Shown: positions 1 to 64,000 of the stretch, one piece after another | Numbering within the stretch: position 1 is the stretch's first letter | How the letters are laid out: every line of letters starts with the position of its first letter | Origin: Candidatus Woesearchaeota archaeon | Lineage (GTDB): Archaea; Nanobdellota; Nanobdellia; Woesearchaeales; ARS49 | Length of the DNA stretch: 64,000 bases | Assembly (NCBI GenBank): GCA_018302815.1 | Contig: JAGVZE010000009.1 | Location: 56,149 to 120,148, forward strand | Reading direction: 5' to 3' | Translations under genes and position numbers: made by a program | Notes under the pieces: generated by a model | Database searches by the model: none | Told to the model about the DNA's origin: nothing | The model's input: only the letters and a program-made list of their open reading frames with translations

Positions 1-54
1 GTAATTTTTGCCACAAGCCAACAGGAAATCGTCGCGAAAGAACTAATAAAATTC

Positions 55-360
55 ATGGCCTCCAAAAAAGGAGAGATAGACAAAACAACCATGAGCGAGT
101 TCGCCACAAAACTGCACGACGGCAACTACGAATGCATCCTAGAAGAAGCGCCCTACAAAGGAAAACGCGTCAAGCTATCATATAACAAACGACAATTCTA
201 CGACAGAATATTGACGCCGATGAAAGCCATGGGACTTATCGACTACGACCTGTACAAGAAAACATACAGAATCAGCGTCAAATTCGCGCAAGACCTTGCG
301 AAAATAGGCGCGATGTGGAAAGAAAAATGCAGACAAATGGGCATCCACGATTCCCAGTAA
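55..360 (+). CDS. hypothetical protein (possibly winged-helix-like)
   Basis: 101-aa ORF at the window start with a basic C-terminal half. No recognised motif. Confidence 0.3.
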   Translation: MASKKGEIDKTTMSEFATKLHDGNYECILEEAPYKGKRVKLSYNKRQFYDRILTPMKAMGLIDYDLYKKTYRISVKFAQDLAKIGAMWKEKCRQMGIHDSQ

Positions 361-392
361 ACTTTAAAAACCCCCATTCTAGGACTCGGATT

Positions 393-698
393 ATGAGCGA
401 AGACAAGTATGCATACGAAAAACCAAGCGCGCTGACATTCCATCTTGAAACAGCACTCAAGCTATACAGAAAATGCCAAGAGATGGAAATACCCGCGCAA
501 CTGCGAGAGATAGCGCTGGACCACGACCACATTGAAGCGTTTGAATCGCTAAGGCAGCTCGTCCAAGACGAACTACACAGACCATTTGTTTCGGCATTCT
601 GCTGCAGGTTCCCGCTACGAGAATACAGCACCATCCCCGACATAGAACTTTTGCGATTCGCGCTGCAACTCGAAGACAGACGCTGGTACAGATTCTAG
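393..698 (+). CDS. hypothetical protein
   Basis: Start taken at the internal Met (MSEDKY) of the 315..698 ORF to avoid overlap with the upstream ORF. No motif recognised. Confidence 0.25.
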   Translation: MSEDKYAYEKPSALTFHLETALKLYRKCQEMEIPAQLREIALDHDHIEAFESLRQLVQDELHRPFVSAFCCRFPLREYSTIPDIELLRFALQLEDRRWYRF

Positions 699-843
699 AT
701 TGTAAAACGGCTGGACGGCAGGCACGGACGCCCGGAGGACGGCTTGTCGACGGGACGGATTGACGGCAGAATAGAAGTCGGCTTACCGGCAGGAGGGTGG
801 ACGGAATGACTATAGATGACGTTAAACACCGCAAGTTTTAAAT

Positions 844-1131
844 ATGTTTAAACATAAACATACGTTCATGGCAGTCAAGACTATAACCGTGACCACAAAA
901 GCATACGAAGCCGTTAAAGGACTCAAACGCCACGATGAGAGCTTCAGCGAGCTGTTCACCAGAATAGGATACAAACGCGCAACATTCGACACTCTGCGCG
1001 GAGCGCTCAAGACGACGCCCAAGGAAGCGGAAGACTGGCACAAGAGACTGCGCGCCATCCGCGAAGAAATGAGCAAAGACATGGAGGAAAAGATAGAACG
1101 TGTACGTACTCGACTCAAGCGCACTCATTGA
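844..1131 (+). CDS. vapB: VapB-like antitoxin
   Basis: 95 aa. N-terminal 'KTITVTTKAYEAVKGLKRHDESFSELF' matches the archaeal antitoxin family that pairs with PIN toxins. Overlaps the downstream PIN gene by 32 nt. Confidence 0.55.
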   Translation: MFKHKHTFMAVKTITVTTKAYEAVKGLKRHDESFSELFTRIGYKRATFDTLRGALKTTPKEAEDWHKRLRAIREEMSKDMEEKIERVRTRLKRTH

Positions 1132-1477
1132 AGGAATAATCGACGGACCGCGCTCTCAACCTATCAGCGACTCGCTCACAGAGGAAGAATTCCTCACCAC
1201 CAGCGTCTGCGTGCACGAAATCCTCATCGGGGCGCGAAACAGCGCAGAACTATTCGTCCTCAAAGGCATACTCCACGCAGTTCCAACGCTCGACTACACA
1301 AAAGACTGCGCCGTCCACAGCGCGCAAATCGAACGTGAACTCAAGCGCGAAGGAAAACTCATCAATAAAATGGACATCCTCATCGCGGCCATCTGCAAAG
1401 CAAGCAATGCCACACTCATCACCCTCGACAAAGACTTCGAGAAGATAAAAGGATTGAAAGTGAAAGTTATCAATTGA
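1100..1477 (+). CDS. vapC: PIN-domain toxin VapC
   Basis: 125 aa. 'YVLDSSALIEGI' N-terminal PIN motif with acidic residues at the usual positions (D..E..D). Translationally coupled to the upstream antitoxin. Confidence 0.75.
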   Translation: MYVLDSSALIEGIIDGPRSQPISDSLTEEEFLTTSVCVHEILIGARNSAELFVLKGILHAVPTLDYTKDCAVHSAQIERELKREGKLINKMDILIAAICKASNATLITLDKDFEKIKGLKVKVIN

Positions 1478-2071
1478 TTATTTCTTGTTTCGTCCGCGAG
1501 ACTGCACGACCTTCAAACGCTCAAGAACTTCACTTGCATTTGGATTAGAATGACTGTAGCCTTTGATTATAAGATTGAAACATTCCTCATGGACATCATA
1601 ATGCCTGCTCTTTATGGCGTCGTGCAACACGTGCAAATCAACAGCCTTGTCCTCGACCTTCTTGCTGATGAAACTCAAACCGAAATCAATGACTGAAACA
1701 ACATCTTCATGCACGAGCAGATTTGATGTCGTAAGATCGCCGTGGACTATGTCGTTCGTGTGAAGTTTTCCCACAATCTTTCCTATCTGCTCGGCGAAAT
1801 GAACGTGATTGTCAAGAACGTCGCGCAGTTTCTTTCCCTGCACAAAAGACATCTCAACTTCCATCGTCTTGTCATCCATATCCAAAAACTTCGCAGAAGG
1901 AATGCCAAGCGCGTTCACCTTCTTTAGAATCGAGGACTCTCTTCGCGTGCGCTGCCTTCGCAATCTCTCATCAAGAACAGCAACACGATAATCTTTCTTC
2001 AAACGCTCCTTTACAACAACACCATCATGCTCAACAACAACCGCTTCCGCGCCACGGCCAAGAATGTTCAT
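1478..2071 (-). CDS. bud32: Bud32/Kae1-associated serine/threonine kinase (KEOPS subunit)
   Basis: 'ILGRGAEAVV' glycine loop and 'HGDLTTSNLLV' catalytic loop are typical of Bud32/PRPK. The start is taken at the internal Met (MNILGRGAEA) of the 1478..2125 ORF, which places it just downstream of the S3Ae stop. Confidence 0.75.
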   Translation of the reverse strand: MNILGRGAEAVVVEHDGVVVKERLKKDYRVAVLDERLRRQRTRRESSILKKVNALGIPSAKFLDMDDKTMEVEMSFVQGKKLRDVLDNHVHFAEQIGKIVGKLHTNDIVHGDLTTSNLLVHEDVVSVIDFGLSFISKKVEDKAVDLHVLHDAIKSRHYDVHEECFNLIIKGYSHSNPNASEVLERLKVVQSRGRNKK

Positions 2072-2078
2072 ACTAGAA

Positions 2079-2792
2079 TTAAGCCTGCAAAGGCTGCTCG
2101 GACGCCTGATCGAGCGGCTGTTCATCAGCTTGCTGCTCTTCCTTGCGCTTTGGCATCTTGATTTCAGGAAGCTTGTCAGGAGGCAAAGTAATCTTCAAAC
2201 CAAGCTCTTTGACTTTTTCAACAGGAATCACTTCAAGCATACGAATCTCGCACGCACCCACCGGATAAAGCCTGCGAAGCAATTGAGAAAGGCTTGACTG
2301 AAGCTTCTTTTGAACAATATCACGAATAAGAGTGTCGATATCAGACTGAGAAATAACCTTTGCTATAAACGCGCGCTCAAGCTTCTGCATAGTCGCAAGA
2401 ACGCTGCCAGTCGTGTTGCCTCGAGTCACTATGAGAGGCTTAATACGAATAATCTTCTTATCAGCACTTTCGACAATGAAAGAATCCTCTATCTTATTTC
2501 GCTTGCGACGCATCATCTTCTTTGCGGCCGCAGGAAGAAGCCTGTAACCAGTAAGCTCGGTCGTAACCATATCATTTTGGACGCCGACAATCTTGAAAGA
2601 AACACTGACATTCTGCTTTTGAGGATCGCCAGTCAAAACCATAAGGCTAACAGAAACGCACCTGCCGACAAGGTTGGCAGGTTCCTCGACAAAAGACTCG
2701 CCCAAAAGCTGATCGTTGAAAAGCTTAGGCGCAATAATCGCTACCCAACGCTTTTTTTTAATAATGACTGCTTTCGCAGGAGCTTTTACCAT
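2079..2792 (-). CDS. rps3ae: 30S ribosomal protein S3Ae (eS1)
   Basis: 'KKKRWVAIIAPKLFN' N-terminus and overall length and composition typical of archaeal S3Ae. Acidic low-complexity C-terminal tail. Confidence 0.8.
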   Translation of the reverse strand: MVKAPAKAVIIKKKRWVAIIAPKLFNDQLLGESFVEEPANLVGRCVSVSLMVLTGDPQKQNVSVSFKIVGVQNDMVTTELTGYRLLPAAAKKMMRRKRNKIEDSFIVESADKKIIRIKPLIVTRGNTTGSVLATMQKLERAFIAKVISQSDIDTLIRDIVQKKLQSSLSQLLRRLYPVGACEIRMLEVIPVEKVKELGLKITLPPDKLPEIKMPKRKEEQQADEQPLDQASEQPLQA

Positions 2793-2985
2793 AACGCGAA
2801 CAACACAGCAGGGGGTTTATAAACATTGCGGTCTCAGGCACGGAAGACGGCGGGACGGACGACGGTAGGAAGGCTGGACGGCACGAAGGTAAGACGGAAG
2901 ACGGATGAACGGCAGACGGAAGACAAATGCCTGCTGAACAAAATGTGTCACAATAGTTAAATGCGCAATTGCCCGAAAACAAATC

Positions 2986-4833
2986 GTGAGTTTGAAGAAA
3001 GCAAAAGAATTCCTCAAAAACGCAACCATCGCAGCAGCGCTTTCACTTGGCATCACATCAACTTCTAAAGCACAAGAAACACCCGCACCCGACGTACACG
3101 CCCACGCGAGCGCACACGGATTCGCAGGAGACACACAAGGATTCGGCGCAAGCCTTGACCTTCGAGACAACGACCTTGGAATACGAATAGACTACGCAGG
3201 CTCGCGCGAGTATCCCTTGAGAGAAGAATTCGCAAGCGCAGAAATCAACCTCTACGACATTTACGCAGGAGGCGGAGCGCTAGGAGAAAAATGGGGAGCT
3301 TACGCGGCATACCGCCCAGATTTTCGACTTGGAAACGACACAATCGCTTTGAACACCACGCTAAACCTGAGCGTTGGATACGGAAATGACAACTATGATA
3401 CGCAAGCGCTAACTTCCAAACTATACGCCGCAGGACTTGGCGCGCGCCTAGAACTTGACATCAACCCCTGCAGTTTCATCAACACAAAAATCGGAGCGTT
3501 CATCGAAGGATTCTCTGCAGTCCCGGACGATATCGCATACCAGCCACGCGACATCAACAACAAAAAACACAGATACGAATATTTATCGACAATACTCTCA
3601 CTCTCAGAAGCACGCGCGGGAGCTTACGCCGAAATAAACGCGGCGCTCTATCAAGACAAAGACTCAATAACTCTTCTGACTTTGCGCCACATCGCAGAAA
3701 ACGTACAATGGGACCTGAGCGTTCCAGCACTTCCCAACCTTGAAATAGACTATTTCGAAGACTTTGACATAGAGCCTTACGCAATACGCCACATCACCCG
3801 CGCAGAAATCACCCACGAAAGAAGATTCGGCCCGCTGCACTTTCTTGTCGGACTATTCGCCCAGCACACAATGGGCAGCAGAACATTCGAAACACCCCTG
3901 CACAGAAACGGATTCTCAACAGGAGCCACTTTGCTCTTGGATTACGGCATCGCCGACCTTAGACTCGAAGGAGAAATCTATTCCGCATCACAACTGCGAG
4001 AATACACAAGAAAAGAACCGCGCGCATCAATGCTAGCAGAACTCGGACTATCATTCGGAGGCGAAGAAAACGCCCTTCGCGCATTCACAGGAATCGCAAT
4101 CAACAGGTCGCGCGACGCATTCACGGGTCTTGCACAGGAAGGAACACTATTCTACGCAGGCCTCGCATACGAATTTGGCGCAAGCAGATGCAGATACGAC
4201 GCAGTTGACAACGCGAACATTGTACGCAGCACTTCTGAACGACAATTATACGCCGCGTGGCAAGCGCAAAACGCACCGCCTCAATCGAATGAGCCGAACT
4301 ACGGCGCAATCGTAAGAGAACGCCCAACCACGCCAATCACCATCACGCGCGACGAAGCACAAACCCTCCTTGATGTATTCCGAGGAAAAAAACCATTCAA
4401 CGACGCAAAAACAGTCATCACGCGCAACTCTGACCTCAACCGAATAATAGATGTAGACGCGCTCGAAAACATCTACAACCTAACAGGAAACTTAGACGAA
4501 GGACCAACGAGAGAAGGCATACAAGACAATCTACTAGAATCAGACATGCTCGTAGGATATTCCCAAGAAAACACCACTGTCAACATCTTCAACAACGCCG
4601 CAAGAGAAGACCTTGAACACACAGTCGAAGACGGCATCGTCCTTAGCATAACACCAAACAAAAGCGCGAGAGAGTTAATGGCATCACAAAGAAACAGCAG
4701 AGCGACACTCGTGCTTGGAAGAGACATCTATACTTTAAGAGCGCCCTCGACAGAAGCGTTCATGCGCCTCTTAGGCTATCGAAGCCTTGTAAGCGACCTC
4801 ACTGAACCTCGATTCGAGTTCAGACTACGCTGA
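2986..4833 (+). CDS. secreted protein of unknown function (signal peptide)
   Basis: 615 aa. N-terminal signal-like segment 'KNATIAAALSLGITSTSKAQE'. Rich in G/A/Y/N/D, as in surface proteins. No catalytic motif. Confidence 0.5.
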   Translation: MSLKKAKEFLKNATIAAALSLGITSTSKAQETPAPDVHAHASAHGFAGDTQGFGASLDLRDNDLGIRIDYAGSREYPLREEFASAEINLYDIYAGGGALGEKWGAYAAYRPDFRLGNDTIALNTTLNLSVGYGNDNYDTQALTSKLYAAGLGARLELDINPCSFINTKIGAFIEGFSAVPDDIAYQPRDINNKKHRYEYLSTILSLSEARAGAYAEINAALYQDKDSITLLTLRHIAENVQWDLSVPALPNLEIDYFEDFDIEPYAIRHITRAEITHERRFGPLHFLVGLFAQHTMGSRTFETPLHRNGFSTGATLLLDYGIADLRLEGEIYSASQLREYTRKEPRASMLAELGLSFGGEENALRAFTGIAINRSRDAFTGLAQEGTLFYAGLAYEFGASRCRYDAVDNANIVRSTSERQLYAAWQAQNAPPQSNEPNYGAIVRERPTTPITITRDEAQTLLDVFRGKKPFNDAKTVITRNSDLNRIIDVDALENIYNLTGNLDEGPTREGIQDNLLESDMLVGYSQENTTVNIFNNAAREDLEHTVEDGIVLSITPNKSARELMASQRNSRATLVLGRDIYTLRAPSTEAFMRLLGYRSLVSDLTEPRFEFRLR

Positions 4834-5014
4834 TTAAACGGCAAGACAGAGGTAGGAAGTAGGACGGACGACGGATGAACGTAGGATGGAAGACTGCGGG
4901 ACGGAAGGATAGCTTATGAACAGCATAACTACTTACTTTCGAACCACCGCGTTACAGACTTACAGCCAATCACAAACCGTCACATTTATAAACCACCCCT
5001 TATCCAATCAGACT

Positions 5015-5209
5015 ATGGGACGAATCAAAACACAGCTCATCAAGAGATTGACCAAAGACATAATCAAGATGAGCAAGCCTGAACTCGGACAAGAATTCGA
5101 GCAGAACAAGAAAGTAGTCGCAGAACTCATCAGCGGAGCCAGCAAGAAAATACGAAACTCCGTCGCAGGCTACGCAACCCGATTGATGAAAGTCAAAGAA
5201 GAATACTAG
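5015..5209 (+). CDS. rps17e: 30S ribosomal protein S17e
   Basis: 'MGRIKTQLIKRLTKDIIKM...' matches the S17e N-terminus (MGRVRTKxVKR...). Start taken at the internal Met at 5015 rather than the listed ORF start at 4916. Confidence 0.75.
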   Translation: MGRIKTQLIKRLTKDIIKMSKPELGQEFEQNKKVVAELISGASKKIRNSVAGYATRLMKVKEEY

Positions 5210-5217
5210 TTTTCTGC

Positions 5218-5232
5218 AAACCTTTTTATACG
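5218..5232 (+). promoter_or_regulatory. putative archaeal TATA box/BRE upstream of the tRNA
   Basis: 'aaacctttttatacg' lies about 28-35 nt upstream of the tRNA 5' end at 5258, the usual spacing for archaeal promoters. Confidence 0.4.
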
Positions 5233-5257
5233 CTCATAGATGAGTTTCTTTTCAAAC

Positions 5258-5371
5258 GGGCCTGTAGTCTAACGGATAGGATACAGGGCTTCGGACAGCG
5301 CCCTGCGATGATATGAGCACAAGCGTTGGCTAAGACACCCTGCGGTCTGGGTTCGAATCCCAGCAGGCTCG
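5258..5371 (+). tRNA. tRNA-Arg(TCG) with a 42-nt intron at the canonical 37/38 position
   Basis: The acceptor stem GGGCCTG/CAGGCTC pairs with one G-U. The T-arm is CTGGG-TTCGAAT-CCCAG. The anticodon loop is CTTCGGA (U33, anticodon TCG, purine 37). An approximately 42-nt insertion (5295-5336) lies between position 37 and the 3' anticodon stem CCCTG and can form a hairpin, consistent with a bulge-helix-bulge intron. No encoded CCA. Confidence 0.65.
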
Positions 5372-5372
5372 T
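5355..5372. repeat. attL: tRNA 3'-end core sequence 'gaatcccagcaggctcgt'
   Basis: This 18-mer recurs at 18608-18625. A 16-nt subset recurs at 18480-18495, and a 10-11 nt core recurs at 19559-19569. Confidence 0.7.
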
Positions 5373-5433
5373 AGTAATTTTTCTACTAATACCACAGGAA
5401 GGTTTATAAGCAACGCATCGACCCAGACCCGCC

Positions 5434-6717
5434 ATGAGACCATTTATCGACCAAAACAAGCGAGTCACCCAAAACCTCACCAGCCTACAAAAAAACGAAG
5501 CCATCAGCCCACAAAACAAGAAAGAGATAGCAGACATGGCTCGCAAGATGTCAAGCGAAGGACTCGCACCCGCAAGCATCGCCAAGTTCATAACGACATT
5601 CCACAACGGACTCGACAAGTGCGCACCGCCCAATTTCAACATGGCGAGCGCAACAGTAGATGAACTGCGCGAGTTTATCATCAACATCCAAAAATCAAAG
5701 TACAGCATCAAGACACAAGCCGAGATAAAGAAAGCCATCAAGAAATACTACAAGGGCAACGATAAGGAGCACCTTGTCAAATTCTTCAAGACAAGCATTC
5801 CGCAAAGCAAGAAGACAGTTCCCAACGAGGGAGATATGTTGACTCTAGAAGAGGTTGAGCGAATGATAACTGCTTGCAAAAATACCCGTGACAAGGCTAT
5901 CATCTCTCTCCTTGCTGAAAGCGGTATGAGAATAGGCGAGCTTGGCGCGCTTCAAATCAAACACGTCAATTTTGACAATCATGGCGCGGTTATCACAGTT
6001 CCTTCTGGAAAGACAGGAGCTAGGCGCATTCGTGTAGTTCAGTGTGAGCGTCACTTGCGTCAATGGTTGATGGACCACCCACACAAAGATAACGATGAGG
6101 ATTGGTTGTGGATAAACTTGAACGCAAGCCAGAAAAGCGCGCTCTATGATAGAATGGATTACGAGTGTATCCGCATGATGATTGTTAAGAAAGCGATAGA
6201 CGCGCAAGTTAGAACATACAAAGTACGAACTGTTGAAGATAAGAAGAGTCATAAACTTAGAGATGTTTATCGTACAAAGGTTCACCCGCACTTGTTCAGA
6301 CATACTGCCGCGACTCGGCTTGCCAAGTTTATGACTGAGCAACAACTCAAGATTTATCTTGGGTGGACTGCGGGTAGTGATATGGCGAGCGTGTACGTTC
6401 ACTTGTCTGGTAAGGATGTTGATGATACCGTGTTGAAGATGAACGGGTTGCAACCAATGGAAACGCAGGTTGAGAGCGTGCGGTGTCAGGCTTGTGGTAG
6501 GATGAATGCGTCTGAGAGTTCTTCTTGTAACACTTGTTTTAGACCTTTGAGTGTTAAAATGGCTTTGGTGAATGAGGAGCGTGAGAAGCACGCTTCGAAA
6601 GTTTTGGAAGCTATCATGTCAGGTGAGTTGAGTGTTGAAGAAATCAAGGCGTTCACATCAAAGCAGAAGAAAGCGAAAGTTTTTATCGAGCAACCAACTA
6701 ACGAGGGGTTAGTATGA
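5434..6717 (+). CDS. int: tyrosine recombinase/integrase
   Basis: 'HLFRHTAATRLA' is the HxxR box and '...ASVYVHL' the catalytic Tyr region. 'ESGMRIGELGALQ' is the Arg-I region. The C-terminus carries a CxxC...CxxC zinc-ribbon extension. Located next to a tRNA. Confidence 0.85.
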   Translation: MRPFIDQNKRVTQNLTSLQKNEAISPQNKKEIADMARKMSSEGLAPASIAKFITTFHNGLDKCAPPNFNMASATVDELREFIINIQKSKYSIKTQAEIKKAIKKYYKGNDKEHLVKFFKTSIPQSKKTVPNEGDMLTLEEVERMITACKNTRDKAIISLLAESGMRIGELGALQIKHVNFDNHGAVITVPSGKTGARRIRVVQCERHLRQWLMDHPHKDNDEDWLWINLNASQKSALYDRMDYECIRMMIVKKAIDAQVRTYKVRTVEDKKSHKLRDVYRTKVHPHLFRHTAATRLAKFMTEQQLKIYLGWTAGSDMASVYVHLSGKDVDDTVLKMNGLQPMETQVESVRCQACGRMNASESSSCNTCFRPLSVKMALVNEEREKHASKVLEAIMSGELSVEEIKAFTSKQKKAKVFIEQPTNEGLV

Positions 6718-6880
6718 AGAAAGAAATGCCTGTTTTGAATTTGAGACTGCTCGGAAAGACTTTCCGAATTTTCACATACGAAACATTGATGCGCAGGAAC
6801 AAACTCTGAACTTTGTATGGGTAGCTCGCAATAAAACGCTGACATAAGTATATATTTCAAAGCCCTTAACAGTTTGATAC

Positions 6881-9800
6881 ATGGTTGTTCCCAGTCTCCA
6901 GAATTATTCTATTGAGCGTTTGAATAAAGAAATCGCTCAGAACCAGCAACTTATCAGTGAATTACGAGGTCGTGCTGGTCAAGCTAAACGGATTGAGGGC
7001 GCGTCAAAAGGAATTCAACTTCTCCAACTTGAACTTACTTCTCGTCAGATTCAGCAACAGGCGGACGAAGGCATTATTTCTCAAGCTCAAGCTTCGGGTT
7101 TGATACAAGCTAGAGCGTCCAGCACACAAGCGAGTACGAAGCAAGCACCACTAAGCCCTTACGAACGCGCATTCGGACCCGCCAGCTTAACACGACAAGC
7201 AATATTAGCAAAGCCAACAGCACTGCAACAATTAGGCGGTGCGCCGTCACAAATCCAATTCCAAACCATCCCCCGAGAAGTGACATACAAAGTTGGAGAG
7301 CGATTCGGCGAACCAGTCCTAGTCACGCGAAGAGAACAAGCAACGCAAGCACTCCTGCCGTTCGGCAAACTTCAATTCGGCATTCCAGCAAGCCTAGCAT
7401 TCAGCCAAAAAGCACAGCTTGAAGGCATCCCCACCATCACAGACACCAGAGGTATCACCTTAACCGAACAGGGCGAGTTACGCGCTCGCCCAACAACTCG
7501 TTTCGAAAGCCAAACAGAAAAACAACTCCGAGAACAAGTACCGATGGCAAACCGAGCAGTGTTCGAAGCAGACATAACAAAAGAACCTCGCATTCCAGCA
7601 CGAGTCTTAACAGAAACAGAACAACGCGCACTCTTCGCGCCAGCATTCCAAACCAAAGCGAGCATACTAAGCCCACTACTCCAACGACGAGTGGAAGAAC
7701 TTTCACAACCAGAAACCCAACGACCATCCCCTTTCATAGAGCCAACACCAGAAGTGGGGTTGAGTTTTGATTTTCAAAGACAAATACTTGCAAGCCTGCC
7801 TCGACTTGTTGAGCAAACCGCGCAAGAACAAGGCATCACTCCACTCACCAAGTTCACTCGTAAAACTGATTTTTTCAACGCAAAAGAGTTCGGTGGTGAA
7901 ATTCGAAGCATCAGCGAAGAAGTAAATAAAGCCGTTGATTTTGAAAAACTCCTCGCGAAAGCAGGCATCAAAACATCAATACCAAGCAAGGCGATAAGTT
8001 TTGAAGAGTTCAAACTCGTCCCCCTCGTCAAAAAAATAACTCGACCAGAAGAAACTCGACAAAAGCTTCTCAAAGACATTGAGCAAACAGAAAAACTATC
8101 ACCTGCTCTTGCTAAGATAGAACGAGCGTTTGCAGATATTGAGTTCGGAGCGAGAGAGTACGCGAGCAGACCCAGCAACATAGCACTGACCGCCCTTACT
8201 GGTGGAGCGTTCGGACTTGCAGAAAAAGGCGCGCTGGCTGGACTGACTATTTTCAAAGGCGCAACACAAGCCGAAAAAGCGATAAGTAACATTAACAAAA
8301 TACTTCTTGGAGCAACAGCAGGACTTGAAGGTTTACGCATAGCGACAAGCAAGAAGCCTTTTGAAGAAGTCGGAGCCTTGCCATTCAAGCTCATCGCGTT
8401 TGGCGCAGGAGCACAAGCGACGAAAACACTTCTCACACGACAACCTTCAAGGGTTCAAGTTGGTGAGACTTTAATTTTGGAAAAACAAACCATTCCAACA
8501 AGCGAAGGACTGGTTCAAGTCCGAGGAACAGCTATCACTCCTGCTAAAATAACTAGAGTCAGCCCGATAGAAAAAATGTTGACAGACTTACGGTTCAAAC
8601 TCGAAGTTGGAAAAACAGAAGAGTTCAAAATCGTCCGACAGTTCAAAGGAGAAATCAAAATTGCTCGAGAAGAAAAAGTTGACTTGTATGGAGGTGGCAA
8701 AATCGTAAGTGAGAACTTGCGAATAGCAAAAGTCAGCGCGGAAATATTCTCGCAAAACTTGAAAGGCGAACTCGCAAAGTTCGCAGAACAATTAGCTGTT
8801 ATAACCTCATCAGGTCCGTCGGGAGCGAAGGCGTTAGGACAACTAAGAATTCGACGAGTGCGAAAAGGAAAACTCACGCAGAGCATTTTTGAACAAATCG
8901 CGGACATCCAACCATCAGAGATAGGGGGGGTTAGGGTTGTTACTGGAACTGCGAGGCTTCCAGCGATAAAAGGAAAAGTCAGGCGAGAACAGCCTTTCTT
9001 TGAAATTGGCGCGGTTGAAAAGTTCAAACCGCCAAGCCGTCAAAAAATTACTGACATTTTCGAAACAAACATTCGAGAACTGGCAGACAATCTTGACGCG
9101 AGCCTAAGAACTTTAACATTGAAGGAGACACCGCCGCGCAAGCCGTCCAAAAAAACAGTTGAAGAACTATTATCAATACTCCCTCAAGAAAGAGTTTTTT
9201 TCCGTGCGCGAAAAAGAGAAATAACGGCACGACAATTAGAAAAACGTTTCAAAGGAGCCGTTGTTAAACTCCCAAGTAAAGGAGCTTTCAAAGACGCATT
9301 AACTAGAGCGTGGGGCAAAAAAGGACAGTTCATTTTAGGACAGCCGAGTCGCATATCGACAGGCATCAGTCCACGCCCTGCGATAGAACCTGAATCGTTG
9401 AAAGTGAGCATTGATAGAGCACTCTCGCCGTTCCGAACGTTTCAAGTCCCGAAACAAGCTCTTTCACTAGCGTTCGAAAGAGATGTTAGTTTCACCACGC
9501 TCGCGCCAACACAAATTGAAAGAATAGCTCCTTCCAGACTAGCTGAACTTCCCAGACTGCAAACTCGAACGCTTCAAGATGTTGGAACTCAAACTGGTAA
9601 CGCTATCGCAACAATCGTTCAAGGCTTGGAAAAAACTTTGACAGGAACCAAGCCAATAGAAGGCATCAAAATTAAGACGATAACAGGACCGACAGCGCGA
9701 CCGATAGAAATAACCACGCCAGTCACAGGCGCAGGAACAGGAACCACTCCAGCCACAACGCCAAAAGAAGGAACAACCCCCAGACCACGAGGCGAGACAG

Positions 9801-10156
9801 GAACAGGCTTCCAGTTCAGAGAACGACCTTTCGAACCGCCAACACTTCCACTTTTTCCGCCTTTCTTTTTAGGAGGCGGTGGCGGTAGCGAAGAGAGAAG
9901 ACAACAACAACGCTATCCTAGAGCACCAACTCGTCGCGCTCCTAGTTTGTTGGGCTTGTTTTTAGGCAAAAAAGGAATACCGAAAGGAAAACTCACTGGG
10001 CTGGAAATTCGAGGTTTACCAAGAAGCGTTCGGCGCAAACAGTTCGAAATTGAAGGGCGAGACAGGCTTGACTTTGGAATATTAGAACGCAATTTGAAAA
10101 AAGCTTTGGGTATCTCAAAAGTTAAAAAAGGAAAGAGAGGTAAGAAAAAACGATGA
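6881..10156 (+). CDS. large low-complexity protein of the integrated element (candidate structural or DNA-binding protein)
   Basis: 1091 aa. The N-terminus is coiled-coil-like. The protein is rich in Q/T/E/K/R/P. The C-terminus has a TPxTTP stretch, a GGGGGSEERRQQQR segment and a strongly basic tail (KVKKGKRGKKKR). No TM segment and no enzymatic motif. Confidence 0.5.
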   Translation: MVVPSLQNYSIERLNKEIAQNQQLISELRGRAGQAKRIEGASKGIQLLQLELTSRQIQQQADEGIISQAQASGLIQARASSTQASTKQAPLSPYERAFGPASLTRQAILAKPTALQQLGGAPSQIQFQTIPREVTYKVGERFGEPVLVTRREQATQALLPFGKLQFGIPASLAFSQKAQLEGIPTITDTRGITLTEQGELRARPTTRFESQTEKQLREQVPMANRAVFEADITKEPRIPARVLTETEQRALFAPAFQTKASILSPLLQRRVEELSQPETQRPSPFIEPTPEVGLSFDFQRQILASLPRLVEQTAQEQGITPLTKFTRKTDFFNAKEFGGEIRSISEEVNKAVDFEKLLAKAGIKTSIPSKAISFEEFKLVPLVKKITRPEETRQKLLKDIEQTEKLSPALAKIERAFADIEFGAREYASRPSNIALTALTGGAFGLAEKGALAGLTIFKGATQAEKAISNINKILLGATAGLEGLRIATSKKPFEEVGALPFKLIAFGAGAQATKTLLTRQPSRVQVGETLILEKQTIPTSEGLVQVRGTAITPAKITRVSPIEKMLTDLRFKLEVGKTEEFKIVRQFKGEIKIAREEKVDLYGGGKIVSENLRIAKVSAEIFSQNLKGELAKFAEQLAVITSSGPSGAKALGQLRIRRVRKGKLTQSIFEQIADIQPSEIGGVRVVTGTARLPAIKGKVRREQPFFEIGAVEKFKPPSRQKITDIFETNIRELADNLDASLRTLTLKETPPRKPSKKTVEELLSILPQERVFFRARKREITARQLEKRFKGAVVKLPSKGAFKDALTRAWGKKGQFILGQPSRISTGISPRPAIEPESLKVSIDRALSPFRTFQVPKQALSLAFERDVSFTTLAPTQIERIAPSRLAELPRLQTRTLQDVGTQTGNAIATIVQGLEKTLTGTKPIEGIKIKTITGPTARPIEITTPVTGAGTGTTPATTPKEGTTPRPRGETGTGFQFRERPFEPPTLPLFPPFFLGGGGGSEERRQQQRYPRAPTRRAPSLLGLFLGKKGIPKGKLTGLEIRGLPRSVRRKQFEIEGRDRLDFGILERNLKKALGISKVKKGKRGKKKR

Positions 10157-10674
10157 GTGTTAGCTGGCTGAGCAGAATGCTTGCAGTGGCTGCGAAAGAT
10201 GAACTTGTCCTAGCGCAAGCTAAGAAAAACAAGCTCACAATTTATGGTGCTAGAGCGATTCAAAAGCGTTTGGGTTTTTTGAGCCGTCCAACTTATGACT
10301 ATGATGTTTCAGCACGACATCCACAGCGTGAAGCTCGCTTGTTGGAAAAACAGCTTGACAGGATTGCTCAGGGTGACTTGTTTTTTTCGCGTCCGAGCGA
10401 GTTTCATAAAGGAACGCACAAAGTTATTTATGCAGGCTGGGACAACAAGCGAGAAACGAAAGATGACGTTGGCATCGCAGATTTTTCTCGCACTGGAAAA
10501 ATTTGCAGTCAAGCGATAGACGGAGTGAGGTACGCTTGTTTGTCAGCAGTCGAAAAGGACAAGCGCAAAGCGTTATCAAGCAAAGAGTTCGCTTTCAGGC
10601 ATAAGAAGGACGCTGAAGACCTAGAACGCATCAAAATTTACAAGCGAACGTTTGGGTACAGGAGGCGACGATGA
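10153..10674 (+). CDS. hypothetical protein (element)
   Basis: 173 aa. ATGA-type overlap with the upstream gene. Basic C-terminus. Confidence 0.4.
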   Translation: MSVSWLSRMLAVAAKDELVLAQAKKNKLTIYGARAIQKRLGFLSRPTYDYDVSARHPQREARLLEKQLDRIAQGDLFFSRPSEFHKGTHKVIYAGWDNKRETKDDVGIADFSRTGKICSQAIDGVRYACLSAVEKDKRKALSSKEFAFRHKKDAEDLERIKIYKRTFGYRRRR

Positions 10675-10970
10675 AAGACGTATCAATGGATGATTTGAAA
10701 AAAACAAGAGAACTTCTATCAGGCGGAAAAGACAGCGATGATGTGTTAGTCATCCAACTCGCCGTCACAAAACAGGGCGTTGCGGTTCACAGTCTAAGCA
10801 AAATATCGAGTGAACAATACGCCAGCGCGCAAAACGTCGCACAACCAGTAGGTGATGAGGACTGGTCTAGCTTTGAAGAAGACACCGATGAGCCAATGCC
10901 AGCCGTTCAAAACGTCAAACCACTAAGCAAAGCAAAACTCAAACTACAAACAACAAGCTATATTGGGTGA
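10671..10970 (+). CDS. hypothetical acidic protein (element)
   Basis: 99 aa. Overlaps the upstream stop. Acidic composition. Confidence 0.35.
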   Translation: MKDVSMDDLKKTRELLSGGKDSDDVLVIQLAVTKQGVAVHSLSKISSEQYASAQNVAQPVGDEDWSSFEEDTDEPMPAVQNVKPLSKAKLKLQTTSYIG

Positions 10971-10975
10971 AAAAT

Positions 10976-11251
10976 TTACTTTGACAAGTGCGCAGGCAGG
11001 TATTCTTCCATCAAACTAACTTTTTCAGCTATTTTTCTCGTTTTTCGCCAAAGAAGAAAACGTCTTATCCACAAAGGGTCCGTCCACCACTTCATTTGAC
11101 AATATTGATTGTTGAACGCGCTGATTTGTTCTTTGAAACGGGAATATTTATGGTGAATTGATACTTCAAACAAGCCAACAGCCAAGTTCCGCTTGTACTC
11201 GCGCCTCAAAGACGCAACATCGTGTTTGAGGCGTACTCGTGCCATATTCAT
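10976..11251 (-). CDS. hypothetical protein (element)
   Basis: 91-aa ORF, convergent with the plus-strand block. Confidence 0.3.
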   Translation of the reverse strand: MNMARVRLKHDVASLRREYKRNLAVGLFEVSIHHKYSRFKEQISAFNNQYCQMKWWTDPLWIRRFLLWRKTRKIAEKVSLMEEYLPAHLSK

Positions 11252-11401
11252 AAGAAGAACACCAAAATAAGGCAGTTAAAAACCTTTCGAGAAAAACAGC
11301 CCTTACAGTCCTTAATAGTGCTCTAATAGCACTAATAAGAAAACGTTTTTTCTTAACGACCGAAAGACCTAAAAAGAAAGACCCATCGCCAGAGTTTTAA
11401 C

Positions 11402-11563
11402 ATGGCGAAAAAACAAAACGAGTGCGAAAAACGAAACGGACACCGCTTTGACGGATCCAATGCGGACAGTGAGAGCTATGAAAACATGACACTAGAAGTG
11501 ACGTGTTTGGATTGCGAAATGCGATGGGTAGCGGAAAGCAACTGGGAACCTGTCAACGAATAA
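11402..11563 (+). CDS. small Cys/His zinc-ribbon-like protein (53 aa)
   Basis: Read by hand from the sequence: MAKKQNECEKRNGHRFDGSNADSESYENMTLEVTCLDCEMRWVAESNWEPVNE. It has C..H...C..C spacing. It is below the 60-aa cutoff of the ORF track. Confidence 0.25.
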   Translation: MAKKQNECEKRNGHRFDGSNADSESYENMTLEVTCLDCEMRWVAESNWEPVNE

Positions 11564-11589
11564 AACCTTGAATACAAATTCAAAGGCAG

Positions 11590-11612
11590 TTTTTTTTCTT
11601 TATTTTCATTTA
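11590..11612 (+). terminator. T-rich tract (candidate archaeal terminator)
   Basis: 'gttttttttctttattttcattt' lies downstream of the small plus-strand ORF. Confidence 0.25.
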
Positions 11613-11637
11613 CACCAAAACAAACGTCCCTTTAACA

Positions 11638-12174
11638 TCAGGGTGTGCTGGTTGAGGAGTCCAAAACCACACCCCCCTTTTCCTTCTTGGGACGACCACC
11701 TCGCCATTGACCAATGTTGCGTCTTCGCTGAATGCCTGCTTTAGTACGCTCGCTTATCTTGCGCCGTTCCTCGCTCGCCGACCACGCCATGATAGAAAGA
11801 ATCACGTCACCTATCGGGTTATCATTCCCAGTATCAAGCCAGCTTTCCGTAAGACTCTTAACGCCCACGCCGCGCTCTCTGAGCTTCTGCACGCGCCCAA
11901 CAGCGACAAACATAGGCTCACGGCTGAACCTGTCGAACTTCCATACCAGAATGGCTTGGAAGCGTAACAACATCGCGTCTTGAAGCATCTGTCTGAACTG
12001 TGGACGGTTTGGGTCCGCACCACTTCCCCTATCAACGTACTCGTTCACTATTTGCCATTGCTTGTTAATTACCCATTGCCTTAACGGTTCAAGTTGGTTC
12101 TCTGGCTCTTGATACCTGCGGTCTTCTTTGTTTGTCTCATCCAAACTCACGCGAGCATACAAACAAACCTTCAT
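11638..12174 (-). CDS. serine recombinase (resolvase/invertase catalytic domain)
   Basis: 'CLYARVSLDE' carries the YARVS nucleophile motif near the N-terminus. The resolvase-fold length is about 140 aa, followed by a short basic 'GRPKKEKGG' tail. The HTH domain is reduced or absent. Confidence 0.65.
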   Translation of the reverse strand: MKVCLYARVSLDETNKEDRRYQEPENQLEPLRQWVINKQWQIVNEYVDRGSGADPNRPQFRQMLQDAMLLRFQAILVWKFDRFSREPMFVAVGRVQKLRERGVGVKSLTESWLDTGNDNPIGDVILSIMAWSASEERRKISERTKAGIQRRRNIGQWRGGRPKKEKGGVVLDSSTSTP

Positions 12175-12189
12175 TTCGGGTTACACCTG

Positions 12190-12262
12190 TTCTTAACGTA
12201 TCTTTGGCAGGCGTAACGCCACGCTAATAACGCTAATAAGCCTGAAAACATCGCTAATAAGA
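12190..12262. repeat. iteron-like direct repeats CGCTAATAA x3 plus the inverted repeat GGCGT-A-ACGCC
   Basis: 'ggcaggcgtaacgccacgctaataacgctaataagcc...atcgctaataag' lies in the intergenic region between the serine recombinase and the ATPase gene. Confidence 0.5.
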
Positions 12263-12277
12263 AAAACAGCGCGACAA

Positions 12278-13207
12278 TCAAGCAGTATCACCGCCCGTCA
12301 TCCCTGACTTTTCCCGTTCTGATTCTAGGTTACTAACAGTATGAACGCCAACCATTGAGTCTTTGAAACGTGATATTGTACCCTGTACCATGTCTTTTGA
12401 CACTTTTTCACCAGAAAACTTGCTCAAAGCCAATGCTAACTGAGGTTGAGTCCAGCCTTTCTCACTCAAAACCACCATCAAGCTTCCCAAACGATTCAAA
12501 AGCTTCTGAGCAAACTTGTCAGGCTTCTTATCAAGCATCGCCAGCGCGTCAAGCTTACGCCGTTCATACTCTGCGTCATCGAAAGGAAAGAACTTTGTGA
12601 ACGCATCTCGAAAGTCGGGCTGAATGCGCGACGAATAATCCTTTTTGCCCGCAAGGTACAAGCTTTGCTTTCGAGGATACGAGTAAAACTTGAAGAAACC
12701 ACGTTGCAAACGTGTCCCTGCTGGTTTGGTGTACACTTCAATCAAACAACGACTACGATACACCGCGAGATACTTGTCAACCTCGAAAAAGTTTGCGATG
12801 CAAAACAACAAGATGAGTTGTCGGCTCCTGCAAGTTGTCAAAAGCCAAACGAGCCTTTTGTTTTCCGTGCTCATCGAGCCACGACTTGATGCTGTTGCGT
12901 ACGCTTCATCAAATAGTATCACGGTGAACGGCGGAGCCTTCAAAACTAATCTTTGCAAGCTTTCAAAGTCATAACATAAACTTTCAAGCGTGAACGTTGG
13001 CGTTCTTTTGTATCCTTTGCTGATAGCGATGCTTTCACACAACGTGCCCACTTGACAAGCCAGAGTGCTTTTGCCTTCGCCCTCACGACCGCTGAACAAA
13101 AGCACGCCGTCAAACTTATCCGCGACAAGCTCAACAACTGCGTTAAGATTACTGAACAGGTATCCTGAACAGTATACCTCTTGCCCGTTGTGTAATTTTG
13201 TTTTCAT
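12278..13207 (-). CDS. P-loop NTPase (Walker A GREGEGKST, Walker B ILFDEAY)
   Basis: 309 aa. Walker A and Walker B motifs in an AAA/Zot-like arrangement. Located in the mobile element, so possibly a packaging, replication or partition ATPase. Confidence 0.55.
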   Translation of the reverse strand: MKTKLHNGQEVYCSGYLFSNLNAVVELVADKFDGVLLFSGREGEGKSTLACQVGTLCESIAISKGYKRTPTFTLESLCYDFESLQRLVLKAPPFTVILFDEAYATASSRGSMSTENKRLVWLLTTCRSRQLILLFCIANFFEVDKYLAVYRSRCLIEVYTKPAGTRLQRGFFKFYSYPRKQSLYLAGKKDYSSRIQPDFRDAFTKFFPFDDAEYERRKLDALAMLDKKPDKFAQKLLNRLGSLMVVLSEKGWTQPQLALALSKFSGEKVSKDMVQGTISRFKDSMVGVHTVSNLESEREKSGMTGGDTA

Positions 13208-13605
13208 TTCAGCATCGCAACGCTCGGGTTCTCCAGCTCACTCATCAACAAGCCATGTTTTTGCATCAAGTCCCGCAAGAGTTTTTCAAAACTATCAATG
13301 GCTTTGTACGCTTCAAAACCTTTCAGTCCAGTTTCGTGATTGCGCTGGTCGGGGTTACGTAAGCGTAAGACACCATTATAAGCGTTGGTCTTGCGTTGCG
13401 CTTCTGTCTCACTATCACTTGCGCGCTGGCGTTCTTCAACGTTCAAGAAGGGGTATAACTCGCGGTGAACGCTTGTGAGCGTTTGATGCCATTCGGGGAA
13501 CTTTCTCGCAGTCGAACACTGGTTTGACAGCTGTAGGAGCTTGTCAATTCTTTGAAGCGTTGCCTGCGCGCTATTCCAAGAGCTTATACCAAAATCAGCA
13601 CTCAC
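13204..13605 (-). CDS. hypothetical protein (element)
   Basis: 133 aa. Overlaps the neighbouring gene by 4 nt. Confidence 0.35.
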   Translation of the reverse strand: MSADFGISSWNSAQATLQRIDKLLQLSNQCSTARKFPEWHQTLTSVHRELYPFLNVEERQRASDSETEAQRKTNAYNGVLRLRNPDQRNHETGLKGFEAYKAIDSFEKLLRDLMQKHGLLMSELENPSVAMLK

Positions 13606-13991
13606 GAGAAGCTCAAACCTCGGCGAGTTGTTTTTTTATCTTGCGAATTTTGCCCGCGTATTTTGAAGATATTTTTTTCATCTGTCGTCACCTCTTCTTT
13701 TCTTTTAGGAGTAAAATATCCATTCACGTCCTTACCGCATCGCTCGCCTCTGGGAAGAATTCTCAAACGAACACCACCACACTCGCACTGAAGCGCAAAA
13801 GTTTTCATACAAGAAAAACAACCAGCCCAACGGCTTTCGTAAACAATGATGCTCTTGTGGTAACTCTTCGGCGGAACCTTTCCGCAGTGCCTGTGCTTGT
13901 CAACGTAACGGCTTCGCAGAACTGGCTTGTTGCAAAAACGGCACTGCCTAAGAGAAGTTTGATGCACGAGTTCATACTTTGCGCGAGTCAT
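13602..13991 (-). CDS. Cys-rich zinc-finger protein (element)
   Basis: 129 aa with several CxxC / C..H..C clusters. Confidence 0.4.
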   Translation of the reverse strand: MTRAKYELVHQTSLRQCRFCNKPVLRSRYVDKHRHCGKVPPKSYHKSIIVYESRWAGCFSCMKTFALQCECGGVRLRILPRGERCGKDVNGYFTPKRKEEVTTDEKNIFKIRGQNSQDKKTTRRGLSFS

Positions 13992-14636
13992 TCAAACACG
14001 ACCGCGATGTTTTGCGAAAGACGCTTCAAGCTCTTCGGGTGAAAGTTCAGTTGCAGAGTCGAACATCACCATGAAGTCCTGCGGGGTCATCGCCATAAGT
14101 CGGTTCCATGTCATGTTGTCTGCGAGTGGTGGTCCAATGATGAACTTGTTTTTCGGCTGGAATTCGGGCTTGCGAAACCATATCTCGCACATCTGACAAA
14201 CGTTGTGGCGTTTGCAGAATAACCACTGCGTCCCCATGAGACCACAGAAATAACAAAGCTCTTTCGGCTTAACTTCATCGCGTTCAAAAAGACTCATTCT
14301 CTTTCTCCATGTGGCGATGTCTTCAGGTGAGAGTTTGAATTTATAGTTTTGCTTATGACAGTGCGAGCCTCGCAAGCTGGTCTCTTCCGAAGTCATGCCA
14401 ATATCTGCGCCGTGAACGTGCTGCCTTTTGCAGAACGGGCAGTCCACTTGAACGCGGAAGAACCGCGAGCCGTCAAACGCCGTTTCAAGCCCAATGATGC
14501 GCGCTATCACTACAAAAACGCTTAATTGTTCGGCTCTTATAAACCGCCCGCAACACGCGCAATTCTCTGGCGGTTCGCCCTTCATACAGTACGGGTTTGC
14601 GCAATCTCGCTCGCATGGACAACCACTCATTTTCAA
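13992..14636 (-). CDS. Cys-rich protein (element)
   Basis: 214 aa with more than 20 Cys in CxC/CxxC arrangements. Confidence 0.4.
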   Translation of the reverse strand: MKMSGCPCERDCANPYCMKGEPPENCACCGRFIRAEQLSVFVVIARIIGLETAFDGSRFFRVQVDCPFCKRQHVHGADIGMTSEETSLRGSHCHKQNYKFKLSPEDIATWRKRMSLFERDEVKPKELCYFCGLMGTQWLFCKRHNVCQMCEIWFRKPEFQPKNKFIIGPPLADNMTWNRLMAMTPQDFMVMFDSATELSPEELEASFAKHRGRV

Positions 14637-14778
14637 AACACCTCTCTTTTTTGTTTACGAATGAAACGTCGCGCTCTGGTAAGCTCTCTGTGCAACGAAG
14701 ACAGCGCGGTAGCGTTCTCGGCTTCAAGTTGTACGAACAAGCGGTTTAAACCACTACTGCGCTGTTTAAAACCCGTAT

Positions 14779-15765
14779 TCATAATTTATCCCTCATTGCG
14801 ATGAACTGAAGTACGCGGTACGGTACTTTGTCTTTTTTCCCGCAAAGACCGCGATGCCACGCCTGCTTGACGGCGTGATAAAGTGCTTCATCGTTACCTT
14901 CGTAACGGCTTCGCCCGCCATTATGCGGCGTGCCTGCGTCTTCGCAACCCAAAAAACCACTCTCAACACAAAGATATTGTTGCGCGTTCAATGACACAAT
15001 GTGTCGCCAACAATGCCCCAAGCCCCCACTAACGCTCCAGTTTTTCCCCGTGTTTTCGCTTCCATGTAAGGGGTGCGGGACTCTGCCACCCTTCAAACCC
15101 GCAGAGCACACGTCCCTGATTGTTAATTCATAAAATGCACTTTTACGACCCCCCTTCTGATAAGTTCGCGGAACAGGCGCAGTTCTCTCAAGCTCGATGT
15201 TTTCCTGATGTCTTTCGCGGAATACGGGCGGGAGTTCATCGAAGGTGATGTTTGTAGGCATCGTTGCGACCTCAACAGTGTAACGTCCCGCGCTCGCTTT
15301 CAGCTCTTCAGGTAATGTGTTGATGTGTTCTTGGCTTCGCGGAACGTAACTGCCAGCGCAGACGACGTACTGCCAAATCGACCTGACTTCCCCTGACCCG
15401 CCTGTTGGAATGTTCGGTATCTTCTTACCTTCTGGCTGAAAATAGAATGCGTGAAAACCAACGCGCTTACTCGAACGGCTCGTCAAGGTCGGCTTCAATT
15501 TTTCCAACGGTGTTTTCTGGATGTCATCAACGTCAACGATGACCAGCCCGTCAAGGTCAGTCCCCGCTATTCCGATGTTGTATCCCACCTTCAAAAGTTG
15601 AACTGCCTGCTGAACTGTCAGCCTCGCTTTTTTCCACGAACCACTCACGCATGGGTCTTTGCCATTCTTCAACAAGCGGAACAAAAACGGTTCGTATGTC
15701 GCAGGCATTCCCTGTTTCAGGAGCGTGATGAACTTCAAAAACTCATCAGGACACGTCGCATTCAT
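14779..15765 (-). CDS. bifunctional primase-polymerase (PrimPol-domain) protein
   Basis: 'DLDGLVIVDVDD' resembles the PrimPol catalytic D.D motif region. Translationally coupled to the upstream D5-like helicase by a 4-nt overlap. Confidence 0.55.
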   Translation of the reverse strand: MNATCPDEFLKFITLLKQGMPATYEPFLFRLLKNGKDPCVSGSWKKARLTVQQAVQLLKVGYNIGIAGTDLDGLVIVDVDDIQKTPLEKLKPTLTSRSSKRVGFHAFYFQPEGKKIPNIPTGGSGEVRSIWQYVVCAGSYVPRSQEHINTLPEELKASAGRYTVEVATMPTNITFDELPPVFRERHQENIELERTAPVPRTYQKGGRKSAFYELTIRDVCSAGLKGGRVPHPLHGSENTGKNWSVSGGLGHCWRHIVSLNAQQYLCVESGFLGCEDAGTPHNGGRSRYEGNDEALYHAVKQAWHRGLCGKKDKVPYRVLQFIAMRDKL

Positions 15766-17792
15766 TCGAGCACCTTCAACTTATGGGGATTAACCTGAAC
15801 AACCGTGTTTTTGATTAACGCGAGGGATACTGCGCCCTCACCAACCTCTTTCACCACGACATCATACTCTGCGCCCTCACCCAAGTCCAAACGGCGAACG
15901 ACACCCCCCACAAGTTCAGATAACGCGCAGTCTTCACAATACGGTTTTCCCGACCTTTGGTACGAGCAAGGCGACCCAGCACAGCCAATACAAGGGTGGT
16001 GTGTGATGTCAGTCTTTTCAAAACCTGCATTGAACAGAAGTGAGGGAACGCCCTGCTCGACCTGCCCGCCCTGCCCAGTTGGGTTGGGTGGTCTGGGCGG
16101 GCAGTGTGATTTTCTATTATCGTCTACTTTTTCATTATTTACTATATTTTTATCATTATTTACTATATTTTTATCATTTCCCTGTGTGTCAAGAGAGTGA
16201 TTTTCTGCCACCCCACCGTGCCCGCCCTGCCCATTTGTTCGTGGTCGTTCTTTTTCCCCCTGTTCTGACTGTTCGAAAAGCTTAGCTTGGTTATCTTCCG
16301 TGTTATCTTCATTTTCTTCTTTTTTCGCGGTTTTCAATTTAATTCCGCGAACATAATGAACACGTTTTTCACTTTTTTCAATCCGTTTTTTTATCGACCG
16401 CGTGTACGATGCCTTTGCGTACAATTTTTTGAAAAAATCGTTTTCATCGAAACATTCAATTTCGCGGTCGTCGCAATAATCGCGGTACGCGAAGTAAACA
16501 TCATCCTTCAATTCTTTTTCATCATCCGCTTTAATCGTGCAGTCCATAACGAAACACAAAACGGGGTCGGTTTTTCGAAGGTATATTTCGCGGGTTTGCG
16601 CGACCTCCGCGCCGAACCCTTTGGCGTTCAATAATTCGTTTAATCCGTCCAAAGCGAAGTTCAACATTCCCGACAATTCGTTCGGCGTTGTGATTTTTTC
16701 ACTTTTTTTGGTATCCGCATTTTTTTCTTCAAATTTTTGTTTGAATAAAATCAAAATTGGTCTGCGCCACATCGCCGTGTCATCCTCGGGTAATTGCGGT
16801 AATTCGTTCGCCGAAAACGCGAGTTTCGCGTACACATTCAAATTAACATGCGCGCCGAATTTGTATTCCCCTGTGATTGTGTCCCCGCCCGTAATCGTTT
16901 TTATCGTTGACACGGATTGTTTATCTAAATTTTTCCCCGAAATGTCGGGCACGATGTTCGCCAGTTTACCGTGAAGGTTCACGACCGAAAATCGGTCGCG
17001 CATATTGTGCGGGCTTATCGTGCTGATGTTTTTTTGCCCGATGAATTTCGTCATTGCGCGAAGCAGTGTTGATTTTCCGTTCGCGCCCTCGCCTTCAAGC
17101 ATTAAAAAATTGGCGAATCGGTAATCGCGCAGTAAGGTATATCCAAACCATTTTTTTAATACTGCCCTGTCGTTTTGTTGTGTTGTGGGTAGGATTTCTT
17201 CGAGGAATTTTTCGAACTCTGGACATTTGGCGTTGGAGTCGTATTTCACGTCAATTTTTTGTAAAAACGGCGTTTCGGGGGTGTGCGGTGTTATTTTTTT
17301 GGTGAACACGTTTAATATTCCGTTTTGCACGCAGAAAAGTTCGGGTGGTGCTTCGGGAAATTCGGTTTTGCACGTCATGGAATATATTTTTGATGTGACT
17401 TCGTTTTTCATATTTCGCGTGGCGAACGCGCCGAGAATTTGTTGTACCAATAAATTTATTTTTTGTTTTCCGTTGGGCGTGTAATATCCGTTTTCGTAAA
17501 CGTAAATTGTCGGGCGGTCGGGGTCGCCGATGCTGATGAAATGTTGCGTTGTTAATATCGCGTCTGCGGTTTCCTGCGCGATTTCTGCCGTGCTTTTTTC
17601 GCGGTCGCTCGCATCATCGATGCCTTCGGCGCGTAATATTTTCACTGCATCTTTTTTCTGTTTTTTATTTAATTCTTTTTTCTGTGTGGGCTTCTCGTTT
17701 TTCGCTTTTTTCGTTTTTTGTGTTGAAGGTTTTGTTGGCTTGACTGCTGTTTTTCGTGGTGATGTCTTTTTGAGCTTAGTTTTCTTAACCAC
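15762..17792 (-). CDS. D5/P4-family primase C-terminal domain plus SF3 helicase
   Basis: 676 aa. 'FLMLEGEGANGKSTL' is the Walker A in the context of a P4-type primase-helicase. The N-terminus is Lys-rich. The C-terminus has a Cys cluster (CIGCAGSPC...CEDC) and a tandem DKNIVNN repeat. Confidence 0.75.
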   Translation of the reverse strand: MVKKTKLKKTSPRKTAVKPTKPSTQKTKKAKNEKPTQKKELNKKQKKDAVKILRAEGIDDASDREKSTAEIAQETADAILTTQHFISIGDPDRPTIYVYENGYYTPNGKQKINLLVQQILGAFATRNMKNEVTSKIYSMTCKTEFPEAPPELFCVQNGILNVFTKKITPHTPETPFLQKIDVKYDSNAKCPEFEKFLEEILPTTQQNDRAVLKKWFGYTLLRDYRFANFLMLEGEGANGKSTLLRAMTKFIGQKNISTISPHNMRDRFSVVNLHGKLANIVPDISGKNLDKQSVSTIKTITGGDTITGEYKFGAHVNLNVYAKLAFSANELPQLPEDDTAMWRRPILILFKQKFEEKNADTKKSEKITTPNELSGMLNFALDGLNELLNAKGFGAEVAQTREIYLRKTDPVLCFVMDCTIKADDEKELKDDVYFAYRDYCDDREIECFDENDFFKKLYAKASYTRSIKKRIEKSEKRVHYVRGIKLKTAKKEENEDNTEDNQAKLFEQSEQGEKERPRTNGQGGHGGVAENHSLDTQGNDKNIVNNDKNIVNNEKVDDNRKSHCPPRPPNPTGQGGQVEQGVPSLLFNAGFEKTDITHHPCIGCAGSPCSYQRSGKPYCEDCALSELVGGVVRRLDLGEGAEYDVVVKEVGEGAVSLALIKNTVVQVNPHKLKVLE
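16131..16175. repeat. tandem direct repeat and flanking G-rich inverted repeats inside the helicase gene
   Basis: 'ttactatatttttatcattatttactatatttttatcatt' is a 21-22 nt unit repeated twice. Next to it, 'ctgcccgccctgcccag...ctgggcgggcag' forms an inverted repeat (16056-16100), and 'gcccgccctgccca' recurs at 16223. Confidence 0.6.
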
Positions 17793-18007
17793 TACCGCAC
17801 CTGTCCCCGTTGCGGGAGTGTGTTGTTTTGAAGCGTTGTGAGGGCTTCGAGCTTTCTTTGTCGATAGGCTGTCTGCTCACAAGCCCGACTGCAATAAAGC
17901 GCGTCTATGCGTTTATTTCGAGAAAGCTGTTCCTTGCAAAAATCACATCGCCTGAACTGTGAGGTTTTCGCAGGTTTTAAAATTTTAGTTTGGTTTGTTG
18001 TCATCAA
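17792..18007 (-). CDS. small zinc-ribbon protein (element)
   Basis: 71 aa with CDFC...CSRAC. Start/stop overlap with the helicase gene. Confidence 0.35.
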   Translation of the reverse strand: MMTTNQTKILKPAKTSQFRRCDFCKEQLSRNKRIDALYCSRACEQTAYRQRKLEALTTLQNNTLPQRGQVR

Positions 18008-18211
18008 TATCCTCGGCTTTTACGCCTTTTGGCGGGTTTTCGAGATTCGCCTCTCACCCGCCACTTTTTTCTCTTAACTTGAAATCAATTCTTTTTTTAG
18101 CGTGATAACTCGTTGAGTTTTTTGATTAGGCTTTGAGCAGGTGCGGATAATGTCTGGATTTCTTGTGACGGTATGTTGAGAAGTTCGCGGATTGATTTTT
18201 GTAGGTTGTCT

Positions 18212-18370
18212 TTAATCAAGGGATGGTTGAGCATCACCCGTTGCATTTTTCAACGAAGCTCGACGGATGAACGTGGCGACTGGCATGACTTCGCGTTTCG
18301 CCGCATTTCTGAGCGCGCTTAATTCGGCTTCGCTTAAACGTAGGTTCAAAAATTTCGTTCGTGGTTTCAT
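18212..18370 (-). CDS. ribbon-helix-helix (CopG/MobC-like) small DNA-binding protein (52 aa)
   Basis: Read by hand: MKPRTKFLNLRLSEAELSALRNAAKREVMPVATFIRRASLKNATGDAQPSLD. It matches the RHH pattern (beta-strand 'FLNLRLS', then 'SALRNAAKREVMPVATFIRRA'). A TATA-like 'aaatattaaatac' lies upstream on the minus strand. Confidence 0.4.
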   Translation of the reverse strand: MKPRTKFLNLRLSEAELSALRNAAKREVMPVATFIRRASLKNATGDAQPSLD

Positions 18371-18479
18371 CGTGGACTTTTCGAGTGCGTAACAAGTATT
18401 TAATATTTCAGAATTTCAGTGCAGTGCTAACAAGAACTTACCCATGACTATGTATGCGTGATTGTTAGTTATTTTAACC

Positions 18480-18495
18480 ATCCCAGCAGGCTCGT
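18480..18495. repeat. attR1: 'atcccagcaggctcgt' copy of the tRNA 3' end
   Basis: 16/16 match to 5357-5372. Confidence 0.7.
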
Positions 18496-18607
18496 TTCAT
18501 TTTATCACGCTTCGCGTTTCTCATTTCAGTCACTATGGGATTCGAACGTCCAGACATCTGCGGATGTCTATCCCTTAGAATCGCTCGCTGATGCTCGCAC
18601 TTCTAAG

Positions 18608-18625
18608 GAATCCCAGCAGGCTCGT
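18608..18625. repeat. attR2: 'gaatcccagcaggctcgt' second copy of the tRNA 3' end
   Basis: 18/18 match to 5355-5372. The flanking 't.taa.tt' is partly conserved as well. Confidence 0.7.
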
Positions 18626-18714
18626 TATAACTTAACTGAGAAGCACGCTTGGAATTATTATTAGAATAATCTGTGGCAAAAGATTAATAACTGTCTTTCG
18701 TAGTTCGTCATAAA

Positions 18715-19539
18715 ATGGTCAATTCGAATGAGTTACGTTGGGTCGGTTTAGAACTGGATTGGTGCGGGGAAGGTTTTTCTCCTTATTCAGATGGGCGTTC
18801 GCTTTGCTATTCGTCTGGCTTGAAAGGAGGTTATTGTTTGATACATTCGCCGTCGGATGATAATTCGTTCAGAGATTTTGATCGGCTTCAAGATGGATCC
18901 ATAGTGATTTCCTCATTGCTTGACTTTTATGAAAGAGATTGGCTAGGGGCTGCTGCTTCAGGAGCGATATGGACCGATTACTCTTCAAAAGATGTCCCTA
19001 TGATGCGGGCAAAGCTTGAAAAGGAACTTATTATGAAAACTCCTGATGGTCGTCATTTTGTTTGGTTAACAGAACCAAAGCCATATGTGTCTGATGTAAC
19101 GAGCGCATTTTTGCGAAAAGACATCGCCGACTTGCTAACGAGTTCAGAAGGAGATCTTTCAACTGCATTATTCTCTGGAATAAGGGTGTATGGGGAGTTG
19201 CACAAAAGAGGACTCATATTGCAAGGTTCAGATAATGATCTTAAACTGAAAAGAGTGCAATGGGAAAAAACTGCGCTTAACTCATATGATGCGCAATTAG
19301 GTCATTTTTTGCGAACAGGCGAAGGAAAGGAAGCAATAGACAAATTAACTTACGGTGTTCAGATCTTTTGCGGCGTAGATCAAACAAGACTGCGTCGTCT
19401 ATTGACTTATGATGGTGCAGCCTTTCAACAGAATCTGGAGCGAATTGCAGTATTGTATTACAAAAATGATGTGAGCGCGCTTCAAAACGACCTTGAGCAG
19501 TTGAAGCAGGAATTGAAGGGAACTTCTAAACGAGCTTAA
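18715..19539 (+). CDS. hypothetical protein, between att copies
   Basis: 274-aa ORF with no motif recognised. It lies between attR2 and the partial att3. Confidence 0.4.
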   Translation: MVNSNELRWVGLELDWCGEGFSPYSDGRSLCYSSGLKGGYCLIHSPSDDNSFRDFDRLQDGSIVISSLLDFYERDWLGAAASGAIWTDYSSKDVPMMRAKLEKELIMKTPDGRHFVWLTEPKPYVSDVTSAFLRKDIADLLTSSEGDLSTALFSGIRVYGELHKRGLILQGSDNDLKLKRVQWEKTALNSYDAQLGHFLRTGEGKEAIDKLTYGVQIFCGVDQTRLRRLLTYDGAAFQQNLERIAVLYYKNDVSALQNDLEQLKQELKGTSKRA

Positions 19540-19558
19540 GAGTTATTCTACAAAGCAC

Positions 19559-19569
19559 GGCAGGCTCGT
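19559..19569. repeat. partial att-like copy 'ggcaggctcgt' with a flank similar to attR1
   Basis: 'agttattctacaaagcacggcaggctcgttttcatttc' (19541-19578) resembles 'agttattttaaccatcccagcaggctcgtttcatttt' (18468-18504). Confidence 0.5.
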
Positions 19570-19577
19570 TTTCATTT

Positions 19578-20057
19578 CTAAAAAGGCACATCTGAACTTT
19601 TACCAAAATACCCGCAAACCACGTCACTTGCAGGAATCGGCTCGTACATCGTCTGAAGGCCGTTCAACAACTGATCGAGAATCAATTCTCGGTAGACGAA
19701 TTCAAAAGCATGAGGATGACTGCAAGCGCCCTTTCGTTTGCCAGTGTATTCCTTATCTTTCGCGTCCTTGATTTTCAGCAAAGCTTTCAATGAACGGTCC
19801 CTTCGAAAATGATCGTATCGCGAATACAACTCACGATACCAGTTGGGATTGCAGTTCTCGACCACTCTGATTTTGTGGCCGCTAAAATTCTTCTGAGGAG
19901 CTTCAGCAAGAGAAACCTGCAAACGGTGCTCTAACAGATCAGAACGCAAATAATCTGCGTGGCTTTGAAACTCTCTTCGCACACGCCTTGGAAGTTCAAT
20001 AATAGGACGCTCTGGAACCCACATACTTCCCGCTCGAGAGAAGCGGTTTAAAAACAT
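19578..20057 (-). CDS. hypothetical protein
   Basis: 159 aa. Last gene of the argS-led minus-strand operon. Confidence 0.4.
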   Translation of the reverse strand: MFLNRFSRAGSMWVPERPIIELPRRVRREFQSHADYLRSDLLEHRLQVSLAEAPQKNFSGHKIRVVENCNPNWYRELYSRYDHFRRDRSLKALLKIKDAKDKEYTGKRKGACSHPHAFEFVYRELILDQLLNGLQTMYEPIPASDVVCGYFGKSSDVPF

Positions 20058-20446
20058 TATGCCATAATCGACGCAAGAAAGTCCCTTAATTCAGGCGCTT
20101 CATCAAAGTCGCGAAGCTGCGCTCCATCAAAATTACGCATCATCCTTAATCGCTCCAAAAAATAACACAATTCACGCGTTGAAAGACCGCCGAAGTGCGA
20201 ATCTTTTGTTTTAGCAAAAACAGGATCGAGAACGCGAGCGGACACGACAACACTCATCGAACCCCACGACAAAGCGCGCTCCATAAGGCCATCACAGCAA
20301 GAAATCAAATCCTCAGTTATGGCTCGCATCGGATAACTGTTCGAACCTTGCCCGAACTTTCTAACGCCAACTAAAAGCACAGACTTGTCCTTAAATTCAG
20401 AAGAATACCTCGCATCAGAATCAAAAATAACTACACCCTCGCCCAT
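20057..20446 (-). CDS. hypothetical protein
   Basis: 129 aa. Start/stop-coupled to argS and to the downstream ORF. Confidence 0.4.
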   Translation of the reverse strand: MGEGVVIFDSDARYSSEFKDKSVLLVGVRKFGQGSNSYPMRAITEDLISCCDGLMERALSWGSMSVVVSARVLDPVFAKTKDSHFGGLSTRELCYFLERLRMMRNFDGAQLRDFDEAPELRDFLASIMA

Positions 20447-20447
20447 A

Positions 20448-22124
20448 TCACATCTCGAACGGAGCTGTGATACCGAGCAGGCGCAGCCCGTTCTCTAAAA
20501 TCTGCCTAGACGCCTCAATCAAAGTAAGCCTTGCGACTTTAAGGTCCTTATTCTCCTCCTGAAGGCACGGACACGAATGGTAGAACTCGTTGAACGCGTG
20601 GCCGACCTCGAGCAAATACTGCGCGAGAACGTGCGGCTTGTGAACAGCAAGAGCTTCTTTAACCTTCTGCGGGAAAGCTGAAAGCAATTTTATCACCCTA
20701 TCTTCTGCCGGATGCTTAAGAACTTCAAACTTCGCGGCTTTCTTCGGACTCACCTTCTGCTCCTTGCCCTTGCGAACAATGCTCGCCGCCCTTGCGTGAG
20801 TGTACATCAAATACGGACCAGTATCGCCCTCGAATGAAACAAACCTGTCCAAGTCGAAAACTATGTCCTTAGAACGGTCATTCATCATATCGCCAAAGAA
20901 AATCGCGCCAATAGCAACGTCGCACGCTATCTTCTCCTTATCTTTAAGACCAGGATTCTTCTCCTCAATTGTTTTTTTAGCAAGAGCTATCGCTTCGTTC
21001 AATACTCCCTCCATCGAAATACCTGTTCCCTTCCGAGTCGACATCTTAGAGCCATCCTGCGAAAGATACAAACCATAAGAAACGTGAACGAACTCTTTAT
21101 CATAACCAAGCAGTTTCATCAACGCGAACAAATGCTGAAAATGCTGAGACTGCTCGTGTCCAACGACATAAACCAGCTTATTGCACTTCAACGTCTCGAT
21201 TCTGTCAAGAACAGTCGCGACATCACGGCTTGCGTACGTGGTCGAACCATCGCGCTTTCTAAGCATCATCGGCATCTCTGAACCTTGCATCCTGATGATA
21301 AGCGCGCCGTCATCGACAACCGCAAGACCCTTTGCCTGCACACGCTCCAACGCAGCTTCGACCTTGGGCGCGTAGAACGCCTCGCCATTGAAACTATCAA
21401 AAGTAATGCCCAGAGTCTTATACACGCCGCGTAATTCATCAAGGCACAAATGCTTGAACTTACTCCACAACTTAAGCGCCATCGCATCACCCTTCTCAAG
21501 CTTTGCGAACCACTCGCGCGCTTTTTCTTTTAACTCTGCGCTGTTTTCAGCTTCCTTGTTGAATCTGACATAGAGCTCGACCAAATGCTCAACAGGATGC
21601 TCCTTGAAACGCTTCTTATCACCCCAAGTCAAATACGCGTGGATAAGAGTTCCGAACTGCGTTCCCCAATCGCCAAGATAATTCAGGCGCAGAACATTAA
21701 AACCTGCGAACTCGTGCAATCTTGCAATCGAATTGCCCAGCATTGTCGTTCTCAAATTGCCAAAATGCAAAGGCTTTCCGATATTCGGAGAAGAGAAATC
21801 TATACCCACAATCCTGCCTTCGCCATCCCTTGAACTTGCGAAACGCTTCTTCTGCGTCAAAATATCAAGCATCAAACTCTTCGCGACACCGGCCGTGTCC
21901 AAGAAAAAGTTCACATACGGACCTGTCGCAGAAACACGAACGCCCTGCACCTTGATTTTTCCAGCAAGCTCCTGCGCAATCTGCACAGGACTCTTCTTGA
22001 ACTCTTTTGCAAGCGTGAAACAAGGAAACGCGAAATCGCCAAGCTTATGGTCAGGAGGAACCTCAAGAGAGATCTCGCCCTTCACGTGCTTCTTTAGCTC
22101 AGAAATAATCGCTTGCTTGAACAT
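20448..22124 (-). CDS. argS: arginine--tRNA ligase
   Basis: 558 aa. N-terminal anticodon-binding-like domain. 'SPNIGKPLHFGNLR' is the HIGH-region analogue of ArgRS. Terminal '...APFEM' is typical of ArgRS. Confidence 0.9.
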   Translation of the reverse strand: MFKQAIISELKKHVKGEISLEVPPDHKLGDFAFPCFTLAKEFKKSPVQIAQELAGKIKVQGVRVSATGPYVNFFLDTAGVAKSLMLDILTQKKRFASSRDGEGRIVGIDFSSPNIGKPLHFGNLRTTMLGNSIARLHEFAGFNVLRLNYLGDWGTQFGTLIHAYLTWGDKKRFKEHPVEHLVELYVRFNKEAENSAELKEKAREWFAKLEKGDAMALKLWSKFKHLCLDELRGVYKTLGITFDSFNGEAFYAPKVEAALERVQAKGLAVVDDGALIIRMQGSEMPMMLRKRDGSTTYASRDVATVLDRIETLKCNKLVYVVGHEQSQHFQHLFALMKLLGYDKEFVHVSYGLYLSQDGSKMSTRKGTGISMEGVLNEAIALAKKTIEEKNPGLKDKEKIACDVAIGAIFFGDMMNDRSKDIVFDLDRFVSFEGDTGPYLMYTHARAASIVRKGKEQKVSPKKAAKFEVLKHPAEDRVIKLLSAFPQKVKEALAVHKPHVLAQYLLEVGHAFNEFYHSCPCLQEENKDLKVARLTLIEASRQILENGLRLLGITAPFEM

Positions 22125-22177
22125 GAACGAAAATGCGGACTGGAAGTTTATAAAACTTTAGCCAATTCTCGAATCAA

Positions 22178-22540
22178 TTGAGATTTTGCGCTAAATTTAT
22201 ATCCGCAAAGATGTTTAACCCGTTCATGAAAAGAGGACAAGTATCGAATCTTAGCTGGCTGTTCCTTGCGCTGATGGCGATACTTGCGATTGCACTGATT
22301 TATTTGTTCATAGCTCCCCTTGTTGAGGCAGCGGCGAACGTGATAATACTGTACTTCATCGCTCTGCGACTCTACGGCCAAGTCATCAGACGCGAACAGT
22401 GGGAAATGTACGGACTCTCTATGCTCGCAGGACTTTTCGTCATGATTTTGCTCGGAAATATACCACTACTTTGGATGTTCACCGAAGTTCTGCTCGCAGG
22501 AACGCTGATAGCTGAACTTTACAAAATGGCGATTTCTTGA
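22178..22540 (+). CDS. small membrane protein
   Basis: 120 aa with 3-4 hydrophobic helices. Confidence 0.4.
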   Translation: MRFCAKFISAKMFNPFMKRGQVSNLSWLFLALMAILAIALIYLFIAPLVEAAANVIILYFIALRLYGQVIRREQWEMYGLSMLAGLFVMILLGNIPLLWMFTEVLLAGTLIAELYKMAIS

Positions 22541-22567
22541 ACTAATCATCATCACACAGTAGTAAAC

Positions 22568-23287
22568 TTGGAAAAGTTTAAATACGGCCGGACTGCCACG
22601 AATCACATGAATGACGGAAAAACATTGGAACTCACACTCAAAGGAACTGTTGCCTGCGAATCAGGAAAACTTCTCATAATCGATCCTTGCTACCTGCGCA
22701 ACCAGTATCACGATGAAGCAGGCGCCACGTACGAAGCTCATCTAGAACGCAGTCTTGAATTGCAAAGAACAGAACTCGACATAGCCATAGAACAAAGTGC
22801 ACTAATTGGCGCTATCGATCCAAAAATGAGCGATACAGAACTCATCGCGACACTCAGAAATACTGGCCCAAAAATGGAAGAACTAGAACACAGACTGAAT
22901 GCAGTAAAGTCGGATATTGAAGTGTTCGGACGCGAACCCCGCCCTAATCCTCCTTACCTCATGCAAGGAAACGGATACGTCATCTTCCAAAACGGCATAG
23001 GCGATGGCACATACCCTGTAATTCGAACAGACACGGGCTGGAAAATCGTCTTCAACTATCATTTGAAAAAGGACGGCACCCTTGACGAAAGCAAACTAGA
23101 AGGAACGCTCCTGGGCAGCTCAGCAGTGGATTCCGGAAGCCAAATGATCATCGACCCGACAAAAGCAAACATCAAAAAAAATATCGGCACGCACGCATAC
23201 ACCCTCTTGAACCTCAAACCAGGACAATACAAATGCGCGTTCTCTGACGAAAATAAGAGTTTGCTCATAAAAAACTTAACGCAATAA
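22568..23287 (+). CDS. hypothetical protein
   Basis: 239 aa. No motif recognised. Confidence 0.4.
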   Translation: MEKFKYGRTATNHMNDGKTLELTLKGTVACESGKLLIIDPCYLRNQYHDEAGATYEAHLERSLELQRTELDIAIEQSALIGAIDPKMSDTELIATLRNTGPKMEELEHRLNAVKSDIEVFGREPRPNPPYLMQGNGYVIFQNGIGDGTYPVIRTDTGWKIVFNYHLKKDGTLDESKLEGTLLGSSAVDSGSQMIIDPTKANIKKNIGTHAYTLLNLKPGQYKCAFSDENKSLLIKNLTQ

Positions 23288-23637
23288 TACTCTATTTTTG
23301 AACAGAATATGAAACACGATAACTGCACTTTAAATTTTATAGAAAAGTCGTTACCGTCCAGTAATTCCAGAAGCGAAAGCCTTTTATACTAACATACGCG
23401 GCAAAGCAGAATGATCAAATGCCAGCGATGCGGAACCAACGTGCGCTCCTACAGCCCCATGAGAAAATGGTGCGTGGAATGCAGACGCCTCGTAAGCCTC
23501 GAACAAGCCAAAGCACGCAAATTACAAGCGTGATTCACTCTTCTTAAAGCAAGCCATTCAATAGTTGAAAACATTACTTACCCTCTTGAAATTCTTACGA
23601 AATTTTTTCCAGCAACTTTATTATAGACTGCAATCTT

Positions 23638-23931
23638 GTGTTTCAAATGGAACACGTATTTGACGTTGTTGATGAACGCGGAAAAATCATCCATCTTAAC
23701 ATTGAACGATGGAAACACATAACACAAGAACACCCCGGAATCACCAACCCTCAAGCTCTAATCGATACGCTATTATCACCGCAGATCATCAAAACAAGCA
23801 GTTACGACGACCGCGTGCGATGGTATTATCGCAGACATAAACAAAGAAAAGCATACCTGCTTGTCTCGGTTAAATATTTAAACGGACACGGATTCATAAT
23901 AACCGCTTATTTCGTGAGAAACATAAAATGA
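23638..23931 (+). CDS. DUF4258-like putative toxin
   Basis: 97 aa. '...AYLLVSVKYLNGHGFIITAYFVRN' is typical of the DUF4258 family that pairs with DUF2283. 4-nt overlap with the downstream gene. Confidence 0.5.
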   Translation: MFQMEHVFDVVDERGKIIHLNIERWKHITQEHPGITNPQALIDTLLSPQIIKTSSYDDRVRWYYRRHKQRKAYLLVSVKYLNGHGFIITAYFVRNIK

Positions 23932-24140
23932 AAATGCGCATACACTACGACAAAGAAGCAGACTACTTGGAAGTTCGCTTCGGAAAAGCCACACACTCGT
24001 ACTTCGAAGAACTAGGCAAAGACATTTTCGAACGCAGAGATGAAAAAACAGGAAAAATAAAAGGCTACGCAGTCTACAACTTCCTCAAACGAAAACAACT
24101 CAAAGACATACAGATAGAGATGCCTTGTTCGGAACTCTGA
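23928..24140 (+). CDS. DUF2283-family putative antitoxin
   Basis: 'MKMRIHYDKEADYLEVRFGKA' matches the DUF2283 N-terminal signature (YDxExDxLYIxF). Confidence 0.6.
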   Translation: MKMRIHYDKEADYLEVRFGKATHSYFEELGKDIFERRDEKTGKIKGYAVYNFLKRKQLKDIQIEMPCSEL

Positions 24141-24152
24141 ACTAACAATAAC

Positions 24153-24692
24153 TCACCGATCGACAATCGTTTGAAAATATTTCTCATACACCTTCGCTAG
24201 CGAATCATGCGAGTTATCAATCATCCACTCTTTTCTAATATATTTCGAGTCCAAACAGTTAAGCTGATGCTTAGCATTGGCTCGAGCTGCTCTCACATCA
24301 ACGTCGTGGGGTTTTCCTCTGATCCTCTGTCTGGAAAGAAGCGATTTCATACTTGGCCTGAAAACTTTAACAATCACGTTCACTTTGTTCGATAACTTCT
24401 CCAGGTAAAACATCAATGGCTTCGGAGGTTTTTCGTAGATGATAAATTCAAAAACCACGTTTTTCCCTTTTGAAACCGATTCCAGTATCTTCTTAAGCGC
24501 CAAGGATTGCACAATTTTTTGCTCTTCTCGGGTTCTGCCTTCCGCAGGAGGATGATTTCTCTTTATTTCTGCCCAAAAATCATCTTCAGATATATGTGTC
24601 CAACCTTTGTTTTTAGCAATCATCTCAGACGTGCTTGTTTTTCCACTTCCTGCAGGACCAAACAGCAAAAGAACTTTATTCGGTTTCATCAT
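24153..24692 (-). CDS. P-loop nucleotide/nucleoside kinase-like protein
   Basis: 'LLFGPAGSGKTS' Walker A near the N-terminus. The 179-aa size fits a small kinase fold. Confidence 0.55.
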   Translation of the reverse strand: MMKPNKVLLLFGPAGSGKTSTSEMIAKNKGWTHISEDDFWAEIKRNHPPAEGRTREEQKIVQSLALKKILESVSKGKNVVFEFIIYEKPPKPLMFYLEKLSNKVNVIVKVFRPSMKSLLSRQRIRGKPHDVDVRAARANAKHQLNCLDSKYIRKEWMIDNSHDSLAKVYEKYFQTIVDR

Positions 24693-24921
24693 AGAACAAT
24701 AGTATAGTATTGCATATAAATGACTTTTCTTCGTTATTTGGACAAGCTCAATGATTGCTCAATAGAAAACAACTCAAAGACATACAAATAGAGATGCCTG
24801 ATGCATAAAGATAATAATTTAAAAAATCACTCACCTGGTGCATTAAACGTGCGTACAAGAGATTATTTTGGAAAGTTAAACTTATCACAAGTAGCTTAAT
24901 AAATCGACCAAACTTAGTAAA

Positions 24922-25860
24922 GTGCATATGGAACTTGAAAAATTGAAGAATATTCTGAAAACTAAGAAAGAATTCGCGGATTTGGATGCCTGGAAATTCG
25001 ATAAAATTCATCTAGGAAGCATTGGAAAACATACGCACATCTTATCAAAAGGCGGAAAATCATATTTTATCAAAGACATAAAAGAGAACGAAGCCAACGC
25101 GTTGCAAGTAGTAGGAACTATCAATTTAGAGAGCATAATACGTGTGAGTTATCCTGATTTATTGGAAAAAAAGGTATTGGTGGCAGAGTACGTCCATGGA
25201 AAGCCAATCAAAACAAAAAAGCTAAGCGTCCAGTTAATACGGGATTTTACAGAGATGCAAAACAGGCTGAATCACAGGACGTATTGGAAAAGAAACCATC
25301 TGAGCGGCAACAAATTCAGTGACAAAGATGATGGTTTCTTCAAAAAAGGATATGCGAGTTATTTCATATCTGGTTACAAAAATATTATCAAACTAAGAAC
25401 ACTGATAGACCATCCAATAATCAACAAATACATTCAATTAGTCCATTATCTTAAAAGAGACAAAACAAGAATAATCAATGACGCGTCTGGCATGCCATTT
25501 GCTTGGCAGCACCATGATTTCAGAGAAGATAATATCATCCAAAGCAAGAGGAGACAAATAATAGTCGACTGGGGATCGTCATATGGTTACGGCCCATTCA
25601 TGTTCGACCTCGCCCCGTTTTTACTTAGAAATAAAAGAACACTGGATAATTACATCAAGAACTCAGATATATGCAAGACGTATAAAAGGCGACAGGTTGA
25701 AAGATGGGTATATGTCGCAGCAGCCATACGACTGATGGCCGCACTGAATTATTATTTTGAAAACATTGAAGAAAAAGTCAAAAACAAGGAAAAAACAATA
25801 AATTTTCTAGAATATGAGTATGATACTTATAAAATTCTGCTAATAAAAAGCTCCACTTAA
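24922..25860 (+). CDS. aminoglycoside/choline-kinase-like phosphotransferase (APH family)
   Basis: 'HHDFREDNII' is the catalytic-loop analogue (HGDxxxxN) and 'IVDWGSS' the DFG-like motif. Confidence 0.55.
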   Translation: MHMELEKLKNILKTKKEFADLDAWKFDKIHLGSIGKHTHILSKGGKSYFIKDIKENEANALQVVGTINLESIIRVSYPDLLEKKVLVAEYVHGKPIKTKKLSVQLIRDFTEMQNRLNHRTYWKRNHLSGNKFSDKDDGFFKKGYASYFISGYKNIIKLRTLIDHPIINKYIQLVHYLKRDKTRIINDASGMPFAWQHHDFREDNIIQSKRRQIIVDWGSSYGYGPFMFDLAPFLLRNKRTLDNYIKNSDICKTYKRRQVERWVYVAAAIRLMAALNYYFENIEEKVKNKEKTINFLEYEYDTYKILLIKSST

Positions 25861-25943
25861 CCAACTGAGCCAAATACTGTGTACCTTGACAACTCCGGGA
25901 TTTTTCCGAATAGTTTAAAAACCGTATTTTTGACCGTTCTTTC

Positions 25944-27335
25944 ATGAAAGTCCACGTGAAAAGCTTCGGATGCAGCGCGAACATGGCAGAAGGAGAAATA
26001 ATCAAAGGCAAATTCTCAGAAGGCTCTTCTCTAACTGAAACAGAACAAGACGCTGATACAATCGTTCTTAACATCTGCACGGTCAAGGGCGATAAAGGCG
26101 CGCTTGATGAAGTAAAACGAGTGCGCAAAGAAAACCCGGGCAAAAAAATAGTCATCGCAGGATGCATAACGCCAAGCATCACCGCGCCAATCAAAGCAAT
26201 CGACCCAACAATACAACTAGTCAACACGCACCACATAAACGAAATCGCAGAACTGAAAACAGACGCGCTTGCCCACGCAAAACCAATCAAGCTAATGCAG
26301 CCAAGAGTTCGGACAAACCCCGCAGTAGGAATAGTTCCAATATCCTCAGGCTGCCTTGACGCCTGCGCCTTTTGCAGCACACGATTAGTCAAAGGAACGC
26401 TCTTTAGCTTCCCGCCGGATATCATAGTTGATGAAGTCAAAAAATGCGTTGATGACGGCTGCAAAGAAATATGGATAACAGGACAGGACACCTGCTGCTA
26501 CGGATTCGATCGCAAAACAAACCTTGCCAAACTGCTCGCACAACTCGTTGAAATACCCGGTGACTTTAAGATACGGGTGGGCATGGGAAACCCGCGCCAC
26601 CTGCCAAAATTCATCGACGAAATGGCTGAAGTCATGAAAAATCCGAAAATCTTCAAATTCCTGCACATACCAATGCAAAGCGGAAACGATGACGTCCTAA
26701 AAGCGATGAGGCGAGGGCACACAGTAGAACAATTCAAACAGCTCGTGAACAAGTTCAAACAAACAATACCCGAAATCACAATCAGCACAGACATCATAGT
26801 AGGCTATCCGGGAGAAACTACTGAGCAATTCAATGATACTGTGAACCTTGTCAAAGAGCTTGAAATAGACAACATAAACATCTCAAGATTCGCGCCAAGA
26901 CCAGGAACCCCTGCCGCAACAATGAAGAACCAAGTGCACGGAAACATCTCAAAAGAAAGAAGCACAATCCTCGCGCAAGAATACAAAAAACAGTCGATAG
27001 AAAAACACAAAAAATGGCTCGGATGGGAAGGCGACATAATAATCGATGAAAAAGCCAAAGAAAGAATAAAGAAATTGCCTGAAAACTCGCCATCCCCTGC
27101 AGCAAGCCGCGGAGTATTACGCGAGTTTTCTCCTGCAGGACCGGCAATTTCTGTCTTTCATTTTGGGAACGTCCAACAGCAGCAATCTGCAGGGTATCGA
27201 ACCCAAAATGAAATGAGCGGAAGAAACTACGCATACAAAACAGTCATTGTGCGCGAAAACCTGCCCCTTGGAAGCGTCGTGCGTGTTCGAATCATTGAAA
27301 CACAGGCGTGGTGCTTAATCGGCGAAAGAATATGA
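25944..27335 (+). CDS. radical-SAM methylthiotransferase (MiaB/MtaB/RimO family)
   Basis: The N-terminal MTTase domain has 'KSFGCSANMAEGE' and a second Cys at 'ICTVKGD'. The radical-SAM motif is 'CLDACAFC'. The C-terminal segment is TRAM-like. Confidence 0.85.
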   Translation: MKVHVKSFGCSANMAEGEIIKGKFSEGSSLTETEQDADTIVLNICTVKGDKGALDEVKRVRKENPGKKIVIAGCITPSITAPIKAIDPTIQLVNTHHINEIAELKTDALAHAKPIKLMQPRVRTNPAVGIVPISSGCLDACAFCSTRLVKGTLFSFPPDIIVDEVKKCVDDGCKEIWITGQDTCCYGFDRKTNLAKLLAQLVEIPGDFKIRVGMGNPRHLPKFIDEMAEVMKNPKIFKFLHIPMQSGNDDVLKAMRRGHTVEQFKQLVNKFKQTIPEITISTDIIVGYPGETTEQFNDTVNLVKELEIDNINISRFAPRPGTPAATMKNQVHGNISKERSTILAQEYKKQSIEKHKKWLGWEGDIIIDEKAKERIKKLPENSPSPAASRGVLREFSPAGPAISVFHFGNVQQQQSAGYRTQNEMSGRNYAYKTVIVRENLPLGSVVRVRIIETQAWCLIGERI

Positions 27336-27737
27336 ATTACCCTTTCTAAACGCGTTCGCCTGCCCTGAAAACTGAACCTTCACCTGCAAACTATCCGAAA
27401 GAAAATGGCGGAACTCATTAATCCAGCTCTCGCGATACTTTCCCGAAATTATGCGCACAGTCCAAGACCTATCACTTGTCTTCTCGCAAGTTATCTGCGC
27501 CTCGTTTCTTATACGGTCAACCGCGCCTTTGAACAAAGACTCAAATATTCCCGGATTCTCAATCTTCTGAGAAAATTCAACGTCAAGCTCATCTATCAAA
27601 GGAGTGTCAGAAACAGCACGCCTCGCGATGCGCACAACACGCATCGAAACGAACTCACGCGCAGCAGCATCCTTCTCCTTTTGAAACTTATCAGGCAAAC
27701 GCAAACTACCATCAGGATTAAAAGAAAACAAAGCCAT
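27315..27737 (-). CDS. hypothetical protein
   Basis: 140-aa ORF downstream of the hydrolase gene. Confidence 0.35.
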   Translation of the reverse strand: MALFSFNPDGSLRLPDKFQKEKDAAAREFVSMRVVRIARRAVSDTPLIDELDVEFSQKIENPGIFESLFKGAVDRIRNEAQITCEKTSDRSWTVRIISGKYRESWINEFRHFLSDSLQVKVQFSGQANAFRKGNSYSFAD

Positions 27738-27740
27738 ATC

Positions 27741-28649
27741 TTAACCAGGCAAATGCTTAAGCCAGCCCTCAACAACATCCTGCGCCTTATGCTCGTACAA
27801 ACAAAAACAATGGTCAGCAGACTTAACCATAATTTCTTTAGAATAAGGATGAGTGAACTTCTGGCCAAGAATTCGAAGCATCTTTTTCACAGACATCGCC
27901 GCGAACTCCTCCTTCTCTCCAAACAAACTCAGCACCGGAACCTTGATTTTAGACACCATCTTCATCGAACCCTCATAATTGAACAAATTACCCTCAATGC
28001 TTCCCGGACGATAAATCTCATAATAACGCTTCGCGCAAAAATACGTAGGCTCAACCTCAAAAGGCAAAATCTCCTTACCCTTGCCTGAGCGCACAAGTTT
28101 CCTTGCGACCTCAAGATGCGCATTAAACGCGCGCCTGCCAAGCCTTTTCACCTGATAATTCGTATCATCCGCAGGACCAAGAAGAATTATTCCTTTGACA
28201 TTGCGCGCGTTCTTGCGCGCCTGATAATACGCCACCTTCTGACAGCCAGTGCTGTGGCCTGAAAGAATGAACTTCCTATAACCCCTTGCGCGAAGCACCC
28301 TTATAGCCGCGTGAATGTCAAAAACACACTCCTTAAAATTCTCAAAAGACGTTCCGATAGTTCGAGCGATAATGTGATGCCTTAAGCGGTGAAAAGCAGT
28401 GATAGAACCCATACCCCTAGTATTTATAGTGAAAAAAGAAATACCGTTCGAAATCGCAGCGCCCATAATGCTATCAACCAAGCTTAGCCCCACAAAATTA
28501 TCCGTCATTCCGTGGATATGAATGATGCAAGTCTTCGCCCCGGGAGACTCGCACAAAAAACCCTCCAACTGCAAATTATCAAGAGCCTCAAAACTTATCA
28601 ATTCACCAATCATCCTCGTGTAAGTTACCATCAGGACAAGTACCCCCAC
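27741..28649 (-). CDS. alpha/beta-fold hydrolase
   Basis: 'ILSGHSTGCQ' is the GxSxG nucleophile elbow. The catalytic His lies near the C-terminus. 302 aa. Confidence 0.65.
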   Translation of the reverse strand: MGVLVLMVTYTRMIGELISFEALDNLQLEGFLCESPGAKTCIIHIHGMTDNFVGLSLVDSIMGAAISNGISFFTINTRGMGSITAFHRLRHHIIARTIGTSFENFKECVFDIHAAIRVLRARGYRKFILSGHSTGCQKVAYYQARKNARNVKGIILLGPADDTNYQVKRLGRRAFNAHLEVARKLVRSGKGKEILPFEVEPTYFCAKRYYEIYRPGSIEGNLFNYEGSMKMVSKIKVPVLSLFGEKEEFAAMSVKKMLRILGQKFTHPYSKEIMVKSADHCFCLYEHKAQDVVEGWLKHLPG

Positions 28650-29941
28650 GTGTGGAGCCTGTCAGAATCAGTAAACCAGCGAACACCTATATCAGTTCGA
28701 TAAAACATATTCGGAATCATAATGTTACGAACACGCTGATACACCTGCTTTCTCGCATCATCCATCGTGGGGCCTGAACCTGTCACGACAAGAGCATAAC
28801 CAGAATAGCCCGCCAAACGCCAATCGCCCTCAACAAGCTTGACATCACCCAAATGCAAACCATCATCAATCTTCTTCCTGAACATTATAGTCGCATCCTC
28901 TGAATACTTCTTGAACGCGGCAATATCATAGAACGGGAACGGAGGAACCGCAACGACAACGCACACCTGAAAACCCTTTTTCGTCTTCAAATCAAAAGGC
29001 TTCTTATTCGCAAGCGCGTGCAAAAACTCGCCCCACTGAGAGGTCACCCCCTCGATATGCAAACTTATAGTCGGATAACCAAAACGAGTGGTGAACTCCA
29101 ACGGATGAATGCCCTTATTATTCACAATGCAATTAAGGTCAACGTAGCCCACGTAGCCAGACTCGCGCAGCATCGGCAATACTTTCACGAGCGTTTCATT
29201 GAATATACGATTAGACGGAGCCCAATAACAAGAAGTTCCCATCTCTCCAGTAGACGGCCCTATGTCTCCTGGAAACATCCTCTTGTGCTCAAAATTAACA
29301 TTAATCGGACTGATGAAATCAACACCGTTGAAAAACGCGCCAACCGCCACTTCAACACCGCTCGCGTACTTTTGCAGCTGAAAGCCAGTAATCTTCTTTG
29401 ACCACGCCTTTTTGTACAACTCAAGAACTTGAAGCACATCCTTGCCGTCTTCCTCCTGACCGACGTACAAAAGCTCCTTCTCACCAGTCTTACTCGTCGG
29501 TTTTAGAACGTATCGACCGGGATTTTTCTTCACAAAATCAATAGCCTGATCAAAATCCTCGAAATCCCAATGCGGAAGCACGTTCACGCCGACCTTCTTA
29601 AGCTCAGCTTGGCCGAACTCGCGATCCTCCTCAAGCTTATCAGTATACGCGGAGCCCCCGATGACAGCCTTGCCTTCCTTTCGCAATTTATCAGCTGCTT
29701 CGCCAAAAAACACATCATCAAAAACTATGACATCCGCCCAATCCTTGAACTGCTTCCAATCATCTATCTTCTCAACAAAACCATCACAGACATCTTTTTG
29801 CGCCTTCTCGCCGATAAAATATTTCACATCATGGCCTTCCTGCTTAACCTGCCAAGCAAGGTCTCCTATCAGCGCTTCTTCAGACACGAACAGGAATTTC
29901 TTCTTATCAACAGCCTTCTTCTCAACACCGCTTTTTTCCAT
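28631..29941 (-). CDS. ATP-grasp enzyme, PurD-like (phosphoribosylamine--glycine ligase family)
   Basis: 'GPSTGEMGTSCYWAP' resembles PurD 'GPNTGGMGAYSP', within an ATP-grasp central domain. The N-terminal GGREHA motif is not conserved. The start is taken at the internal Met (MEKSGVEKK) of the 28631..30049 ORF. Confidence 0.5.
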   Translation of the reverse strand: MEKSGVEKKAVDKKKFLFVSEEALIGDLAWQVKQEGHDVKYFIGEKAQKDVCDGFVEKIDDWKQFKDWADVIVFDDVFFGEAADKLRKEGKAVIGGSAYTDKLEEDREFGQAELKKVGVNVLPHWDFEDFDQAIDFVKKNPGRYVLKPTSKTGEKELLYVGQEEDGKDVLQVLELYKKAWSKKITGFQLQKYASGVEVAVGAFFNGVDFISPINVNFEHKRMFPGDIGPSTGEMGTSCYWAPSNRIFNETLVKVLPMLRESGYVGYVDLNCIVNNKGIHPLEFTTRFGYPTISLHIEGVTSQWGEFLHALANKKPFDLKTKKGFQVCVVVAVPPFPFYDIAAFKKYSEDATIMFRKKIDDGLHLGDVKLVEGDWRLAGYSGYALVVTGSGPTMDDARKQVYQRVRNIMIPNMFYRTDIGVRWFTDSDRLHTWGYLS

Positions 29942-30023
29942 GAAATAAACAAATGAATGTTCTATATTTAAACATTCTCGTCCAAAACATTTATCAACCT
30001 TATCAATCATTACAAAATTAAAA

Positions 30024-31358
30024 ATGACTCCCCTCACGCTGACCATCATTTTTTTCTTAATCTACATCGCAATCCTTTTGGCAATAGGCATCATTTCTGC
30101 AAGAAAATCAAGCGAAGAAGATTTCATGCTCGCAAACCGCAGTGTTGCAGGGTTTCAAGTCGCCGCAACAATGAGCGCAAGCTTCTTTGACGGCTCTGTC
30201 CTCGCAATCTACCTTGCCTACGTCTATCAATATGGATTTTCAGCAATCTGGCTGTTCATCGGCCTTGCAATCGGCTTTCTCCTCTTAAGAAAATATGCAG
30301 GAATAATCAAACACAAAGCAGACGAGCTAAAAGTATATTCGATGCCAGAGTACTTCTTTAAAATATTCGGCAAGAAAAACGGCCTTATGTTCTCACTGCT
30401 CCTCGTCCTTCAATTCTTCTTACTCCTAGTCGTCAATTTAGTCATCAGCGGCAAAGTATTATCGGCCATTTTTCCGCTAAAGTACTCTCTTGCCGTTGCC
30501 ATCGGCGGAGCAATCGTTCTTACCTATCTTTTGCTTGCAGGCTTCAAAGCAGTAGTTCACACTGATTTCTTCCAACTCATCATAATGTTTGTGCTTAGCC
30601 TTTCCGTTGGAATTTTTCTTTTAGGTAAAACACACATTCCCGCATCAGAATTCAATCTTGGCACTCTTGGCGCCGGCAACATTGTAGGCTTCCTCCTAAT
30701 CGCAGGCCTTGGAATAATGGTCGCACCGGATGTATGGCAGCGAATTTTTGCGACAAAAGACGAAAAAAACCTAAAACGAGGCCTGAGCTACGTCACCATC
30801 ATCCTCCCAGCTCTTGCAACCATCATCAGCATCGTAGGTCTTGCCACAAAACAAGCCTTCCCAAACATACTGCCTGAAGACGCACTCGTCACAGGATTTT
30901 CACACCTTCTCCCATTCGGACTCAAAGAATTCGGCATGGTGCTGCTATACGCTGTCGCACTATCATCATCTGATACAGTCACATTTGTGGTTTCATCAAT
31001 ATTTACACGCGACATAAAAAACTACACTAAACGATACAGCGAAGAATCGATGAAAAAACTGACCCGCGTTTCCATGGTCTTTTTTATCGTTCTCGCAGTA
31101 ATCACCGGCATCATCTATCAAGATATCTTGTCACTGGGATTTTCTCTTGCCAGCCTTAATCTTGCATTATTTCCCGTCGTTTTTGGCTCACTATATTGGA
31201 AACTCAAAGAAAATGCAGTGTTCTGGAGCTTAGTGCTCGCCCTTGTCAGCGTCATAATTCTATTCGCAACACAATCGCTCAGCCCAGAAACCGCAATCAT
31301 ATCTTTGCCAGTATCACTCCTATCATTACTTCTATTCCAAAAAATACTTAAAAAATAA
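30024..31358 (+). CDS. sodium:solute symporter family transporter
   Basis: 444 aa with about 12 TM segments. The N-terminal 'ARKSSEEDFMLANRSVAGF' matches the SSS signature (SxEDFxLAgRS). Confidence 0.7.
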   Translation: MTPLTLTIIFFLIYIAILLAIGIISARKSSEEDFMLANRSVAGFQVAATMSASFFDGSVLAIYLAYVYQYGFSAIWLFIGLAIGFLLLRKYAGIIKHKADELKVYSMPEYFFKIFGKKNGLMFSLLLVLQFFLLLVVNLVISGKVLSAIFPLKYSLAVAIGGAIVLTYLLLAGFKAVVHTDFFQLIIMFVLSLSVGIFLLGKTHIPASEFNLGTLGAGNIVGFLLIAGLGIMVAPDVWQRIFATKDEKNLKRGLSYVTIILPALATIISIVGLATKQAFPNILPEDALVTGFSHLLPFGLKEFGMVLLYAVALSSSDTVTFVVSSIFTRDIKNYTKRYSEESMKKLTRVSMVFFIVLAVITGIIYQDILSLGFSLASLNLALFPVVFGSLYWKLKENAVFWSLVLALVSVIILFATQSLSPETAIISLPVSLLSLLLFQKILKK

Positions 31359-31431
31359 CTAATCGACAATCAATCAACAGTGTTCCCACACAACTTTTTT
31401 AAAGTTCATCACACTAAAACATCATAAAAAG

Positions 31432-31833
31432 GTGATATCAATGGCAATCAAGACAGATATAGGCGCTTACAAGAAAATCCCTGCGAGCTACTTCCAAAAA
31501 CTGCAGCTTAGAATCGCGACGATAGTACGCATCGTTAAACACCCAAAGAACAAATCGCTTTATGTTCTAGGGCTGGACTGCGCAGCAGCAGATGAAGACA
31601 TGCAAGTTGTAGCCAAGCTCGCCGACAGCCACAAAATGGAACATCTAATCGGAAAACAAACAATCGTACTCTGCAACCTCAAACCAACAGAAGTGCAAGG
31701 AATTGAAAGCGACGGAGTCCTCCTCACATCATTCAAAGGCAAAAAACCAGTCCTCATCTCACCGCAAACGCCAACGCCATCCGGCGGACGAGTCAGCCTG
31801 CTAGGCGCCACTGAAACAGCATTCAAAGGCTAA
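31432..31833 (+). CDS. tRNA-binding domain protein (CsaA/Trbp111/MetRS C-terminal-like)
   Basis: 'LRIATIVRIVKHPKNKSLYVLGLD...KQTIVLCNLKPTEVQGIESDGVLL' matches the OB-fold tRNA-binding domain pattern. Confidence 0.7.
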   Translation: MISMAIKTDIGAYKKIPASYFQKLQLRIATIVRIVKHPKNKSLYVLGLDCAAADEDMQVVAKLADSHKMEHLIGKQTIVLCNLKPTEVQGIESDGVLLTSFKGKKPVLISPQTPTPSGGRVSLLGATETAFKG

Positions 31834-31835
31834 CA

Positions 31836-33140
31836 ATGGGACGATTCGCCTACGACATAAGAGGCGTCTATCCTGACGAAGTCAACGAAGAATTAGCATA
31901 CCGCGCAGGACGGGCAATAGCGCTCTTTCTAAAAGCAAAAAACGTAATCGTAGGACGCGACTGCAGAACATCAAGCCTCGCCCTCAAAAAATCACTAATC
32001 TACGGCCTTGCCGACCAAGGATGCCACGTGACCGACATAGGATACTGCAACACGCCAATGGCGTATTTCGCATCTCAAAAACAGCACGCGCTAATGGTCA
32101 CAGCATCGCACAACCCCGCCAAATATAATGGAATAAAAATCACGCGCAAAGGAGTAGAACCCATCGGCGAACACAACGGACTTGGGCGAATCGAAAAACT
32201 CCTTGACAAATGCCATTATCCTCTACCTAGAACGAAAGGAACTGTAAAACCAGGACACCTGCTAAAAGATTACGTCAAATACGTGCGAGCGTTTGTTCGC
32301 GGACGATACAAGCCAATACGCGCGCTAATCGACTGCGGAAACGCAATGGCAGGATACGTCGTTCCTGAACTTCTAAAGGGACTGCCAATCAAATACGAAC
32401 TACTATACGCAGAACTCGACGGCACTTTTCCAAACCACACGCCTAATCCAGCAATACCAGAAAACACAAAAGACCTTGAGCGGGCCATGCGCAAAGGCAG
32501 ATACGACATAGGAATCGCGTACGACGGCGACTGCGATAGAGCATACTTCATTGACGAAAAAGGAAACAGAATACGGCCCGAAATCATAGAAATACTATTC
32601 GCCAAGGAACTAATGAAAAAAGGTGAAAGCCTAGTCTACACTGTAAACTGCAGCAAAATAGTAAAAGACGCCGCGAGCGAACTTGGATTCAAAGCGCACC
32701 CATCGCCGATCGGACACACTGAAATTCCGCGCACGATGAAAAAACACAAATCAGTTGTCGCAGCCGAAATAACAGGCCATTTCTACTTCAAAAAATTCAA
32801 ATACGCAGACAGCGCGGACATAGCCGCGCTGCTGATGCTCAAAATATTATCGAAAAGCAGCAAAAAGATGAGCGAACTAATCAAGCCGTATCAAAGATAC
32901 GCCACAAGCGAAGAACTCAACTTCAGAGTCAAAAACAAACAAGCAGTCCTCAAACGAGTAGAACTTGCGCACAAAGAAATGCACACCAAACGCATAGACG
33001 GGCTTAGCGTAGACGCAGGCGACTACTGGTTCAACATGAGAATCAGCAAAACAGAAGATTATGTAAGATTGAACGTGGAAGCGCGCACACAACAGAAACT
33101 ATTAAATGCTGTACAGACACTAACAAAACTCGTTCAATGA
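31836..33140 (+). CDS. phosphohexomutase (phosphoglucosamine/phosphomannomutase family)
   Basis: 'VTASHNPAKYNGIKI' is the active-site phosphoserine loop (TASHNP). A metal-binding 'DGDCDR' motif is present. Confidence 0.8.
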   Translation: MGRFAYDIRGVYPDEVNEELAYRAGRAIALFLKAKNVIVGRDCRTSSLALKKSLIYGLADQGCHVTDIGYCNTPMAYFASQKQHALMVTASHNPAKYNGIKITRKGVEPIGEHNGLGRIEKLLDKCHYPLPRTKGTVKPGHLLKDYVKYVRAFVRGRYKPIRALIDCGNAMAGYVVPELLKGLPIKYELLYAELDGTFPNHTPNPAIPENTKDLERAMRKGRYDIGIAYDGDCDRAYFIDEKGNRIRPEIIEILFAKELMKKGESLVYTVNCSKIVKDAASELGFKAHPSPIGHTEIPRTMKKHKSVVAAEITGHFYFKKFKYADSADIAALLMLKILSKSSKKMSELIKPYQRYATSEELNFRVKNKQAVLKRVELAHKEMHTKRIDGLSVDAGDYWFNMRISKTEDYVRLNVEARTQQKLLNAVQTLTKLVQ

Positions 33141-33721
33141 ATTCACCATACGTAACTGCAAATCTAACAATGCGTGTTCTTGGAGACCATTTGCCCTGCC
33201 CATACCTACTATACACGCTGGACGTGACAGAAGGACGATGCGAAGAGAAACTAAAACTCGACGCGTTCAAAACCATAACACAAAGTGCACGCGACAGCAT
33301 CCTCGATCACAAAAGTGAAAGGTGGAGACCTGTAAAAAATCTCTACCACTCCCTTAAAGACATCCTGCCGCTCTATTTAAGCATGAGCGACCAACCACTT
33401 CTACAGCCATTCGCGCAATCACAACTACTCATACCAAAAGACAACCGCGCCCTGCACCCAGTAGATGAACTGCGAACGCTCCAAATGATACTAGATGAAC
33501 TCTCCTCACGCGACCCGACATATTTCAACGCAAGCACGCAACCGCTCATCCAAAACATAGGCGATAGACCTATCGACCCGCGCGTATACCGCTTCTTAAG
33601 AAAAGCATACAGAGAGCTCACCCCTTCGGGTAACATTTATAAACCCACCTCTCAAAACCCAAGCCATGGTGAAGAAGAAAAAGGCGGAAGAAGCTCACAC
33701 GAGCGAAAACGCCCAGCCTGA
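33137..33721 (+). CDS. hypothetical protein
   Basis: 194-aa ORF. Its 3' end overlaps the aIF2-gamma start by 56 nt in another frame, so the true C-terminus is uncertain. Confidence 0.3.
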   Translation: MNSPYVTANLTMRVLGDHLPCPYLLYTLDVTEGRCEEKLKLDAFKTITQSARDSILDHKSERWRPVKNLYHSLKDILPLYLSMSDQPLLQPFAQSQLLIPKDNRALHPVDELRTLQMILDELSSRDPTYFNASTQPLIQNIGDRPIDPRVYRFLRKAYRELTPSGNIYKPTSQNPSHGEEEKGGRSSHERKRPA

Positions 33722-34934
33722 AGTCAACATAGGCATGATAGGCCACGTCGACCACGGTAAAACCACACTCGTACAAACCCTCTCCGGCAAGTGGACAGAC
33801 ACCCACAGCGAAGAGATAAAACGAGGAATCACAATCCGCCTAGGATACGCGGATGTCACATTCTACCAATGCCAAACCTGCGAAGGCTCAGACGCGTATG
33901 TCGTACAGCCAAAATGCCCAAAATGCGGAAATGACGCGAAACCTTTACGCAGAATCTCGCTCGTAGACGCCCCCGGACACGAAAGCCTCATGGCAACAAT
34001 GCTATGCGGAGCCAACATAATGGACGGCGCGCTGCTTTTGGTATCGGCGGCAGAAATCTGCCCGCAGCCGCAAACACGAGAACACCTGCAAGCCCTAGAA
34101 ATAATGGGCATCAAAAACCTCATCATAATACAAAACAAAATAGACCTTGTCAAAGAAGAGCAAGCCAAGAAAAACTACGACGAAATCAAAACGTTCCTCA
34201 AAGGCACGCAGTTCGAAAACGCGCCAATCATACCAATGAGCGCCTTGCACTCAATCAACCTCGATGTACTCATCCAGACAATCCAAGAAATCATTCCAAC
34301 TCCAAAACGAGACCTTGACGCAAACCCGCTAATGTTCATCGCGCGAAGCTTTGACATCAACAAGCCAGGATACACCCCTGACAAACTAGTCGGCGGAGTG
34401 CTCGGAGGAGCGCTCAAACAAGGAAAATTCATCGAAGGAGCAGAAATAGAAATAGTCCCAGGCTACGAAGTTCAGGAGAAAAACCAGAAAATCTGGAAGC
34501 CTCTTCGCGCAAAAATAGTATCGCTAATGACCGGAGGCCAAAAATCACACGAAGTTGTGCCCGGCGGAAGCATCGCAGTCATGACCTCGCTTGATCCGAG
34601 CGTGGTCAAAAGCGACAAGCTAGTAGGCTCAATCGCAGGACTACCCGGCACGCTGCCGCCTCTAAGATACGAACTCAAACTGGAAACACACCTGCTTGAA
34701 AGAGTAGTCGGCGCAAAAGACAAACTCGTAGTCGAGCCGGTCAAAATGGCAGAAGTGCTAATGCTCAACGTCAACGCAGCCGCGACAGTAGGAGTAGTAA
34801 AAGAGCTTGGCAAAAACACCATCAAAGTCGTTCTAAAAAAACCAGTATGCGCGCAAGCCGGCGCACGCGTCACAATGGGACGCAACCTCGGACAACGATG
34901 GCGACTCATCGGCTACGGAATAATCAAGCAGTAA
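33666..34934 (+). CDS. eif2g: translation initiation factor aIF-2 gamma subunit
   Basis: 'NIGMIGHVDHGKTTL' is the G1 motif and 'RGITIRLGYA' follows it. The zinc-ribbon insertion CxxC...CPKC is typical of aIF2-gamma. 'DAPGHE' is the G3 motif. Confidence 0.9.
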   Translation: MVKKKKAEEAHTSENAQPEVNIGMIGHVDHGKTTLVQTLSGKWTDTHSEEIKRGITIRLGYADVTFYQCQTCEGSDAYVVQPKCPKCGNDAKPLRRISLVDAPGHESLMATMLCGANIMDGALLLVSAAEICPQPQTREHLQALEIMGIKNLIIIQNKIDLVKEEQAKKNYDEIKTFLKGTQFENAPIIPMSALHSINLDVLIQTIQEIIPTPKRDLDANPLMFIARSFDINKPGYTPDKLVGGVLGGALKQGKFIEGAEIEIVPGYEVQEKNQKIWKPLRAKIVSLMTGGQKSHEVVPGGSIAVMTSLDPSVVKSDKLVGSIAGLPGTLPPLRYELKLETHLLERVVGAKDKLVVEPVKMAEVLMLNVNAAATVGVVKELGKNTIKVVLKKPVCAQAGARVTMGRNLGQRWRLIGYGIIKQ

Positions 34935-35544
34935 ACCTTTTCACCACAAATTCTATCGCAATACGAGTATCCTCATCCTCGGTGAAAGAACAATAACCAA
35001 GATACCTTGGAATCTGCTCCTTCAAACCGACAACGAACTGGCCCGAATGGCTCGCGACGCACTCCTTGAAATCCTCCTCACTTCTAGGCCATTCAAACCC
35101 CGTCCCAACCATACGACTGAATGAATCGATAAGACAAACATTCCACGCGTAATCAAAGCCGGAAAGCGAAGAAAGCCACTTTGCCATATCTATCTTGATA
35201 GTACCCGCAAGATTCACCGCGCAATCCTCTTCCTTTCGAAGATAATGATACTCAAGAGCCTCAACATCAACATTCACGTGGAAAAACGTCGGCTCCTCAC
35301 GATAAAACGCGACACCAATAAGAAAATCGACAAGCTCCAAAAGATGTGCAGGATTCATCAACGCGGATTTTAACGACGCTCCTGAAACAACCAAATCATT
35401 GCCTGTCTGACGAGAAAGATAAGAACATAAAAGCTCACCACCATCTCCAAAATCTTTCAAATGCGTATCAAGCATACGCGCGTTAGAATAGAAAACAACT
35501 CCCCCTGAACGCACAAATTCTTCAAGACTCATCGGCAAACGCAA
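34924..35544 (-). CDS. hypothetical protein
   Basis: 206 aa. Overlaps the stop of the upstream surface-protein gene. Confidence 0.4.
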   Translation of the reverse strand: MRLPMSLEEFVRSGGVVFYSNARMLDTHLKDFGDGGELLCSYLSRQTGNDLVVSGASLKSALMNPAHLLELVDFLIGVAFYREEPTFFHVNVDVEALEYHYLRKEEDCAVNLAGTIKIDMAKWLSSLSGFDYAWNVCLIDSFSRMVGTGFEWPRSEEDFKECVASHSGQFVVGLKEQIPRYLGYCSFTEDEDTRIAIEFVVKRFTA

Positions 35545-38096
35545 GGAAGCTTCTCGCGCAAGTCATTGCTCATATAATTGCAATAAGCAGACTCCTGAGT
35601 AACAGGCTTATGAGAACAATAAGGAATGCCCTTGCCCGCAGCAGCGTACACATCTACGCACTGGACGAACTTTCCATCAACATAAAGCGGCTCGTAGCCC
35701 ATACCGCAACTCGCGTCCCAGAACCTGCACGTCGCAGGATTAGAACAAATCACGCCCGCTGCAGGAGCTGGAATCTCAAGCGAAGGAGCGGAAGGCCCCT
35801 TGAACAACTGGCGCAGCCAAGCCGTGAACTTCTGCCAAAGCGAAACCTTCTCTACAGGCGAAGGAACCTCCAAAATCGGAGCAGGAGGACAGGTGCACGA
35901 CAATTTCGTTTGCGCATCCATATAATTGCACTTCAAACTACCCCTTGATATAGGCATAGTTCCGCAATAAGGAACACCTTCTGCAGCAGCCTTGTATGGG
36001 TCAACACAACCCTGCGCCTGACCATCCGCCATCAACTGATCAGTACCAAGGCCGCAACCTGAAAACACACGGCACTTGCCCGCAATGGCGCAAGTAGGAA
36101 CTTGACACTTGCAACCATTGCACGACATACCTGTCGGACAATCAGCCGCACTCTCGCACTGCTCACCAGGCTCTATAATCTTGTTGCCACAAGCAGGAGC
36201 TTGACACTTGCAGCCATTGCAAACAAGCCCTGCAGCGCAATCGGCAGCTACTTCACACTGCTCGCCAACTTCCAAAATCTTGTTACCGCACGCAGCCTTA
36301 GGCTTTGCAACACAAGTCTTGCAGTCATTCGAACACGTTCCGCGCTCGAAAACATTCGGAGTCGCGCACAAACTTGCAGGAGGATCGCAATATTCAGGAG
36401 CCACTATCAAGCCATCACCGCACTTTTGAACAGGAGAAGGCACTTGCTGGCCCGGCTTCATCAAAGCCGCGCGCTCGAAAGTTATCCAAACTTCAGCGCC
36501 AGCGCCGCCGCTTGAACCGCCCGAATAAGAACCAGGCATTATAAGACGCAAACTGTCGCTGTCGCTCTCAGTATCCCAATCGAACAAAATTCCGTATTGA
36601 GTCAAACCCTGCTTTCTGCCATCAACGCTTTCAAGCTCGAAAACAGCGCCCTGAGGCGATGGGACATTCAAATCTATTTCAGCGCCGAAAAGAATGCTGA
36701 ACTGAGTGTTCTCATCAGCTACCGCCTCATCGAACAAACGCTCAGGAGTAGTAATAGTAATTGTGAAACCCGGACCGAAATCAACTCTTGAGCCGCCCGC
36801 GAAAACGAAACGCGCCTCGCCACCGCTTATGCTGTTATCATTAGTCTGGTCCATCGCAAGAGAATCACCCGCTCCGACAACAAACTCGTACGTGCCTTCG
36901 CCGACAAGAAGCTGGCCTTCTCCAGTCACTGAATCAAACGTCGCAGTCCTAGAATTGCCCGCGAGGTCCTCGAAATAAAGCTGATTGCCTTCCCTTCTAT
37001 CATATCGCAGAACGTGCGAAGAACCCGAAATATCATTCTTGCTATTGACTAGGAAATAATCATCAACGTTGATGTTAGGAGCAGCTGAATTCGCAGCCTC
37101 GACAAAAACAAAATTCCTGCCACGATTACCATATGAACCCGGAAGCTGAGCCAGCGGAATGTTATAAGTTTGGCCCCTCGTGTTGGTCGCAGTCATAACA
37201 TACTCGTCATCTCCTCTTGGACTGATGCGAACCTCGTTGCCTGAAATTCCGCTTACAACAACGTTCCCGCCAGAACCGCCTAAGCCCTTGTAACAAATGT
37301 CGAAATCAGGAGAGAGCATGCCCAACGGATATTGGAGGAATTCGCGCACACAATGAAGCGGAAGAACCTGAAGATCGCCTCCCTCCTTCGCGTTCGCATT
37401 CAAAATGTACTGAAGAGAATAAATAACAAGAAAATCACTGCTCTCGGTCGCCTTTATCTTCACCAGCGCATCGATGCTCTGGCCGTTCACCTTGACACCA
37501 CTATAATAATTGTCATCCGCGTAATTGCCGTCGGTGAATTCAATGCTTCCAAACCCTCCGAAAAGCTTGAGCGAAACGCGATTGCTGTCAGTGTTCACAT
37601 TAGAATCGACAATACTATAAGTGTCGCCGAGCAACATTATATCCTCATCCTCAATATCAGGAAGAGAATTATCTTCTATGTTGCTCTGAAGACCTGAACC
37701 AAATTCTATCTGGTATTTGAAAACAGCATCTTCGAATTCAAGAAAATCAGTAACATCGCCAAGCTCGTGCTGGCCGAACACCATCCTTGCGCCATTGAAC
37801 GTGCCAGGGTCTCTGAAACGAAGGCTCTGGACGTAGTCTGTCCTGCCCTCGGCTCCATGAACTGTCCCCGAACGAAGACCTGAAATCTGTGTGCCGGTCA
37901 AACTCTCAACCTCATTGCCAAGATACTCACCGACCTCAAGACGCGCAATTACAGTGTCAGATGGTGAACTCGCAGCCTGTCCAACAAAAACTGTCGCGAA
38001 AGGAGCTGGCCTATCAAGAAGAGAAACTGAAAGCATAAGCGTCGCGATACCTACCACCGCGACAATTGCCAAAATACTTATCGGAACGTGACGCAT
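35529..38096 (-). CDS. large cell-surface protein with N-terminal signal/TM and C-terminal tandem Cys-rich repeats
   Basis: 855 aa. The hydrophobic N-terminus is 'ISILAIVAVVGIATLMLSVSLL'. The C-terminal repeats are 'ACGNKI(L/I)E.GEQCE.AADC..G..CNGCKCQ.P.C' x2, plus further Cys-rich modules. The underlying ~96-nt tandem repeats lie at about 36100-36300. Confidence 0.55.
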   Translation of the reverse strand: MRHVPISILAIVAVVGIATLMLSVSLLDRPAPFATVFVGQAASSPSDTVIARLEVGEYLGNEVESLTGTQISGLRSGTVHGAEGRTDYVQSLRFRDPGTFNGARMVFGQHELGDVTDFLEFEDAVFKYQIEFGSGLQSNIEDNSLPDIEDEDIMLLGDTYSIVDSNVNTDSNRVSLKLFGGFGSIEFTDGNYADDNYYSGVKVNGQSIDALVKIKATESSDFLVIYSLQYILNANAKEGGDLQVLPLHCVREFLQYPLGMLSPDFDICYKGLGGSGGNVVVSGISGNEVRISPRGDDEYVMTATNTRGQTYNIPLAQLPGSYGNRGRNFVFVEAANSAAPNINVDDYFLVNSKNDISGSSHVLRYDRREGNQLYFEDLAGNSRTATFDSVTGEGQLLVGEGTYEFVVGAGDSLAMDQTNDNSISGGEARFVFAGGSRVDFGPGFTITITTPERLFDEAVADENTQFSILFGAEIDLNVPSPQGAVFELESVDGRKQGLTQYGILFDWDTESDSDSLRLIMPGSYSGGSSGGAGAEVWITFERAALMKPGQQVPSPVQKCGDGLIVAPEYCDPPASLCATPNVFERGTCSNDCKTCVAKPKAACGNKILEVGEQCEVAADCAAGLVCNGCKCQAPACGNKIIEPGEQCESAADCPTGMSCNGCKCQVPTCAIAGKCRVFSGCGLGTDQLMADGQAQGCVDPYKAAAEGVPYCGTMPISRGSLKCNYMDAQTKLSCTCPPAPILEVPSPVEKVSLWQKFTAWLRQLFKGPSAPSLEIPAPAAGVICSNPATCRFWDASCGMGYEPLYVDGKFVQCVDVYAAAGKGIPYCSHKPVTQESAYCNYMSNDLREKLPCVCR

Positions 38097-38142
38097 AACA
38101 CCTCTTTACCAGTATAGAGAAGTGTATACTATTTAAATTTTT

Positions 38143-38667
38143 TCATTTACAAAAAATCGGCAAAACTCCTTGACACTCAAGAGATTTTCTTGCACGCTCG
38201 ACGAGAACATCATATTGTAAATCAACAACAGGAATATTTTTCACGAACTCCTGAATCTCAAACATCTGCTCGTTCTTTATCTCGGGAAACATCCTGCAAA
38301 TTTCAGGACGGTCCTCGTAAATAGTGCACTCGTTGTCGCCCTTAAGGAACGGACAAATATCGTGATCGACGAACCAGTCCCAGACCACTGCTTTGTCGTT
38401 CACAGCATCATAGATGACTTTTTTTGGAAGAATTGAAATCGAGACGCTGCGCTCTTTGGCTATACGTTCAAGACGCGCTTTCTCCTCGTGGCTAAGAGAG
38501 ATAGTGTAACGGTTCATCGGATACAAATAAATGACTCGCGTACGCGCATAGACTTTCTGCTTTATGGTCAGTTCGTCAACTACATCCATCCTGAAATTCT
38601 CGCGGATCTTGCAGCAGCCGCCACAGCGGTTGCAAGGCTCGCCGTTTTGACAAGGAAATTTGGCCAT
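38143..38667 (-). CDS. YkgJ-family Fe-S/Zn-binding protein (CxxCxxCC)
   Basis: 'CNRCGGCC' near the N-terminus, and a later 'CPFL...C.IYEDRPEICRMFP', match the UPF0153/YkgJ pattern. Confidence 0.55.
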   Translation of the reverse strand: MAKFPCQNGEPCNRCGGCCKIRENFRMDVVDELTIKQKVYARTRVIYLYPMNRYTISLSHEEKARLERIAKERSVSISILPKKVIYDAVNDKAVVWDWFVDHDICPFLKGDNECTIYEDRPEICRMFPEIKNEQMFEIQEFVKNIPVVDLQYDVLVERARKSLECQGVLPIFCK

Positions 38668-38816
38668 AGTGTAAATTGAAACTACATATTAAAGAAATAG
38701 AACAAAAAAAGGTATTTAAAAAGCTTTGGACTACTCGTCGTCAGAGCTGTCGTCGTCATCAAAGTCGTCGAAATCGTCGTCAGACATATAGGTCACCCCG
38801 GCTATTACTCGTGTTC

Positions 38817-38972
38817 CTACTTCTTTCCAAGGATACGGAAGACTTTTGTTCCGCACGTACCGCAAACGCCCTTAAGAGCTTTCATACCATTCTTCATAAT
38901 TGTCTCTTTGGCGTCCTTAATTGGCACCTGCTTCTTGCACTTCATACATCTACCTTCCATAACTGCTGCCAT
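38817..38972 (-). CDS. small zinc-ribbon protein (DUF5679-like, 51 aa)
   Basis: Read by hand: MAAVMEGRCMKCKKQVPIKDAKETIMKNGMKALKGVCGTCGTKVFRILGKK. It has two CxxC pairs with the 'KNG.KAL.G.C..CGT' spacing of a conserved small archaeal protein family. Confidence 0.4.
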   Translation of the reverse strand: MAAVMEGRCMKCKKQVPIKDAKETIMKNGMKALKGVCGTCGTKVFRILGKK

Positions 38973-39090
38973 AGTCAATCACCCCTCCAAGAGTGTTGGA
39001 TGTTCTTGAGCCATGAATTGATATAAAGCTTTGCATAAAGTGTAGTAATTTCTTAGTAGCGAAAGAGCCATGAATAACGTGCAAGGAGTC

Positions 39091-39678
39091 TTAAACGTCC
39101 ACGAAAACCCTGTGCTTCTCTGCCCCACTGAGTTCTAGCAAAATACGACGCATAACAATCTTTTCAGGGTCAGGCATCAGTTTAACACGAGCTTTTATAT
39201 CAGCAAAGCTCTCAAACGGCTTTTCTTCACGCTTTTCAATCAATTCCCACATATGTTTCTTGCCTAAGCCCGGCAAAAGCTCCAAACTGTGCATCCGAGT
39301 CGTTAACGGCTGACTTTTGTTGAAAAACTCCACGAAACGAGCTTCGTTTTTCTTTATTATATCGTGAAGCACGAAGTCAAGAGTGTTCTTTCCAGTAGCA
39401 GTAAGTTTATCGACGGTAAGCCTGCCAACAATGTGATGAATCTGGTCGCGCTTGCCTTCGCCAATATAGACCTCTGCAAGAGGCTGAAGGAACACATCAC
39501 GCTTAGGCACAAGCTCCAACAGAACCAAATGAGAAACGCCTATAGCCTGAACAAGAGGAGTCTTTTTATGAGAAGGCCTTGAATCTAACGGATCACCGTG
39601 CGGCAAGAAGTCTAGAACAATCGCTTTTTCCTCCCGAACTCTCTGCTCGGGTGACTGCATTTGATATCCTTCTTCCAT
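39091..39678 (-). CDS. DUF655/COG1491-like predicted nucleic-acid-binding protein
   Basis: An N-terminal OB-like segment ('AIVLDFLPHGDP...') is followed by a helix-hairpin-helix-like segment ('LELLPGLGKKHMWELIEKR'). It sits in the conserved archaeal L21e-RpoF neighbourhood. Confidence 0.45.
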   Translation of the reverse strand: MEEGYQMQSPEQRVREEKAIVLDFLPHGDPLDSRPSHKKTPLVQAIGVSHLVLLELVPKRDVFLQPLAEVYIGEGKRDQIHHIVGRLTVDKLTATGKNTLDFVLHDIIKKNEARFVEFFNKSQPLTTRMHSLELLPGLGKKHMWELIEKREEKPFESFADIKARVKLMPDPEKIVMRRILLELSGAEKHRVFVDV

Positions 39679-39753
39679 CGTAATTATACTCTTGCATTTT
39701 GCTTTAAACAGTGTAGAACGCCTAAGTATATATAATTTTGCACGATAAAGACG

Positions 39754-40527
39754 CTATTGGCGAGGTTTTCGGCTCTGCTGGGCAACTGAAGCGATATGAT
39801 CGTAGAGCGCCATGACCGACATAAACGCTATCTCCTCAACTATCTGCGCGCTAGCATCCCGCAAAGAACCAACTGATGGAATACCACCATACAGAAGCTG
39901 AACTAATCCTTGCATTTCCTGCACATCATAACCCGGATGGCTCACCGTTAACGAACGTGAACCATGAACACCGTGCTTTAAAAGAACATCCAACTCAGCC
40001 TTAGGAACAAGCACGCCATTATCCGCAAGAATTCGCACTGTCAAACGCTCGCCGAACCCAACAGATTTGAGCGAAGGAGAACTTAGCACACGATGATAAT
40101 CATCCGCCAAGGTCTTACCTTGCAAATACTCTGCAGGAACAAGACCTGTTCTCACATGAACATACACAGGAACACTCTCGCCCTGCGCGAAAACCGGAGC
40201 AGGCGTCTCATTCCTCAAAAACTTCAAACACTGCTCGTCACCCATTCGCACATCAGTCAAGACACCCGGCGGAAGCACGCCAAGAACAGTCTCTAAGCCT
40301 GACTTTTTCGAACGCGCGCCCTGCGGCAAAACAAGAGAAGCTACAGCACTGATATCGCCTGCTTTCGTTCTAATAAACGCTATGACGTCATCCTCGCTAG
40401 GTTGAGTGTATTTATCAATCAATAAAAGATCAGCCATAAGAACAGGCTGGCCCTCTAGAAGAACCTGCTGCTCGCGCGAATAAACAGTGTTCTCGACAAC
40501 CTCAGTATAGCCTGGAAAATTCATCAT
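39754..40527 (-). CDS. conserved hypothetical protein
   Basis: 257 aa, between rpoF and the DUF655 gene. No motif recognised. Confidence 0.4.
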   Translation of the reverse strand: MMNFPGYTEVVENTVYSREQQVLLEGQPVLMADLLLIDKYTQPSEDDVIAFIRTKAGDISAVASLVLPQGARSKKSGLETVLGVLPPGVLTDVRMGDEQCLKFLRNETPAPVFAQGESVPVYVHVRTGLVPAEYLQGKTLADDYHRVLSSPSLKSVGFGERLTVRILADNGVLVPKAELDVLLKHGVHGSRSLTVSHPGYDVQEMQGLVQLLYGGIPSVGSLRDASAQIVEEIAFMSVMALYDHIASVAQQSRKPRQ

Positions 40528-40560
40528 AAAACAAACCTGAAAAGAACTCAGATATAAAGC

Positions 40561-40905
40561 TTACTTGGCATATTGCGCTACAGCATCCGCAATCTTCTTG
40601 CAGGACTCCGCAGAAACAGTAACCTGATAACCCTGAAGAACGGTCTTAACATCTTTTGCTGAAACCGGCATCAAGTCGATAATTTTGTGAAAATGAATGT
40701 CACGAAGCCTTGGAACCTCGAGCTTGCCAAGAGCTTCGAAAAGATCCTTTGCAGTCTTAGCGTCAAGCGTTCCTAAACTCTCAAAATAGTCAAGAGCTTT
40801 CTGAGCCCTAAAACCAAGCTCGCCATCACGCACCTTAATGCGGTTAAGCTCAGCGTGAACCTGAGGAGCGTTCAAAGCAGCCTGAGAAATAACTTTCTGC
40901 GCCAT
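40561..40905 (-). CDS. rpoF: DNA-directed RNA polymerase subunit F (Rpo4)
   Basis: 114-aa helical protein. 'GELGFRAQKALDYFESLGTLDAKTAKDLFEAL' follows the RpoF pattern (sYEQ..alDYl..f..ld.e.A..lveeL). Located directly downstream of L21e, as in many archaea. Confidence 0.55.
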   Translation of the reverse strand: MAQKVISQAALNAPQVHAELNRIKVRDGELGFRAQKALDYFESLGTLDAKTAKDLFEALGKLEVPRLRDIHFHKIIDLMPVSAKDVKTVLQGYQVTVSAESCKKIADAVAQYAK

Positions 40906-41213
40906 TATGCCTTCATCTCCAATTTCTTCATGTGAACAGGATGAACAACAATCATCTTAGTCTTACCGCCGTCCTTAATCTCAAGCTCGTAACAATCTCC
41001 TCTGCTGCCCACGATGAAACCCGCTTTGCCGTGGAAACGCTGGTGGTACAAAGCCTTTTGGACCGCAGGCTCAGCTGAAAGAACAGCTCTTTCACCAACA
41101 GCGTACGGAGTGAAGTATTTAGTCAAAGAAATCTTACCCTTCGATCTTGGATGCTTCCTGAATAGGCGTCTTGTGCCTGCCCTTGATCCACCCTTTCGCG
41201 ATGACATACGCAA
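40905..41213 (-). CDS. rpl21e: 50S ribosomal protein L21e
   Basis: 'SSRKGGSRAGTRRLFRKHPRSKGKISLTKYF' matches the L21e N-terminus. 102 aa. Confidence 0.8.
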   Translation of the reverse strand: MRMSSRKGGSRAGTRRLFRKHPRSKGKISLTKYFTPYAVGERAVLSAEPAVQKALYHQRFHGKAGFIVGSRGDCYELEIKDGGKTKMIVVHPVHMKKLEMKA

Positions 41214-41252
41214 GAAGTGTTGAGGAGGGGTTTATAAAGGTTACTATTCCAA

Positions 41253-43220
41253 TCAGTATTCTTTGAGATCAAGCACGCGAACTTTCACTCCAACAGGCAC
41301 GCCCGCCCTAGAAAGCTCAGATACAAGAGCGCCCTTGAACGAAGAAACATCAGAGGGAACGTTGAACGCGGCATAAGGCACTCCCATCACTTCAACAGCA
41401 GGAATCTGCGCTCCAAGCAAAAGCTCGACTGCCTCAAGACACTTGTGCTCAAGCGGAGCCACCGATGCGGAAACATCCACAGGAGCTAACATATGCTTAT
41501 CAACCATGTTGACGACCAGCTCAAGAACTGAAGACTCGACAATCTTCACATGCTTGTCCCGATCAGCAATCACCTGGTCGTAATGCGCCTTGTGCTTTAC
41601 CGAAACATCATAATCATCCACAAACTTCTGAGCTTCAGCGCGATTGATGAACGGATTCCCTTCAGGAAGCTCTAAAACATTCTTTGCAGCAGCATACTTC
41701 TTTGACGCATCGGCATCCAATTCCTTGAAGTCAGAAAGCTTTTTGCCACCAAACACATCAGACGCCAATTCTTCGTCAAGTATACGAATGTACGAAAACG
41801 CGTCCTTAGACTCACTTGAAAAACTCGAAGGCACATACACCGGACGGCGGGAAATCTCGTCCTCAAGAGATTGTATAGCGCTCTTGCACTCCTCGTGCGA
41901 AACAACAACAGCAGGACTTTCTGAAGCTCTCTCGCCCCTTAAAAACTCATCCAAATCGTGCTCGAGCTGCTCTTTTGCGGCAAGCGCATCCTCCTTCTCC
42001 TTTTGAGCGTTCTCCAGCTTTGCCGTGTAACTTTCAACCTGTCCTTTGAAGTAAACAACAGCCCTCTCCAAAAGCTGAAGCTTTCTTTCCGAAGGCATCT
42101 TGTCTTCCTCATCTTGCTCGTAGGTATTGGCAAGAACTAGTTCTGCTTTTCGCTGCTCGCGCTCGTTGAATAACTGCAACTGTCTTGCCACAAGAGACTT
42201 AAGCGCATCAATTGTGAATTCAGTTGAGCTTACACGTATGAGCTTTGCACCATTATCAAGAACAGCCCTCACTCCCTTAGCAGACAGATGATCATTAAGA
42301 GTGTTCTTGAAATTGACTCCCTCCGGAGGCATCCTCGTGATAGAATACTCCACAAAATATTGTGTTTTCTTAGCGCGATACGACTCGAGCGCAGCGCGTA
42401 AATCATTGCACTCCTTTTCCATACGCCAACTATACATCTCAGGCATACGAAGCGGTTTGCCGTCAACCTGTGTAGAAGTGAAATGAATCCAGTCTGAATC
42501 CACACTTGCTGAAGAATCATATTTTCCGGTGAAAACCACAAAATTGTTCGGGTCTCGACCAGTCACCAAAGCGCCAATGTGCATCGGACTTTCAGGATTG
42601 AACAAAAGCCGAGCGCAATCCTGAGCAAGCACGCTTTGACATTTGTCAAGAGTGACCAGCGCCACAGGAACGCTTTTCTCATAGAACTGCGTGAACGCGT
42701 ACGCGACAAGCTCAATATCCGCTTTGCTAGGACGCCTGTCCTCTCCTGCGAAAACTTTTCCGTTCACTTTATCGATAAAACTTGTGAACCCAGCAGTCCT
42801 CACATTAGCAGAAGGCACCCTGCGCCTCATATTCTTGTAAACTTCATCGCGCAGAACCTTAAGAGAAGAAATGTTCGCACGGCAAGCGTGGTCAACAGAA
42901 CCGGAAATACCGTCAAGAAACACCAAATCTGAAATCTCGGAAAGCTGCATCGGAGACGAATAAACACTTTCGTCATCAAGAACTGTCCTCTTCACACGCC
43001 TGAAAAGATCGAGCGCGTCCTGGAATGAAAGCGGATCTTTGCAGCCATCCCTCTTTCCGAAAAGTGAAGATAACGTAGGACTAGTCGGAGCGCAGATAAA
43101 GCTCGCATCCACAAATAATGAGCCGTCGATGAACGGACGCAGCGCGCCGGTAGGGTCAGTAACTCCTGCGAACTGCTTATCCATCAACTTAAGCATCGTT
43201 TCGAGCCCGATATCAACCAT
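41253..43220 (-). CDS. large hypothetical protein with a coiled-coil segment
   Basis: 655 aa. The central region (EREQRKAELV...KLENAQKEKEDALAAKEQLEHDLDEF) is a predicted coiled coil. No catalytic motif. Confidence 0.45.
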   Translation of the reverse strand: MVDIGLETMLKLMDKQFAGVTDPTGALRPFIDGSLFVDASFICAPTSPTLSSLFGKRDGCKDPLSFQDALDLFRRVKRTVLDDESVYSSPMQLSEISDLVFLDGISGSVDHACRANISSLKVLRDEVYKNMRRRVPSANVRTAGFTSFIDKVNGKVFAGEDRRPSKADIELVAYAFTQFYEKSVPVALVTLDKCQSVLAQDCARLLFNPESPMHIGALVTGRDPNNFVVFTGKYDSSASVDSDWIHFTSTQVDGKPLRMPEMYSWRMEKECNDLRAALESYRAKKTQYFVEYSITRMPPEGVNFKNTLNDHLSAKGVRAVLDNGAKLIRVSSTEFTIDALKSLVARQLQLFNEREQRKAELVLANTYEQDEEDKMPSERKLQLLERAVVYFKGQVESYTAKLENAQKEKEDALAAKEQLEHDLDEFLRGERASESPAVVVSHEECKSAIQSLEDEISRRPVYVPSSFSSESKDAFSYIRILDEELASDVFGGKKLSDFKELDADASKKYAAAKNVLELPEGNPFINRAEAQKFVDDYDVSVKHKAHYDQVIADRDKHVKIVESSVLELVVNMVDKHMLAPVDVSASVAPLEHKCLEAVELLLGAQIPAVEVMGVPYAAFNVPSDVSSFKGALVSELSRAGVPVGVKVRVLDLKEY

Positions 43221-43387
43221 GACCCGACTGGAAAGAAGGCCCTTTATAAATCTTACCTTTTAAACCACTTAGCAGTAATGACTTTTCATTGAAGTTTCCC
43301 ATCATCATTTTGGAGTTCCGAAGAATTTATAAATATCAAATACGTCCATTCCTACAAGAGTGATGAATAAAATCGAGGTGTTGTGAT

Positions 43388-43795
43388 ATGGGCCTATTTA
43401 CAAAAATAAAAGACAAGTTCTCCTCACCAAAATATGAGGAACTAGAAAAAGAATCCGAATACGTCGAACTTGAAAACGACAGCGAAGTGCAACGCTCAAA
43501 AGTTATGGTGCGACCATTCCTGCTTGAAGATTTTGACGACGTGAAGCCAGTACTTGATTCGCTGCGCGAAGGATACACCATCGCGCTCGTGAACATACGA
43601 CCGCTCAAGGAAAAAGACCTTGTGGAATTGAAACGCGCGATCAACAAGATAAAGAAAACAACCGACGCAGTCGAAGGAGAAATCGCAGGATTCGGCGATG
43701 ACTTCCTCGTTGTGACCCCCGCGTTCGCAAGCATCTACCGCAACAAACAGACAAAACAAGTCCAATCAGAAGAATCTGTGCATCTAGCGGATTAA
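43388..43795 (+). CDS. sepF: cell division protein SepF-like
   Basis: 'VMVRPFLLEDFDDVKPVLDSLREGYTIALVNIRPL...DAVEGEIAGFGDDFLVVTPAFASI' follows the SepF/DUF552 pattern. Confidence 0.55.
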   Translation: MGLFTKIKDKFSSPKYEELEKESEYVELENDSEVQRSKVMVRPFLLEDFDDVKPVLDSLREGYTIALVNIRPLKEKDLVELKRAINKIKKTTDAVEGEIAGFGDDFLVVTPAFASIYRNKQTKQVQSEESVHLAD

Positions 43796-43798
43796 TTT

Positions 43799-44032
43799 TT
43801 ATTTTTTATACCATTTTTCAAAATCTTCTCTTGTAATTTTCAATTCTTTCTTGATGATTCTCGTGAGCAAACCCGGACCTATTTCCTCTTTCGCATGAAC
43901 CGGAATCACCACAATCTGACCGTCAGGTCGTTTTAGAATATGATGACTGCCCTCCACACGAGCGAGAGTAAAACCTTGCTTCAGAAGAATTTTAACGAAC
44001 TCGCTCCCCTTCAACCTAGGAAGCTTTGCCAC
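43799..44032 (-). CDS. hicA: HicA-family mRNA interferase toxin
   Basis: 'LKGSEFVKILLKQGFTLARVEGSHHILKRPDGQIVVIPVHAKEEIGPGLLTRIIK' is a canonical HicA/YcfA sequence. Confidence 0.8.
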   Translation of the reverse strand: MAKLPRLKGSEFVKILLKQGFTLARVEGSHHILKRPDGQIVVIPVHAKEEIGPGLLTRIIKKELKITREDFEKWYKK

Positions 44033-44033
44033 C

Positions 44034-44240
44034 TTAAACCTCTATCGCGGCAATCTCCACAAATTTATGCTGAGAACTATCTTCCTCAACCACTGCAAGA
44101 TATCCCGTAATCGCCTCTTTAATACGAACAAGAAGCTCCTTCTTAGTCTTCGCCTGAGTATAGCAACCCGGAAGCTCCACTACCTCCGCCACAAACCATC
44201 CGTCCTCATCCTGCTCAATCACAATATTGAATTTTGCCAT
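44034..44240 (-). CDS. hicB: HicB-family antitoxin
   Basis: 'NIVIEQDEDGWFVAEVVELPGCYTQAKTKKE' is a HicB/UPF0150 N-terminal fold. It lies 1 nt upstream of hicA. Confidence 0.75.
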   Translation of the reverse strand: MAKFNIVIEQDEDGWFVAEVVELPGCYTQAKTKKELLVRIKEAITGYLAVVEEDSSQHKFVEIAAIEV

Positions 44241-44297
44241 GCAGTCCTAAATAGAATTTCGTTTTATAAACTCTTCGGTGAAAAATATGGAACTATT

Positions 44298-45023
44298 CTA
44301 ACGCGCAAGAACCACTAATGCATCACGCCAAGAAGTCCTATCAAGCTTGAATCGAGCATCGATGTACAAAGTTGTGTAAGGTTCATCCACATCCAACCTC
44401 AACACGCGGGTTCGCAGACTACGCGGACACGTAGTCATCAATGAATCCGAAACACCATAGAGATCGCGCACTTTTCGCGCCAACTGCACAGAACAGACGC
44501 GTTCAACAATAGGAACACGAACTTCTTCAAGCGGAGACGAGGCAGCTCTTGAAAGACGAACCCCCTCACTTGCGCAGTCCACTCCTTGAGCAAGAGGAGT
44601 GTAACCGTTCCTTGCTATCAATTCATCGCACACAGAAATAATATCAAAATGCATCAACTCAAACCTTCCAGAATACCTCACCGCAGAACAAGTATCAATA
44701 TAGTCAGACTCACACACCCTGTGAGCAGATTCGCACCGTCCACTCGTAAGTGCCTCGAGCGTCTCAGCCAAACTTAACGGCCGATATCTTCCGTTCACGA
44801 ACGGCTGAGATTCTGAAGCAACCGACTGCAAACCATCAATCATAAAACCATACGAATACTTCTCAAGAGGAAGACGCACAACCTCATACGAAGAAACAAC
44901 CCGCGCGTCAAAAGGAGCACTCTGCCCCGCACGCTTACGCGCAACACGCAGGCGAATGCCATCATCACGAGCGCCGGACTCGCTGAACCTGCGCTCCAAA
45001 TCACGAAGACGAGAATCGCTCAT
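44298..45023 (-). CDS. hypothetical protein, paralog family 1 (N-terminal MSDSRLRDLERRFSES)
   Basis: 241 aa. The N-terminal ~35 aa resemble those of the adjacent 265-aa gene. 4-nt start/stop overlap with it. Confidence 0.45.
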   Translation of the reverse strand: MSDSRLRDLERRFSESGARDDGIRLRVARKRAGQSAPFDARVVSSYEVVRLPLEKYSYGFMIDGLQSVASESQPFVNGRYRPLSLAETLEALTSGRCESAHRVCESDYIDTCSAVRYSGRFELMHFDIISVCDELIARNGYTPLAQGVDCASEGVRLSRAASSPLEEVRVPIVERVCSVQLARKVRDLYGVSDSLMTTCPRSLRTRVLRLDVDEPYTTLYIDARFKLDRTSWRDALVVLAR

Positions 45024-45817
45024 TGGGAATCACCTGCTGGTTTCCTAATTATTGTTCCCGCAGGAAAACGGAAGCGAATATTTCGCACATGCTCAAAAGC
45101 CACATCATTCTGCCGTCCCGGAGAAACAACCGCGCACGCAATAGAACCCTGGACGGCAAGATCAAAATAATCCACCATAAACGGAAAAGATTCTCCAAAA
45201 TGCTGCACGCTCAACTCGTCATAAACATTAAAGAATTCTCTCCGAAGAGCGCGATCCTTAACTTGCATTGAATATACATAGTTATCCGGAAATGAGCCCA
45301 TGAACGCAACCTTCCCACCCAACTCCTCACGCGCATCCCCCCTTAACCTCGCACAAGAGCCAGCAAGAGATAGATGATTATAAACCAGCCCGCACAAAGC
45401 GTCCGACCCCGGCACCAATTCTGCTCTTTGAAAACAATCAGCAGTCAACCAATACGACCTGCTCCGGCCAAAAACAGAAACAACAGAATCACGAGCGGAC
45501 GAATTGTAACCCTCAACAACAGAACGCATCAATTCCTCTAAAGTCAACAACCGTGGAACAAGCTGCGAGCCATTGAAAATGTGCGGATGCACGCACTGCC
45601 CTGCAAGCTCGCTTTCAACACGCGCGATAAGAGCGGAAACATTCGGACCGCAATAATCATCAGAGCCCGTCTCAATCAAATCCAACTCCCAACCAGAACC
45701 AATAACCGGAACATCATTACCAACACGGACACACTCCCGCGCATAACGCTCGAAGTCCGCTTTAGCACGGCTTTCTTTCCACGCTCTTTCAAGCTCACGA
45801 AGACGCTCGTCGCTCAT
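45020..45817 (-). CDS. hypothetical protein, paralog family 1 (N-terminal MSDERLRELERAWKES)
   Basis: 265 aa. Shares the N-terminal leader with the 44298..45023 gene and with the plus-strand array at 48530-50654. Confidence 0.45.
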   Translation of the reverse strand: MSDERLRELERAWKESRAKADFERYARECVRVGNDVPVIGSGWELDLIETGSDDYCGPNVSALIARVESELAGQCVHPHIFNGSQLVPRLLTLEELMRSVVEGYNSSARDSVVSVFGRSRSYWLTADCFQRAELVPGSDALCGLVYNHLSLAGSCARLRGDAREELGGKVAFMGSFPDNYVYSMQVKDRALRREFFNVYDELSVQHFGESFPFMVDYFDLAVQGSIACAVVSPGRQNDVAFEHVRNIRFRFPAGTIIRKPAGDSQ

Positions 45818-46305
45818 CTGGCACCGCTGAAATCGTGAAGCACCACGACAGGCCTATCTCCTGCCTTGAGAAGGACCAGCTCATCATCTACATCGACTCC
45901 GAGCGTCTTTACCTCGCGGCACTTTTTGCCCCATGAATCACAGTACTCGGCAACGACAGGAATGTCTTGAACCTTCAGCTCTCGTTTGATAGCATTGAAA
46001 TGACTTTTCGCTCCACCTGTAACAACCGCCCTCACACTATCCAATGAAGACTTCCTGCCCAATCTTTCAAGAACCTGAGGAATGTATTCCTTTGGATGCA
46101 GATAGGACAAATCATAATGTGAAAGCGCGACAGCATCAGGCGCTATCAAAACCAGACCGTTGCAATCCAAATAACCAGAAGAATACAACGAACCTGACCT
46201 CACCGCCAGATGGTCAAGATACACCACACGATCACGCCTGAAATCGCCAAGCTCAGAAAGACGCGCATCCAAATCAGTCGTTACACTTTGCATCTCACTC
46301 ACCAC
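45814..46305 (-). CDS. hypothetical protein (operon member)
   Basis: 163 aa. 4-nt overlaps on both sides. Confidence 0.45.
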   Translation of the reverse strand: MVSEMQSVTTDLDARLSELGDFRRDRVVYLDHLAVRSGSLYSSGYLDCNGLVLIAPDAVALSHYDLSYLHPKEYIPQVLERLGRKSSLDSVRAVVTGGAKSHFNAIKRELKVQDIPVVAEYCDSWGKKCREVKTLGVDVDDELVLLKAGDRPVVVLHDFSGAR

Positions 46306-47213
46306 CCAAACATCCGCCCTAACCAGCTCTTCTTTTTTCCGGGTCCACCCCAGATAGTCGCAGCTTGCGCATCAGACATGACCTCGAATCGCGGCGCGTC
46401 ACGTACCCCGCGAGAGGCCCCGTCGCCGTAGACGCCGTACCTGCTGCCGAAGCCGCTGACGCTGAACCTGTAGTCGCCGCGGGCAACAGGCCACGCAACA
46501 CCATCTGACGGCAAGTATACGTGAACCTTTTTGTTGCCTTCACGCATTTCTGTTGGAAGCTGATCAAAACGTCGTCCACAGAGGAACTGGACGAAATAAG
46601 GTCTGAACTTGTCAAGTCCAACCCATTGACCAGATGTGATTCCATTAATATCAAAAGAACATTCTCCTGAATAACCGAAATTCTGTTTATCGTACTTAAT
46701 TCCAGTCCAAACCAGACCAACAGGATCAAGATAGCAAACGAGCAGTTCTCCTTTTCTTTCAAAAGCAAGACTCAACCACTCGCCATGGCCAGTACTCATA
46801 TCAGCGCTGACCTTCGACAACTCCCCGTTGAGTTTTCCTTCAAGACCATCAATAATCAAGCCAAACGCCTCCTGAGGCCTTGCGTGCCGCTCGAATCCCG
46901 CTGCGCGCAGACGTTCAAGACTTTCATCGAACGTCAGAATGTCTTTAGTTTGTTCATTTTGCGCTCGATACGCGCGCGACTCGAAATCGACCCGCTCGTA
47001 TGAACCAACACTCACCACACTCTCAATGCCATCATCCTTCAAATTCTTCAACGGTTTCTGCGCAGCACCTGTTAACCCCTCAAGATACTCGCTCTTACAC
47101 AACGCATGATAAGGAACACTCTTTATCAAACCAACGAGGTCATCATCAGTGATTTTCGTCCTGCAAAAACCGCACAAATCAAACCGCGTACCGCCGAATT
47201 GGATGTCAGACAT
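46299..47213 (-). CDS. hypothetical protein (operon member, starts MSDIQFGG)
   Basis: The start is taken at the internal Met (MSDIQ), 2 nt after the stop of the upstream gene. The listed ORF (46299..47282) would overlap that gene by 77 nt. About 304 aa, rich in Gly, Trp and Tyr in the C-terminal part. Confidence 0.45.
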   Translation of the reverse strand: MSDIQFGGTRFDLCGFCRTKITDDDLVGLIKSVPYHALCKSEYLEGLTGAAQKPLKNLKDDGIESVVSVGSYERVDFESRAYRAQNEQTKDILTFDESLERLRAAGFERHARPQEAFGLIIDGLEGKLNGELSKVSADMSTGHGEWLSLAFERKGELLVCYLDPVGLVWTGIKYDKQNFGYSGECSFDINGITSGQWVGLDKFRPYFVQFLCGRRFDQLPTEMREGNKKVHVYLPSDGVAWPVARGDYRFSVSGFGSRYGVYGDGASRGVRDAPRFEVMSDAQAATIWGGPGKKKSWLGRMFGW

Positions 47214-47748
47214 TTCTCTCACCCAACGCGTCATTTCGCTCTTTTGCCCACGCGCGATATTTGTTCGCCTCGTCAAAAGCACCTGAGAACTCCTGCTTGG
47301 ACTTTTCTAGCTGCGCATTCAAATCACGGCTTATGAAATACGCAAAAACGCACTGAACGTATGCGGCAGGAGGAATCGCCAAGCAAAGAAACTTATTCAC
47401 CATACGCTGCGAAAGTTCGGGTTTTGATGCATCCGCTCCTTTGGCTGCAGACTCAATCCCCCTGCATTCATCAAGCGCAGAATCAAGATACCCTTTTGCA
47501 ATATCATCCACTGCAGAACATTTCTCCACAGTTATCTCTTCAGAAAGCTTCCCTGCCCGCTCGCATAGTGAATCAAGCTCGCCACGGCACCCAGCCATCG
47601 AATTGCCAAGTAAAGCATCACTTACCAAAGAAACCACAAGACCACTCGCATGAAAACGCAAATCACCAAAATAATCCCACAACGCAAAAGTCAACGCACC
47701 GGCGAATACATTGCCCAACAGAACGTAATTCGACTGAAAATCGCTCAT
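47206..47748 (-). CDS. hypothetical protein (operon member, starts MSDFQ; hydrophobic N-terminal segment)
   Basis: 180 aa. 'YVLLGNVFAGALTFALW' may be a TM or amphipathic segment. 4-nt overlap with the nfi stop. Confidence 0.45.
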   Translation of the reverse strand: MSDFQSNYVLLGNVFAGALTFALWDYFGDLRFHASGLVVSLVSDALLGNSMAGCRGELDSLCERAGKLSEEITVEKCSAVDDIAKGYLDSALDECRGIESAAKGADASKPELSQRMVNKFLCLAIPPAAYVQCVFAYFISRDLNAQLEKSKQEFSGAFDEANKYRAWAKERNDALGERNV

Positions 47749-48416
47749 AGCTCCTCAACAATCTCTTCCTTTAGCTGCGGGTTTCTTCGCTCTTCTGCGG
47801 CTTTTTTCGCGAATCTGTGCGCTACGTGCAAAGGCTCAGGAAGCTTGTGCGGAGGAATCACCATCTTAAGAATTATTTTAGCTGCAACGTCCATTGGAAT
47901 TATGTTGCCGGTCGAGACGTAAAGCGCATTCGCGTGCTCTTTTGTCTTCACCGCTTTTCCAACCTTCTCGCCGTTCATAATTATGAAGCCGTCTTTCTCT
48001 TCGCATTCAATTAGGCTTTTGGCGATGCCGATAGTAGGCTTTGCGAGTTCGACGCCCACAAATGTCGCAGGACCGCAATTCATCGGATGAGCGATGCCGT
48101 GGCCATTGATGATGATGACATCAGGATCGTATTCCAGATCGTAATAAAGTTGGCAGATTATCGGACCTTCTCGAAATGCTGCGAAACCAGGAACATAATT
48201 CATCGGAGCTTTTGCAACGAGAAACTTGCGCTCCTTTACTTCCAAAGTTTTGTAATCAAGAACTGCGGCAGCGCATATGCACTCCTTGCCAAAGAAAATA
48301 GTCTCAAAGCCCGCGATGTATTTGATACCCTCTTCCTTGAACTCATCATCCACAACTACTTTGGATGCGACTTCAATCTGCGAATGCTTTAGATTGCCAA
48401 AATCAGGTTTTATCAT
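47745..48416 (-). CDS. nfi: endonuclease V (deoxyinosine 3' endonuclease)
   Basis: 'YVPGFAAFREGP', 'INGHGIAHP' and 'PTIGIAKS' match the endonuclease V catalytic motifs (DGxG.xHPR and PxIGVAK). Confidence 0.8.
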   Translation of the reverse strand: MIKPDFGNLKHSQIEVASKVVVDDEFKEEGIKYIAGFETIFFGKECICAAAVLDYKTLEVKERKFLVAKAPMNYVPGFAAFREGPIICQLYYDLEYDPDVIIINGHGIAHPMNCGPATFVGVELAKPTIGIAKSLIECEEKDGFIIMNGEKVGKAVKTKEHANALYVSTGNIIPMDVAAKIILKMVIPPHKLPEPLHVAHRFAKKAAEERRNPQLKEEIVEEL

Positions 48417-48529
48417 TGAGCCACCCTTTCTTTACGAAGGAATCTCAAAAAGCAGTATATAAAGCTTTCTATTTGTATTTACTGCCAAGTGGCGAAATGT
48501 TTAAATGCGGATGCGGAACTCTTCAAGAC
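48417..48529. promoter_or_regulatory. divergent promoter region between the nfi operon and the paralog array
   Basis: A 113-bp AT-rich spacer with 'tatataaag' (48459-48467) and 'tttaaatg' lies about 25-30 nt upstream of each divergent start. Confidence 0.35.
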
Positions 48530-49208
48530 ATGAGCGACGAACGATTCAGAGAGCATCAACGAGCGGTTGATTCAGGAGATATGAACGCGCTGCCAAGCCT
48601 CATAACAGAAGCAGTACGCACCAGCACGCCAATCTACAAATACGCAGGAAGAATACTCTACAATCTAAACGACAACGTTGTAAGACGCACCGCGAGTAAC
48701 GAGGGCAGACAAAGCTATCGCCTCACTCGAAGTTATCCTCATCAACAATCTCATCACACACGTTCCTAGAAGCGATCGTTACCACCTTGTTAAAGCAAGC
48801 TGCTTTTGGAGCGAAGTATTCAACAGCACATTCATCATACGAGGACTCCCCCTTCGACAAATAACAAACGGAGAACTACTTGGAACAGCCGACATAACTC
48901 CTTACTTTAGCAGAGCGAACGAAGATGCGCAAAAGCATCCGCAAGATAGAACAATACTTGTCTACAACAATAAAACAAACGCCACTCCCTGCCACTTTTT
49001 TGGACTCGAGCGCGATGCGGTCATAATTGATGAACTTCACAAAGATGGAAGAATCCACCCACTAATGATGACTGTTGGAAGAAGAACTCAACCTTTCTCA
49101 CTGACTGCATCACCCCGCCAAAATTACACGGCCATCGCCCTAACCACCAAACACGCCGAACACATACTCGGAAATCCGAACGTATTCGACTTTGAGGGAA
49201 TATTATGA
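48530..49208 (+). pseudogene. paralog family 2, copy A (frameshifted)
   Basis: The N-domain 'MSDERFREHQRAVDSGDMNALPSLITEAVRTSTPIYKYAGRILYNLNDNVVR' is in frame 1, which stops at 48769. The homologous body and the conserved C-terminus '...TKHAEHILGNPNVFDFEGIL' continue in the +1 frame to 49208. Confidence 0.5.
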
Positions 49209-49866
49209 GCGACGAGAAATTCAGAGAGTATCAACGAGCAGTTGATTCAGGAGACATTGAAGCGCTGCCAAGCCTCATAACAGAAGCAGTACGCACCAGC
49301 ACGCCAATCTACAAATACGCAGGAAGAATACTCTACAATCTAAACGACAACGTTGTAAGATCACAGACAAAGTCATTCCATCGCTTGAACTCAACCTAAT
49401 CAACAACGCAGTCGTACGCCCTCCGGGATACGAATACGTCCATGCAGTCAAAGCGAGTTGTTTTTGGAGCAGCGTATTCGACTGCCGTTTTCTAATCAGA
49501 GAAACACCTCTTCGCCAAATGGCAAATGGCGCTCGGATCGGCACATTCGATATCAGCCCATACGGCAACCGAGCGAGCGCTGATGCAAATAAACCTGCGC
49601 AGGAAAGAGCAGTTCTCGTGCACGGCAAAAAGACCCCAGACACACCCGGACTGTTCTTTGGCCTTGAACATAATGCACTAACAATCTCAGATGTTCGAAA
49701 AGACGGCACAGTCCATCCACTCACAATACATTTGGGAGAATCACGCCAGCACTACACCCTATATTCATCCAACAATCGAAATCAGACCGCAATCCCCCTC
49801 ACAACCAAACACGCCGAACACATACTCGGAAATCCGAATGTCTTTGATTTCGAGGCGATAAAATGA
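49205..49866 (+). pseudogene. paralog family 2, copy B (frameshifted)
   Basis: The N-domain is 98% identical to copy A. Its frame stops at 49399. The body, homologous to copies A and D, continues in the -1 frame (listed ORF 49519..49866) and ends '...TKHAEHILGNPNVFDFEAIK'. ATGA overlaps lie at both junctions. Confidence 0.5.
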
Positions 49867-50654
49867 GCGATGCGGAGTTCAGAAAATACGAACGCGCGGT
49901 GAACGAAGGAGATATCGATGCCATACCTCAATTAATCACTGCGGCGCTAAGAACAAACACGCCGATTCACAAGTATTTACCAACGATAAATGACAATCTA
50001 AACCAAAACGTAATCAGAACGCTCGAAGGAAGCGAACTTATGGATTTGAGAATGTATCGCGTGCATTCCATCCCTGAAGCCGCAGCGATACTCGAACGCT
50101 CAGGAAGAGTGTTGCCGTCGCTTGAAATTATCGCGCTCAATCACGAGATAACCGGATTTGCCGGAAAAGAAAACTCAGACATCCTCATGAAAGAGAGCAT
50201 CGTAAGATTCGACGTTCCATATTTTGTGAGAGCCTCGCACATTTTCAGATTGGCACACGAACAGGGAATACGGGGCACTCATGAAGAACTAATTGAGCGC
50301 ATGTCAACATATCAAGCTTTAACAGCCGCTCAAATAGAGAGAACACGATGCACAAGGTCCATCTCACAAATTCTCCAAACCGCAACCAGGCACGAACTAT
50401 CACAGCTATACGAACTATCACAATTATTCTTGATCGACCAATCGATGCGCGTCACCCTTGAAATAATTTATCCTTATCGCCAAGAAGCGCACACCAACCC
50501 ACACGAGCAACACATATTCGTTCGAAAAATTGCAGAACATATCGAATGCCAGTCCAACCCGTTCATCTTCAACGAGGCCCTCATGATCCCGACCGTCAGC
50601 CCAAAAGCTGAACACATTCTTGGCAATCCGAACGTGTTTGAGTTCCCTGAATAA
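49863..50654 (+). CDS. paralog family 2, copy C (intact, 263 aa)
   Basis: A single frame holds the N-domain 'MSDAEFRKYERAVNEGDIDAIPQLITAALRTNTPIHKY', a body homologous to copies A and B ('RVLPSLEIIALNHEIT' versus 'DKAIASLEVILINNLIT'), and the C-terminus 'KAEHILGNPNVFEFPE'. Confidence 0.5.
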   Translation: MSDAEFRKYERAVNEGDIDAIPQLITAALRTNTPIHKYLPTINDNLNQNVIRTLEGSELMDLRMYRVHSIPEAAAILERSGRVLPSLEIIALNHEITGFAGKENSDILMKESIVRFDVPYFVRASHIFRLAHEQGIRGTHEELIERMSTYQALTAAQIERTRCTRSISQILQTATRHELSQLYELSQLFLIDQSMRVTLEIIYPYRQEAHTNPHEQHIFVRKIAEHIECQSNPFIFNEALMIPTVSPKAEHILGNPNVFEFPE

Positions 50655-50719
50655 TCGGGTTGGATTCGGAACTCTTACGAGTTTTTCTTACGAACGCATA
50701 TTAAGGAACGCCAGCTTGA

Positions 50720-51127
50720 TTGGTCATGCGATATTATCTGGACACTTCAATTTGGCTCGACTATTATGAAAAAAGAGGAAAGAATGGAGAAGAGGCCGTA
50801 AAACTCATACTTAAAATAATGGAAAGACAGAGGGTTGTTTGTTTTTCTGATTATCACACCATAGAGTTAAAGCGTCTAAATTACAATCTTGAGCAAATAG
50901 CTGAAATGCTCAAAATTGTAAAACCTCACCTGCTCAGAAGAATACACCTGCAAAGACACCACTTTAGGACCTCACGACAACTTGCGTCTCAACGCTCAAT
51001 TCCTCCAGGAGACGCCCTGCATGCCTTGCTTGCTAAAGAAAATGACGCCACACTAATATCAAGAGACGCTGATTTTGAAAAACTCAAAGACCTCTGTGAA
51101 ACAAAGAAACCAGAGAATATTCACTGA
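50720..51127 (+). CDS. PIN-domain protein (VapC-like)
   Basis: 'YYLDTSIWLDYY' is the N-terminal PIN motif. '...DALHALLAKENDATLISRDADF' is the C-terminal PIN segment. Confidence 0.7.
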   Translation: MVMRYYLDTSIWLDYYEKRGKNGEEAVKLILKIMERQRVVCFSDYHTIELKRLNYNLEQIAEMLKIVKPHLLRRIHLQRHHFRTSRQLASQRSIPPGDALHALLAKENDATLISRDADFEKLKDLCETKKPENIH

Positions 51128-51375
51128 AATTGTTTTTCAAGCTCCTCAAACGCTTCCTCGCGCGCCTTATGCAGCTCCTCATCGGTCGTCTTCCTGTTCG
51201 ACGCGCCGTACATCTTGTACACTCTTTGGCGCGCCTCTTCAAGCTCGAGCTGTTTTAACTTATCGCGCATCGCCTCGCGGATGAATTCAGTCTTTGTAGT
51301 ATAGTGATGCTTCTTGATTGCCTTCTCAACGCTATGCGCGAACTCCTGCTCTAATTTCAAACTAACAGTTTCCAT
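51121..51375 (-). CDS. ribbon-helix-helix (CopG-like) protein, convergent with the PIN gene
   Basis: 'METVSLKLEQEFAHSVEKAIKKHHYTTKTEFIREAMRDKL' follows the RHH pattern. Its 3' end overlaps the PIN gene's 3' end by 7 nt on the opposite strand. Confidence 0.55.
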   Translation of the reverse strand: METVSLKLEQEFAHSVEKAIKKHHYTTKTEFIREAMRDKLKQLELEEARQRVYKMYGASNRKTTDEELHKAREEAFEELEKQFQ

Positions 51376-51520
51376 CGTATTATTTTGTAATACTAAGTAA
51401 TATTTAAGCTTTACGCCACCAGTACTTAAGTGTCATATTTGACATAAATATGCTAAATAACCCACATTTAGCACCATTTTGGCACAAAATATATAAGTAT
51501 CAAGACACTATATCCTAGGT

Positions 51521-52003
51521 ATGAACGCCTGCATGGAAGACATCCTGAAGGAAGAATTCACCAAAGAATTCGGCGAAGAAGAACTTGACAGCCAAGCGTA
51601 CAAGCTCCTCACCCAATCACTTGAAACACCTGAAGACTGCACAATATCAAGCGACTATATGGACAACACGGGACGCGATGTCGTTTCAGGAAACACCGCA
51701 GAGTTATGCGCACATCGAGCGCTCCACGAATACCTCGACCACCCTGAAACCAACCGACACGTCGTAATGGAAGACTTAAGATTCTACCTGAAAAAAGCAG
51801 GCCAAGCGCAAATCTCGAGCAGATTAACAGAAATACTCAACACGGCATACCACTGCGGAATTAGAAAAAGAAAGACAGAATTCGATACGGTCCTAGAAAC
51901 ACACGACCGCGAAAAAATAAAACAAGAATGCGCAAGACTATACGCGATAGGACCTGAAGAAGTACGAGAATACATCCTAGATCGGATGCTTCCTACTGCT
52001 TAA
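51521..52003 (+). CDS. hypothetical protein
   Basis: 160-aa ORF. No motif recognised. Confidence 0.35.
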   Translation: MNACMEDILKEEFTKEFGEEELDSQAYKLLTQSLETPEDCTISSDYMDNTGRDVVSGNTAELCAHRALHEYLDHPETNRHVVMEDLRFYLKKAGQAQISSRLTEILNTAYHCGIRKRKTEFDTVLETHDREKIKQECARLYAIGPEEVREYILDRMLPTA

Positions 52004-52126
52004 GAAGCTTCTTTGCCTTGACTTCAATTGATTGCTCTCTAAGCGCTATCAACTCATCTAAATGCTGAAGCGGAAGCTCCTTTGACTCCAGATACTTTTC
52101 CGCTATCTTGAACTTTGGTTTCAAAC

Positions 52127-52666
52127 TCATATTTTCGACCTCACCGCTTTATCAGAAATAATCGCGCTATTGCCTGTCGGGTCCTCGATAGACATCTTAA
52201 GCTTCTCAGAACCCCACAAGACATTCTGTAACTTCTTAAGCATGTTCTTCGCTTTCTTCCTGTCTTCCTCTTCTTCAGCACTATCACGCAAAAGTTCAAT
52301 CTGCTTCTTGAACTTCAAAATAACGCCCTCTATATTTGAAACAAAACCTTCAGCGTTCACTCCCGGCTCCATAGAACCCACGTGAGGAATCTTGATAATG
52401 CCCTCGGAACTTCTAACGACGCGCACAGACAAATCATCCTTGCCGTCAACCTCGAATGTGAACTTGCACGGCTCTTTTTGCTCAGCAGCCTCGACATCCG
52501 CCTTATGATAATGACAATTCGAACAATGCATGCTGAAAACGAAAATCTTGCCAAAAAACGGAATCTCGCTTTGAGCCTCAGCCAAAGTCAAATTCTTAGT
52601 GTTGCACATAGGACAAGGCTGTCCTGCGAGCGATTCTGACCCCAAATCCTTAACATCATTTGCCAT
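52127..52666 (-). CDS. ZPR1-type zinc-finger protein
   Basis: 'CPMCNTK...EIPFFGKIFVFSMHCSNCHY' matches the ZPR1 zinc-finger (CxxC-x25-CxxC) and the following beta-rich module. Confidence 0.55.
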   Translation of the reverse strand: MANDVKDLGSESLAGQPCPMCNTKNLTLAEAQSEIPFFGKIFVFSMHCSNCHYHKADVEAAEQKEPCKFTFEVDGKDDLSVRVVRSSEGIIKIPHVGSMEPGVNAEGFVSNIEGVILKFKKQIELLRDSAEEEEDRKKAKNMLKKLQNVLWGSEKLKMSIEDPTGNSAIISDKAVRSKI

Positions 52667-52733
52667 ACCCCAAAAAAGGATAAAAAGTTTTAAAAAGCTT
52701 GTGTAGGAAGATTAAAAAAGGGAGAATAAACCA

Positions 52734-52982
52734 TCAATCATAGATATTCTTGCGGTGGCCGACCTCAATCACCAAAATCAAAAGGCGTTGATGTTCAAGA
52801 TCCGCGATAACGCGATAATCTCCCACGCGCAAACGATATGTCTCTTTGCCAACAAGCCTTCTAAGAAAAGCTTGCGGACGCACCCTTATCCTCTCAAGCG
52901 CAGCACTTATCCGCAACTGAACAGAACGTTCAAGCTTCTCAAACTGCTTTAACGCAGAATCAGAAAACACCATAGAATACAT
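52734..52982 (-). CDS. relE: RelE/ParE-family toxin
   Basis: 'SDSALKQFEKLERSVQLRISAALERI...YRLRVGDYRVIADLEHQRLLILVIEVGHRKNIY' is a canonical RelE/StbE sequence. Confidence 0.75.
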   Translation of the reverse strand: MYSMVFSDSALKQFEKLERSVQLRISAALERIRVRPQAFLRRLVGKETYRLRVGDYRVIADLEHQRLLILVIEVGHRKNIYD

Positions 52983-53200
52983 CAGAGCTTGAGCCTCTTC
53001 TTTACCTGCTCAAAAGTGTGAACCTTGCCCAGCTTTATCTCCTCACGTGACTTCTCCATCGATCTTTTTGTCTCCTCGCTCAACTCCTGCGTATCCTCAA
53101 TCAAATCCCAAATCACATCCTCAAAGCTCTCATTCGAGAAAAGCTTACGCTTCTCGAGCTTTTTATGCAGTTCCTCGGATATCTGTATCGTCGTTGCCAT
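52982..53200 (-). CDS. putative antitoxin of the RelE pair
   Basis: 72-aa acidic protein directly upstream. Its stop overlaps the toxin start by 1 nt. Confidence 0.5.
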   Translation of the reverse strand: MATTIQISEELHKKLEKRKLFSNESFEDVIWDLIEDTQELSEETKRSMEKSREEIKLGKVHTFEQVKKRLKL

Positions 53201-53282
53201 AGCATACTATAGACTGCCATAGTATTTAAACCTTTTCTCCAGTCCAACAATCTTTATAACAAAACAACCGCGCCGCTAACGA

Positions 53283-55328
53283 ATGCAACTCAACTGGGTG
53301 AACATTCACAACATACGAAGCTATACAAACGCCCGAATAGAATTCCCAACAGGCATTGTCATGCTATCAGGAGACATCGGCTGCGGAAAAAGCACTATAC
53401 TGCAAGCGATAGAATTCGCGCTTTTCGGGCTCTTGCGCGCGGAATTATCAGGAAACTCCCTGCTTCGAAACGGCGCTCTCAACGGCAGCGCAGAATTATG
53501 CTTTTCAATCGGACCAAACAAATACATCATAAAGCGAACCCTCAAACGCGGCAAAAGCGTCGAACAAGACGCAGGATACCTCATCACTAACGACGTCAAA
53601 CAAGAAGCCACAGCCACAGAACTAAAAAGCAAAATCCTCGAACTGCTCGGCTACCCTGAAGACCAACTCACCAAAGCCAAAAATTATCTTTATCGATACA
53701 CAGTCTACACCCCGCAAGAAGAAATGAAACGCATAATCCTTGAAGAAAATGAGCAAAGAGTGTCTCTTCTTCGAAAAGTCTTCGACATAGACAAATACGC
53801 GCGCATAAAAACCAACGCCGCGACATACGCCAAAGCCCTTCGCGAAAGAAAACGCGCATTCGAAGCTGCCAGCGCAGACCTTCCCGAAAAAAGAAAACAA
53901 GCCGAACAATGCGAACACGAACTCGCCATTTGCGACAAACAACTAAAAGAACTCGCGCCGCAGCTCTCAATATCAAAAGACTTTCTAATAAAAGCCAAAC
54001 AAGACATTTTGGAACTTGAGAACAAACGCTCGCAGGCGGAAAACACTTTACGCGAATTCCACGTCAAAAAAACACAACTCGCATCCAAAGAACAACAGCA
54101 GAACGCAGTGTTATCTGATCTAAAAATCCTAACTGAACAAACAGCGACAATACCTGAACAAACACCCATTGAACAGCCAATCGCGCCCGCACTCCAATCC
54201 ATCCAAAAAGATATCCTGCTAAAAGAGGCGCAGCTTCGCAGCTCCACGATCAAAACAACGGAATTCACAACGCTAAAAAAACAGGCAAGAGAAAGCTCGC
54301 AAAAAATCATCAGCCTCGCGCAATGCCCGACCTGCCTTCAGACAGTCAGCGACGGACACAAACACTCCATCATCTCAAAACAAGAACAAACCATCGAAGA
54401 ATACGACTCACACATTTTAAACCACAAAAACGCAACACAAGCCGCTGAAAAAGAGCTGAGCGAACTTAAAACCAGGCTTGAGGAATTGCGAAAACAGGAA
54501 AGAGACTTCGCAGTCAATTCTGCGCGAGCAAAACACAAAGAGCAGTTGACTGTCAGAAAAACAATGCTCGAAAGCCAACACTCAATCATCTCACAAAGCA
54601 TCCAAACCTTGCGCCAAGAAACAATACTGCTCGAACAGCAGACAAAACTTAACACTGAACTTACCAACACATATGAAACTGCCAGAAAAACACTTGACGA
54701 CGCAGGAGCGCTTGAACGCTCCCTTAGCATACAGCACGCGGGACTCTTCCAGAAAAAAGAAACACTTTCAAGAACTTTGATAATCCACAAAATAGACATA
54801 GAACGCAAAGAAAAAGCCATAGCGCAGCTCGATACGACAAACAAACGGCACTATTTTGTCACAGACTACTTCACGCCCCTGCTTGACATAATGGAAAAAC
54901 ACGTCATGGCGAGAATCCACCACGAATTCGACGCGCTATTCCAACAATGGTTCGCAATGCTCGTAGAAGACCTGATGACCGCGCGATTGGATGATACGTA
55001 CACGCCAATAATCTCGCAGAACGGATACGACACCGAAGTTGAAAACCTGAGCGGAGGAGAAAAAACAGCGTGCGCACTCGCATACCGCCTCGCATTGAAC
55101 AAGACAATCAACTCGCTCATTTCAGGAATAAAAACAAAAGACCTGCTGATACTTGATGAACCAACCGATGGATTCTCAGCAGAACAGCTAGACAAACTGC
55201 GCGATGTGCTCTCGCAGCTGAACCTCAATCAAATCATCATCGTAAGCCACGAACAAAAAGTTGAGGGCTTCGCTAACCAAGTCATAAGAATTCGAAAAGA
55301 GAATCACCAGAGCATCATCAGCGCTTGA
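53283..55328 (+). CDS. Rad50/SbcC-like ATPase with coiled coil and CPTC zinc hook
   Basis: 'VMLSGDIGCGKSTILQAIEFALFG' is the Walker A. The long coiled coil has a central 'AQCPTCLQTV' zinc hook. 'LSGGEKTACALAYRLAL' is the signature motif and 'LLILDEPTDGF' the Walker B/D-loop. At 681 aa it is short for an archaeal Rad50. Confidence 0.75.
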   Translation: MQLNWVNIHNIRSYTNARIEFPTGIVMLSGDIGCGKSTILQAIEFALFGLLRAELSGNSLLRNGALNGSAELCFSIGPNKYIIKRTLKRGKSVEQDAGYLITNDVKQEATATELKSKILELLGYPEDQLTKAKNYLYRYTVYTPQEEMKRIILEENEQRVSLLRKVFDIDKYARIKTNAATYAKALRERKRAFEAASADLPEKRKQAEQCEHELAICDKQLKELAPQLSISKDFLIKAKQDILELENKRSQAENTLREFHVKKTQLASKEQQQNAVLSDLKILTEQTATIPEQTPIEQPIAPALQSIQKDILLKEAQLRSSTIKTTEFTTLKKQARESSQKIISLAQCPTCLQTVSDGHKHSIISKQEQTIEEYDSHILNHKNATQAAEKELSELKTRLEELRKQERDFAVNSARAKHKEQLTVRKTMLESQHSIISQSIQTLRQETILLEQQTKLNTELTNTYETARKTLDDAGALERSLSIQHAGLFQKKETLSRTLIIHKIDIERKEKAIAQLDTTNKRHYFVTDYFTPLLDIMEKHVMARIHHEFDALFQQWFAMLVEDLMTARLDDTYTPIISQNGYDTEVENLSGGEKTACALAYRLALNKTINSLISGIKTKDLLILDEPTDGFSAEQLDKLRDVLSQLNLNQIIIVSHEQKVEGFANQVIRIRKENHQSIISA

Positions 55329-55938
55329 AAACGCAATCGACTTCATCTTTTAACTGCTGGAAAAGCACAGAATGAACAGAGCCTTCGCTGCGCTTGATGA
55401 AAATCTTCGCAAGCTCAGTGTAATACCACTGCTGCTCCACTTTGCCCTTGTGGAATTTTAACCAAGTGACTTCTCCGCGATTCTGCAAGTCGATTTTTGT
55501 CGAACGGATGTTGTCAAGCTTATCAGCGCAAGCGACAAGCAGAACGTCAACCGGAGCGGTCTTTAGAAACTCAATAGTGTGCTTCTTGCGAACTTCCCAC
55601 GGCTCGTTGTTGTGGTGAGGCTCTGTGCACCCCTCAACAATAAAAGCCACACGCTCGCCGAACTCTTTTTTAATATCCTCAAGAGTGAACTTGGTGTCTT
55701 CAACAACATCATGCAAAAGCGCGGCGATAACAACATCCTCCTCGCACCCAAGCTCTATCAGAGTTCTTGCCGCGCCCAGAGGGTGAACGATATACGGAAC
55801 TGCAGTTCCCTTGCGATACTGCCCTCTGTGTGCCATTGCCGCGAATTCGACTGCCCTGAACATACGCTCATTGCGCGCAGGCACGTTTTCCTCGTTCATA
55901 TATTTGGGAGAAATCGAGCGGTATAAAAAAGTACCCAA
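55318..55938 (-). CDS. HD-domain (p)ppGpp-hydrolase-like protein (SpoT/Mesh1-type small alarmone hydrolase)
   Basis: 'AHRGQYRKGTAVPYIVHPLGAARTLIELGCEEDVVIAALLHDVVEDT' is the canonical Rel/Spo HD hydrolase motif set (HxGQxRK...PYIxHP...LLHDxxEDT). Confidence 0.7.
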   Translation of the reverse strand: MGTFLYRSISPKYMNEENVPARNERMFRAVEFAAMAHRGQYRKGTAVPYIVHPLGAARTLIELGCEEDVVIAALLHDVVEDTKFTLEDIKKEFGERVAFIVEGCTEPHHNNEPWEVRKKHTIEFLKTAPVDVLLVACADKLDNIRSTKIDLQNRGEVTWLKFHKGKVEQQWYYTELAKIFIKRSEGSVHSVLFQQLKDEVDCVFKR

Positions 55939-55971
55939 ACGCTTAAATGCGCAAACAGCTAAAATAAAAAA

Positions 55972-56469
55972 ATGATCGAATGGATAGCACTCATCATCCT
56001 GCTCTTATTTTGCACCGCAGGACTCGTCTTATGTTTGACAGGAATAGGAGGAACTTTCATGATGTTTTTAGGAGCGCTCCTCTATAACTTACTGCTTTGG
56101 AACATGAACATTTCGTTAAACACACTTGCAATACTATTTGTTTTAGCTTTCGCAGGAGAAGTGCTTGAATGGATGCTGACTCTTGTCGGCGTTAAGTCGC
56201 AGGGCGTCTCGCGCTACGGACTCATCGGAACAATCGCAGGAGCAGTAGTTGGCGGAATGCTCCTTAGCATATTCCCCATAATAGGAACAATAATAGGCAT
56301 CTTCCTTGGCTCGCTAATAGGCGCGTTCCTTTTAGAATTATACAACGCACGCGACACAAGAAGAGCATTCAAAGCGGCAAAAGCCGCAGTGCTTGGACGA
56401 ATGCTCACCTCGGTTTGCAAAACAACAATCGCGCTCATTCAAATATTAATAATTGTAAGAACCATTTAA
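55972..56469 (+). CDS. DUF456-like small membrane protein
   Basis: 165 aa with four hydrophobic helices and Gly-rich TM segments (GTIAGAVVGGML). Confidence 0.45.
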   Translation: MIEWIALIILLLFCTAGLVLCLTGIGGTFMMFLGALLYNLLLWNMNISLNTLAILFVLAFAGEVLEWMLTLVGVKSQGVSRYGLIGTIAGAVVGGMLLSIFPIIGTIIGIFLGSLIGAFLLELYNARDTRRAFKAAKAAVLGRMLTSVCKTTIALIQILIIVRTI

Positions 56470-56999
56470 AGCTGTTTTTTCACATAATCAAGCCAAGAAA
56501 GCGCCCTGCGCGCTTCTTGAGACTGGCGCACCGCATCCAAAGACTGCACACAGAACGCAAGCGCCTGATCAAGCGTGTACTGCTGATTATTTACCAAAAT
56601 CATCTTGCCGCTACCTTTTGAAACACCTGCAAGCGAATCTTTGGCCTTTTTGAAATCGCCCTGGCTTGCATCGAAAAACGCAGAATCAAACAAAACCCGC
56701 TCAGAAGAAACATCCGGAACTTTGGTGGAAGGCCTATTTCCCGCAAGAACTTGAAACGCCTGAACCGGATTATTCGCGCGCAGAAATTTCTCGGCAATAT
56801 CAACTGCAAGCACATAAGAAAGCGAAGTTCCAGCACCCATGTCAGTCATATCGCTCAATGACTCGAGTTGGAAACTATTTTTTAACCCAACAAGCAGCTT
56901 GAGCGCAGTATTGACATCGCCTGCAGAGATTACGGCGCGTATTTTCTTGATCTCGCCGGCAACATAATCCATGTTCCTAATAGTATCCTCAAAAGACAT
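56466..56999 (-). CDS. hypothetical protein
   Basis: 177-aa ORF. No motif recognised. Confidence 0.35.
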   Translation of the reverse strand: MSFEDTIRNMDYVAGEIKKIRAVISAGDVNTALKLLVGLKNSFQLESLSDMTDMGAGTSLSYVLAVDIAEKFLRANNPVQAFQVLAGNRPSTKVPDVSSERVLFDSAFFDASQGDFKKAKDSLAGVSKGSGKMILVNNQQYTLDQALAFCVQSLDAVRQSQEARRALSWLDYVKKQL

Positions 57000-57052
57000 A
57001 TGACTCTTGACAGAAGAACACTATTAAAAGATTCATCAAAACCCAAAAGTAG

Positions 57053-57784
57053 TCACATCTTCAGCTCATAATTAAAATCTTTCACGCGCGTCTTCCACTC
57101 GAAGAGCTTCGCGCGCTCATCGGTCAACGGATACGGCATGTGCAGACATTTGACACCGGTGTATGCCACGCACTTGAAACCGTTCGCGCGCGCGTCCACA
57201 AAAAACGCTATGTCCTCACCGCCCGTGCTTGACTTTCCGAATGTGCGGATATCAACTTTCTCAAGAACTTTGCGCGAGATTAGAACGCAGCCAAGCCCTG
57301 CCGCGCCAATATCGATAAGCTTAGGCTGAGCTACACCCTCATAAGTATACTGCTGGCAGTCACCACCACCCAAATCCTTGTAAAGAACAGGAGCGATAAC
57401 TTCTTTGCCCTCGATTTGGAAAACGCTCAAATACGCGCCTGAAGCGACATCAGCTTTTGTCTGAAGCAGGAACTCTATCGCCCTTGCAGGAAGCATTATG
57501 TCGCTATCGAGGAAAAGCAAATAATCATAACCCTTTTTGAGAGCATACTGCCGCAAATACTTGCGATTGTTGACTATATTCCCTATGCGTGTTTTGCTTG
57601 GCTCAGGAGCCTCAACTGCCTCAAAACCCTTGGAACGAATAAGCGTAGCGTACGCGGACTCACCGTGATTCACGATGAATATGACATCCGCCTTCACAGT
57701 CTGCTTCTTTATGCAATCTATCAGCAAGTCAAGACAGTAGCGCTGTTTGCCGTACGTCGGGATACCGATGAGGATTTTTGGCAT
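57053..57784 (-). CDS. family 2 glycosyltransferase
   Basis: 'ILIGIPTYGKQ' is the GT-A N-terminus and 'LFLDSDIMLP' the DxD motif. Confidence 0.7.
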   Translation of the reverse strand: MPKILIGIPTYGKQRYCLDLLIDCIKKQTVKADVIFIVNHGESAYATLIRSKGFEAVEAPEPSKTRIGNIVNNRKYLRQYALKKGYDYLLFLDSDIMLPARAIEFLLQTKADVASGAYLSVFQIEGKEVIAPVLYKDLGGGDCQQYTYEGVAQPKLIDIGAAGLGCVLISRKVLEKVDIRTFGKSSTGGEDIAFFVDARANGFKCVAYTGVKCLHMPYPLTDERAKLFEWKTRVKDFNYELKM

Positions 57785-57908
57785 ACGGTACGCTCGATTC
57801 AGGGGCTATAAATATATTGTGCTAGATAAATATCTTCAATATAGATAAAAATAACTTCTTCGTCACAATGTTTAAATAACAACATCCCCCACAGAACCCT
57901 GAAAAAGA

Positions 57909-59987
57909 ATGGTGAAAATAACGCAGGTGCGCAAGCGCGACGGCAGATTAGAACAGTTCCAACCTGAAAAAATCAAGGCGGCAATAGAGAAAACGTTCCT
58001 TGCGCTCAAACGCAAAGACGCAAAATCAGCGGCAAAAGCCACCGAACAAGTCCTAAAAGAAATCGATAAATACTTCACTCACAACGTCATTCCCACAGTC
58101 GAAGACATCCAAGACATCGTAGAAGAGACTCTTCTTAAGAATAAATTCGCGGACGCCGCAAAAGCATTCATACTCTATCGCGAAAAACACAAAGAACTAC
58201 GCGAGTTCAAAACATTCCTTGGAGTGCGCGACGAACTCAAACTCCCAACAAACGCCATCAGAGTCCTTGCCGCGCGATATCTTTTGCGCGACGAAAAAGG
58301 CCACATCACAGAAACACCAGCAAGGCTGTTTAGACGAGTAGCCAAGACTGTCGCGCAAGCGGACGCACTCTACACCAAAGGAACACTCAAAAAAACCGAA
58401 GACACATTCTACGACATGATGGCAAACCTAGAATTTTTGCCCAACACTCCGACACTAATGAACGCAGGAGCTCCCCTTGGCCAACTAAGCGCGTGCTTCG
58501 TCCTTCCAATAGAAGACAGCCTGCCCGACATTTTCAACGCGGTCAAATACACCGCAATAGTCCACCAAAGCGGAGGAGGCACAGGATTTAGCTTCTCATC
58601 GCTGCGACCAAAAGGAGACATAGTAAAAACAACAAAAGGAGTCGCATCAGGACCTGTAAGCTTCATGAACGTCTTTGACATCACAACTGAAGTTCTAAAG
58701 CAAGGCGGAAAACGAAGAGGCGCAAACATGGGAATCCTTTCCTGCGATCACCCAGACATACTAGAATTCATCACTGCGAAATCCACCGAAGGCAAACTCT
58801 CAAACTTCAACCTATCAGTATCCGTTACAGATGCATTCATTGAAGCTGCGCAAAAAAACAAAGAATACGCGCTCATAAACCCGCGAACAAAAGAGAAAAC
58901 ACGCACGATAAACGCCAAACAAATCCTGGATCTGATTGTAGACAACGCTTGGAAAAATGGAGACCCCGGACTTATATTCATAGACGAAATAAACCGCAAA
59001 AATCCCACAGCTGCGCTTGGCAAGATACAAAGCACCAACCCCTGCGGAGAACAGCCATTGCACCCGAATGAAAGCTGCAACCTTGGAAGCATCAACCTCA
59101 CACGAATGCTCAAAAACGGAAAATTTGACTGGGACAAATTCAAAAAAACAATCCACAACGCAGTCCACTTCCTAGACAACGTAATTGACGTCAACAAGTA
59201 TCCTCTTCCGCAAATCGAAGAAACAACAAAAGCGAACAGGCGCGTAGGACTTGGAGTCATGGGCTTTGCCGAACTGCTCATAAACCTAGGACTGCCATAC
59301 GATTCTACTTTGGCGCTAAAGCTAGCGGAAAAACTCGCCAAATTCCTAAACGATGAAGCTCGAAAAGCCAGCAACAAATTCGCCGAAGAAAGAGGAAGCT
59401 TTCCCAACTTTGAAAGAAGCACGCACAAAGAAACGCTCAAAGCCACACGAAACGCCACAGTCACAACAATCGCCCCGACCGGAACAATATCCATAATCGC
59501 AGCAGCCACCTCAGGAATAGAACCGCTATTCGCAGTAACATTCGTTCGCAACGTCCTTTCAGGAGCGCACCTACTAGAAACAAATCCCTCTTTCGAAACT
59601 ATCGCTCGCAAAAAAGGATTCGCATCCAAAGCGCTAATGCTCAAAATCGCGAAAACCGGAAGCGTACAAGGACTCAAAGAAGTGCCTAAAGACATCCAAA
59701 AAATATTCAAGACCGCGCTTGAAATCAAGCCCGAAATCCACGTCAAAATGCAGGCAGCATGGCAAAAATACTGCGACAACGCAGTCAGCAAGACAATAAA
59801 CCTACCGGAAAACTGCAAACCTGACGATGTCAAAAAAGCATACCTTCTCGCGCACAAACTAAAATGCAAAGGCATCACAGTCTACAGATACGGCAGCAAA
59901 AAAGAACAAGTGCTCACCACAGCTGAAGTCGTAATCGCACAAAGCGACTTTGCCGGCGGCAACATCTGCAACGAATGCCTCTTCTAG
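57909..59987 (+). CDS. nrdJ: adenosylcobalamin-dependent ribonucleotide reductase (class II, NrdJ) with an N-terminal ATP-cone
   Basis: 'VRKRDGRLEQFQPEKI' is the ATP-cone. 'NPCGEQPL' is the catalytic Cys loop. The C-terminal redox pair is 'CNECLF'. 692 aa. Confidence 0.9.
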   Translation: MVKITQVRKRDGRLEQFQPEKIKAAIEKTFLALKRKDAKSAAKATEQVLKEIDKYFTHNVIPTVEDIQDIVEETLLKNKFADAAKAFILYREKHKELREFKTFLGVRDELKLPTNAIRVLAARYLLRDEKGHITETPARLFRRVAKTVAQADALYTKGTLKKTEDTFYDMMANLEFLPNTPTLMNAGAPLGQLSACFVLPIEDSLPDIFNAVKYTAIVHQSGGGTGFSFSSLRPKGDIVKTTKGVASGPVSFMNVFDITTEVLKQGGKRRGANMGILSCDHPDILEFITAKSTEGKLSNFNLSVSVTDAFIEAAQKNKEYALINPRTKEKTRTINAKQILDLIVDNAWKNGDPGLIFIDEINRKNPTAALGKIQSTNPCGEQPLHPNESCNLGSINLTRMLKNGKFDWDKFKKTIHNAVHFLDNVIDVNKYPLPQIEETTKANRRVGLGVMGFAELLINLGLPYDSTLALKLAEKLAKFLNDEARKASNKFAEERGSFPNFERSTHKETLKATRNATVTTIAPTGTISIIAAATSGIEPLFAVTFVRNVLSGAHLLETNPSFETIARKKGFASKALMLKIAKTGSVQGLKEVPKDIQKIFKTALEIKPEIHVKMQAAWQKYCDNAVSKTINLPENCKPDDVKKAYLLAHKLKCKGITVYRYGSKKEQVLTTAEVVIAQSDFAGGNICNECLF

Positions 59988-60752
59988 TTGCCACTCACTC
60001 ATCCTCAAACAACCTTTTATAGTACACCCGCTTACCAACAACTGGTGGAACAACACCTACGCGCTGCCATCGAGCGAACCGGCTATTGCATAGCGCTAGA
60101 AATCACCAGCTCTGTCTCGGATTATCACTTCAAAACACTCGAAGCCCAATGGGGCAAGGAACACATAGAAAAACTAACCCGCGCGAACGTCCATAGCGGA
60201 CTCATATTCTACCGCGACGCCGCATCTGAAATAACCGAAGGCAAAGTCGACTACCTAGCGCAGCTGCGAGGCTATGAACCTGCCAAAAGCATACAAGCTC
60301 TGAACCGCATAACAACGCGCCTGCACGAACGAGACAAAGAAATAGCCGCATTCTTCGCAGACCAAATAATAGACCTTGGAACAAAACTCGAAGAGCTAAT
60401 ATTCAGCGACCCTGCCAGTTGGAACGACCTTAGACACAAAGTCAAACCAGTCATACGCGCAGACAGCCACAAAGACTATTCAAACAAGATAAGCCAGATA
60501 AAAGGCGCGCTAGTCGAAGAATACACCAAACTCATATTTGAAGAGCTCTTACCCACCGCGGTCAAAATACACCGATACGAATACACTCACCGCAACAGAG
60601 GCAGAAACAAAGGAATAGACATCGACCTAATAATCATAGACAAACCCGAACACATACATCAAGCGCTAAAAAATCCAAGATTCTTCATCGACAGAACACC
60701 AGACGGCGACAACAGAAGAACAGGCTCGCAAAGAGTCAGATTTGCCGGGTAA
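59988..60752 (+). CDS. hypothetical protein
   Basis: 254 aa. Begins directly after the nrdJ stop. Confidence 0.35.
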   Translation: MPLTHPQTTFYSTPAYQQLVEQHLRAAIERTGYCIALEITSSVSDYHFKTLEAQWGKEHIEKLTRANVHSGLIFYRDAASEITEGKVDYLAQLRGYEPAKSIQALNRITTRLHERDKEIAAFFADQIIDLGTKLEELIFSDPASWNDLRHKVKPVIRADSHKDYSNKISQIKGALVEEYTKLIFEELLPTAVKIHRYEYTHRNRGRNKGIDIDLIIIDKPEHIHQALKNPRFFIDRTPDGDNRRTGSQRVRFAG

Positions 60753-61212
60753 CAATAGTGTCCAAATTCAACTTATCCTTATCACCCATCTCGCACGGCA
60801 AGACACCAAGATATCTACTCACATAATAAGGCATACGCTCAATAGTAAGCATCATATCACCAGGAATATGCCGAGTACTCGCCTGCAAAACCTCAGCAGG
60901 ATCCATCTCTGCATGTTCACGGAATAAAACAACCGCTTTTTGGACCCACTCGGACCTCTCACGATGCGAATCATTAGAATAAAACTCCTGAAGAAAAATA
61001 CCCCTGTAGCTCTTCTCTTCACATTCAGGGTCGCCCATCAACAAAAACCCTTCACCATATTGATTAGTGCCTAAATAAACATCCTTCAAATCAGAAGCGA
61101 AAAAACCAAGAATCGAAGATTTCGCAAGCTGGAATCTGCGCGGAAAATAATTCTGCAACGTCGGGTGCGGCGCATCTTCACACGGAACCCACACAGGAGG
61201 AAATAAACGCAT
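60736..61212 (-). CDS. hypothetical protein
   Basis: 158-aa ORF. Confidence 0.35.
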   Translation of the reverse strand: MRLFPPVWVPCEDAPHPTLQNYFPRRFQLAKSSILGFFASDLKDVYLGTNQYGEGFLLMGDPECEEKSYRGIFLQEFYSNDSHRERSEWVQKAVVLFREHAEMDPAEVLQASTRHIPGDMMLTIERMPYYVSRYLGVLPCEMGDKDKLNLDTIVTRQI

Positions 61213-61278
61213 GAAGTTTTACAAAGGATGACTCGTTTAAAAGTATTGTGACCATCTTTTTAAAAAGAGCTGACACAT

Positions 61279-61701
61279 TTAAGCCCAATAATCAAAACGC
61301 GCCCTCGCGATACCCTGAACGCTCGTTACTAATGCCTGCCTCTCGCGATCAGGAACAGCAATATAATTCGCGCCCACTATATCCGCAATCGTGATTCCGA
61401 ACTTTGAAAGCGCGTCTTTTGCCGATTGAACACGAAGCGTCTTGTCACGAGAGATCGCATACTGCGCATCATGCTCTGTAACTGCTGCAATGACAGAAAT
61501 ATCACGTCCAGAGTATTTATCATTGCTATTGTGCCCCTCATTCACCAAAATCAGCTGGGCATTAAACTCAAGCCAGCGCAAGTAAACATCCAAAGGCTTA
61601 TGCCTAAACAACCTTGCCTGATGAAACTGATAAATCACACCTTCACGATAATTCCAAAGCTCCATAGGAGCCTTCTTCAAACGCTCCAAAAACAACCGCA
61701 T
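61279..61701 (-). CDS. hypothetical protein
   Basis: 140-aa ORF. Confidence 0.35.
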   Translation of the reverse strand: MRLFLERLKKAPMELWNYREGVIYQFHQARLFRHKPLDVYLRWLEFNAQLILVNEGHNSNDKYSGRDISVIAAVTEHDAQYAISRDKTLRVQSAKDALSKFGITIADIVGANYIAVPDRERQALVTSVQGIARARFDYWA

Positions 61702-61874
61702 TATTCCTCCTCAAGACGCTCCTCTTCCTCATCGCTCTCCTTGTGGACAGACTCATCATGCTCTTCTTTAGCCACATCCTTCTCACGACCCTCTATCTCA
61801 TTCCACAATTCCTGCACATCCTTCTTATGCTTCTTCTTATGCTCCGAAGGAGCCTCTTCATTAGGAGTTTCCAT
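61701..61874 (-). CDS. small acidic protein (57 aa)
   Basis: Read by hand: METPNEEAPSEHKKKHKKDVQELWNEIEGREKDVAKEEHDESVHKESDEEEERLEEE. Its stop overlaps the downstream start by 1 nt. Confidence 0.2.
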   Translation of the reverse strand: METPNEEAPSEHKKKHKKDVQELWNEIEGREKDVAKEEHDESVHKESDEEEERLEEE

Positions 61875-61938
61875 AATAAGAACAATCCTCTTGATTCTTT
61901 ATAAATATTATCAAAGAGAAAAAAACATGATGCGATAT

Positions 61939-62532
61939 TTATCGAGAAGCGTCAGCTTGTCGTTCCAATTCGCCCTTCTTGGACAAAGCCAAAGATTTAG
62001 CATCAAGCCTGTATGCCGCAAGAATCTCTTCAGCAAGAGCGTCTTCAATCGATTTCTTCTTATTGAAACTCTGCTCATACGCACCCTGAACGAACAAACG
62101 CAAAGCGACATCGATACGGCGTTGAGGAGAACAATCAACCGCCTTAGGATACCTCGCGCCACCATACTCGATAGCGACAATCTCCTCACGCGGAGCTGCA
62201 TTCTCAAGCGCTTTAACAAAAACCTTGATAGGATTCTCCTTTGTCCTATCCTCGATAATCTTAAAAGCAGAAGTCACTATTCCATACGCAGTAGAGCTCT
62301 TTCCCGTGATGTGTCCTGAACTTCGAAAATGCTTCTTAGCCTTGTGGCCAGGAACCATGACCTTGTTCAACAAACGCTCAACGATAAAAGTCTTAGACTT
62401 GTGGAACTTCCTTCCAGCGTACCTTGCGCCGGTCTTTGGAACAACACGCGGCTCCAAAGAAATATAGCGGACAAGACCCGCATCATCTACCTTGATGCCC
62501 TCAACGCTCCACTTGTTAAAAACATTGATCAT
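61939..62532 (-). CDS. rps7: 30S ribosomal protein S7 (uS7)
   Basis: '...SAFKIIEDRTKENPIKVFVKALENAAPREEIVAIEYGGARYPKAVDCSPQRRIDVALR' is typical uS7. Confidence 0.9.
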   Translation of the reverse strand: MINVFNKWSVEGIKVDDAGLVRYISLEPRVVPKTGARYAGRKFHKSKTFIVERLLNKVMVPGHKAKKHFRSSGHITGKSSTAYGIVTSAFKIIEDRTKENPIKVFVKALENAAPREEIVAIEYGGARYPKAVDCSPQRRIDVALRLFVQGAYEQSFNKKKSIEDALAEEILAAYRLDAKSLALSKKGELERQADASR

Positions 62533-62533
62533 T

Positions 62534-62971
62534 TTACTTTCTCGCCTTCTCTATCTTGCCCCTCAAAAGAGCATCGAGACTTTGACCGTTAACTTTGATA
62601 ACCTGCCACCTGACACCAGGGATATCTCCCTTTGACTTGCCCTGACAGCCGCCGATGCTCTCGATGAAAACCTCATCGTGCTCATCGACCATCTTCTGCG
62701 CGCCATCTCTTGGCATAAACGCGGTAACCTGACGTGAATTCTTAACAAGCTGGACACGACAACACTTCCTCATCGCTGAGTTCGGCTGCTTAGCCTCAAG
62801 CTGGATTTTTTCAAGAACAATACCACGAGCCTGGGAAGCGCCCTCTAATGGATCCGCTTTTCTCTTCAACTGAAGAGTCCTGCTGACAAAATTAGCATCG
62901 AGCCATCTACTGCTGTGACGTCTGCGCTTAAGCGCCTTTCCTGTCCTCAATCCATTTGATTTTCTTCCCAT
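62534..62971 (-). CDS. rps12: 30S ribosomal protein S12 (uS12)
   Basis: '[16 protein letters not shown]...[24 protein letters not shown]' is typical uS12. Confidence 0.9.
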
Positions 62972-62972
62972 A

Positions 62973-63389
62973 CTAAACGACTCTCAATTCCTTAATCGGA
63001 AAATAACGCTTCACAATCGACTCAAAAAACCGAAGATTGGAAGCTCCACGCCCTATCAGCAAGCCTCGGCTTTTTAAATCTTTCGCATCCATAAAATACA
63101 CATCATCCTCGGCCCGAACCTCCCTAAGCTCTATCGGAGCCACCACATTTTGAATAAATAATGTAAGGTCCAAATTGAACTCGATGACCTTAACACGCCT
63201 CTTGAGCATATGCTCCAAATCACGGATATTCCTTCCGCCCTTTCCTATCGCCTTTGCGATTTCGCCTTCATTCACAATGAACACTATCTGCTCTTCATTC
63301 GGAATACAATCCTTGACGTGCGCTCCACTCATACGCTCAAAAAGAGCAATAGTCTGCATCGCCTGCGTGTCAAGAACAATCTTCATCAT
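62973..63389 (-). CDS. nusA: archaeal NusA-like protein (KH domains)
   Basis: '[25 protein letters not shown]' and '[20 protein letters not shown]' are two KH-type GxxG motifs. The start is taken at MMKIVLD, overlapping the L30e stop (ATGA type), rather than at the listed ORF start at 63428. Confidence 0.7.
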
Positions 63390-63664
63390 ATCACGCTGAT
63401 AACAGAAACGCCAAAAGGCTTCTTGCAAATGACTCCAATCTCATCGCTTGCCTGCGAAAGCGTGACAAGCTCAACACCTGAAACTTTGCACAAATTCTCG
63501 ACATCAGACCTTACAACATCATTGCAAGTCGCGACTATGTACACCTTCTGAACGCCGCCCTTTCGCAACGCCTTAACCGTCTCCTCTGCTCCGAACAAAA
63601 GTTTCTTCGCAGTAAGAAGCTTCTTAAGCTCCACTGATAAATCGCTTGTTTCAATCTTTGCCAT
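63386..63664 (-). CDS. rpl30e: 50S ribosomal protein L30e
   Basis: 'LKKLLTAKKLLFGAEETVKALRKGGVQKVYIVATCNDVV' is typical L30e. 92 aa. Confidence 0.85.
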   Translation of the reverse strand: MAKIETSDLSVELKKLLTAKKLLFGAEETVKALRKGGVQKVYIVATCNDVVRSDVENLCKVSGVELVTLSQASDEIGVICKKPFGVSVISVI

Positions 63665-64000
63665 TATTCATTCACCTTCTCAACCGACTTCTCATTCGAC
63701 TTTTTCGACACCAGCCCCGGAAGACCCGTGCCTACAGGAACAGTCTGGTTCAACATAACATTCTCCACAACGCTATTGAGATAATCAACCTCGCCCTTGA
63801 GCGCTGCGTTAATCACGTGCTTGATAGGAGTTTCGAAAGAAGCTCTTGCGAGCACGGACGCTTTCTCGCTCACGACACCATACCTCGTGATTCCCTTTAT
63901 CTCGCCGCTCACAGTCATAGTGTCTGCCACAAGCATGATGTGGCGGATATCAACGTTAAGACCCTGAGTCTCGATAACCTTGAAAACCTCATCGATAATC
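63664..64000 (-). CDS. rpoA2: DNA-directed RNA polymerase subunit A'' (partial, 5' end beyond the window)
   Basis: The C-terminal segment 'ARASFETPIKHVINAALKGEVDYLNSVVENVMLNQTVPVGTGLPGLV' is the conserved A''/Rpb1 C-terminus. The reading frame stays open to the window edge. Confidence 0.8.
   Translation of the reverse strand, partial: IIDEVFKVIETQGLNVDIRHIMLVADTMTVSGEIKGITRYGVVSEKASVLARASFETPIKHVINAALKGEVDYLNSVVENVMLNQTVPVGTGLPGLVSKKSNEKSVEKVNE

Follow-up and report, generated by a model that had tools for sequence, protein, structure and literature searches.

A putative operator array of short boxes beside a serine recombinase gene in a woesearchaeal mobile element

The chromosome of a Woesearchaeota archaeon carries a 13.1-kb integrated mobile element, inserted at an intron-bearing tRNA gene. 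We analyzed this element within a 64-kb window, which is the whole stretch of DNA examined here. It encodes a tyrosine integrase, a PrimPol, a D5-like helicase, an RHH protein, a RecA-like ATPase, and a serine recombinase, and contains 912 bp of intergenic DNA; a further protein of 1091 aa had no relatives in IMG/VR. Two gene-free stretches, one on either side of the recombinase gene, hold clusters of a short repeated box, denoted A and B. An RNA element was rejected, since an Rfam search returned the tRNA as its sole match and the fold of a 126-nt leader was not significant (z = −1.27).

Cluster A is flanked by two small genes. The first, p91 (10976–11251, minus strand), encodes a 91-aa basic ORFan protein, which had two distant matches among 1.84 billion representative proteins and none in Pfam, NCBIfam, or PHROG; the lack of a family match led us to reject it as a known DNA binder. 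The second, zn53 (11402–11563, plus strand), encodes a 53-aa acidic protein with a zinc-ribbon-like Cys/His pattern and is followed on its 3′ side by a hairpin and a T9 run (11566–11598). Next comes the serine recombinase gene (11638–12174, minus strand), whose 178-aa product consists of a catalytic domain and E-helix and ends in GGRPKK and a short tail. The Resolvase domain covers residues 4–157, and a profile search found neither an HTH nor an HTH_7 domain. This architecture is common in the family (55 out of 60 relatives are equally short), which comprises more than 1300 proteins known so far solely from uncultivated archaea and their mobile elements, and across which the catalytic residues Y6, R8, S10, D81, R82, R85, and E86 are invariant.

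Cluster B sits in the 103-bp gap between the recombinase gene and the ATPase operon. The ATPase gene (12278–13207, minus strand), the final backbone gene ahead of the cluster, encodes a 309-aa P-loop protein with the Walker A motif GREGEGKST, a RecA-like fold, and HTH-like C-terminal helices. Its structure model (pLDDT 66) matched the RecA/Rad51 fold weakly (TM ∼0.33), with the HTH-like helices at low confidence. Comparison with PDB sequences found nothing, and Pfam gave a weak AAA match with no ParA or CbiA. Five homologs were found in 5.8 billion proteins, none of them followed by a recombinase. The RHH gene (18212–18370, minus strand) opens the minus-strand operon; its 52-aa product scored 31 bits against a NikA-like profile (cut-off 27), and MbpA, MobA, RelB, and CopG-type models matched it as well.

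The boxes share the consensus C-G/A-CTAATAAG. In cluster B, boxes B1 (12222–12230) and B2 (12231–12239) form a perfect plus-strand tandem, CGCTAATAA-CGCTAATAA, with 9-bp spacing, located 48–65 nt upstream of the minus-strand recombinase ATG. Box B3, CGCTAATAAGAAAA (12252–12265, plus strand), is placed 21 bp, or two helical turns, past B2 and includes a third copy of CGCTAATAA (12252–12260). On the minus strand, B3 reads TTTTTCTTATTAGCG, which places a T5 run 12 nt past the ATPase stop codon. The same gap holds the short dyad GGCGTaACGCC (12210–12220), which in minus-strand RNA could pair with the Shine–Dalgarno region of the recombinase gene (12178–12189), with a fold that was not significant.

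Cluster A is built around a 29-bp dyad, CTTAATAGTGCT-CTAAT-AGCACTAATAAG (11311–11339), in which 12 out of 14 positions pair and which encloses the perfect palindrome TAGTGCTctaatAGCACTA (11316–11334). Its right arm is box A3, and its left arm carries the box in inverted orientation. Boxes A2 and A3 form a plus-strand tandem, CTAATAGCA-CTAATAAG (11323–11339), again with 9-bp spacing. A second palindrome with perfect 8-bp arms, TAAGAAAA-cgtt-TTTTCTTA (11336–11355), overlaps A3 and adjoins the 29-bp dyad. The two clusters resemble each other closely: CTAATAGCACTAATAAG (11323–11339) and CTAATAACGCTAATAAG from the B1–B2 region (12224–12240) agree at 15 out of 17 positions, and a perfect 12-mer, CTAATAAGAAAA, is present in both, in cluster B within B3. 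Outside the clusters, a weaker plus-strand box, GTGCTAACAAGA (18424–18435), agrees at 10 out of 12 positions and precedes the RHH-gene TATA by ∼20 bp. A single, weakly matching CTAATA copy, TCTACTAATACC (5383–5394, plus strand), precedes the integrase TATA by 10 bp, at a distance of 15 bp from attL.

We compared these patterns with chance expectation. CGCTAATAA has three matches on both strands of the 64 kb (0.35 expected), all within 39 bp (12222–12260), a count reached in none of 100 shuffles. All three copies of CTAATAAG in the window fall in the two gaps, and CTAATA is the top enriched 6-mer of the element's intergenic DNA (six copies compared with 0.2 expected). The 15/17 dimer match between clusters arose in none of 300 shuffles and the shared 12-mer in one of 300. 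Five or six copies of the 7–9-bp box lie within 250 bp, and there are none elsewhere in the coding DNA of the element; the box is element-specific and strongly clustered. The 29-bp dyad is the sole one of such quality in the window (0.13 expected). A weight matrix made from the direct copies recovered the inverted dyad arm at rank 13 and ranked the box upstream of the RHH gene 27th of 128,000 positions (p ∼0.05 for its location in that region).

The initial annotation of this DNA had drawn attention to a palindrome at 11313–11331, to three copies of CGCTAATAA at 12215–12255, and to the GGCGT-a-ACGCC dyad at 12193–12203. All three exist, but their coordinates were off by 3–17 bases, and the triple repeat alone exceeds chance. 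Perfect palindromes with 7-bp arms and loops of 3–8 number 24 in the window compared with ∼19 in shuffles, so the first is not special by itself, and dyads of the GGCGT-a-ACGCC type number 41 compared with 54 expected. The box common to both clusters was absent from that account. Its description of the repeats as flanking the recombinase gene is loosely true, with the 53-aa gene intervening between palindrome and recombinase.

Host promoters in the window are for the most part leaderless, with a TTTATAA-type TATA at about −33 to −24. By comparison with these, we predict a BRE/TATA for the p91 gene (CGAAAGG-TTTTTAAC; 11275–11289, minus strand) at the host-typical −36 to −24 from its ATG, implying a leaderless transcript, and a weaker one for zn53 (CGAAAGA-CCTAAAAAG; 11361–11376, plus strand). 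Both genes are transcribed away from the dyad, whose center at 11325 is ∼45 bp from the p91 TATA and ∼48 bp from the zn53 TATA, both predicted by the host rule. The 29-bp dyad is midway between two divergent predicted archaeal promoters. The recombinase gene has a Shine–Dalgarno sequence (AGGTG) and lacks a TATA at the host-typical position. No recognizable TATA box adjoins cluster B, which makes its link to a promoter uncertain and counts against an operator there.

Every public copy of the element is identical across the region, and seven additional contigs that carry this recombinase show 100% identity across 1051 bp save for one synonymous change; such identity carries no information on box conservation. 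The nearest backbone relatives, L016 and L017, found through the helicase (36%–62% protein identity), have neither the accessory module nor the box. Searching genomes and IMG/VR with the recombinase gave relatives (including L001 at 64% and L004 at 80% identity) that have different gene contexts and no boxes. The absence of the repeats from homologous elements counts against the initial annotation, and their scarcity elsewhere in the window counts in its favor. The control regions of related backbone elements contain short repeats unlike this box, a pattern that fits fast-evolving operator sets.

We tentatively favor the explanation that a single sequence-specific DNA-binding protein encoded by the element uses the boxes as an operator (upstream-site) array, a reading that goes with the "operator sites" in the title of the initial annotation, with binding being putative. 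The basic unit would be the tandem box pair with 9-bp spacing, present twice. In the first unit, the pair is joined by an inverted third copy, giving the 29-bp dyad exactly between the putative divergent p91 and zn53 promoters; in the second, the third copy is direct and placed at a distance of two helical turns, within the ATPase–recombinase gap. Weaker single copies lie just upstream of the putative RHH and tyrosine integrase promoters. Dimers of the regulator may bind the tandem boxes cooperatively, possibly spreading toward BRE/TATA, and would thereby govern expression of the p91, zn53, and serine recombinase genes, which make up the accessory module, and perhaps control the integrase and the regulator's own expression too. 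At cluster B, bound protein could reduce transcription running on from the ATPase operon into the recombinase gene.

Among the proteins of the element, the 52-aa RHH protein is the best candidate for binding the boxes. RHH-type operators come with an RHH protein and with short sub-sites 7–11 bp apart, center to center, near promoters; this element encodes such a protein, and 9-bp pairs are found in both clusters. At the promoter of the RHH gene itself there is the weak 10/12 box alone, with the strongest boxes elsewhere, which counts against the operator reading. The HTH-like C terminus of the ATPase and the two ORFan proteins are alternative candidates. Taken alone, a box array is an ordinary kind of feature. 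If these boxes are operators, they would define the control circuit of a DPANN mobile element, and our literature search turned up no transcription factor–operator pair for DPANN archaea. They would also provide compact, well-defined probes for initial binding assays, in which CGCCGAAG would be the mutant counterpart of CTAATAAG.

It is unlikely, though the most plausible of the alternatives, that the boxes have no dedicated function and arose by slippage and by chance resemblance within intergenic DNA that is AT-rich and carries oligo-T stops (TTTTTCTTATTAG, minus strand). B1–B2 is a perfect head-to-tail 9-bp duplication, a typical product of replication slippage that can arise with no function needed, which counts against an operator. 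So does the presence, among 842 windows, of one further and unrelated place that matches cluster B at 15 out of 17 positions. The chance-level counts of the 7-bp palindrome and the 5-bp dyad agree with an origin by chance, the minus-strand T-runs beside B3 (T5) and A3 (T4) may be archaeal terminators, and neither the relatives nor the identical copies lend the operator reading evolutionary support, as no conservation can be demonstrated. What chance and slippage account for poorly is the concentration of five or six boxes in 250 bp, the inverted copy that completes the only 29-bp dyad of such quality in the window, and the symmetric placement of this dyad between two predicted promoters.

Somewhat less probable still is that the boxes are DNA-handling sites unrelated to transcription, whether as origin iterons, for packaging, or as a centromere-like site for partition. 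In that case, the ATPase with its HTH-like tail or the C-terminal domain of the helicase would bind them, with the direct repeats as the working site and the inverted copy as an autoregulatory operator. The combination of direct repeats and an inverted copy of the same unit does match the iteron/operator logic of iteron plasmids, and the two separated clusters recall the ori/crr arrangement of P4. The element also encodes its own PrimPol and D5-like helicase, the gene preceding cluster B encodes a P-loop ATPase with HTH-like helices, and a stretch of 28% GC (11564–11637) lies between the clusters. The details fit less well. The units are just 9 bp long, cluster B is 44% GC with no AT-rich unwinding stretch adjoining, and related replicons have no repeats at the same position; in L016 the ATPase is present and is followed by a 52-bp gap without repeats. 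These details lend an iteron-type origin no support. The initial annotation had proposed an origin here and a GC-skew switch as a check. The skew does change near 11 kb, but this is explained by two coding blocks converging there, as expected of a terminus and not of an origin. The GC minimum of the element (15%–20% GC) falls inside the helicase gene at 16062–16233 (also placed at 16102–16190), in a spot that contains a 21-bp tandem repeat and has GC-rich repeats on its flanks, and L016 and L017 have inverted repeats and a GC minimum at the same relative position. This suggests that the better origin candidate is the spot inside the helicase gene. The partition site proposed alongside fared no better: the Walker A motif of the ATPase is of the classical type and not the deviant KGGxGK[ST] of the ParA/Soj family, and a type I partition locus gained no support. 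The structure model and fold search gave the ATPase a generic RecA-like fold only, with no match to Orc1/Cdc6, DnaA, or ParA, and lend no support to a role as initiator or ParA.

We consider it quite improbable that the adjacent serine recombinase recombines DNA at the boxes, with the 29-bp dyad as crossover site and the direct repeats as accessory sites. A recombinase that lacks an HTH would need a separate DNA-binding partner, such as the ATPase through its HTH-like tail. With the clusters in direct orientation, recombination between them would excise or insert a 0.9-kb segment with the recombinase and zn53 genes. Several observations are in line with such a role. The boxes adjoin a recombinase whose catalytic residues are invariant; clusters A and B bracket its gene in direct orientation and have a 12-mer in common; and the dyad arms are 12 bp long, the typical size of serine-recombinase half-sites. 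Homologs of the ATPase occur near recombinase homologs in at least eight loci, and in one of the relatives (L088) the ATPase and recombinase genes are separated by a stand-alone HTH_7-like ORF, indicating that in this family the recognition of DNA can come from a protein acting in trans. Backbone relatives also lack the entire accessory module.

The architecture of the sites argues the other way. Serine recombinases cut around a central dinucleotide, whereas the 29-bp dyad, of odd length, is centered on a single base. It is the only dyad, and lies beyond the zn53 gene, ∼300 bp past the 3′ end of the recombinase gene, while the three 9-mers of cluster B are all direct and include no inverted pair. 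Upstream of ∼55 recombinase relatives we found no shared or iteron-like repeats, and the DNA there is mostly coding. A res site, as suggested by the initial annotation, of the Tn3/γδ type gained no support, given the missing HTH, the lack of inverted subsites in the upstream gap, the odd-centered dyad, and the absence of conservation near orthologs. The idea of a cassette, in which direct repeats would flank the recombinase family-wide, was rejected: k-mers shared between the flanks of relatives are 8–13 nt long with no family signal, which puts the 12-mer alone at background. No deletion or inversion was seen in contigs of the element (12 with the recombinase and 19 with p99), all of which keep one gene order, although assemblies hide rare variants. 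The best recombinase matches in cultured phages and plasmids are 35%–41% identical, and none was informative.

On the same evidence, a specific two-part system, in which a catalytic-only recombinase and a separate binder (the ATPase with its HTH-like tail, or a small stand-alone HTH as in L088) use the boxes as DNA sites to insert or excise the 0.9-kb recombinase–zn53 segment as a cassette, is very improbable. Of wider interest than the boxes themselves is how this large and highly conserved family without a DNA-binding domain finds its sites, and the boxes, the neighboring ATPase, and the split HTH of one relative are starting points.

Several known systems resemble the putative operator array in part. 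The Tn3/γδ and Sin/β res sites are similar in having repeats that occupy a ∼100-bp gap immediately preceding the gene of a small serine recombinase, and site II of Sin also uses direct repeats. They differ in that the recombinase here lacks an HTH, the upstream cluster lacks inverted pairs, the dyad is odd-centered and far beyond the 3′ end of the gene, and nothing comparable is found beside ∼55 family members. Iteron plasmids and the P4 ori/crr, bound by the primase-helicase alpha, likewise combine direct repeats with an inverted copy in two clusters, and P4 shares with this element a D5-type helicase and a primase. Unlike the units of iteron plasmids (17–22 bp), however, those described here are 9 bp long; cluster B has no unwinding stretch, the element has no Rep-type initiator, and a spot within the helicase gene makes a better origin candidate. 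In pSM19035, the omega RHH protein acts on heptad operator/centromere arrays, with one RHH dimer per box. Those arrays are similar in their contiguous short boxes, direct and inverted, upstream of several promoters; the boxes here are 9 bp long, there are two to three per site, and there is no ParA-type partner.

Direct precedents are operators of RHH proteins in archaeal viruses. F55 of SSV1 binds tandem boxes at several promoters, its own included; SvtR of SIRV1 binds ∼80 nt upstream of TATA/BRE; and AvtR of AFV6 covers ∼100 nt between divergent promoters (PMC5569661). The present case differs in several respects: binding is predicted, the strongest boxes are away from the RHH promoter, the box sequence is unrelated to that of F55 (CGCTAATAAG here compared with ATAGATAGAGT for F55), and the host is a DPANN archaeon and not a crenarchaeon. 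In common with these systems, the RHH protein here is encoded by a mobile element of an archaeon that is small in size and has short boxes arranged as tandem pairs in or near several putative promoters, with sites tens of bases upstream of BRE/TATA, as for SvtR, and filling the space between divergent promoters, as for AvtR.

We found that the repeats around the serine recombinase gene of the 13.1-kb mobile element are copies of one short box, arranged in two clusters, A (about 11311–11355) and B (12222–12265). The initial annotation had described three features here, all of which are present, albeit at coordinates 3 to 17 bases away: a palindrome with 7-bp arms (TAGTGCTctaatAGCACTA, 11316–11334), three copies of the 9-mer CGCTAATAA (starting at 12222, 12231, and 12252), and the dyad GGCGTaACGCC (12210–12220). 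The 9-mer is far above chance (3 matches vs. 0.35 expected on both strands of the 64 kb) and, as anticipated, is not common elsewhere, with all three copies falling within 39 bp. The palindrome is not special by itself (24 in the window vs. about 19 in shuffles), and the small dyad is trivial (41 dyads with 5-bp arms vs. 54 expected). The palindrome extends, however, into a 29-bp dyad (11311–11339; 12 of 14 positions paired; centered on base 11325), the only one of such quality in the window (0.13 expected), which is adjoined by a second perfect palindrome with 8-bp arms (11336–11355).

The right arm of this dyad, GCACTAATAAG, is a further copy of the unit, (A/T)CGCTAATAA(G), that lies upstream of the recombinase. 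Cluster A has the tandem pair CTAATAGCACTAATAAG (11323–11339), which is identical to CTAATAACGCTAATAAG (12224–12240) at 15 of 17 positions, and a perfect 12-mer, CTAATAAGAAAA, is found at the end of both clusters; these values were reached in zero and one of 300 shuffle trials, respectively. CTAATAAG has three copies in the window, all within the two box-bearing gaps, and in the element's intergenic DNA (912 bp) CTAATA is the top enriched 6-mer (6 copies vs. 0.2 expected). A weight matrix trained on five direct box copies recovered the inverted left arm of the 29-bp dyad at rank 13 and a 10/12 box copy (18424–18435) at rank 27 of 128,000 positions. That the boxes reflect slippage and chance, without function, is unlikely; in its favor, a 15/17 match was also seen in one other of 842 windows. 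The 12-mer is not remarkable alone because flank-to-flank shared k-mers in recombinase relatives measure 8–13 nt. Each box-bearing gap also holds one copy of another short motif, TTCTTAACG (core TTCTTAAC; 11349–11357 and 12190–12198), with a variant (CTCTTAAC, 18071–18078) near small ORFs upstream of the helicase, and an enriched intergenic 7-mer, GTTAAGA (3 copies vs. 0.17 expected).

The surrounding window is archaeal chromosome (genes for ribosomal proteins S3Ae and S17e, a RIO-type kinase, and arginyl-tRNA synthetase), and the element has inserted at the 3′ end of an intron-bearing tRNA gene (5258–5371; found by Rfam, missed by ARAGORN) whose putative anticodon, read by eye, is UCG (Arg). 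The att core TCCCAGCAGGCTCGT occurs at 5358–5372, 18481–18495, and 18611–18625, the third copy, 130 bp past attR, suggesting a remnant of an earlier integration. Plus-strand genes encode, in order, a tyrosine integrase, a 1091-aa protein, and two small proteins. At the convergence point lie p91, a 91-aa ORFan (10976–11251, minus), and zn53, a 53-aa zinc-ribbon-like protein (plus). The minus-strand block starts with a 52-aa RHH protein, a zinc-ribbon protein, a D5-like helicase, and PrimPol, and continues with four small proteins, a 309-aa P-loop ATPase (12278–13207), and then the 178-aa serine recombinase (11638–12174). Among 1.84 billion representative proteins, p91 had just two matches, one 66 aa and the other 3177 aa long; eight separate stretches of the longer protein match p91 residues 43–90.

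Host genes in the window are mostly leaderless, with a TTTATAA-type TATA box that lies ∼33 to 24 bases ahead of the ATG and follows an AAAG-like BRE. Judged by this position rule, the predicted p91 promoter (CGAAAGG-TTTTTAAC, 11275–11289, minus) is well placed and that of zn53 (CGAAAGA-CCTAAAAAG, 11361–11376) is weaker; the 29-bp dyad is centered midway between these divergent promoters, about 45 and 48 bp from their predicted TATA boxes. Cluster B fills the ATPase–recombinase gap, just after a T5 run behind the ATPase stop. The recombinase gene has a Shine–Dalgarno sequence and no TATA box at the usual place, and its expression probably depends on read-through out of the ATPase operon or on a transcript with a leader. 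In minus-strand RNA (12178–12220), the GGCGTAACGCC dyad and CAGGUGUAACCC, which contains the recombinase Shine–Dalgarno sequence, can form a 12-bp stem; no significant fold of the whole leader RNA was found (z = −1.27). The weak box at 18424 precedes the TATA box of the RHH gene by about 20 bp, and a single copy of CTAATA precedes that of the integrase by 10 bp. We tentatively propose that the boxes are operators for a single DNA-binding protein that the element encodes and that controls an accessory module; the same protein may also control the integrase and its own gene.

It is quite unlikely that the ATPase–HTH or the helicase instead binds the boxes as an origin, a partition site, or a packaging site. 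A partition site, as first suggested, fits poorly with the ATPase, which has a classical Walker A motif (GREGEGKST) and a structure model (pLDDT 66) loosely like RecA/Rad51 folds and unlike ParA or Orc1/Cdc6. An origin is likewise disfavored: cluster B is 44% GC, and the element's AT-richest place (15%–20% GC, 16102–16190) is inside the helicase gene (15762–17792, minus), at ∼80% of its length, in a region (16062–16233) where a 21-bp tandem repeat (16128–16169) is flanked by GC-rich CTGCCCGCCCTGCCCA, which recurs there once inverted and once more in direct orientation. Two backbone relatives, L016 and L017 (PrimPol 58%–62% and helicase 41%–47% identical), have inverted repeats and a GC minimum at the matching 80%–86% of the gene (5852–6026 and 4925–5082, respectively). 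From sequence, this spot is the better origin candidate, and its location resembles that of the lambda ori, inside gene O. A GC-skew switch is present near 11 kb, but it falls where the two coding blocks converge. Neither L016 nor L017 carries the recombinase, either of the two ORFans, or the box; the repeats, expected to recur in homologous elements, therefore belong to an accessory module and not to the replicon backbone. PrimPol and helicase are in swapped order, helicase first in the element (14779–17792) and PrimPol first in L016 (3202–6221) and L017 (2203–5293).

The proposed res site also found no support. The recombinase consists of a catalytic domain and E-helix, ending just past GGRPKK with no HTH; cluster B lacks an inverted pair; the 29-bp dyad centers on a single base, not a dinucleotide; and no shared or iteron-like repeats were found upstream of recombinase relatives in metagenome loci, where the DNA is mostly coding. 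No gene-order change was seen among contigs carrying the element, of which 12 have the recombinase and 19 have p99. The missing HTH is a family trait and not a recent truncation: the protein search returned >1300 proteins (E below 1e-30), >120 of them 68%–83% identical and mostly 165–185 aa, and 55 of 60 full-length metagenome copies (L018–L080) stop directly behind GGRPKK. The catalytic residues do not vary across the family, and among cultured phages and plasmids the closest matches are 35%–41% identical. This very large, highly conserved family without a DNA-binding domain, so far recorded only in uncultivated archaea and in metagenomes, is a by-product more unusual than the boxes. The L004 copy has an HTH_7 domain. 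Recombinases of the window (46% GC) and L004/L021 (26% GC) are 80% identical at the protein level despite the composition gap, which points to strong constraint or recent gene spread among unrelated elements. RecA-like ATPase homologs with an HTH-like C terminus lie ≤2.5 kb from recombinase homologs, often directly upstream on the same strand (L026, L044, L086, L088, L019/L020, L021/L004, L052, and L064). In L088, a stand-alone 52-aa HTH_7-like ORF (MARPKREITNEE...) precedes the recombinase gene, between it and the ATPase gene, as if the DNA-binding domain were separately encoded; that the boxes are recombination sites served by a separate DNA-binding partner is very doubtful.

The boxes do not show the defining features checked here for res sites, iteron origins, and ParA partition loci. 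The operator reading fits the behavior of RHH proteins, which bind 9-bp-spaced tandem sub-sites, direct and inverted, at several promoters. The element encodes a bona fide RHH protein, our guess for the putative box binder, and the strongest boxes are not at its promoter; a search for a diverged relative of the element in which to compare box conservation found none. New here are the box sequence and its occurrence in a poorly studied host group; operator arrays as a kind are already known. Archaeal viruses offer precedents (PMC5569661): the targets of F55 are tandem boxes at four promoters, the SvtR site is about 80 nt upstream of TATA/BRE, and AvtR occupies about 100 nt between divergent promoters. 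By analogy, the boxes would work like these operator arrays of small mobile elements, with binding putative.

Follow-up and report, generated by a model that had tools for sequence, protein, structure and literature searches.

The locus described here is most probably (at roughly three chances in four) a tandem accretion array, in which integrative elements all attached at the 3' end of a single tRNA-Arg(UCG) gene of a Woesearchaeota (DPANN) host. It lies within a 64,000-nucleotide stretch of DNA (hereafter, the window), to which all coordinates refer. An earlier reading made from the sequence alone (hereafter, the sequence-only reading) had proposed tandem or decayed integrations at a single tRNA hotspot, and this proposal is supported by attP-type arms that the first and third repeat copies share, by the lack of synteny of a 274-aa ORF (ORF274) in relatives, and by the absence of the array from one haplotype (L016). 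The third repeat copy shares not just a 10-nt core with the first copy and with the attP of the element family but also a 13-nt arm at the same spacing, and the ORF at 18715..19539 is not syntenic in relatives, having no tblastn match in seven relatives' loci where ArgRS lies beside S17e and no counterpart in L016. Because both results run counter to the grounds on which the sequence-only reading would have given up its proposal, successive integration at one tRNA hotspot is the best reading.

The tRNA-Arg Target and the Intact Element

The integration target is an intron-containing tRNA-Arg gene (anticodon UCG) on the + strand at 5258..5371. It matched Rfam RF00005 over the full-length model (50.7 bits) with a 45-nt insertion in the anticodon loop, and its intron comprises 40-odd nt; ARAGORN did not call a tRNA-Arg at 5258-5371. 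The repeat that had been noticed in three copies corresponds to the last 15-17 nt of this gene, the last 15 nt of which (5357-5371; ATCCCAGCAGGCTCG) form the attL core of the element that follows.

This element, E1 (5372..18479, + strand), is an integrated, plasmid-like element of 13.1 kb that is intact as judged by Pfam/PHROG matches and gene calls. On the + strand it encodes a tyrosine integrase (5434-6717; Pfam PF00589, E = 1.1e-17) and a 1091-aa protein (6881-10156), and on the - strand a small serine recombinase/invertase (11638-12174), an AAA ATPase (12278-13207), a PrimPol (14779-15765), a D5/DUF5906 helicase (15762-17792), and a NikA-like protein (18212-18370). Genes for replication are present in E1, and no conjugation genes were identified by Pfam or PHROGs. 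The catalytic residues of the integrase (R166, H286, R289, and Y321) are invariant in an alignment of five sequences, and its C-terminus carries a CxxC...CxxC zinc-ribbon-like tail. Database searches returned 1805 relatives of the integrase at E <= 1e-20, most of them ~35% identical and only a handful more than 45% identical. The integrase ORF is unbroken (427 aa) and colinear with a free-form homolog, and the att site lies 62 nt upstream of its start codon. With the ORF intact and the att outside of it, SSV-type integration, which splits the integrase gene, is ruled out; we take the integration of E1 to correspond to the pNOB8 type, in which the gene is not split.

The architecture of the attachment site was provided by a free relative of E1 (L118) that was recovered as a circularly permuted contig with the same gene layout as E1, an integrase that is 65% identical, and no tRNA on the contig. 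Its single att reads TTGATAGTTAATTGGCTC, ATCCCTGCAGGCTCG, and TAGCATTTT, followed by TTTATAA and the ATG of the integrase gene, such that the attP arm and core comprise AGTTAATTGGCTC and then ATCCCTGCAGGCTCG. The attP of the E1 family, as derived from L118, thus consists of an AGTTAWTT-type arm, a 15-nt core (ATCCCWGCAGGCTCG), and TAGYAWTTT, followed by the integrase gene. Because L118 carries this single att, the core can be set at 15 nt and the offsets of the arms at copy 1 and at attL can be assigned. A second relative (L119) features a tRNA-Leu followed by TAGCAACTT, with the integrase 60 nt downstream.

Copy 1 (18467..18494, + strand), termed attR1 in the sequence-only reading, comprises an element arm (AGTTATTTTAACC; 18467-18479) that matches the L118 attP arm at 8/13 positions (p = 0.005) and the 15-nt core ATCCCAGCAGGCTCG (18480-18494). 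The direct repeats that flank E1 (5357-5371 and 18480-18494) are identical at 15/15 positions and match the 3' end of the complete tRNA. Because L118 supplies the attP architecture, the assignment of copy 1 as the predicted exact attR of the intact 13.1-kb E1 is well supported. The attP of circular E1 would read AGTTATTTTAACC, the core, and TAGTAATTT. A circular or excised form of E1 was not recovered, and exact-protein look-ups with the integrase and the right-end NikA-like protein yielded integrated contexts only; E1 or other units of the array may nevertheless still be able to move.

Repeat Copies and a Decayed Element Beyond E1

As previously noticed, three att-like copies follow one another in tandem: the first at 18480-18494, the second at 18608-18624, and the third, reduced to half, at 19560-19568. 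The sequence ATCCCAGCAGGCTCGTT is present exactly at 18480-18496 and 18610-18626, with one mismatch at 5357-5373 and with three mismatches at 19554-19570. These four matches in the window compare with 0.14 expected, and none of 100 shuffles reached four; the 11-mer GCAGGCTCGTT occurs three times versus 0.05 expected.

Copy 3 (19560..19590, + strand), the outermost and oldest attR, comprises half a core (GCAGGCTCG; 19560-19568) followed by ancestral host flank (TTTTCATTTCTAAAAAGGCACA; 19569-19590), which overlaps the stop codon of a 159-aa gene at 19578-20057 on the - strand. Its layout (AGTTA, 8 nt, 6 nt, and GCAGGCTCG) has the spacing of copy 1 and of the attP. Over the 19 nt upstream of GCAGGCTCG, copies 1 and 3 match at 12/19 positions, a level equaled at a fraction of 5e-4 of window positions, and the likeness of their flanks that had been pointed out is real (77% identity over 31 nt between 18467-18497 and 19541-19571). 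The right flank of copy 3 also agrees at 16/22 positions with the host flank on the 3' side of the tRNA in a relative, L043 (p = 8e-6). Given that the arm is organized as in the family attP and that the copy abuts ancestral host flank, copy 3 is, to judge by its sequence, a decayed outermost attR. The start of the host flank is present twice, after copy 1 as well as after copy 3. The junction between copy 3 and ORF274 is identical in a diverged haplotype (L121) in which a neighboring 148-aa protein differs by seven residues; therefore, the element remnant that ends at this junction is old.

Copy 2 (18608..18624, + strand; GAATCCCAGCAGGCTCG) is an exact match to 5355-5371, the last 17 nt of the tRNA, and is 2 nt longer than the core of the E1 family. 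The description of the second copy as the longer one thus holds: the 18-mer GAATCCCAGCAGGCTCGT at 18608-18625 is identical to 5355-5372. In IMG/VR, the 18-mer core had matches in two coding regions only, both of them unrelated. The right flank of copy 2 (TTATAACTT) resembles the integrase-side arm of the family, at 6/9 positions for E1 (p = 0.011) and 6/9 for L119 (p = 0.01). We read copy 2 as a former tRNA 3' end, which would have served as attL of the remnant to its right and attR of the stub to its left. A split-tRNA or 3'-half gene, as in Nanoarchaeum, was rejected for copy 2, in which the tRNA sequence is limited to 17 nt that span the T-loop to the 3' terminus; no significant tRNA similarity was detected in the sequence upstream of it.

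The DNA between copies 2 and 3 (18625..19559, + strand; remnant 3 or E3) is a 0.9-kb, integrase-less remnant that carries the orphan ORF274 and ends in a family arm (AGTTATTCTACAA; 19541-19553) that is followed by the left half of the core in decayed form (AGCACG; 19554-19559). No recombinase was found in 18495-18607 or 18625-19559 in the ORF list or by Pfam or PHROG, and both are integrase-less segments between att copies that adjoin the integrase-bearing E1. ORF274 is present in the ORF list at 18715-19539 with the 274 aa previously reported. It had no Pfam, PHROG, or PDB-sequence match, and its AF2 model (pLDDT 78, pTM 0.71) returned nothing from the PDB in Foldseek at E <= 0.001. The family is rare, with nine homologs among 1.84 billion representatives; these lie beside genes of the ParE or nucleotidyltransferase type, and their neighborhoods contain neither an integrase nor a tRNA. 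ORF274 had no match in IMG/VR and is absent from 80 related loci as well as from the array-free haplotype. The possibility that remnant 3 is a simple deletion derivative of E1 was rejected, as 18627-19577 has neither nucleotide nor translated similarity to the rest of the window or to L118. The status of this segment as the remnant of an element is well supported. Short arms alone suggest that the element belonged to the E1 family, and the left arm fits weakly (6/9).

Haplotypes and Relatives at the Locus

In haplotype L016, all DNA between the tRNA and 19578 is missing and homology resumes exactly at 19578. The array is, then, inserted DNA insofar as sequence comparison can establish it. The tRNA gene of L016 and its promoter are inverted exactly at the integration hotspot, with an inversion of ~0.2 kb and a 20-nt scar. 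The 3' flank of this tRNA matches the right flank of copy 2 at 12/20 positions (p = 0.002) and is followed by the host-flank 8-mer TTTTCATT; a match of the flank to the integrase-side arm of an L118-like element was not significant (p = 0.09-0.13). The outer edges of the array coincide with contig ends in several samples (5365-5384 and 19578-19662). E1 itself varies between strains, being 97% identical in L013, while L014 carries a different integrase-element variant at the same tRNA. In the relative L043, S17e and the tRNA are accompanied by only a 135-bp stub.

A pristine site would read tRNA, core, and TTTTCATTTCTA. No pristine empty site (tRNA, core, and TTTTCATTT) was recovered, and the sole array-free haplotype is rearranged, with its tRNA inverted. 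One contig (L033) that diverges from the window at 19049 looks chimeric and was left out as evidence of alternative cargo. A scan of GTDB genomes with ArgRS identified nearest species representatives that are 39-54% identical, which provides no usable close comparison. Synteny differences among relatives, together with L016, indicate that the locus is prone to rearrangement.

Proposed Order of Integration

A three-step history would account for most of these features. At each step, the tyrosine integrase would recombine the 15-nt core of the attP of a circular element with the identical tRNA end; the incoming element would supply a new tRNA 3' end and displace the old one, as a direct repeat, beyond its far boundary. 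In the first step, an element of the same integrase family would have inserted, with copy 3 as its far junction and copy 2 as the then-working tRNA end, and would later have lost its integrase and nearly everything else to leave 0.9 kb with ORF274. In the second step, another element would have inserted, its att region comprising 17 nt of tRNA and ~14 nt of host-like flank, and would have decayed to a 113-bp, hairpin-rich stub. The intact 13.1-kb E1 would have inserted last, giving rise to copy 1 as an exact attR and to the present tRNA end. We infer this order of events from the arrangement of the copies. The twice-occurring start of the host flank would be explained only by assuming a host-like flank in the att region of the second element, and an inverted T-arm fragment in the spacer between copies 1 and 2 would have no role in the three-step model.

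These two features are accommodated by a scenario of two events rather than three, in which ~18509-19553 represents a single insertion bounded by copies 1 and 3 as paralogous junctions. It could have arisen by recombination between the attR of an E1-family element already in place and a small circle bearing an attR-like site (arm, core, and host flank), or through a local duplication of the attR region; copy 2 and the inverted T-arm fragment would then be internal relics of an earlier rearrangement. Consistent with such a scenario, ~37 nt that span arm, core, and host-flank start are common to copies 1 and 3, and their right flanks both resemble the L043 host flank (p = 1e-4 and p = 8e-6, respectively). 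Moreover, the inverted tRNA fragment in the spacer pairs with copy 2 as a perfect 8-nt inverted repeat, in a locus that is demonstrably rearranged in L016 and differs in synteny among relatives. However, copy 2 consists of 17 nt of perfect tRNA sequence, and its right flank resembles both the integrase-side arm and the L016 tRNA flank, as is expected of an old attL rather than of an internal relic. In addition, the copy 3 junction is older than the divergence of the haplotypes, whereas E1 varies between strains. We therefore regard two events as unlikely and retain successive integration in three steps.

The att array might also be an active recombination substrate, from which the E1-family integrase or the serine invertase of E1 deletes units and on which either flips tRNA-Arg together with its promoter. 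Such flipping would generate a haplotype of the L016 type, with the tRNA inverted and the array gone, and the inverted T-arm fragment in the spacer would be the footprint of an earlier flip. We consider this idea speculative.

The Spacer Between Copies 1 and 2

A spacer of 112 bp (18496-18607) had been described between the first two copies, and this is correct; with the core of copy 1 ending at 18494, the segment comprises 113 bp (18495..18607, + strand). It starts with a host-flank-like sequence (TTTCATTTTATCAC; 18495-18508) that matches the L043 host flank at 11/14 positions (p = 1e-4). At 18536-18555 it contains the inverted T-arm fragment, which matches at 18/20 positions with a 2-nt indel, a level reached by one of 1000 shuffles. 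An extension of this match into a decayed inverted tRNA 3' exon plus intron was rejected, since only the 20-nt T-arm is significant and the remainder was matched by 426 of 2000 shuffles. The two perfect hairpins reported in the spacer exist, but start 8-12 nt from where they had been placed: hairpin 1 (AGACATC-TGCG-GATGTCT) lies at 18552-18569 rather than 18561-18576, and hairpin 2 (CCTTAGAA, 20 nt, and TTCTAAGG) at 18573-18608 rather than 18585-18608.

The sequence-only reading left a choice between the stub of a lost element and a small RNA. We prefer the former and interpret the 113-bp spacer as the putative stub of a second, separate element (E2). This lineage has more than one such stub: in L043, att copies at the same tRNA enclose a comparable 135-bp stub that is unrelated to the spacer in sequence, which favors a stub over a conserved small RNA. 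That the spacer instead is a functional unit kept for its hairpins (a small structured RNA, a recombination-directionality site, or a binding site) is improbable. Its perfect 7- and 8-bp stems co-occur in just 0.15% of spacer shuffles, and the whole region folds better than shuffles, but only mildly so (z = -1.9 on the + strand and -2.2 on the - strand). An Rfam scan of 18350-18750 at E <= 10 returned a single meaningless match (snoR116, E = 9.1, 14 bits versus a gathering score of 47), and no homolog of the spacer was found in IMG/VR or in 80 related loci. The sequence is identical or nearly so in every recovered contig that spans it, from several samples (100% in L001, L003, and L004, 99.97% in L002, and 99.8% in L033), but this reflects near-clonal strains rather than constraint.

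Finally, the notion that copies 2 and 3 are chance matches and that copy 1 alone is a real attachment site is effectively refuted: although copy 3 has just 11 contiguous nt of core and its flanks are T-rich and of low complexity, copy 2 is part of a perfect 18-mer, none of the 100 shuffles yielded four matches, and copy 3 has a matching arm (p = 5e-4) and a matching flank (p = 8e-6) at fixed offsets and lies 9 nt away from the very position at which L016 homology resumes.

Implications and Comparison with Known Systems

These data define the attachment site (a 15-nt core and both arms), the target, and the boundaries of a family of integrative, plasmid-like elements in Woesearchaeota, a lineage in which few mobile elements have been delimited so far. 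They suggest that genomes as small as these are likewise shaped by the cycle of integration, decay, and renewed integration that is known in Bacteria and other Archaea. In practical terms, 5372-19559 (~14.2 kb) is to be treated as non-core DNA in the annotation or binning of this genome, and the array explains the assembly breaks of this population at 5.38 kb and 19.6 kb of the window. The haplotype with the inverted tRNA provides a concrete case of possible integrase-linked rearrangement; were the array indeed active, an essential tRNA gene of a DPANN archaeon would be subject to integrase-linked inversion, a small-scale analog of the flipping carried out by the pTN3 integrase in Thermococcales.

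The kind of scar described here is well known, and the locus is an ordinary tandem accretion array in a little-studied Woesearchaeota (DPANN) archaeon. Tandem accretion with decayed, integrase-less neighbors has been described for cis-mobilizable elements (CIMEs) and ICESt1-type arrays in streptococci (PMC5704250). There, as here, a functional element lies beside att-bounded remnants, and the units are separated by direct repeats of a tRNA 3' end. In contrast to those arrays, the host here is a DPANN archaeon rather than a bacterium, no conjugation genes were identified in E1 by Pfam/PHROGs, one remnant is just 113 bp, and the array contains an inverted tRNA fragment. Cis-mobilization is the defining behavior of CIMEs, and the array, known from sequence alone, is CIME-like by layout.

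Archaeal elements with tyrosine recombinases target tRNA genes and form arrays by re-using one site, as surveyed in Thaumarchaeota (PMC6563490). In those integrated elements, as in E1, attL/attR direct repeats match the tRNA 3' end and an intact integrase gene adjoins attL; the lineage and element family differ, and the E1 integrase carries its zinc-ribbon-like tail. In Thermococcales, the integrase Int-pTN3 drives chromosomal inversions between att or tRNA sites (PMC5495485), to which the inverted tRNA and promoter at the integration hotspot of L016 and the inverted T-arm fragment in the spacer are comparable. Unlike the large chromosomal segments inverted by Int-pTN3, the inversion here spans ~0.2 kb and is known as a sequence arrangement; no inverted att pair was found at its breakpoints, and the serine invertase of E1 could equally be responsible for it.

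A tRNA-Arg Gene as the Source of the Repeats

The repeated motif is real and lies far above chance expectation. Screening of the window for ATCCCAGCAGGCTCGTT with up to three mismatches yielded four matches (0.14 expected), and GCAGGCTCGTT was identified in three exact matches (0.05 expected). Three members of the repeat, denoted copy 1 (18480-18494), copy 2 (18608-18624), and the half copy, copy 3 (19560-19568), had been recognized in a sequence-only reading, and that reading was also correct on the length of the spacer, the greater length of copy 2, and the 274-aa open reading frame (ORF274). The repeat derives from a fourth member, not located in that reading, which is the 3' terminus of a tRNA gene (5258-5371; Rfam match, 50.7 bits). 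ARAGORN made no call for this gene because an intron hides it; its anticodon loop, CUUCGGA, identifies it as tRNA-Arg(UCG). The intron comprises 40-odd nt. All four relatives compared (L043, 3138-3249; L044, 18503-18617; L046, 17512-17628; L048, 15750-15865) possess a similar tRNA with an intron, of about 112-117 nt, and the intron in L043 is nearly the same as that of the window (GCGATGATATGAGCA..GCGTTGGCTAAGAC).

An Intact Element and the Attachment Site of Its Family

Between the tRNA gene and copy 1 lies an element, denoted E1, that encodes an intact tyrosine integrase (5434-6717) with the catalytic R, HxxR, and Y conserved, together with a 1091-aa protein, an AAA ATPase, a PrimPol, a D5/DUF5906 helicase, and small DNA-binding proteins. 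The closest homolog of the integrase (65% identical) is encoded on a 10.5-kb contig of a free relative, L118, whose genes follow those of E1 in circularly permuted order, with a minus-strand helicase, a primase, and small genes leading directly into the plus-strand integrase. L118 contains no tRNA and a single att-like site, TTGATAGTTAATTGGCTC / ATCCCTGCAGGCTCG / TAGCATTTT...TTTATAA...ATG. This site is the attP of the family, comprising a 15-nt core, an arm of the AGTTAWTT type, and a TAGYAWTTT arm toward the integrase. The attL of the window (core plus TAGTAATTT) and copy 1 (AGTTATTTTAACC plus core) fit the L118 attP exactly, indicating that copy 1 is the true attR of E1 and that E1 spans 5372-18479. 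In L014, the same tRNA holds another element variant, whose attL (TAGCAATTT) likewise fits the family attP, as does that of an element adjacent to a tRNA-Leu (L119; TAGCAACTT), whose integrase is 44% identical.

E1 also carries a 178-aa serine recombinase/invertase on the minus strand (11638-12174), the best PHROG matches of which are an integrase (E = 3.6e-40) and a DNA invertase (E = 3.9e-33); in L118, the same relative position is occupied by a homolog with 28% identity. A C-terminal CxxC...CxxC motif that resembles a zinc ribbon is conserved in the integrase family (residues about 350-372; window 6400-6717), and many database homologs of the integrase carry zinc-ribbon Pfam domains (PF13240, PF13248). 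In the attP region of L118 (5808-5865), a second T-loop-like motif, GGTTCGAATCTCACC, is located ten nt downstream of the core; it resembles a piece of a different tRNA and may record an earlier switch of target site.

Copy 3, Copy 2, and the Remnant Between Them

In copy 3, the left half of the core has decayed (AGCACG in place of ATCCCA). The spacing between AGTTATTCTACAA and GCAGGCTCG equals that of the arms in copy 1 and attP, and the arm similarity to copy 1 (p = 5e-4) bears out the resemblance between the flanks of the two copies proposed from the sequence. Relatives with 68-78% identical S17e were obtained from a JGI scan with S17e. In one of these, L043, S17e is followed 55 nt on by an intron-bearing tRNA that is 88.6% identical to that of the window, and the host flank downstream of att reads CTTTATTTTATCAAATGGCACA. 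The sequence after copy 3 (TTTTCATTTCTAAAAAGGCACA) matches this host flank at 16 of 22 positions (p = 8e-6), and copy 3 therefore adjoins the ancestral host flank, as expected of the outermost and oldest attR. Homology to the array-free haplotype L016 restarts at 19578, 9 nt past the copy 3 core. In another haplotype, L121, the junction of copy 3 and ORF274 is identical despite seven residue differences in a neighboring 148-aa protein, which argues that the remnant is an old resident.

Copy 2 comprises 17 nt of the tRNA, the family core plus two. Its right flank, TTATAACTT, matches the integrase-side arms of E1 and L119 at 6 of 9 positions each (p about 0.01) and the 20 nt directly after the L016 tRNA at 12 of 20 (p = 0.002). 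In L016, the 8-mer TTTTCATT, with which the host flank begins, comes after these 20 nt, and the haplotype therefore looks like one whose tRNA ended at copy 2 and from which the remnant was later almost fully deleted. The comparison supports copy 2 as a putative former working end of the tRNA and 18625-19559 as a probable discrete unit between copies 2 and 3.

No similarity to either E1 or L118 was found in the interior of this remnant. Its sole gene, ORF274 (18715-19539), is an orphan, with three word-indexed matches in 5.8 billion proteins and nine in 1.84 billion representatives. No match was detected in Pfam, PHROG, or PDB, and a fairly confident AF2 model has no recognizable fold. Conserved synteny of this ORF in element-free relatives, named beforehand as part of what would speak against successive integrations, was not found: tblastn returned no match in any of 80 related loci.

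Host Chromosome, Population, and an Inverted-tRNA Haplotype

The region is archaeal chromosome, with S17e at 5015-5209 and arginyl-tRNA synthetase (ArgRS) on the minus strand at 20448-22124. Database entries assign ORF274 and its neighbor, as hypothetical proteins, to a Candidatus Woesearchaeota MAG, and ArgRS is only 39-54% identical to those of the nearest GTDB species representatives, mostly Woesearchaeota. A 167-kb ENA metagenome contig is 100% identical to the window, and near-identical contigs were identified in about ten samples. Contig ends from several independent samples fall at 5365-5384 and 19578-19662, where the array begins and ends. The pattern fits a mixture of strains with different occupants of the site.

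In L039, L043-L046, L048, and L049, genes for ArgRS, a 129-aa protein, and S17e lie side by side on one strand, in some loci with the tRNA following in that direction; in the window (compared over 2079-22124), the S17e-tRNA block has the opposite orientation to the ArgRS block. Those loci lack counterparts of two window genes, which encode 159 aa (19578-20057) and 615 aa (2986-4833). Elsewhere in the window, a 156-nt unit in three copies (48530-50018; spaced about 660-675 nt; 94% and 62% identity to the reference copy), a 99-nt tandem duplication (36086-36283; 72%), and a 45-nt pair (24081-24125 and 24755-24799; 91% identity, 674 nt apart) are probably repeated gene modules.

L016 (ENA ERZ27254861, 1-564, compared with window 4785-5372 and 19578-19636) is a related haplotype without the 14-kb array. 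Its S17e DNA is 96% identical to that of the window, its tRNA is identical, and its 159-aa gene shares its C-terminus with variant P0134. S17e is followed by 61 nt, by the tRNA with its promoter on the opposite strand, by 44 nt, and by window sequence from 19578 onward. Of the array, a scar of 20 nt similar to the right flank of copy 2 remains. Because its flanks are diverged sequence and not window copies, L016 is not a chimera of window-type reads. Its state is derived, by loss of the array and inversion of the tRNA module, since P0135, the closest protein haplotype, still has copy 3 and ORF274, and L043 shares the S17e-promoter-tRNA arrangement of the window. No inverted att pair was found at the breakpoints; the integrase, for which inversions by Int-pTN3 offer a comparison (PMC5495485), the serine invertase of E1, or illegitimate recombination could be the cause.

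The Spacer and the Origin of the Array

We consider it probable, at roughly three chances in four, that the array was built by stepwise accretion; we are less sure how many events there were and in which order. A family member would have integrated first and decayed, leaving copy 2, ORF274, and copy 3. Another element, with an att region that had 17 nt of tRNA and a host-like flank, would then have integrated and decayed to a stub, the 113-bp spacer between copies 1 and 2, before the integration of E1, which is still intact. The proposal of tandem or decayed integrations at one tRNA hotspot was essentially right.

The start of the spacer, TTTCATTTTATCAC, also matches the L043 host flank (11 of 14, p = 1e-4). 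In the main rival reading, only two events would be needed if a circle with an attR-like site had recombined with a resident attR, or if attR had been duplicated locally. Either would account for arm, core, and flank start each occurring twice, yet we regard this as considerably less probable than accretion. The spacer also includes a stretch of the tRNA T-arm in inverted orientation (18536-18555; 18 of 20 with a 2-nt insertion; reverse complement TCTGGACGTTCGAATCCCAT), which forms with copy 2 (18608-18615) a perfect 8-nt inverted repeat, 64 nt apart. No relative of the spacer was found in IMG/VR or the 80 related loci. In L043 (3233-3401), a hairpin-rich stub of 135 bp separates the tRNA end from another att copy, which has diverged slightly (two mismatches, TAATCCCGGCGAGCTCG). 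The stub starts with the family arm TAGCA and is unrelated in sequence to the spacer of the window, indicating that short att-flanked stubs recur in this lineage.

The spacer had been suggested to be either the stub of a lost element, as adopted here, or a small RNA. Its two hairpins exist, but at 18552-18569 and 18573-18608 and not where they had been placed; 0.15% of shuffles contain the pair. The region folds modestly better than its shuffles (z = -1.9 and -2.2), the single Rfam hit (snoR116, E = 9.1) is not credible, and a functional small RNA is poorly supported and improbable. Chance, likewise poorly supported, is the least probable explanation.

Stepwise accretion has been described for tandems of bacterial ICEs, IMEs, and CIMEs (PMC5704250, section 2.3), and accretion has also been noted among archaeal elements with tyrosine recombinases (PMC6563490). 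E1 differs from SSV-type integration, in which the integrase is split: its integrase gene is whole, and its integration is therefore not of that type. Accretion of this kind is well known; what is new is the host lineage, an element family whose limits and attP are now defined, and a tRNA hotspot prone to rearrangement, with one haplotype in which the tRNA is inverted.

What the first reader, a model, noticed from the sequence alone, without database searches (positions are those of the whole stretch)
35529..38096. An 855-aa surface protein has tandem Cys-rich repeats encoded by ~96-nt nucleotide repeats
It has an N-terminal signal/anchor. The C-terminus has two near-identical modules (ACGNKI(L/I)E.GEQCE.AADC..G..CNGCKCQ.P.C) and further Cys-knot-like segments. 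The DNA repeats at about 36100-36300 could mediate expansion or contraction. Cys-rich extracellular repeat proteins are candidate adhesins in small-genome, possibly host-dependent, archaea.
Basis: seen in the sequence. Interest (0 to 1): 0.5.

Follow-up and report, generated by a model that had tools for sequence, protein, structure and literature searches.

The report
Unglycosylated, cysteine-tailed S-layer paralogue (Woesearchaeota)
The gene encodes a conserved cell-surface protein of a tiny DPANN archaeon: a cut-down copy of the organism's S-layer (cell-wall) protein with a disulfide-rich tail that conspicuously avoids all sugar-attachment sites, so it looks like a structural envelope part and not a strain-variable adhesin.

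Summary
ORF 35529..38096 (-) encodes 855 aa with a hydrophobic N-terminal helix and 36 Cys, 34 of them in the last 300 residues. It contains two tandem 33-aa six-Cys modules. The DNA period is 99 nt, not 96, and the copies are only 72% (nt) and 76% (aa) identical.

The protein is MBS3148071.1 of a Candidatus Woesearchaeota MAG. Residues 45-524 are homologous (hhalign probability 100%, E 1.4e-97) to a second Woesearchaeal family that meets Pfam S_layer_C. That family co-occurs in the same genomes.

The gene appears once per genome. In 17 species genomes it lies between the DUF655/L21e/RpoF block and aIF2-gamma.

The repeats are an old duplication. Two copies occur in about 51 of 60 relatives, three in 5 and none in 4. 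Eleven contigs carry the identical protein. The only one-copy variant has no contig on record.

New finding: the family is almost free of N-X-S/T sequons (0.07 per protein against 4.0 expected). The canonical paralogue is enriched (11.6 against 6.9).

Distant relatives place similar Cys modules directly before a C-terminal membrane anchor.

Best reading: an exported, unglycosylated second S-layer or envelope component whose Cys modules form a membrane-proximal stalk. An adhesin role is unsupported.

The parts
35529..38096 (-). Whole coding sequence, 855 aa, identical to MBS3148071.1 (hypothetical protein J4219_04255, Candidatus Woesearchaeota archaeon)
   Evidence: ORF list. Exact-sequence look-up. 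The identical protein was read on 11 contigs.
38130..38137 (-). TTTAAATA, an archaeal TATA-box-like element 34-41 nt upstream of the ATG and preceded by an A-rich stretch. It suggests the gene has its own promoter.
   Evidence: Read directly from the sequence. The assignment rests on consensus only (inference).
38099..38105 (-). AGAGGTG Shine-Dalgarno-like element just upstream of the start codon
   Evidence: Sequence. Inference from the consensus.
38022..38087 (-). N-terminal hydrophobic helix (aa 4-25, VPISILAIVAVVGIATLMLSVS). It is either a signal anchor or an unusually hydrophobic signal peptide with a possible S-V-S cleavage site.
   Evidence: Kyte-Doolittle 2.67, against 1.6-1.9 for the signal peptides of the canonical paralogue. 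AlphaFold2 helix at residues 4-22. Pairwise identity is 58% across the family, as high as the core. Whether it is cleaved was not resolved.
37956..38021 (-). Variable, low-confidence linker (aa 26-47) that begins with the D-R-P-A-P-F motif shared with the mature N-terminus of the canonical S-layer-like paralogue
   Evidence: pLDDT 35-45. Pairwise identity 31%. BLASTP aligns LLDRPAPFAT with LSDYPAPFVV of P0061.
36525..37964 (-). All-beta S-layer-like core (aa 45-524)
   Evidence: hhalign of the family profile against the profile of the PF05124-positive Woesearchaeal family gives probability 100%, E 1.4e-97 and 476 aligned columns. pLDDT is mostly above 90. There is no PDB relative by sequence or by fold.
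37293..37352 (-). Core Cys pair C249 and C268 (PLHC...FDICYKG), conserved in this family and absent at the aligned positions of the canonical paralogue. Probably a disulfide.
   Evidence: C249 and C268 are conserved in at least 90% of sequences in the alignments. The aligned positions in family A carry no Cys. The disulfide is inferred.
36312..36422 (-). First six-Cys module (aa 559-595, CGDGLIVAPEYCDPP...C...C..C). Its Cys are conserved in nearly all homologues, including the 560-580-aa forms that end after it.
   Evidence: In a 13-sequence sample all six Cys (C559, C570, C577, C588, C592, C595) are invariant. In the 60-sequence alignment C588 is invariant and the other five are at least 90% conserved. 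Module counts per homologue.
36195..36293 (-). Repeat 1 (aa 602-634), six-Cys module C-x10-C-x5-C-x5-C-x2-C-x-C
   Evidence: There is a weak, sub-threshold DUF4215 / TIGR02232 resemblance.
36096..36194 (-). Repeat 2 (aa 635-667), the same six-Cys module. It is 25/33 aa and 71/99 nt identical to repeat 1.
   Evidence: pLDDT is 82-94 across aa 556-665 in the tail-only model.
35889..36092 (-). Eight-Cys module A (aa 669-736), seen only in the sublineage of the query (P0003-P0008)
   Evidence: A search with the tail alone found only one close fragment.
35799..35846 (-). Amphipathic Trp/Phe-rich basic helix (aa 751-766, VSLWQKFTAWLRQLFK), preceded by a Pro-rich linker. In the roughly 705-aa relatives this motif (F..W..WL..LF) is the extreme C-terminus.
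   Evidence: AlphaFold2 helix at residues 753-765. Tail motif found in most homologues. MAFFT places it opposite the C-terminal transmembrane helix of distant relatives. A membrane-binding role is inferred.
35535..35747 (-). Eight-Cys module B (aa 784-854), a duplicate of module A
   Evidence: 30 identical positions and an alignment score 14.8 SD above shuffles. A weak DNA echo of the flanking Pro-rich linkers appears as repeat family D2.
34924..35532 (-). Downstream 202-aa ORF whose ATG overlaps the stop codon (ATGA), suggesting co-translation. It is lineage-specific and of unknown function, and may not be part of the system.
   Evidence: Sequence. Called as a gene on other contigs. No family hit. 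No counterpart in 17 related loci.

Best explanation
The gene encodes a core cell-envelope protein of Woesearchaeota. It is a trimmed paralogue of the organism's S-layer-type protein.

Shown:
(1) Residues 45-524 are homologous to a second Woesearchaeal family that meets Pfam S_layer_C. That family has a classic signal peptide and is encoded elsewhere in the same genomes.
(2) This paralogue lacks the other family's extra N-terminal segment, its internal insertion of about 85 aa and its C-terminal domain of about 135 aa. In their place it has a much more hydrophobic N-terminal helix and a tail of even-numbered Cys modules: 6 + 6 + 6, and here also 8 + 8.
(3) The gene appears once per genome and keeps the same housekeeping neighbourhood in 17 species genomes.
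(4) The family is almost completely free of N-X-S/T sequons, while the canonical paralogue is enriched in them.
(5) More distant relatives carry a similar Cys-rich region directly before a C-terminal transmembrane helix. Other relatives end in the same Trp/Phe amphipathic helix seen here.

Inferred mechanism: the protein is exported through Sec. Its beta-rich core associates with, or sits beneath, the glycosylated S-layer made by the canonical paralogue. The disulfide-bonded Cys modules form a rigid, membrane-proximal stalk that ends in an amphipathic membrane-binding helix. The N-terminal helix may serve as a second tether. The protein must stay unglycosylated, presumably because its surfaces are buried in protein-protein contacts.

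On this reading it acts as a tether or spacer subunit of a two-component envelope, and module number (0, 2 or 3, plus the extra 8-Cys modules here) sets the length of the stalk. The 99-nt DNA repeat is the trace of an ancient module duplication kept by purifying selection. It is not a device for ongoing expansion and contraction.
For: Homology to the S-layer-like family:
- BLASTP to P0061 gives E 1e-25 over aa 53-526.
- P0061 scores 48.5 bits on PF05124 against a 23.9 cut-off.
- Almost all full-length members listed for the P0061 family carry PF05124, and some are named 'S-layer protein' by NCBI.
- Profile-profile probability is 100%, E 1.4e-97.

Both families occur in the same genomes:
- The MAG tags COV18 and HY489 appear in both hit lists, and contig lengths of 875,259 and 117,552 bp are shared.
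Both proteins were also read in sample ERZ27247320.

Core-gene behaviour: 17 loci from 17 genomes were found, and aIF2-gamma lies downstream in all 17. DUF655, L21e and RpoF lie upstream wherever the contig reaches that far.

Sequon avoidance:
- The query has 0 sequons against 4.6 expected, P = 0.007.
- Of 59 family members, 55 have none, mean 0.07 against 4.0 expected.
- The reversed motif [ST]-x-N occurs 5.2 times per protein. At position N+2, Ser is seen 4 times against 139 expected and Thr 10 against 111.
- The canonical paralogue has 11.6 against 6.9 expected, and the other window ORFs 58 against 71.
- The N-terminal-helix relatives of about 560 aa have 0.42 against 4.0.

Orientation of the tail: ten relatives (P0249, P0266, P0272, P0275, P0281, P0296, P0306, P0312, P0318, P0239) have a signal peptide, the core, Cys modules and then a C-terminal hydrophobic helix (Kyte-Doolittle 2.1-3.3). 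The alignment places this helix opposite the F..W..WL..LF tail.

Disulfides: Cys counts are even throughout the family (8, 18, 20, 22, 24, 26, 34, 36).

Old, stable duplication.

The Cys modules are as conserved as the core. The mature protein is acidic, pI 4.5.
Against: - No experiment or expression data exists for this family. That the PF05124-positive paralogue is the real S-layer of these uncultured cells is itself an annotation-level inference. The only support is a metatranscriptome report that 'S-layer protein genes' are among the top-expressed Woesearchaeal genes (PMC11606122).
- The query itself does not reach any Pfam or NCBIfam threshold.
- Whether the N-terminal helix is cleaved is unresolved. 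The canonical paralogue's signal peptide is also well conserved, so conservation does not settle it.
- In the query the amphipathic helix is internal and followed by another 8-Cys module. This fits a terminal membrane anchor less neatly.
- The short relatives end without any tail, so the stalk is not essential to the family's basic role.
- Sequon loss shows selection against glycosylation but does not say why.
Confidence: 0.5

Rival explanations
1. Reader's hypothesis. The protein is a host-attachment adhesin of an episymbiotic archaeon. Its Cys-rich repeats form the exposed binding tip, and repeat number varies by recombination to tune binding or evade recognition.
For: - The protein is exported and Cys-rich, and the organism belongs to DPANN.
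- Tail architecture differs between sublineages: 0, 2 or 3 repeats, with or without the 8-Cys modules.
- A variant with three substitutions over about 720 aligned residues lacks exactly one 33-aa unit (P0001). Another variant (P0002) is identical up to aa 458 and about 70% identical after that.
- The repeat type also occurs in giant multi-repeat surface proteins such as P0305 and P0308.
Against: - The gene appears once per genome, is syntenic and is conserved across 17 species genomes. It is not an accessory or variable locus.
- The Cys modules are as conserved as the core, 61-63% against 57%.
- Two copies are kept in about 51 of 60 relatives, with weak positional orthology.
- The DNA units are 72% identical with at most 13 nt of exact match.
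- Eleven contigs carry the identical protein.
- P0001 and P0002 are contig-less SRC entries. From my own background knowledge I take SRC to be a protein-level assembly catalogue, which can skip or mis-join repeats.
- In distant relatives similar Cys modules sit next to a C-terminal membrane anchor.
Confidence: 0.17
2. The protein is the subunit of a surface appendage or fibre derived from an S-layer protein, as reported for the altiarchaeal hamus (grappling hook). It is not part of the lattice.
For: - There is precedent: the hamus subunit has an S-layer-like N-terminus, a predicted N-terminal hydrophobic helix or signal peptide, and a beta-rich fold (PMC4460559).
- The present protein is a diverged S-layer paralogue kept alongside the canonical one.
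- The superfamily is large and architecturally diverse, with 1,415 representatives at E of 0.001 or better.
Against: - The hamus protein is reported as probably glycosylated, with at least seven predicted sites. This family is sequon-free.
- No assembly or pilus genes lie next to it. The neighbours are housekeeping genes.
- Nothing in the model suggests head-to-tail polymerisation.
Confidence: 0.1
3. The Cys-rich tail binds metal (Zn or Fe-S) or has a redox role at the cell surface, instead of forming a disulfide-stabilised spacer.
For: - There are 34 Cys in 300 residues with regular spacing.
- The organisms are probably anaerobes, where extracellular disulfides are less expected (background knowledge).
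- The upstream gene encodes a CxxCxxCC putative Zn/Fe-chelating protein.
Against: - Cys numbers are always even, and the modules resemble the DUF4215 / myxo_disulf_rpt class of extracellular Cys repeats. The query's own hits are below threshold, while P0308 reaches 38.8 bits on DUF4215 in the region matched by the family profile.
- There are no His or Asp ligand patterns and no match to any metal-cluster family.
- The CxxCxxCC neighbour is present in only 4 of the 17 related genomes (L001, L003, L012, L016).
Confidence: 0.06

Closest known systems
Methanococcales/Thermococcales-type archaeal S-layer proteins (Pfam S_layer_N PF05123 and S_layer_C PF05124), represented here by the roughly 890-aa Woesearchaeal family of P0061
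   Same: The all-beta core is homologous: hhalign probability 100% over 476 columns. The D/Y-x-P-A-P-F motif follows the N-terminal hydrophobic segment in both. Both are acidic and exported, and both are found in the same genomes.
   Different: - The query does not reach the PF05124 or PF05123 thresholds.
- It lacks the extra N-terminal segment, the insertion of about 85 aa and the C-terminal domain of about 135 aa.
- Its N-terminal helix is far more hydrophobic: Kyte-Doolittle 2.6-2.9 against 1.6-1.9.
- It carries a Cys-rich tail (36 Cys against 2-10) and a conserved core Cys pair.
- It is sequon-free, while the canonical family is sequon-enriched.
DUF4215 (PF13948) / TIGR02232 'myxo_disulf_rpt' cysteine-rich acidic repeat. 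UniRef labels the homologue P0003 'Disintegrin domain'.
   Same: It has the CG[ND]G..E.GE.C[DE] start and six-Cys spacing, is acidic, and occurs in tandem in secreted proteins. In P0308 the region matched by this family's repeat profile scores 38.8 bits on DUF4215 against a cut-off of 27.
SlaB of Sulfolobales, the membrane-anchored stalk subunit of the two-component SlaA/SlaB S-layer (PMC10903991, PMC6911244; listed, not read)
   Same: The likeness is functional only. It would be a second envelope protein that tethers or spaces a glycosylated canopy from the membrane, and it co-exists with a larger lattice protein.
   Different: There is no sequence or fold relationship. From background knowledge, SlaB is anchored by a C-terminal transmembrane helix with a coiled coil and is itself glycosylated. 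Here the partner is a paralogue of the canopy protein, is sequon-free and uses Cys modules.
Hamus (grappling-hook) subunit of Candidatus Altiarchaeum hamiconexum (PMC4460559)
   Same: It is a diverged S-layer-like, beta-rich protein with an N-terminal hydrophobic segment that has been put to another surface use in an uncultured archaeon.
   Different: The hamus protein has predicted glycosylation sites, and no cysteine-rich tail is described for it: a word search of that paper for 'cysteine' gave 0 hits.

Membership tests
Pfam S_layer_C (PF05124) / S_layer_N (PF05123) | The protein scores at or above the Pfam gathering threshold for the family HMM | tested here: not met
   No PF05124 or PF05123 hit for the query at E up to 1. 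None of the 59 close homologues hits either family. Only the distant P0061 does.
Pfam S_layer_C (PF05124) / S_layer_N (PF05123) | Demonstrable homology to bona fide members (superfamily level) | tested here: met
   P0061 scores 48.5 bits against a 23.9 cut-off, and P0220 and P0196 also pass. hhalign of the query family against that family gives probability 100%, E 1.4e-97 and 476 columns.
Archaeal S-layer protein (functional class) | Forms the paracrystalline surface lattice and is among the most abundant envelope proteins | not testable with these tools
   This needs proteomics or cryo-ET of the uncultured organism. The only indirect evidence is a TATA-like box and a Shine-Dalgarno-like element and conserved single-copy synteny.
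Archaeal S-layer glycoprotein | Carries N-glycosylation sequons (N-X-S/T) | tested here: not met
   The 855 aa contain 0 sequons, and 55 of 59 homologues have none. The canonical paralogue has a mean of 11.6.
DUF4215 (PF13948) / TIGR02232 myxo_disulf_rpt | Score at or above the curated cut-off | tested here: not met
   13.2 bits against 27 and 9.8 bits against 20.8. The best E among the homologues is 0.0013. The relationship is supported only indirectly, through P0308.
Disintegrin domain (the name UniRef gives to homologue P0003) | Match to the Pfam disintegrin model | tested here: not met
   No disintegrin family appears in the Pfam output at E up to 1 for the query or up to 0.1 for the 60 homologues.
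Contingency / copy-number-variable repeat locus | Repeat units nearly identical at the DNA level, with long exact matches | tested here: not met
   71/99 nt are identical and the longest exact in-register match is 13 nt. 17 of the 28 differences are at third codon positions.
Contingency / copy-number-variable repeat locus | Copy number differs between closely related strains | tested here: inconclusive
   Eleven contigs carry the identical two-copy protein. One variant with three substitutions over about 720 aligned residues has one copy (P0001), but it is an SRC entry with no contig on record. The one metagenome contig found covers only aa 1-317.
C-terminal sorting signals (PGF-CTERM and related archaeosortase signals) | Match to an NCBIfam sorting-signal model: motif, transmembrane helix and basic tail at the C-terminus | tested here: not met
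   The only NCBIfam hit is the weak TIGR02232. There is no hydrophobic segment of transmembrane length outside residues 1-29. The tail helix has only about 13 residues.
SlaB-like S-layer anchor | C-terminal transmembrane helix plus coiled-coil stalk, and sequence homology to SlaB | not tested
   No SlaB sequence was compared. The architecture differs, and the resemblance is functional inference only.

The most novel reading that the evidence does not exclude
Woesearchaeota, and other DPANN lineages that carry the N-terminal-helix relatives, may build a two-component envelope from two paralogues of one ancestral S-layer protein. One would be a sequon-rich, glycosylated canopy subunit. The other would be this sequon-free, membrane-tethered subunit, whose disulfide-rich DUF4215-like modules act as a length-adjustable stalk that sets the width of the pseudo-periplasm. 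Strict avoidance of N-glycosylation would then be a readable sequence signature of S-layer subunits whose surfaces are buried.
Probability: 0.25. Interest if true: 0.6.

Novelty: new variant of a known kind. Interest (0 to 1): 0.45.

Why it matters
No DPANN S-layer of this type has been characterised at the molecular level, and Woesearchaeota are uncultured. This work identifies a second S-layer-derived protein that is conserved across the relatives examined and has a distinct architecture. That gives a concrete candidate for how these very small cells tether or space their envelope.

It also gives a simple, testable sequence signature. Sequons are depleted by more than 25-fold in this family, while the paralogue in the same genomes is enriched. 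This contrast could be used to sort archaeal surface proteins into glycosylated-exposed and buried classes.

The result also corrects the tempting reading of a Cys-rich tandem repeat as a variable adhesin. Here the repeat is an old and stable structural module.

Tried and rejected
- Strain comparison at the DNA level. The contigs for P0001 and P0002 are not on record. The metagenome scan returned one identical contig covering only aa 1-317. The one-copy variant therefore stays unverified.
- PDB by sequence, with the single protein and with a 60-sequence profile: nothing meaningful.
- Foldseek against PDB with the full model: no hit at E of 0.001 or better.
- The afdb50 library was not available.
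- A homology search with the last 187 aa (8-Cys modules plus helix) found only one close fragment. These modules were not found outside the sublineage of the query.
- NCBIfam gave nothing for P0061 or for the neighbouring ORFs.
- Rejected: an intracellular enzyme. There is no such match, and sequon avoidance together with S-layer homology argues for export.
- Rejected: PGF-CTERM-type sorting.
- Rejected: recent duplication or concerted evolution as the main explanation of the repeat. Only a mild excess of within-protein identity is seen in the query (76% against a family mean of 58%).
- Rejected: an operon link with the upstream CxxCxxCC gene. That neighbour is present in only 4 of 17 related genomes, and the target appears to have its own TATA-like box.
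- Literature searches for DPANN or Woesearchaeota with cysteine-rich surface or S-layer proteins, for DUF4215 and for PF05124 found no description of this family.

Full report
**1. The observation**

ORF 35529..38096 on the minus strand encodes 855 aa. The first 29 residues are strongly hydrophobic, with Kyte-Doolittle 2.67 over 19 aa. AlphaFold2 predicts a helix at residues 4-22.

The protein has 36 Cys. Two are in the core (C249, C268) and 34 lie between residues 559 and 854.

Tandem Repeats Finder reports a single array at 36091-36295 with period 99, 2.1 copies and 75% matches. The repeat finder gives the same pair at 72% identity.

In protein terms the two units are aa 602-634 and aa 635-667. 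They share 25/33 residues, including all six Cys. At the DNA level 71/99 nt are identical. Of the 28 differences, 17 are at third codon positions, and the longest exact in-register match is 13 nt.

The remaining Cys-rich sequence is also modular:
- a six-Cys module at aa 559-595;
- two eight-Cys modules at aa 669-736 and 784-854, which are duplicates of each other (30 identical positions, score 14.8 SD above shuffles).

**2. Whose gene it is**

The exact sequence is MBS3148071.1, 'hypothetical protein J4219_04255 [Candidatus Woesearchaeota archaeon]'. It was read on 11 assembled contigs.

The neighbouring genes are archaeal housekeeping genes:
- aIF2-gamma, convergent and downstream;
- phosphoglucomutase/phosphomannomutase;
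- DUF655;
- RpoF (Rpb4);
- ribosomal protein L21e.

A scan of one genome per GTDB species found 17 loci in 17 assemblies, one per genome. Most are labelled Woesearchaeota or Nanoarchaeota, and a few carry evidently automatic labels. In all 17 the gene lies next to aIF2-gamma. The DUF655/L21e/RpoF block lies upstream wherever the contig reaches that far. The gene is therefore vertically inherited, appears once per genome and sits in a fixed position. It is not an accessory locus.

A TTTAAATA box lies 34-41 nt upstream of the ATG, and an AGAGGTG element lies just before it. These suggest the gene has its own promoter and ribosome-binding site. This rests on consensus only.

**3. What the protein is related to**

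Pfam and NCBIfam give only sub-threshold hints for the query: DUF4215 at 13.2 bits against a cut-off of 27, and TIGR02232 at 9.8 bits against 20.8.

The word-indexed search found 60 close homologues, nearly all unnamed or 'hypothetical, Woesearchaeota'. It also found one distant hit, P0061 (E 1.2e-27), which carries PF05124 S_layer_C.

P0061 belongs to a separate Woesearchaeal family of about 890 aa, here called family A:
- almost all full-length members listed carry PF05124;
- some are named 'S-layer protein' by NCBI;
- they have a classic signal peptide (…GATIFGASA);
- they have few Cys and no membrane anchor.

I aligned the query family together with its short relatives and compared that alignment with family A by profile-profile comparison. 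The result was probability 100%, E 1.4e-97 and 476 aligned columns. Query residues 45-524 align with P0061 residues 92-773.

Relative to family A, the query family (family B) differs as follows:
- it lacks an N-terminal segment, an insertion of about 85 aa and the C-terminal domain of about 135 aa;
- it has gained a core Cys pair;
- it carries the Cys-rich tail.

Both families occur in the same genomes:
- The MAG tags COV18 and HY489 appear in both hit lists.
- Contig lengths of 875,259 and 117,552 bp are shared between the lists.
- P0039 and P0066 were both read in sample ERZ27247320.

The exhaustive profile search shows a large superfamily, with 1,415 representatives at E of 0.001 or better. 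Several architectures occur:
- canonical signal-peptide forms;
- forms of about 560 aa with the same very hydrophobic N-terminal helix, no Cys and no tail;
- forms with a Cys tail ending in a conserved F..W..WL..LF amphipathic helix, which is the query family;
- forms of about 770 aa with a signal peptide, the core, Cys modules and a C-terminal transmembrane helix.

**4. Structure**

With a 60-sequence alignment, AlphaFold2 gives a confident all-beta core. pLDDT is mostly above 90 for residues 50-520, and the Cys modules score 70-85. A tail-only model gives 82-94 for residues 556-665.

Neither model has a convincing relative among solved structures:
- Foldseek found nothing at E of 0.001 or better.
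- PDB sequence and profile searches were empty.

The fold of this S-layer superfamily therefore appears to be unrepresented in the PDB copy used.

**5. The repeats: dynamic or fossil?**

Across the family, the six-Cys repeat occurs twice in about 51 of 60 proteins, three times in five (P0025, P0029, P0030, P0033, P0035) and not at all in four short forms (P0056-P0059).

Repeat 1 resembles repeat 1 of other species more than it resembles repeat 2. R1-R1 identity is 64%, R2-R2 is 64% and the cross comparison is 57%. The duplication therefore predates the radiation of the family. The query has the highest within-protein identity (76% against a mean of 58%), which may reflect some local gene conversion.

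The modules are as conserved between species as the core, at 61-63% against 57%. This is not the pattern of a diversifying binding tip.

One variant, P0001, differs from the query by three substitutions and lacks exactly one 33-aa unit. Another, P0002, is identical to aa 458 and about 70% identical afterwards. Both are 'SRC' entries from run SRR3989344 with no contig on record. From my own background knowledge I take SRC to be a protein-level assembly catalogue, in which repeat skipping and chimeras can occur. I therefore treat these two as unverified. Eleven nucleotide contigs carry the unchanged two-copy protein.

**6. An unexpected property: sequon avoidance**

The 855-aa protein has no N-X-S/T sequon, although 4.6 are expected from shuffles (P = 0.007). 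This holds across the family and contrasts sharply with the canonical paralogue.

| Set | Sequons observed (mean per protein unless noted) | Expected from shuffles |
|---|---|---|
| Query | 0 | 4.6 |
| Family B, 59 proteins (55 have none) | 0.07 | 4.0 |
| N-terminal-helix relatives of about 560 aa | 0.42 | 4.0 |
| Family A (canonical paralogue) | 11.6 | 6.9 |
| Other window ORFs of 150 aa or more (total) | 58 | 71 |

Further controls come:
- The four family B exceptions all lie in the extreme C-terminal region.
- The reversed motif [ST]-x-N occurs 5.2 times per family B protein.
- At position N+2, Ser is seen 4 times against 139 expected and Thr 10 against 111.

These homologues are only 50-60% identical, so drift would have re-created sequons. 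The pattern therefore implies sustained selection against N-glycosylation. The simplest reading is that the protein is exposed to the oligosaccharyltransferase, that is, it is exported, and must stay sugar-free.

**7. Orientation and mechanism (inference)**

In the relatives of about 770 aa, the Cys modules sit immediately before a C-terminal transmembrane helix. In an alignment this helix falls opposite the F..W..WL..LF tail of the query family.

In the query, that tail is the helix VSLWQKFTAWLRQLFK at aa 751-766 (AlphaFold2 helix 753-765). It has an aromatic face and a basic face, as expected for a helix that binds the membrane interface.

Cys counts are even in every family member, which fits complete disulfide pairing.

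I therefore read the tail as a rigid, disulfide-stabilised, membrane-proximal stalk, and the protein as a tethering or spacing partner of the glycosylated canopy formed by the canonical paralogue. The N-terminal helix may be a second tether. It is as conserved as the core (58%), but so is the signal peptide of family A. Cleavage after S23-V24-S25 therefore cannot be excluded.

In the query's sublineage a Pro-linker plus 8-Cys unit was duplicated on both sides of the helix. This is the least well explained feature.

**8. Comparison with known systems**

- The protein is homologous to the PF05123/PF05124 class of archaeal S-layer proteins, but it fails the Pfam threshold itself and differs in architecture and in sequon content.
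- Its repeats belong, at the sub-threshold level, to the DUF4215 / myxo_disulf_rpt kind of Cys repeat. A bacterial multi-repeat protein, P0308, links the two: its region matched by this family's repeat profile scores 38.8 bits on DUF4215.
- Functionally the nearest analogy is SlaB of Sulfolobales, which is not homologous.
- The altiarchaeal hamus shows that S-layer paralogues can be put to other surface uses (PMC4460559).
- No paper in the searchable library describes this family.
- A metatranscriptome study lists 'S-layer protein genes' among the top-expressed Woesearchaeal genes, without saying which (PMC11606122).

**9. Verdict**

The feature is real. It is an uncharacterised variant of the archaeal S-layer protein family that is conserved across the relatives examined. 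Its Cys repeats are an old structural duplication, not a contingency device.

The adhesin idea is not excluded but is disfavoured. The sequon-free against sequon-rich contrast between two paralogues in one genome is the most interesting and most testable result. I rate interest at 0.45 and novelty as a new variant of a known kind.

Noticed in passing
window 38817-38978 (-): A 53-aa CxxC...CxxC zinc-ribbon ORF (MTMAAVMEGRCMKCKKQ...CGTCGTKVFRILGKK). On another contig the same gene is called as a 42-aa product with a DUF5679 hit. The 116-aa plus-strand ORF at 38676-39026, which 'matched' 12 related loci, is its antisense shadow.
   Followed up: partly
window 34924-35532 (-): A 202-aa ORF whose ATG overlaps the TGA of the 855-aa gene (ATGA), suggesting translational coupling. 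It has no Pfam or NCBIfam hit and no counterpart in 17 related loci. In L019 the same slot holds a NUDIX gene.
   Followed up: partly
window about 5258-17792: A probable integrated mobile element. A tRNA at 5258-5371 (114 nt, found by Rfam but missed by ARAGORN, so possibly intron-containing) is followed by a phage-type integrase (5434-6717), two large ORFs without family hits, a resolvase (11638-12174), a Prim-Pol (14779-15765) and a D5_N/DUF5906 primase-helicase (15762-17792).
   Followed up: partly
P0002 (SRC entry SRR3989344_292207) compared with window 35529-38096: This protein is identical to the query over aa 1-458 and only about 70% identical afterwards. It is either a recombinant allele in the population or an assembly chimera. 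No contig is on record.
   Followed up: partly
window 44298-45023, 45020-45817 (-) and 49863-50654 (+): Three ORFs open with the same MSD.RLR.LER... motif. They appear to be a small local paralogue family and have no Pfam hit.
   Followed up: no
window 1-64000: GC skew is negative in almost every 2-kb window (cumulative -4.26), and AT skew is mostly positive. This is a sustained strand asymmetry across the whole window.
   Followed up: no
window 2986-4833 (+), 6881-10156 (+) and 41253-43220 (-): Three large ORFs (615, 1091 and 655 aa) have no Pfam hit. The 655-aa one gives only a faint, far sub-threshold NCBIfam hint to an archaea-specific SMC-related protein. The 615-aa one starts with a signal-peptide-like segment.
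   Followed up: partly
P0305 and P0308 (from the profile search): Two giant proteins (2,219 and 2,748 aa; 138 and 148 Cys) contain 10-11 tandem stretches that match this family's six-Cys repeat profile. P0308 also carries SdrD_B, DUF4215 and weak, sub-threshold hits to the T9SS sorting domain Por_Secre_tail, so the module may be shared with bacterial surface proteins.
   Followed up: partly
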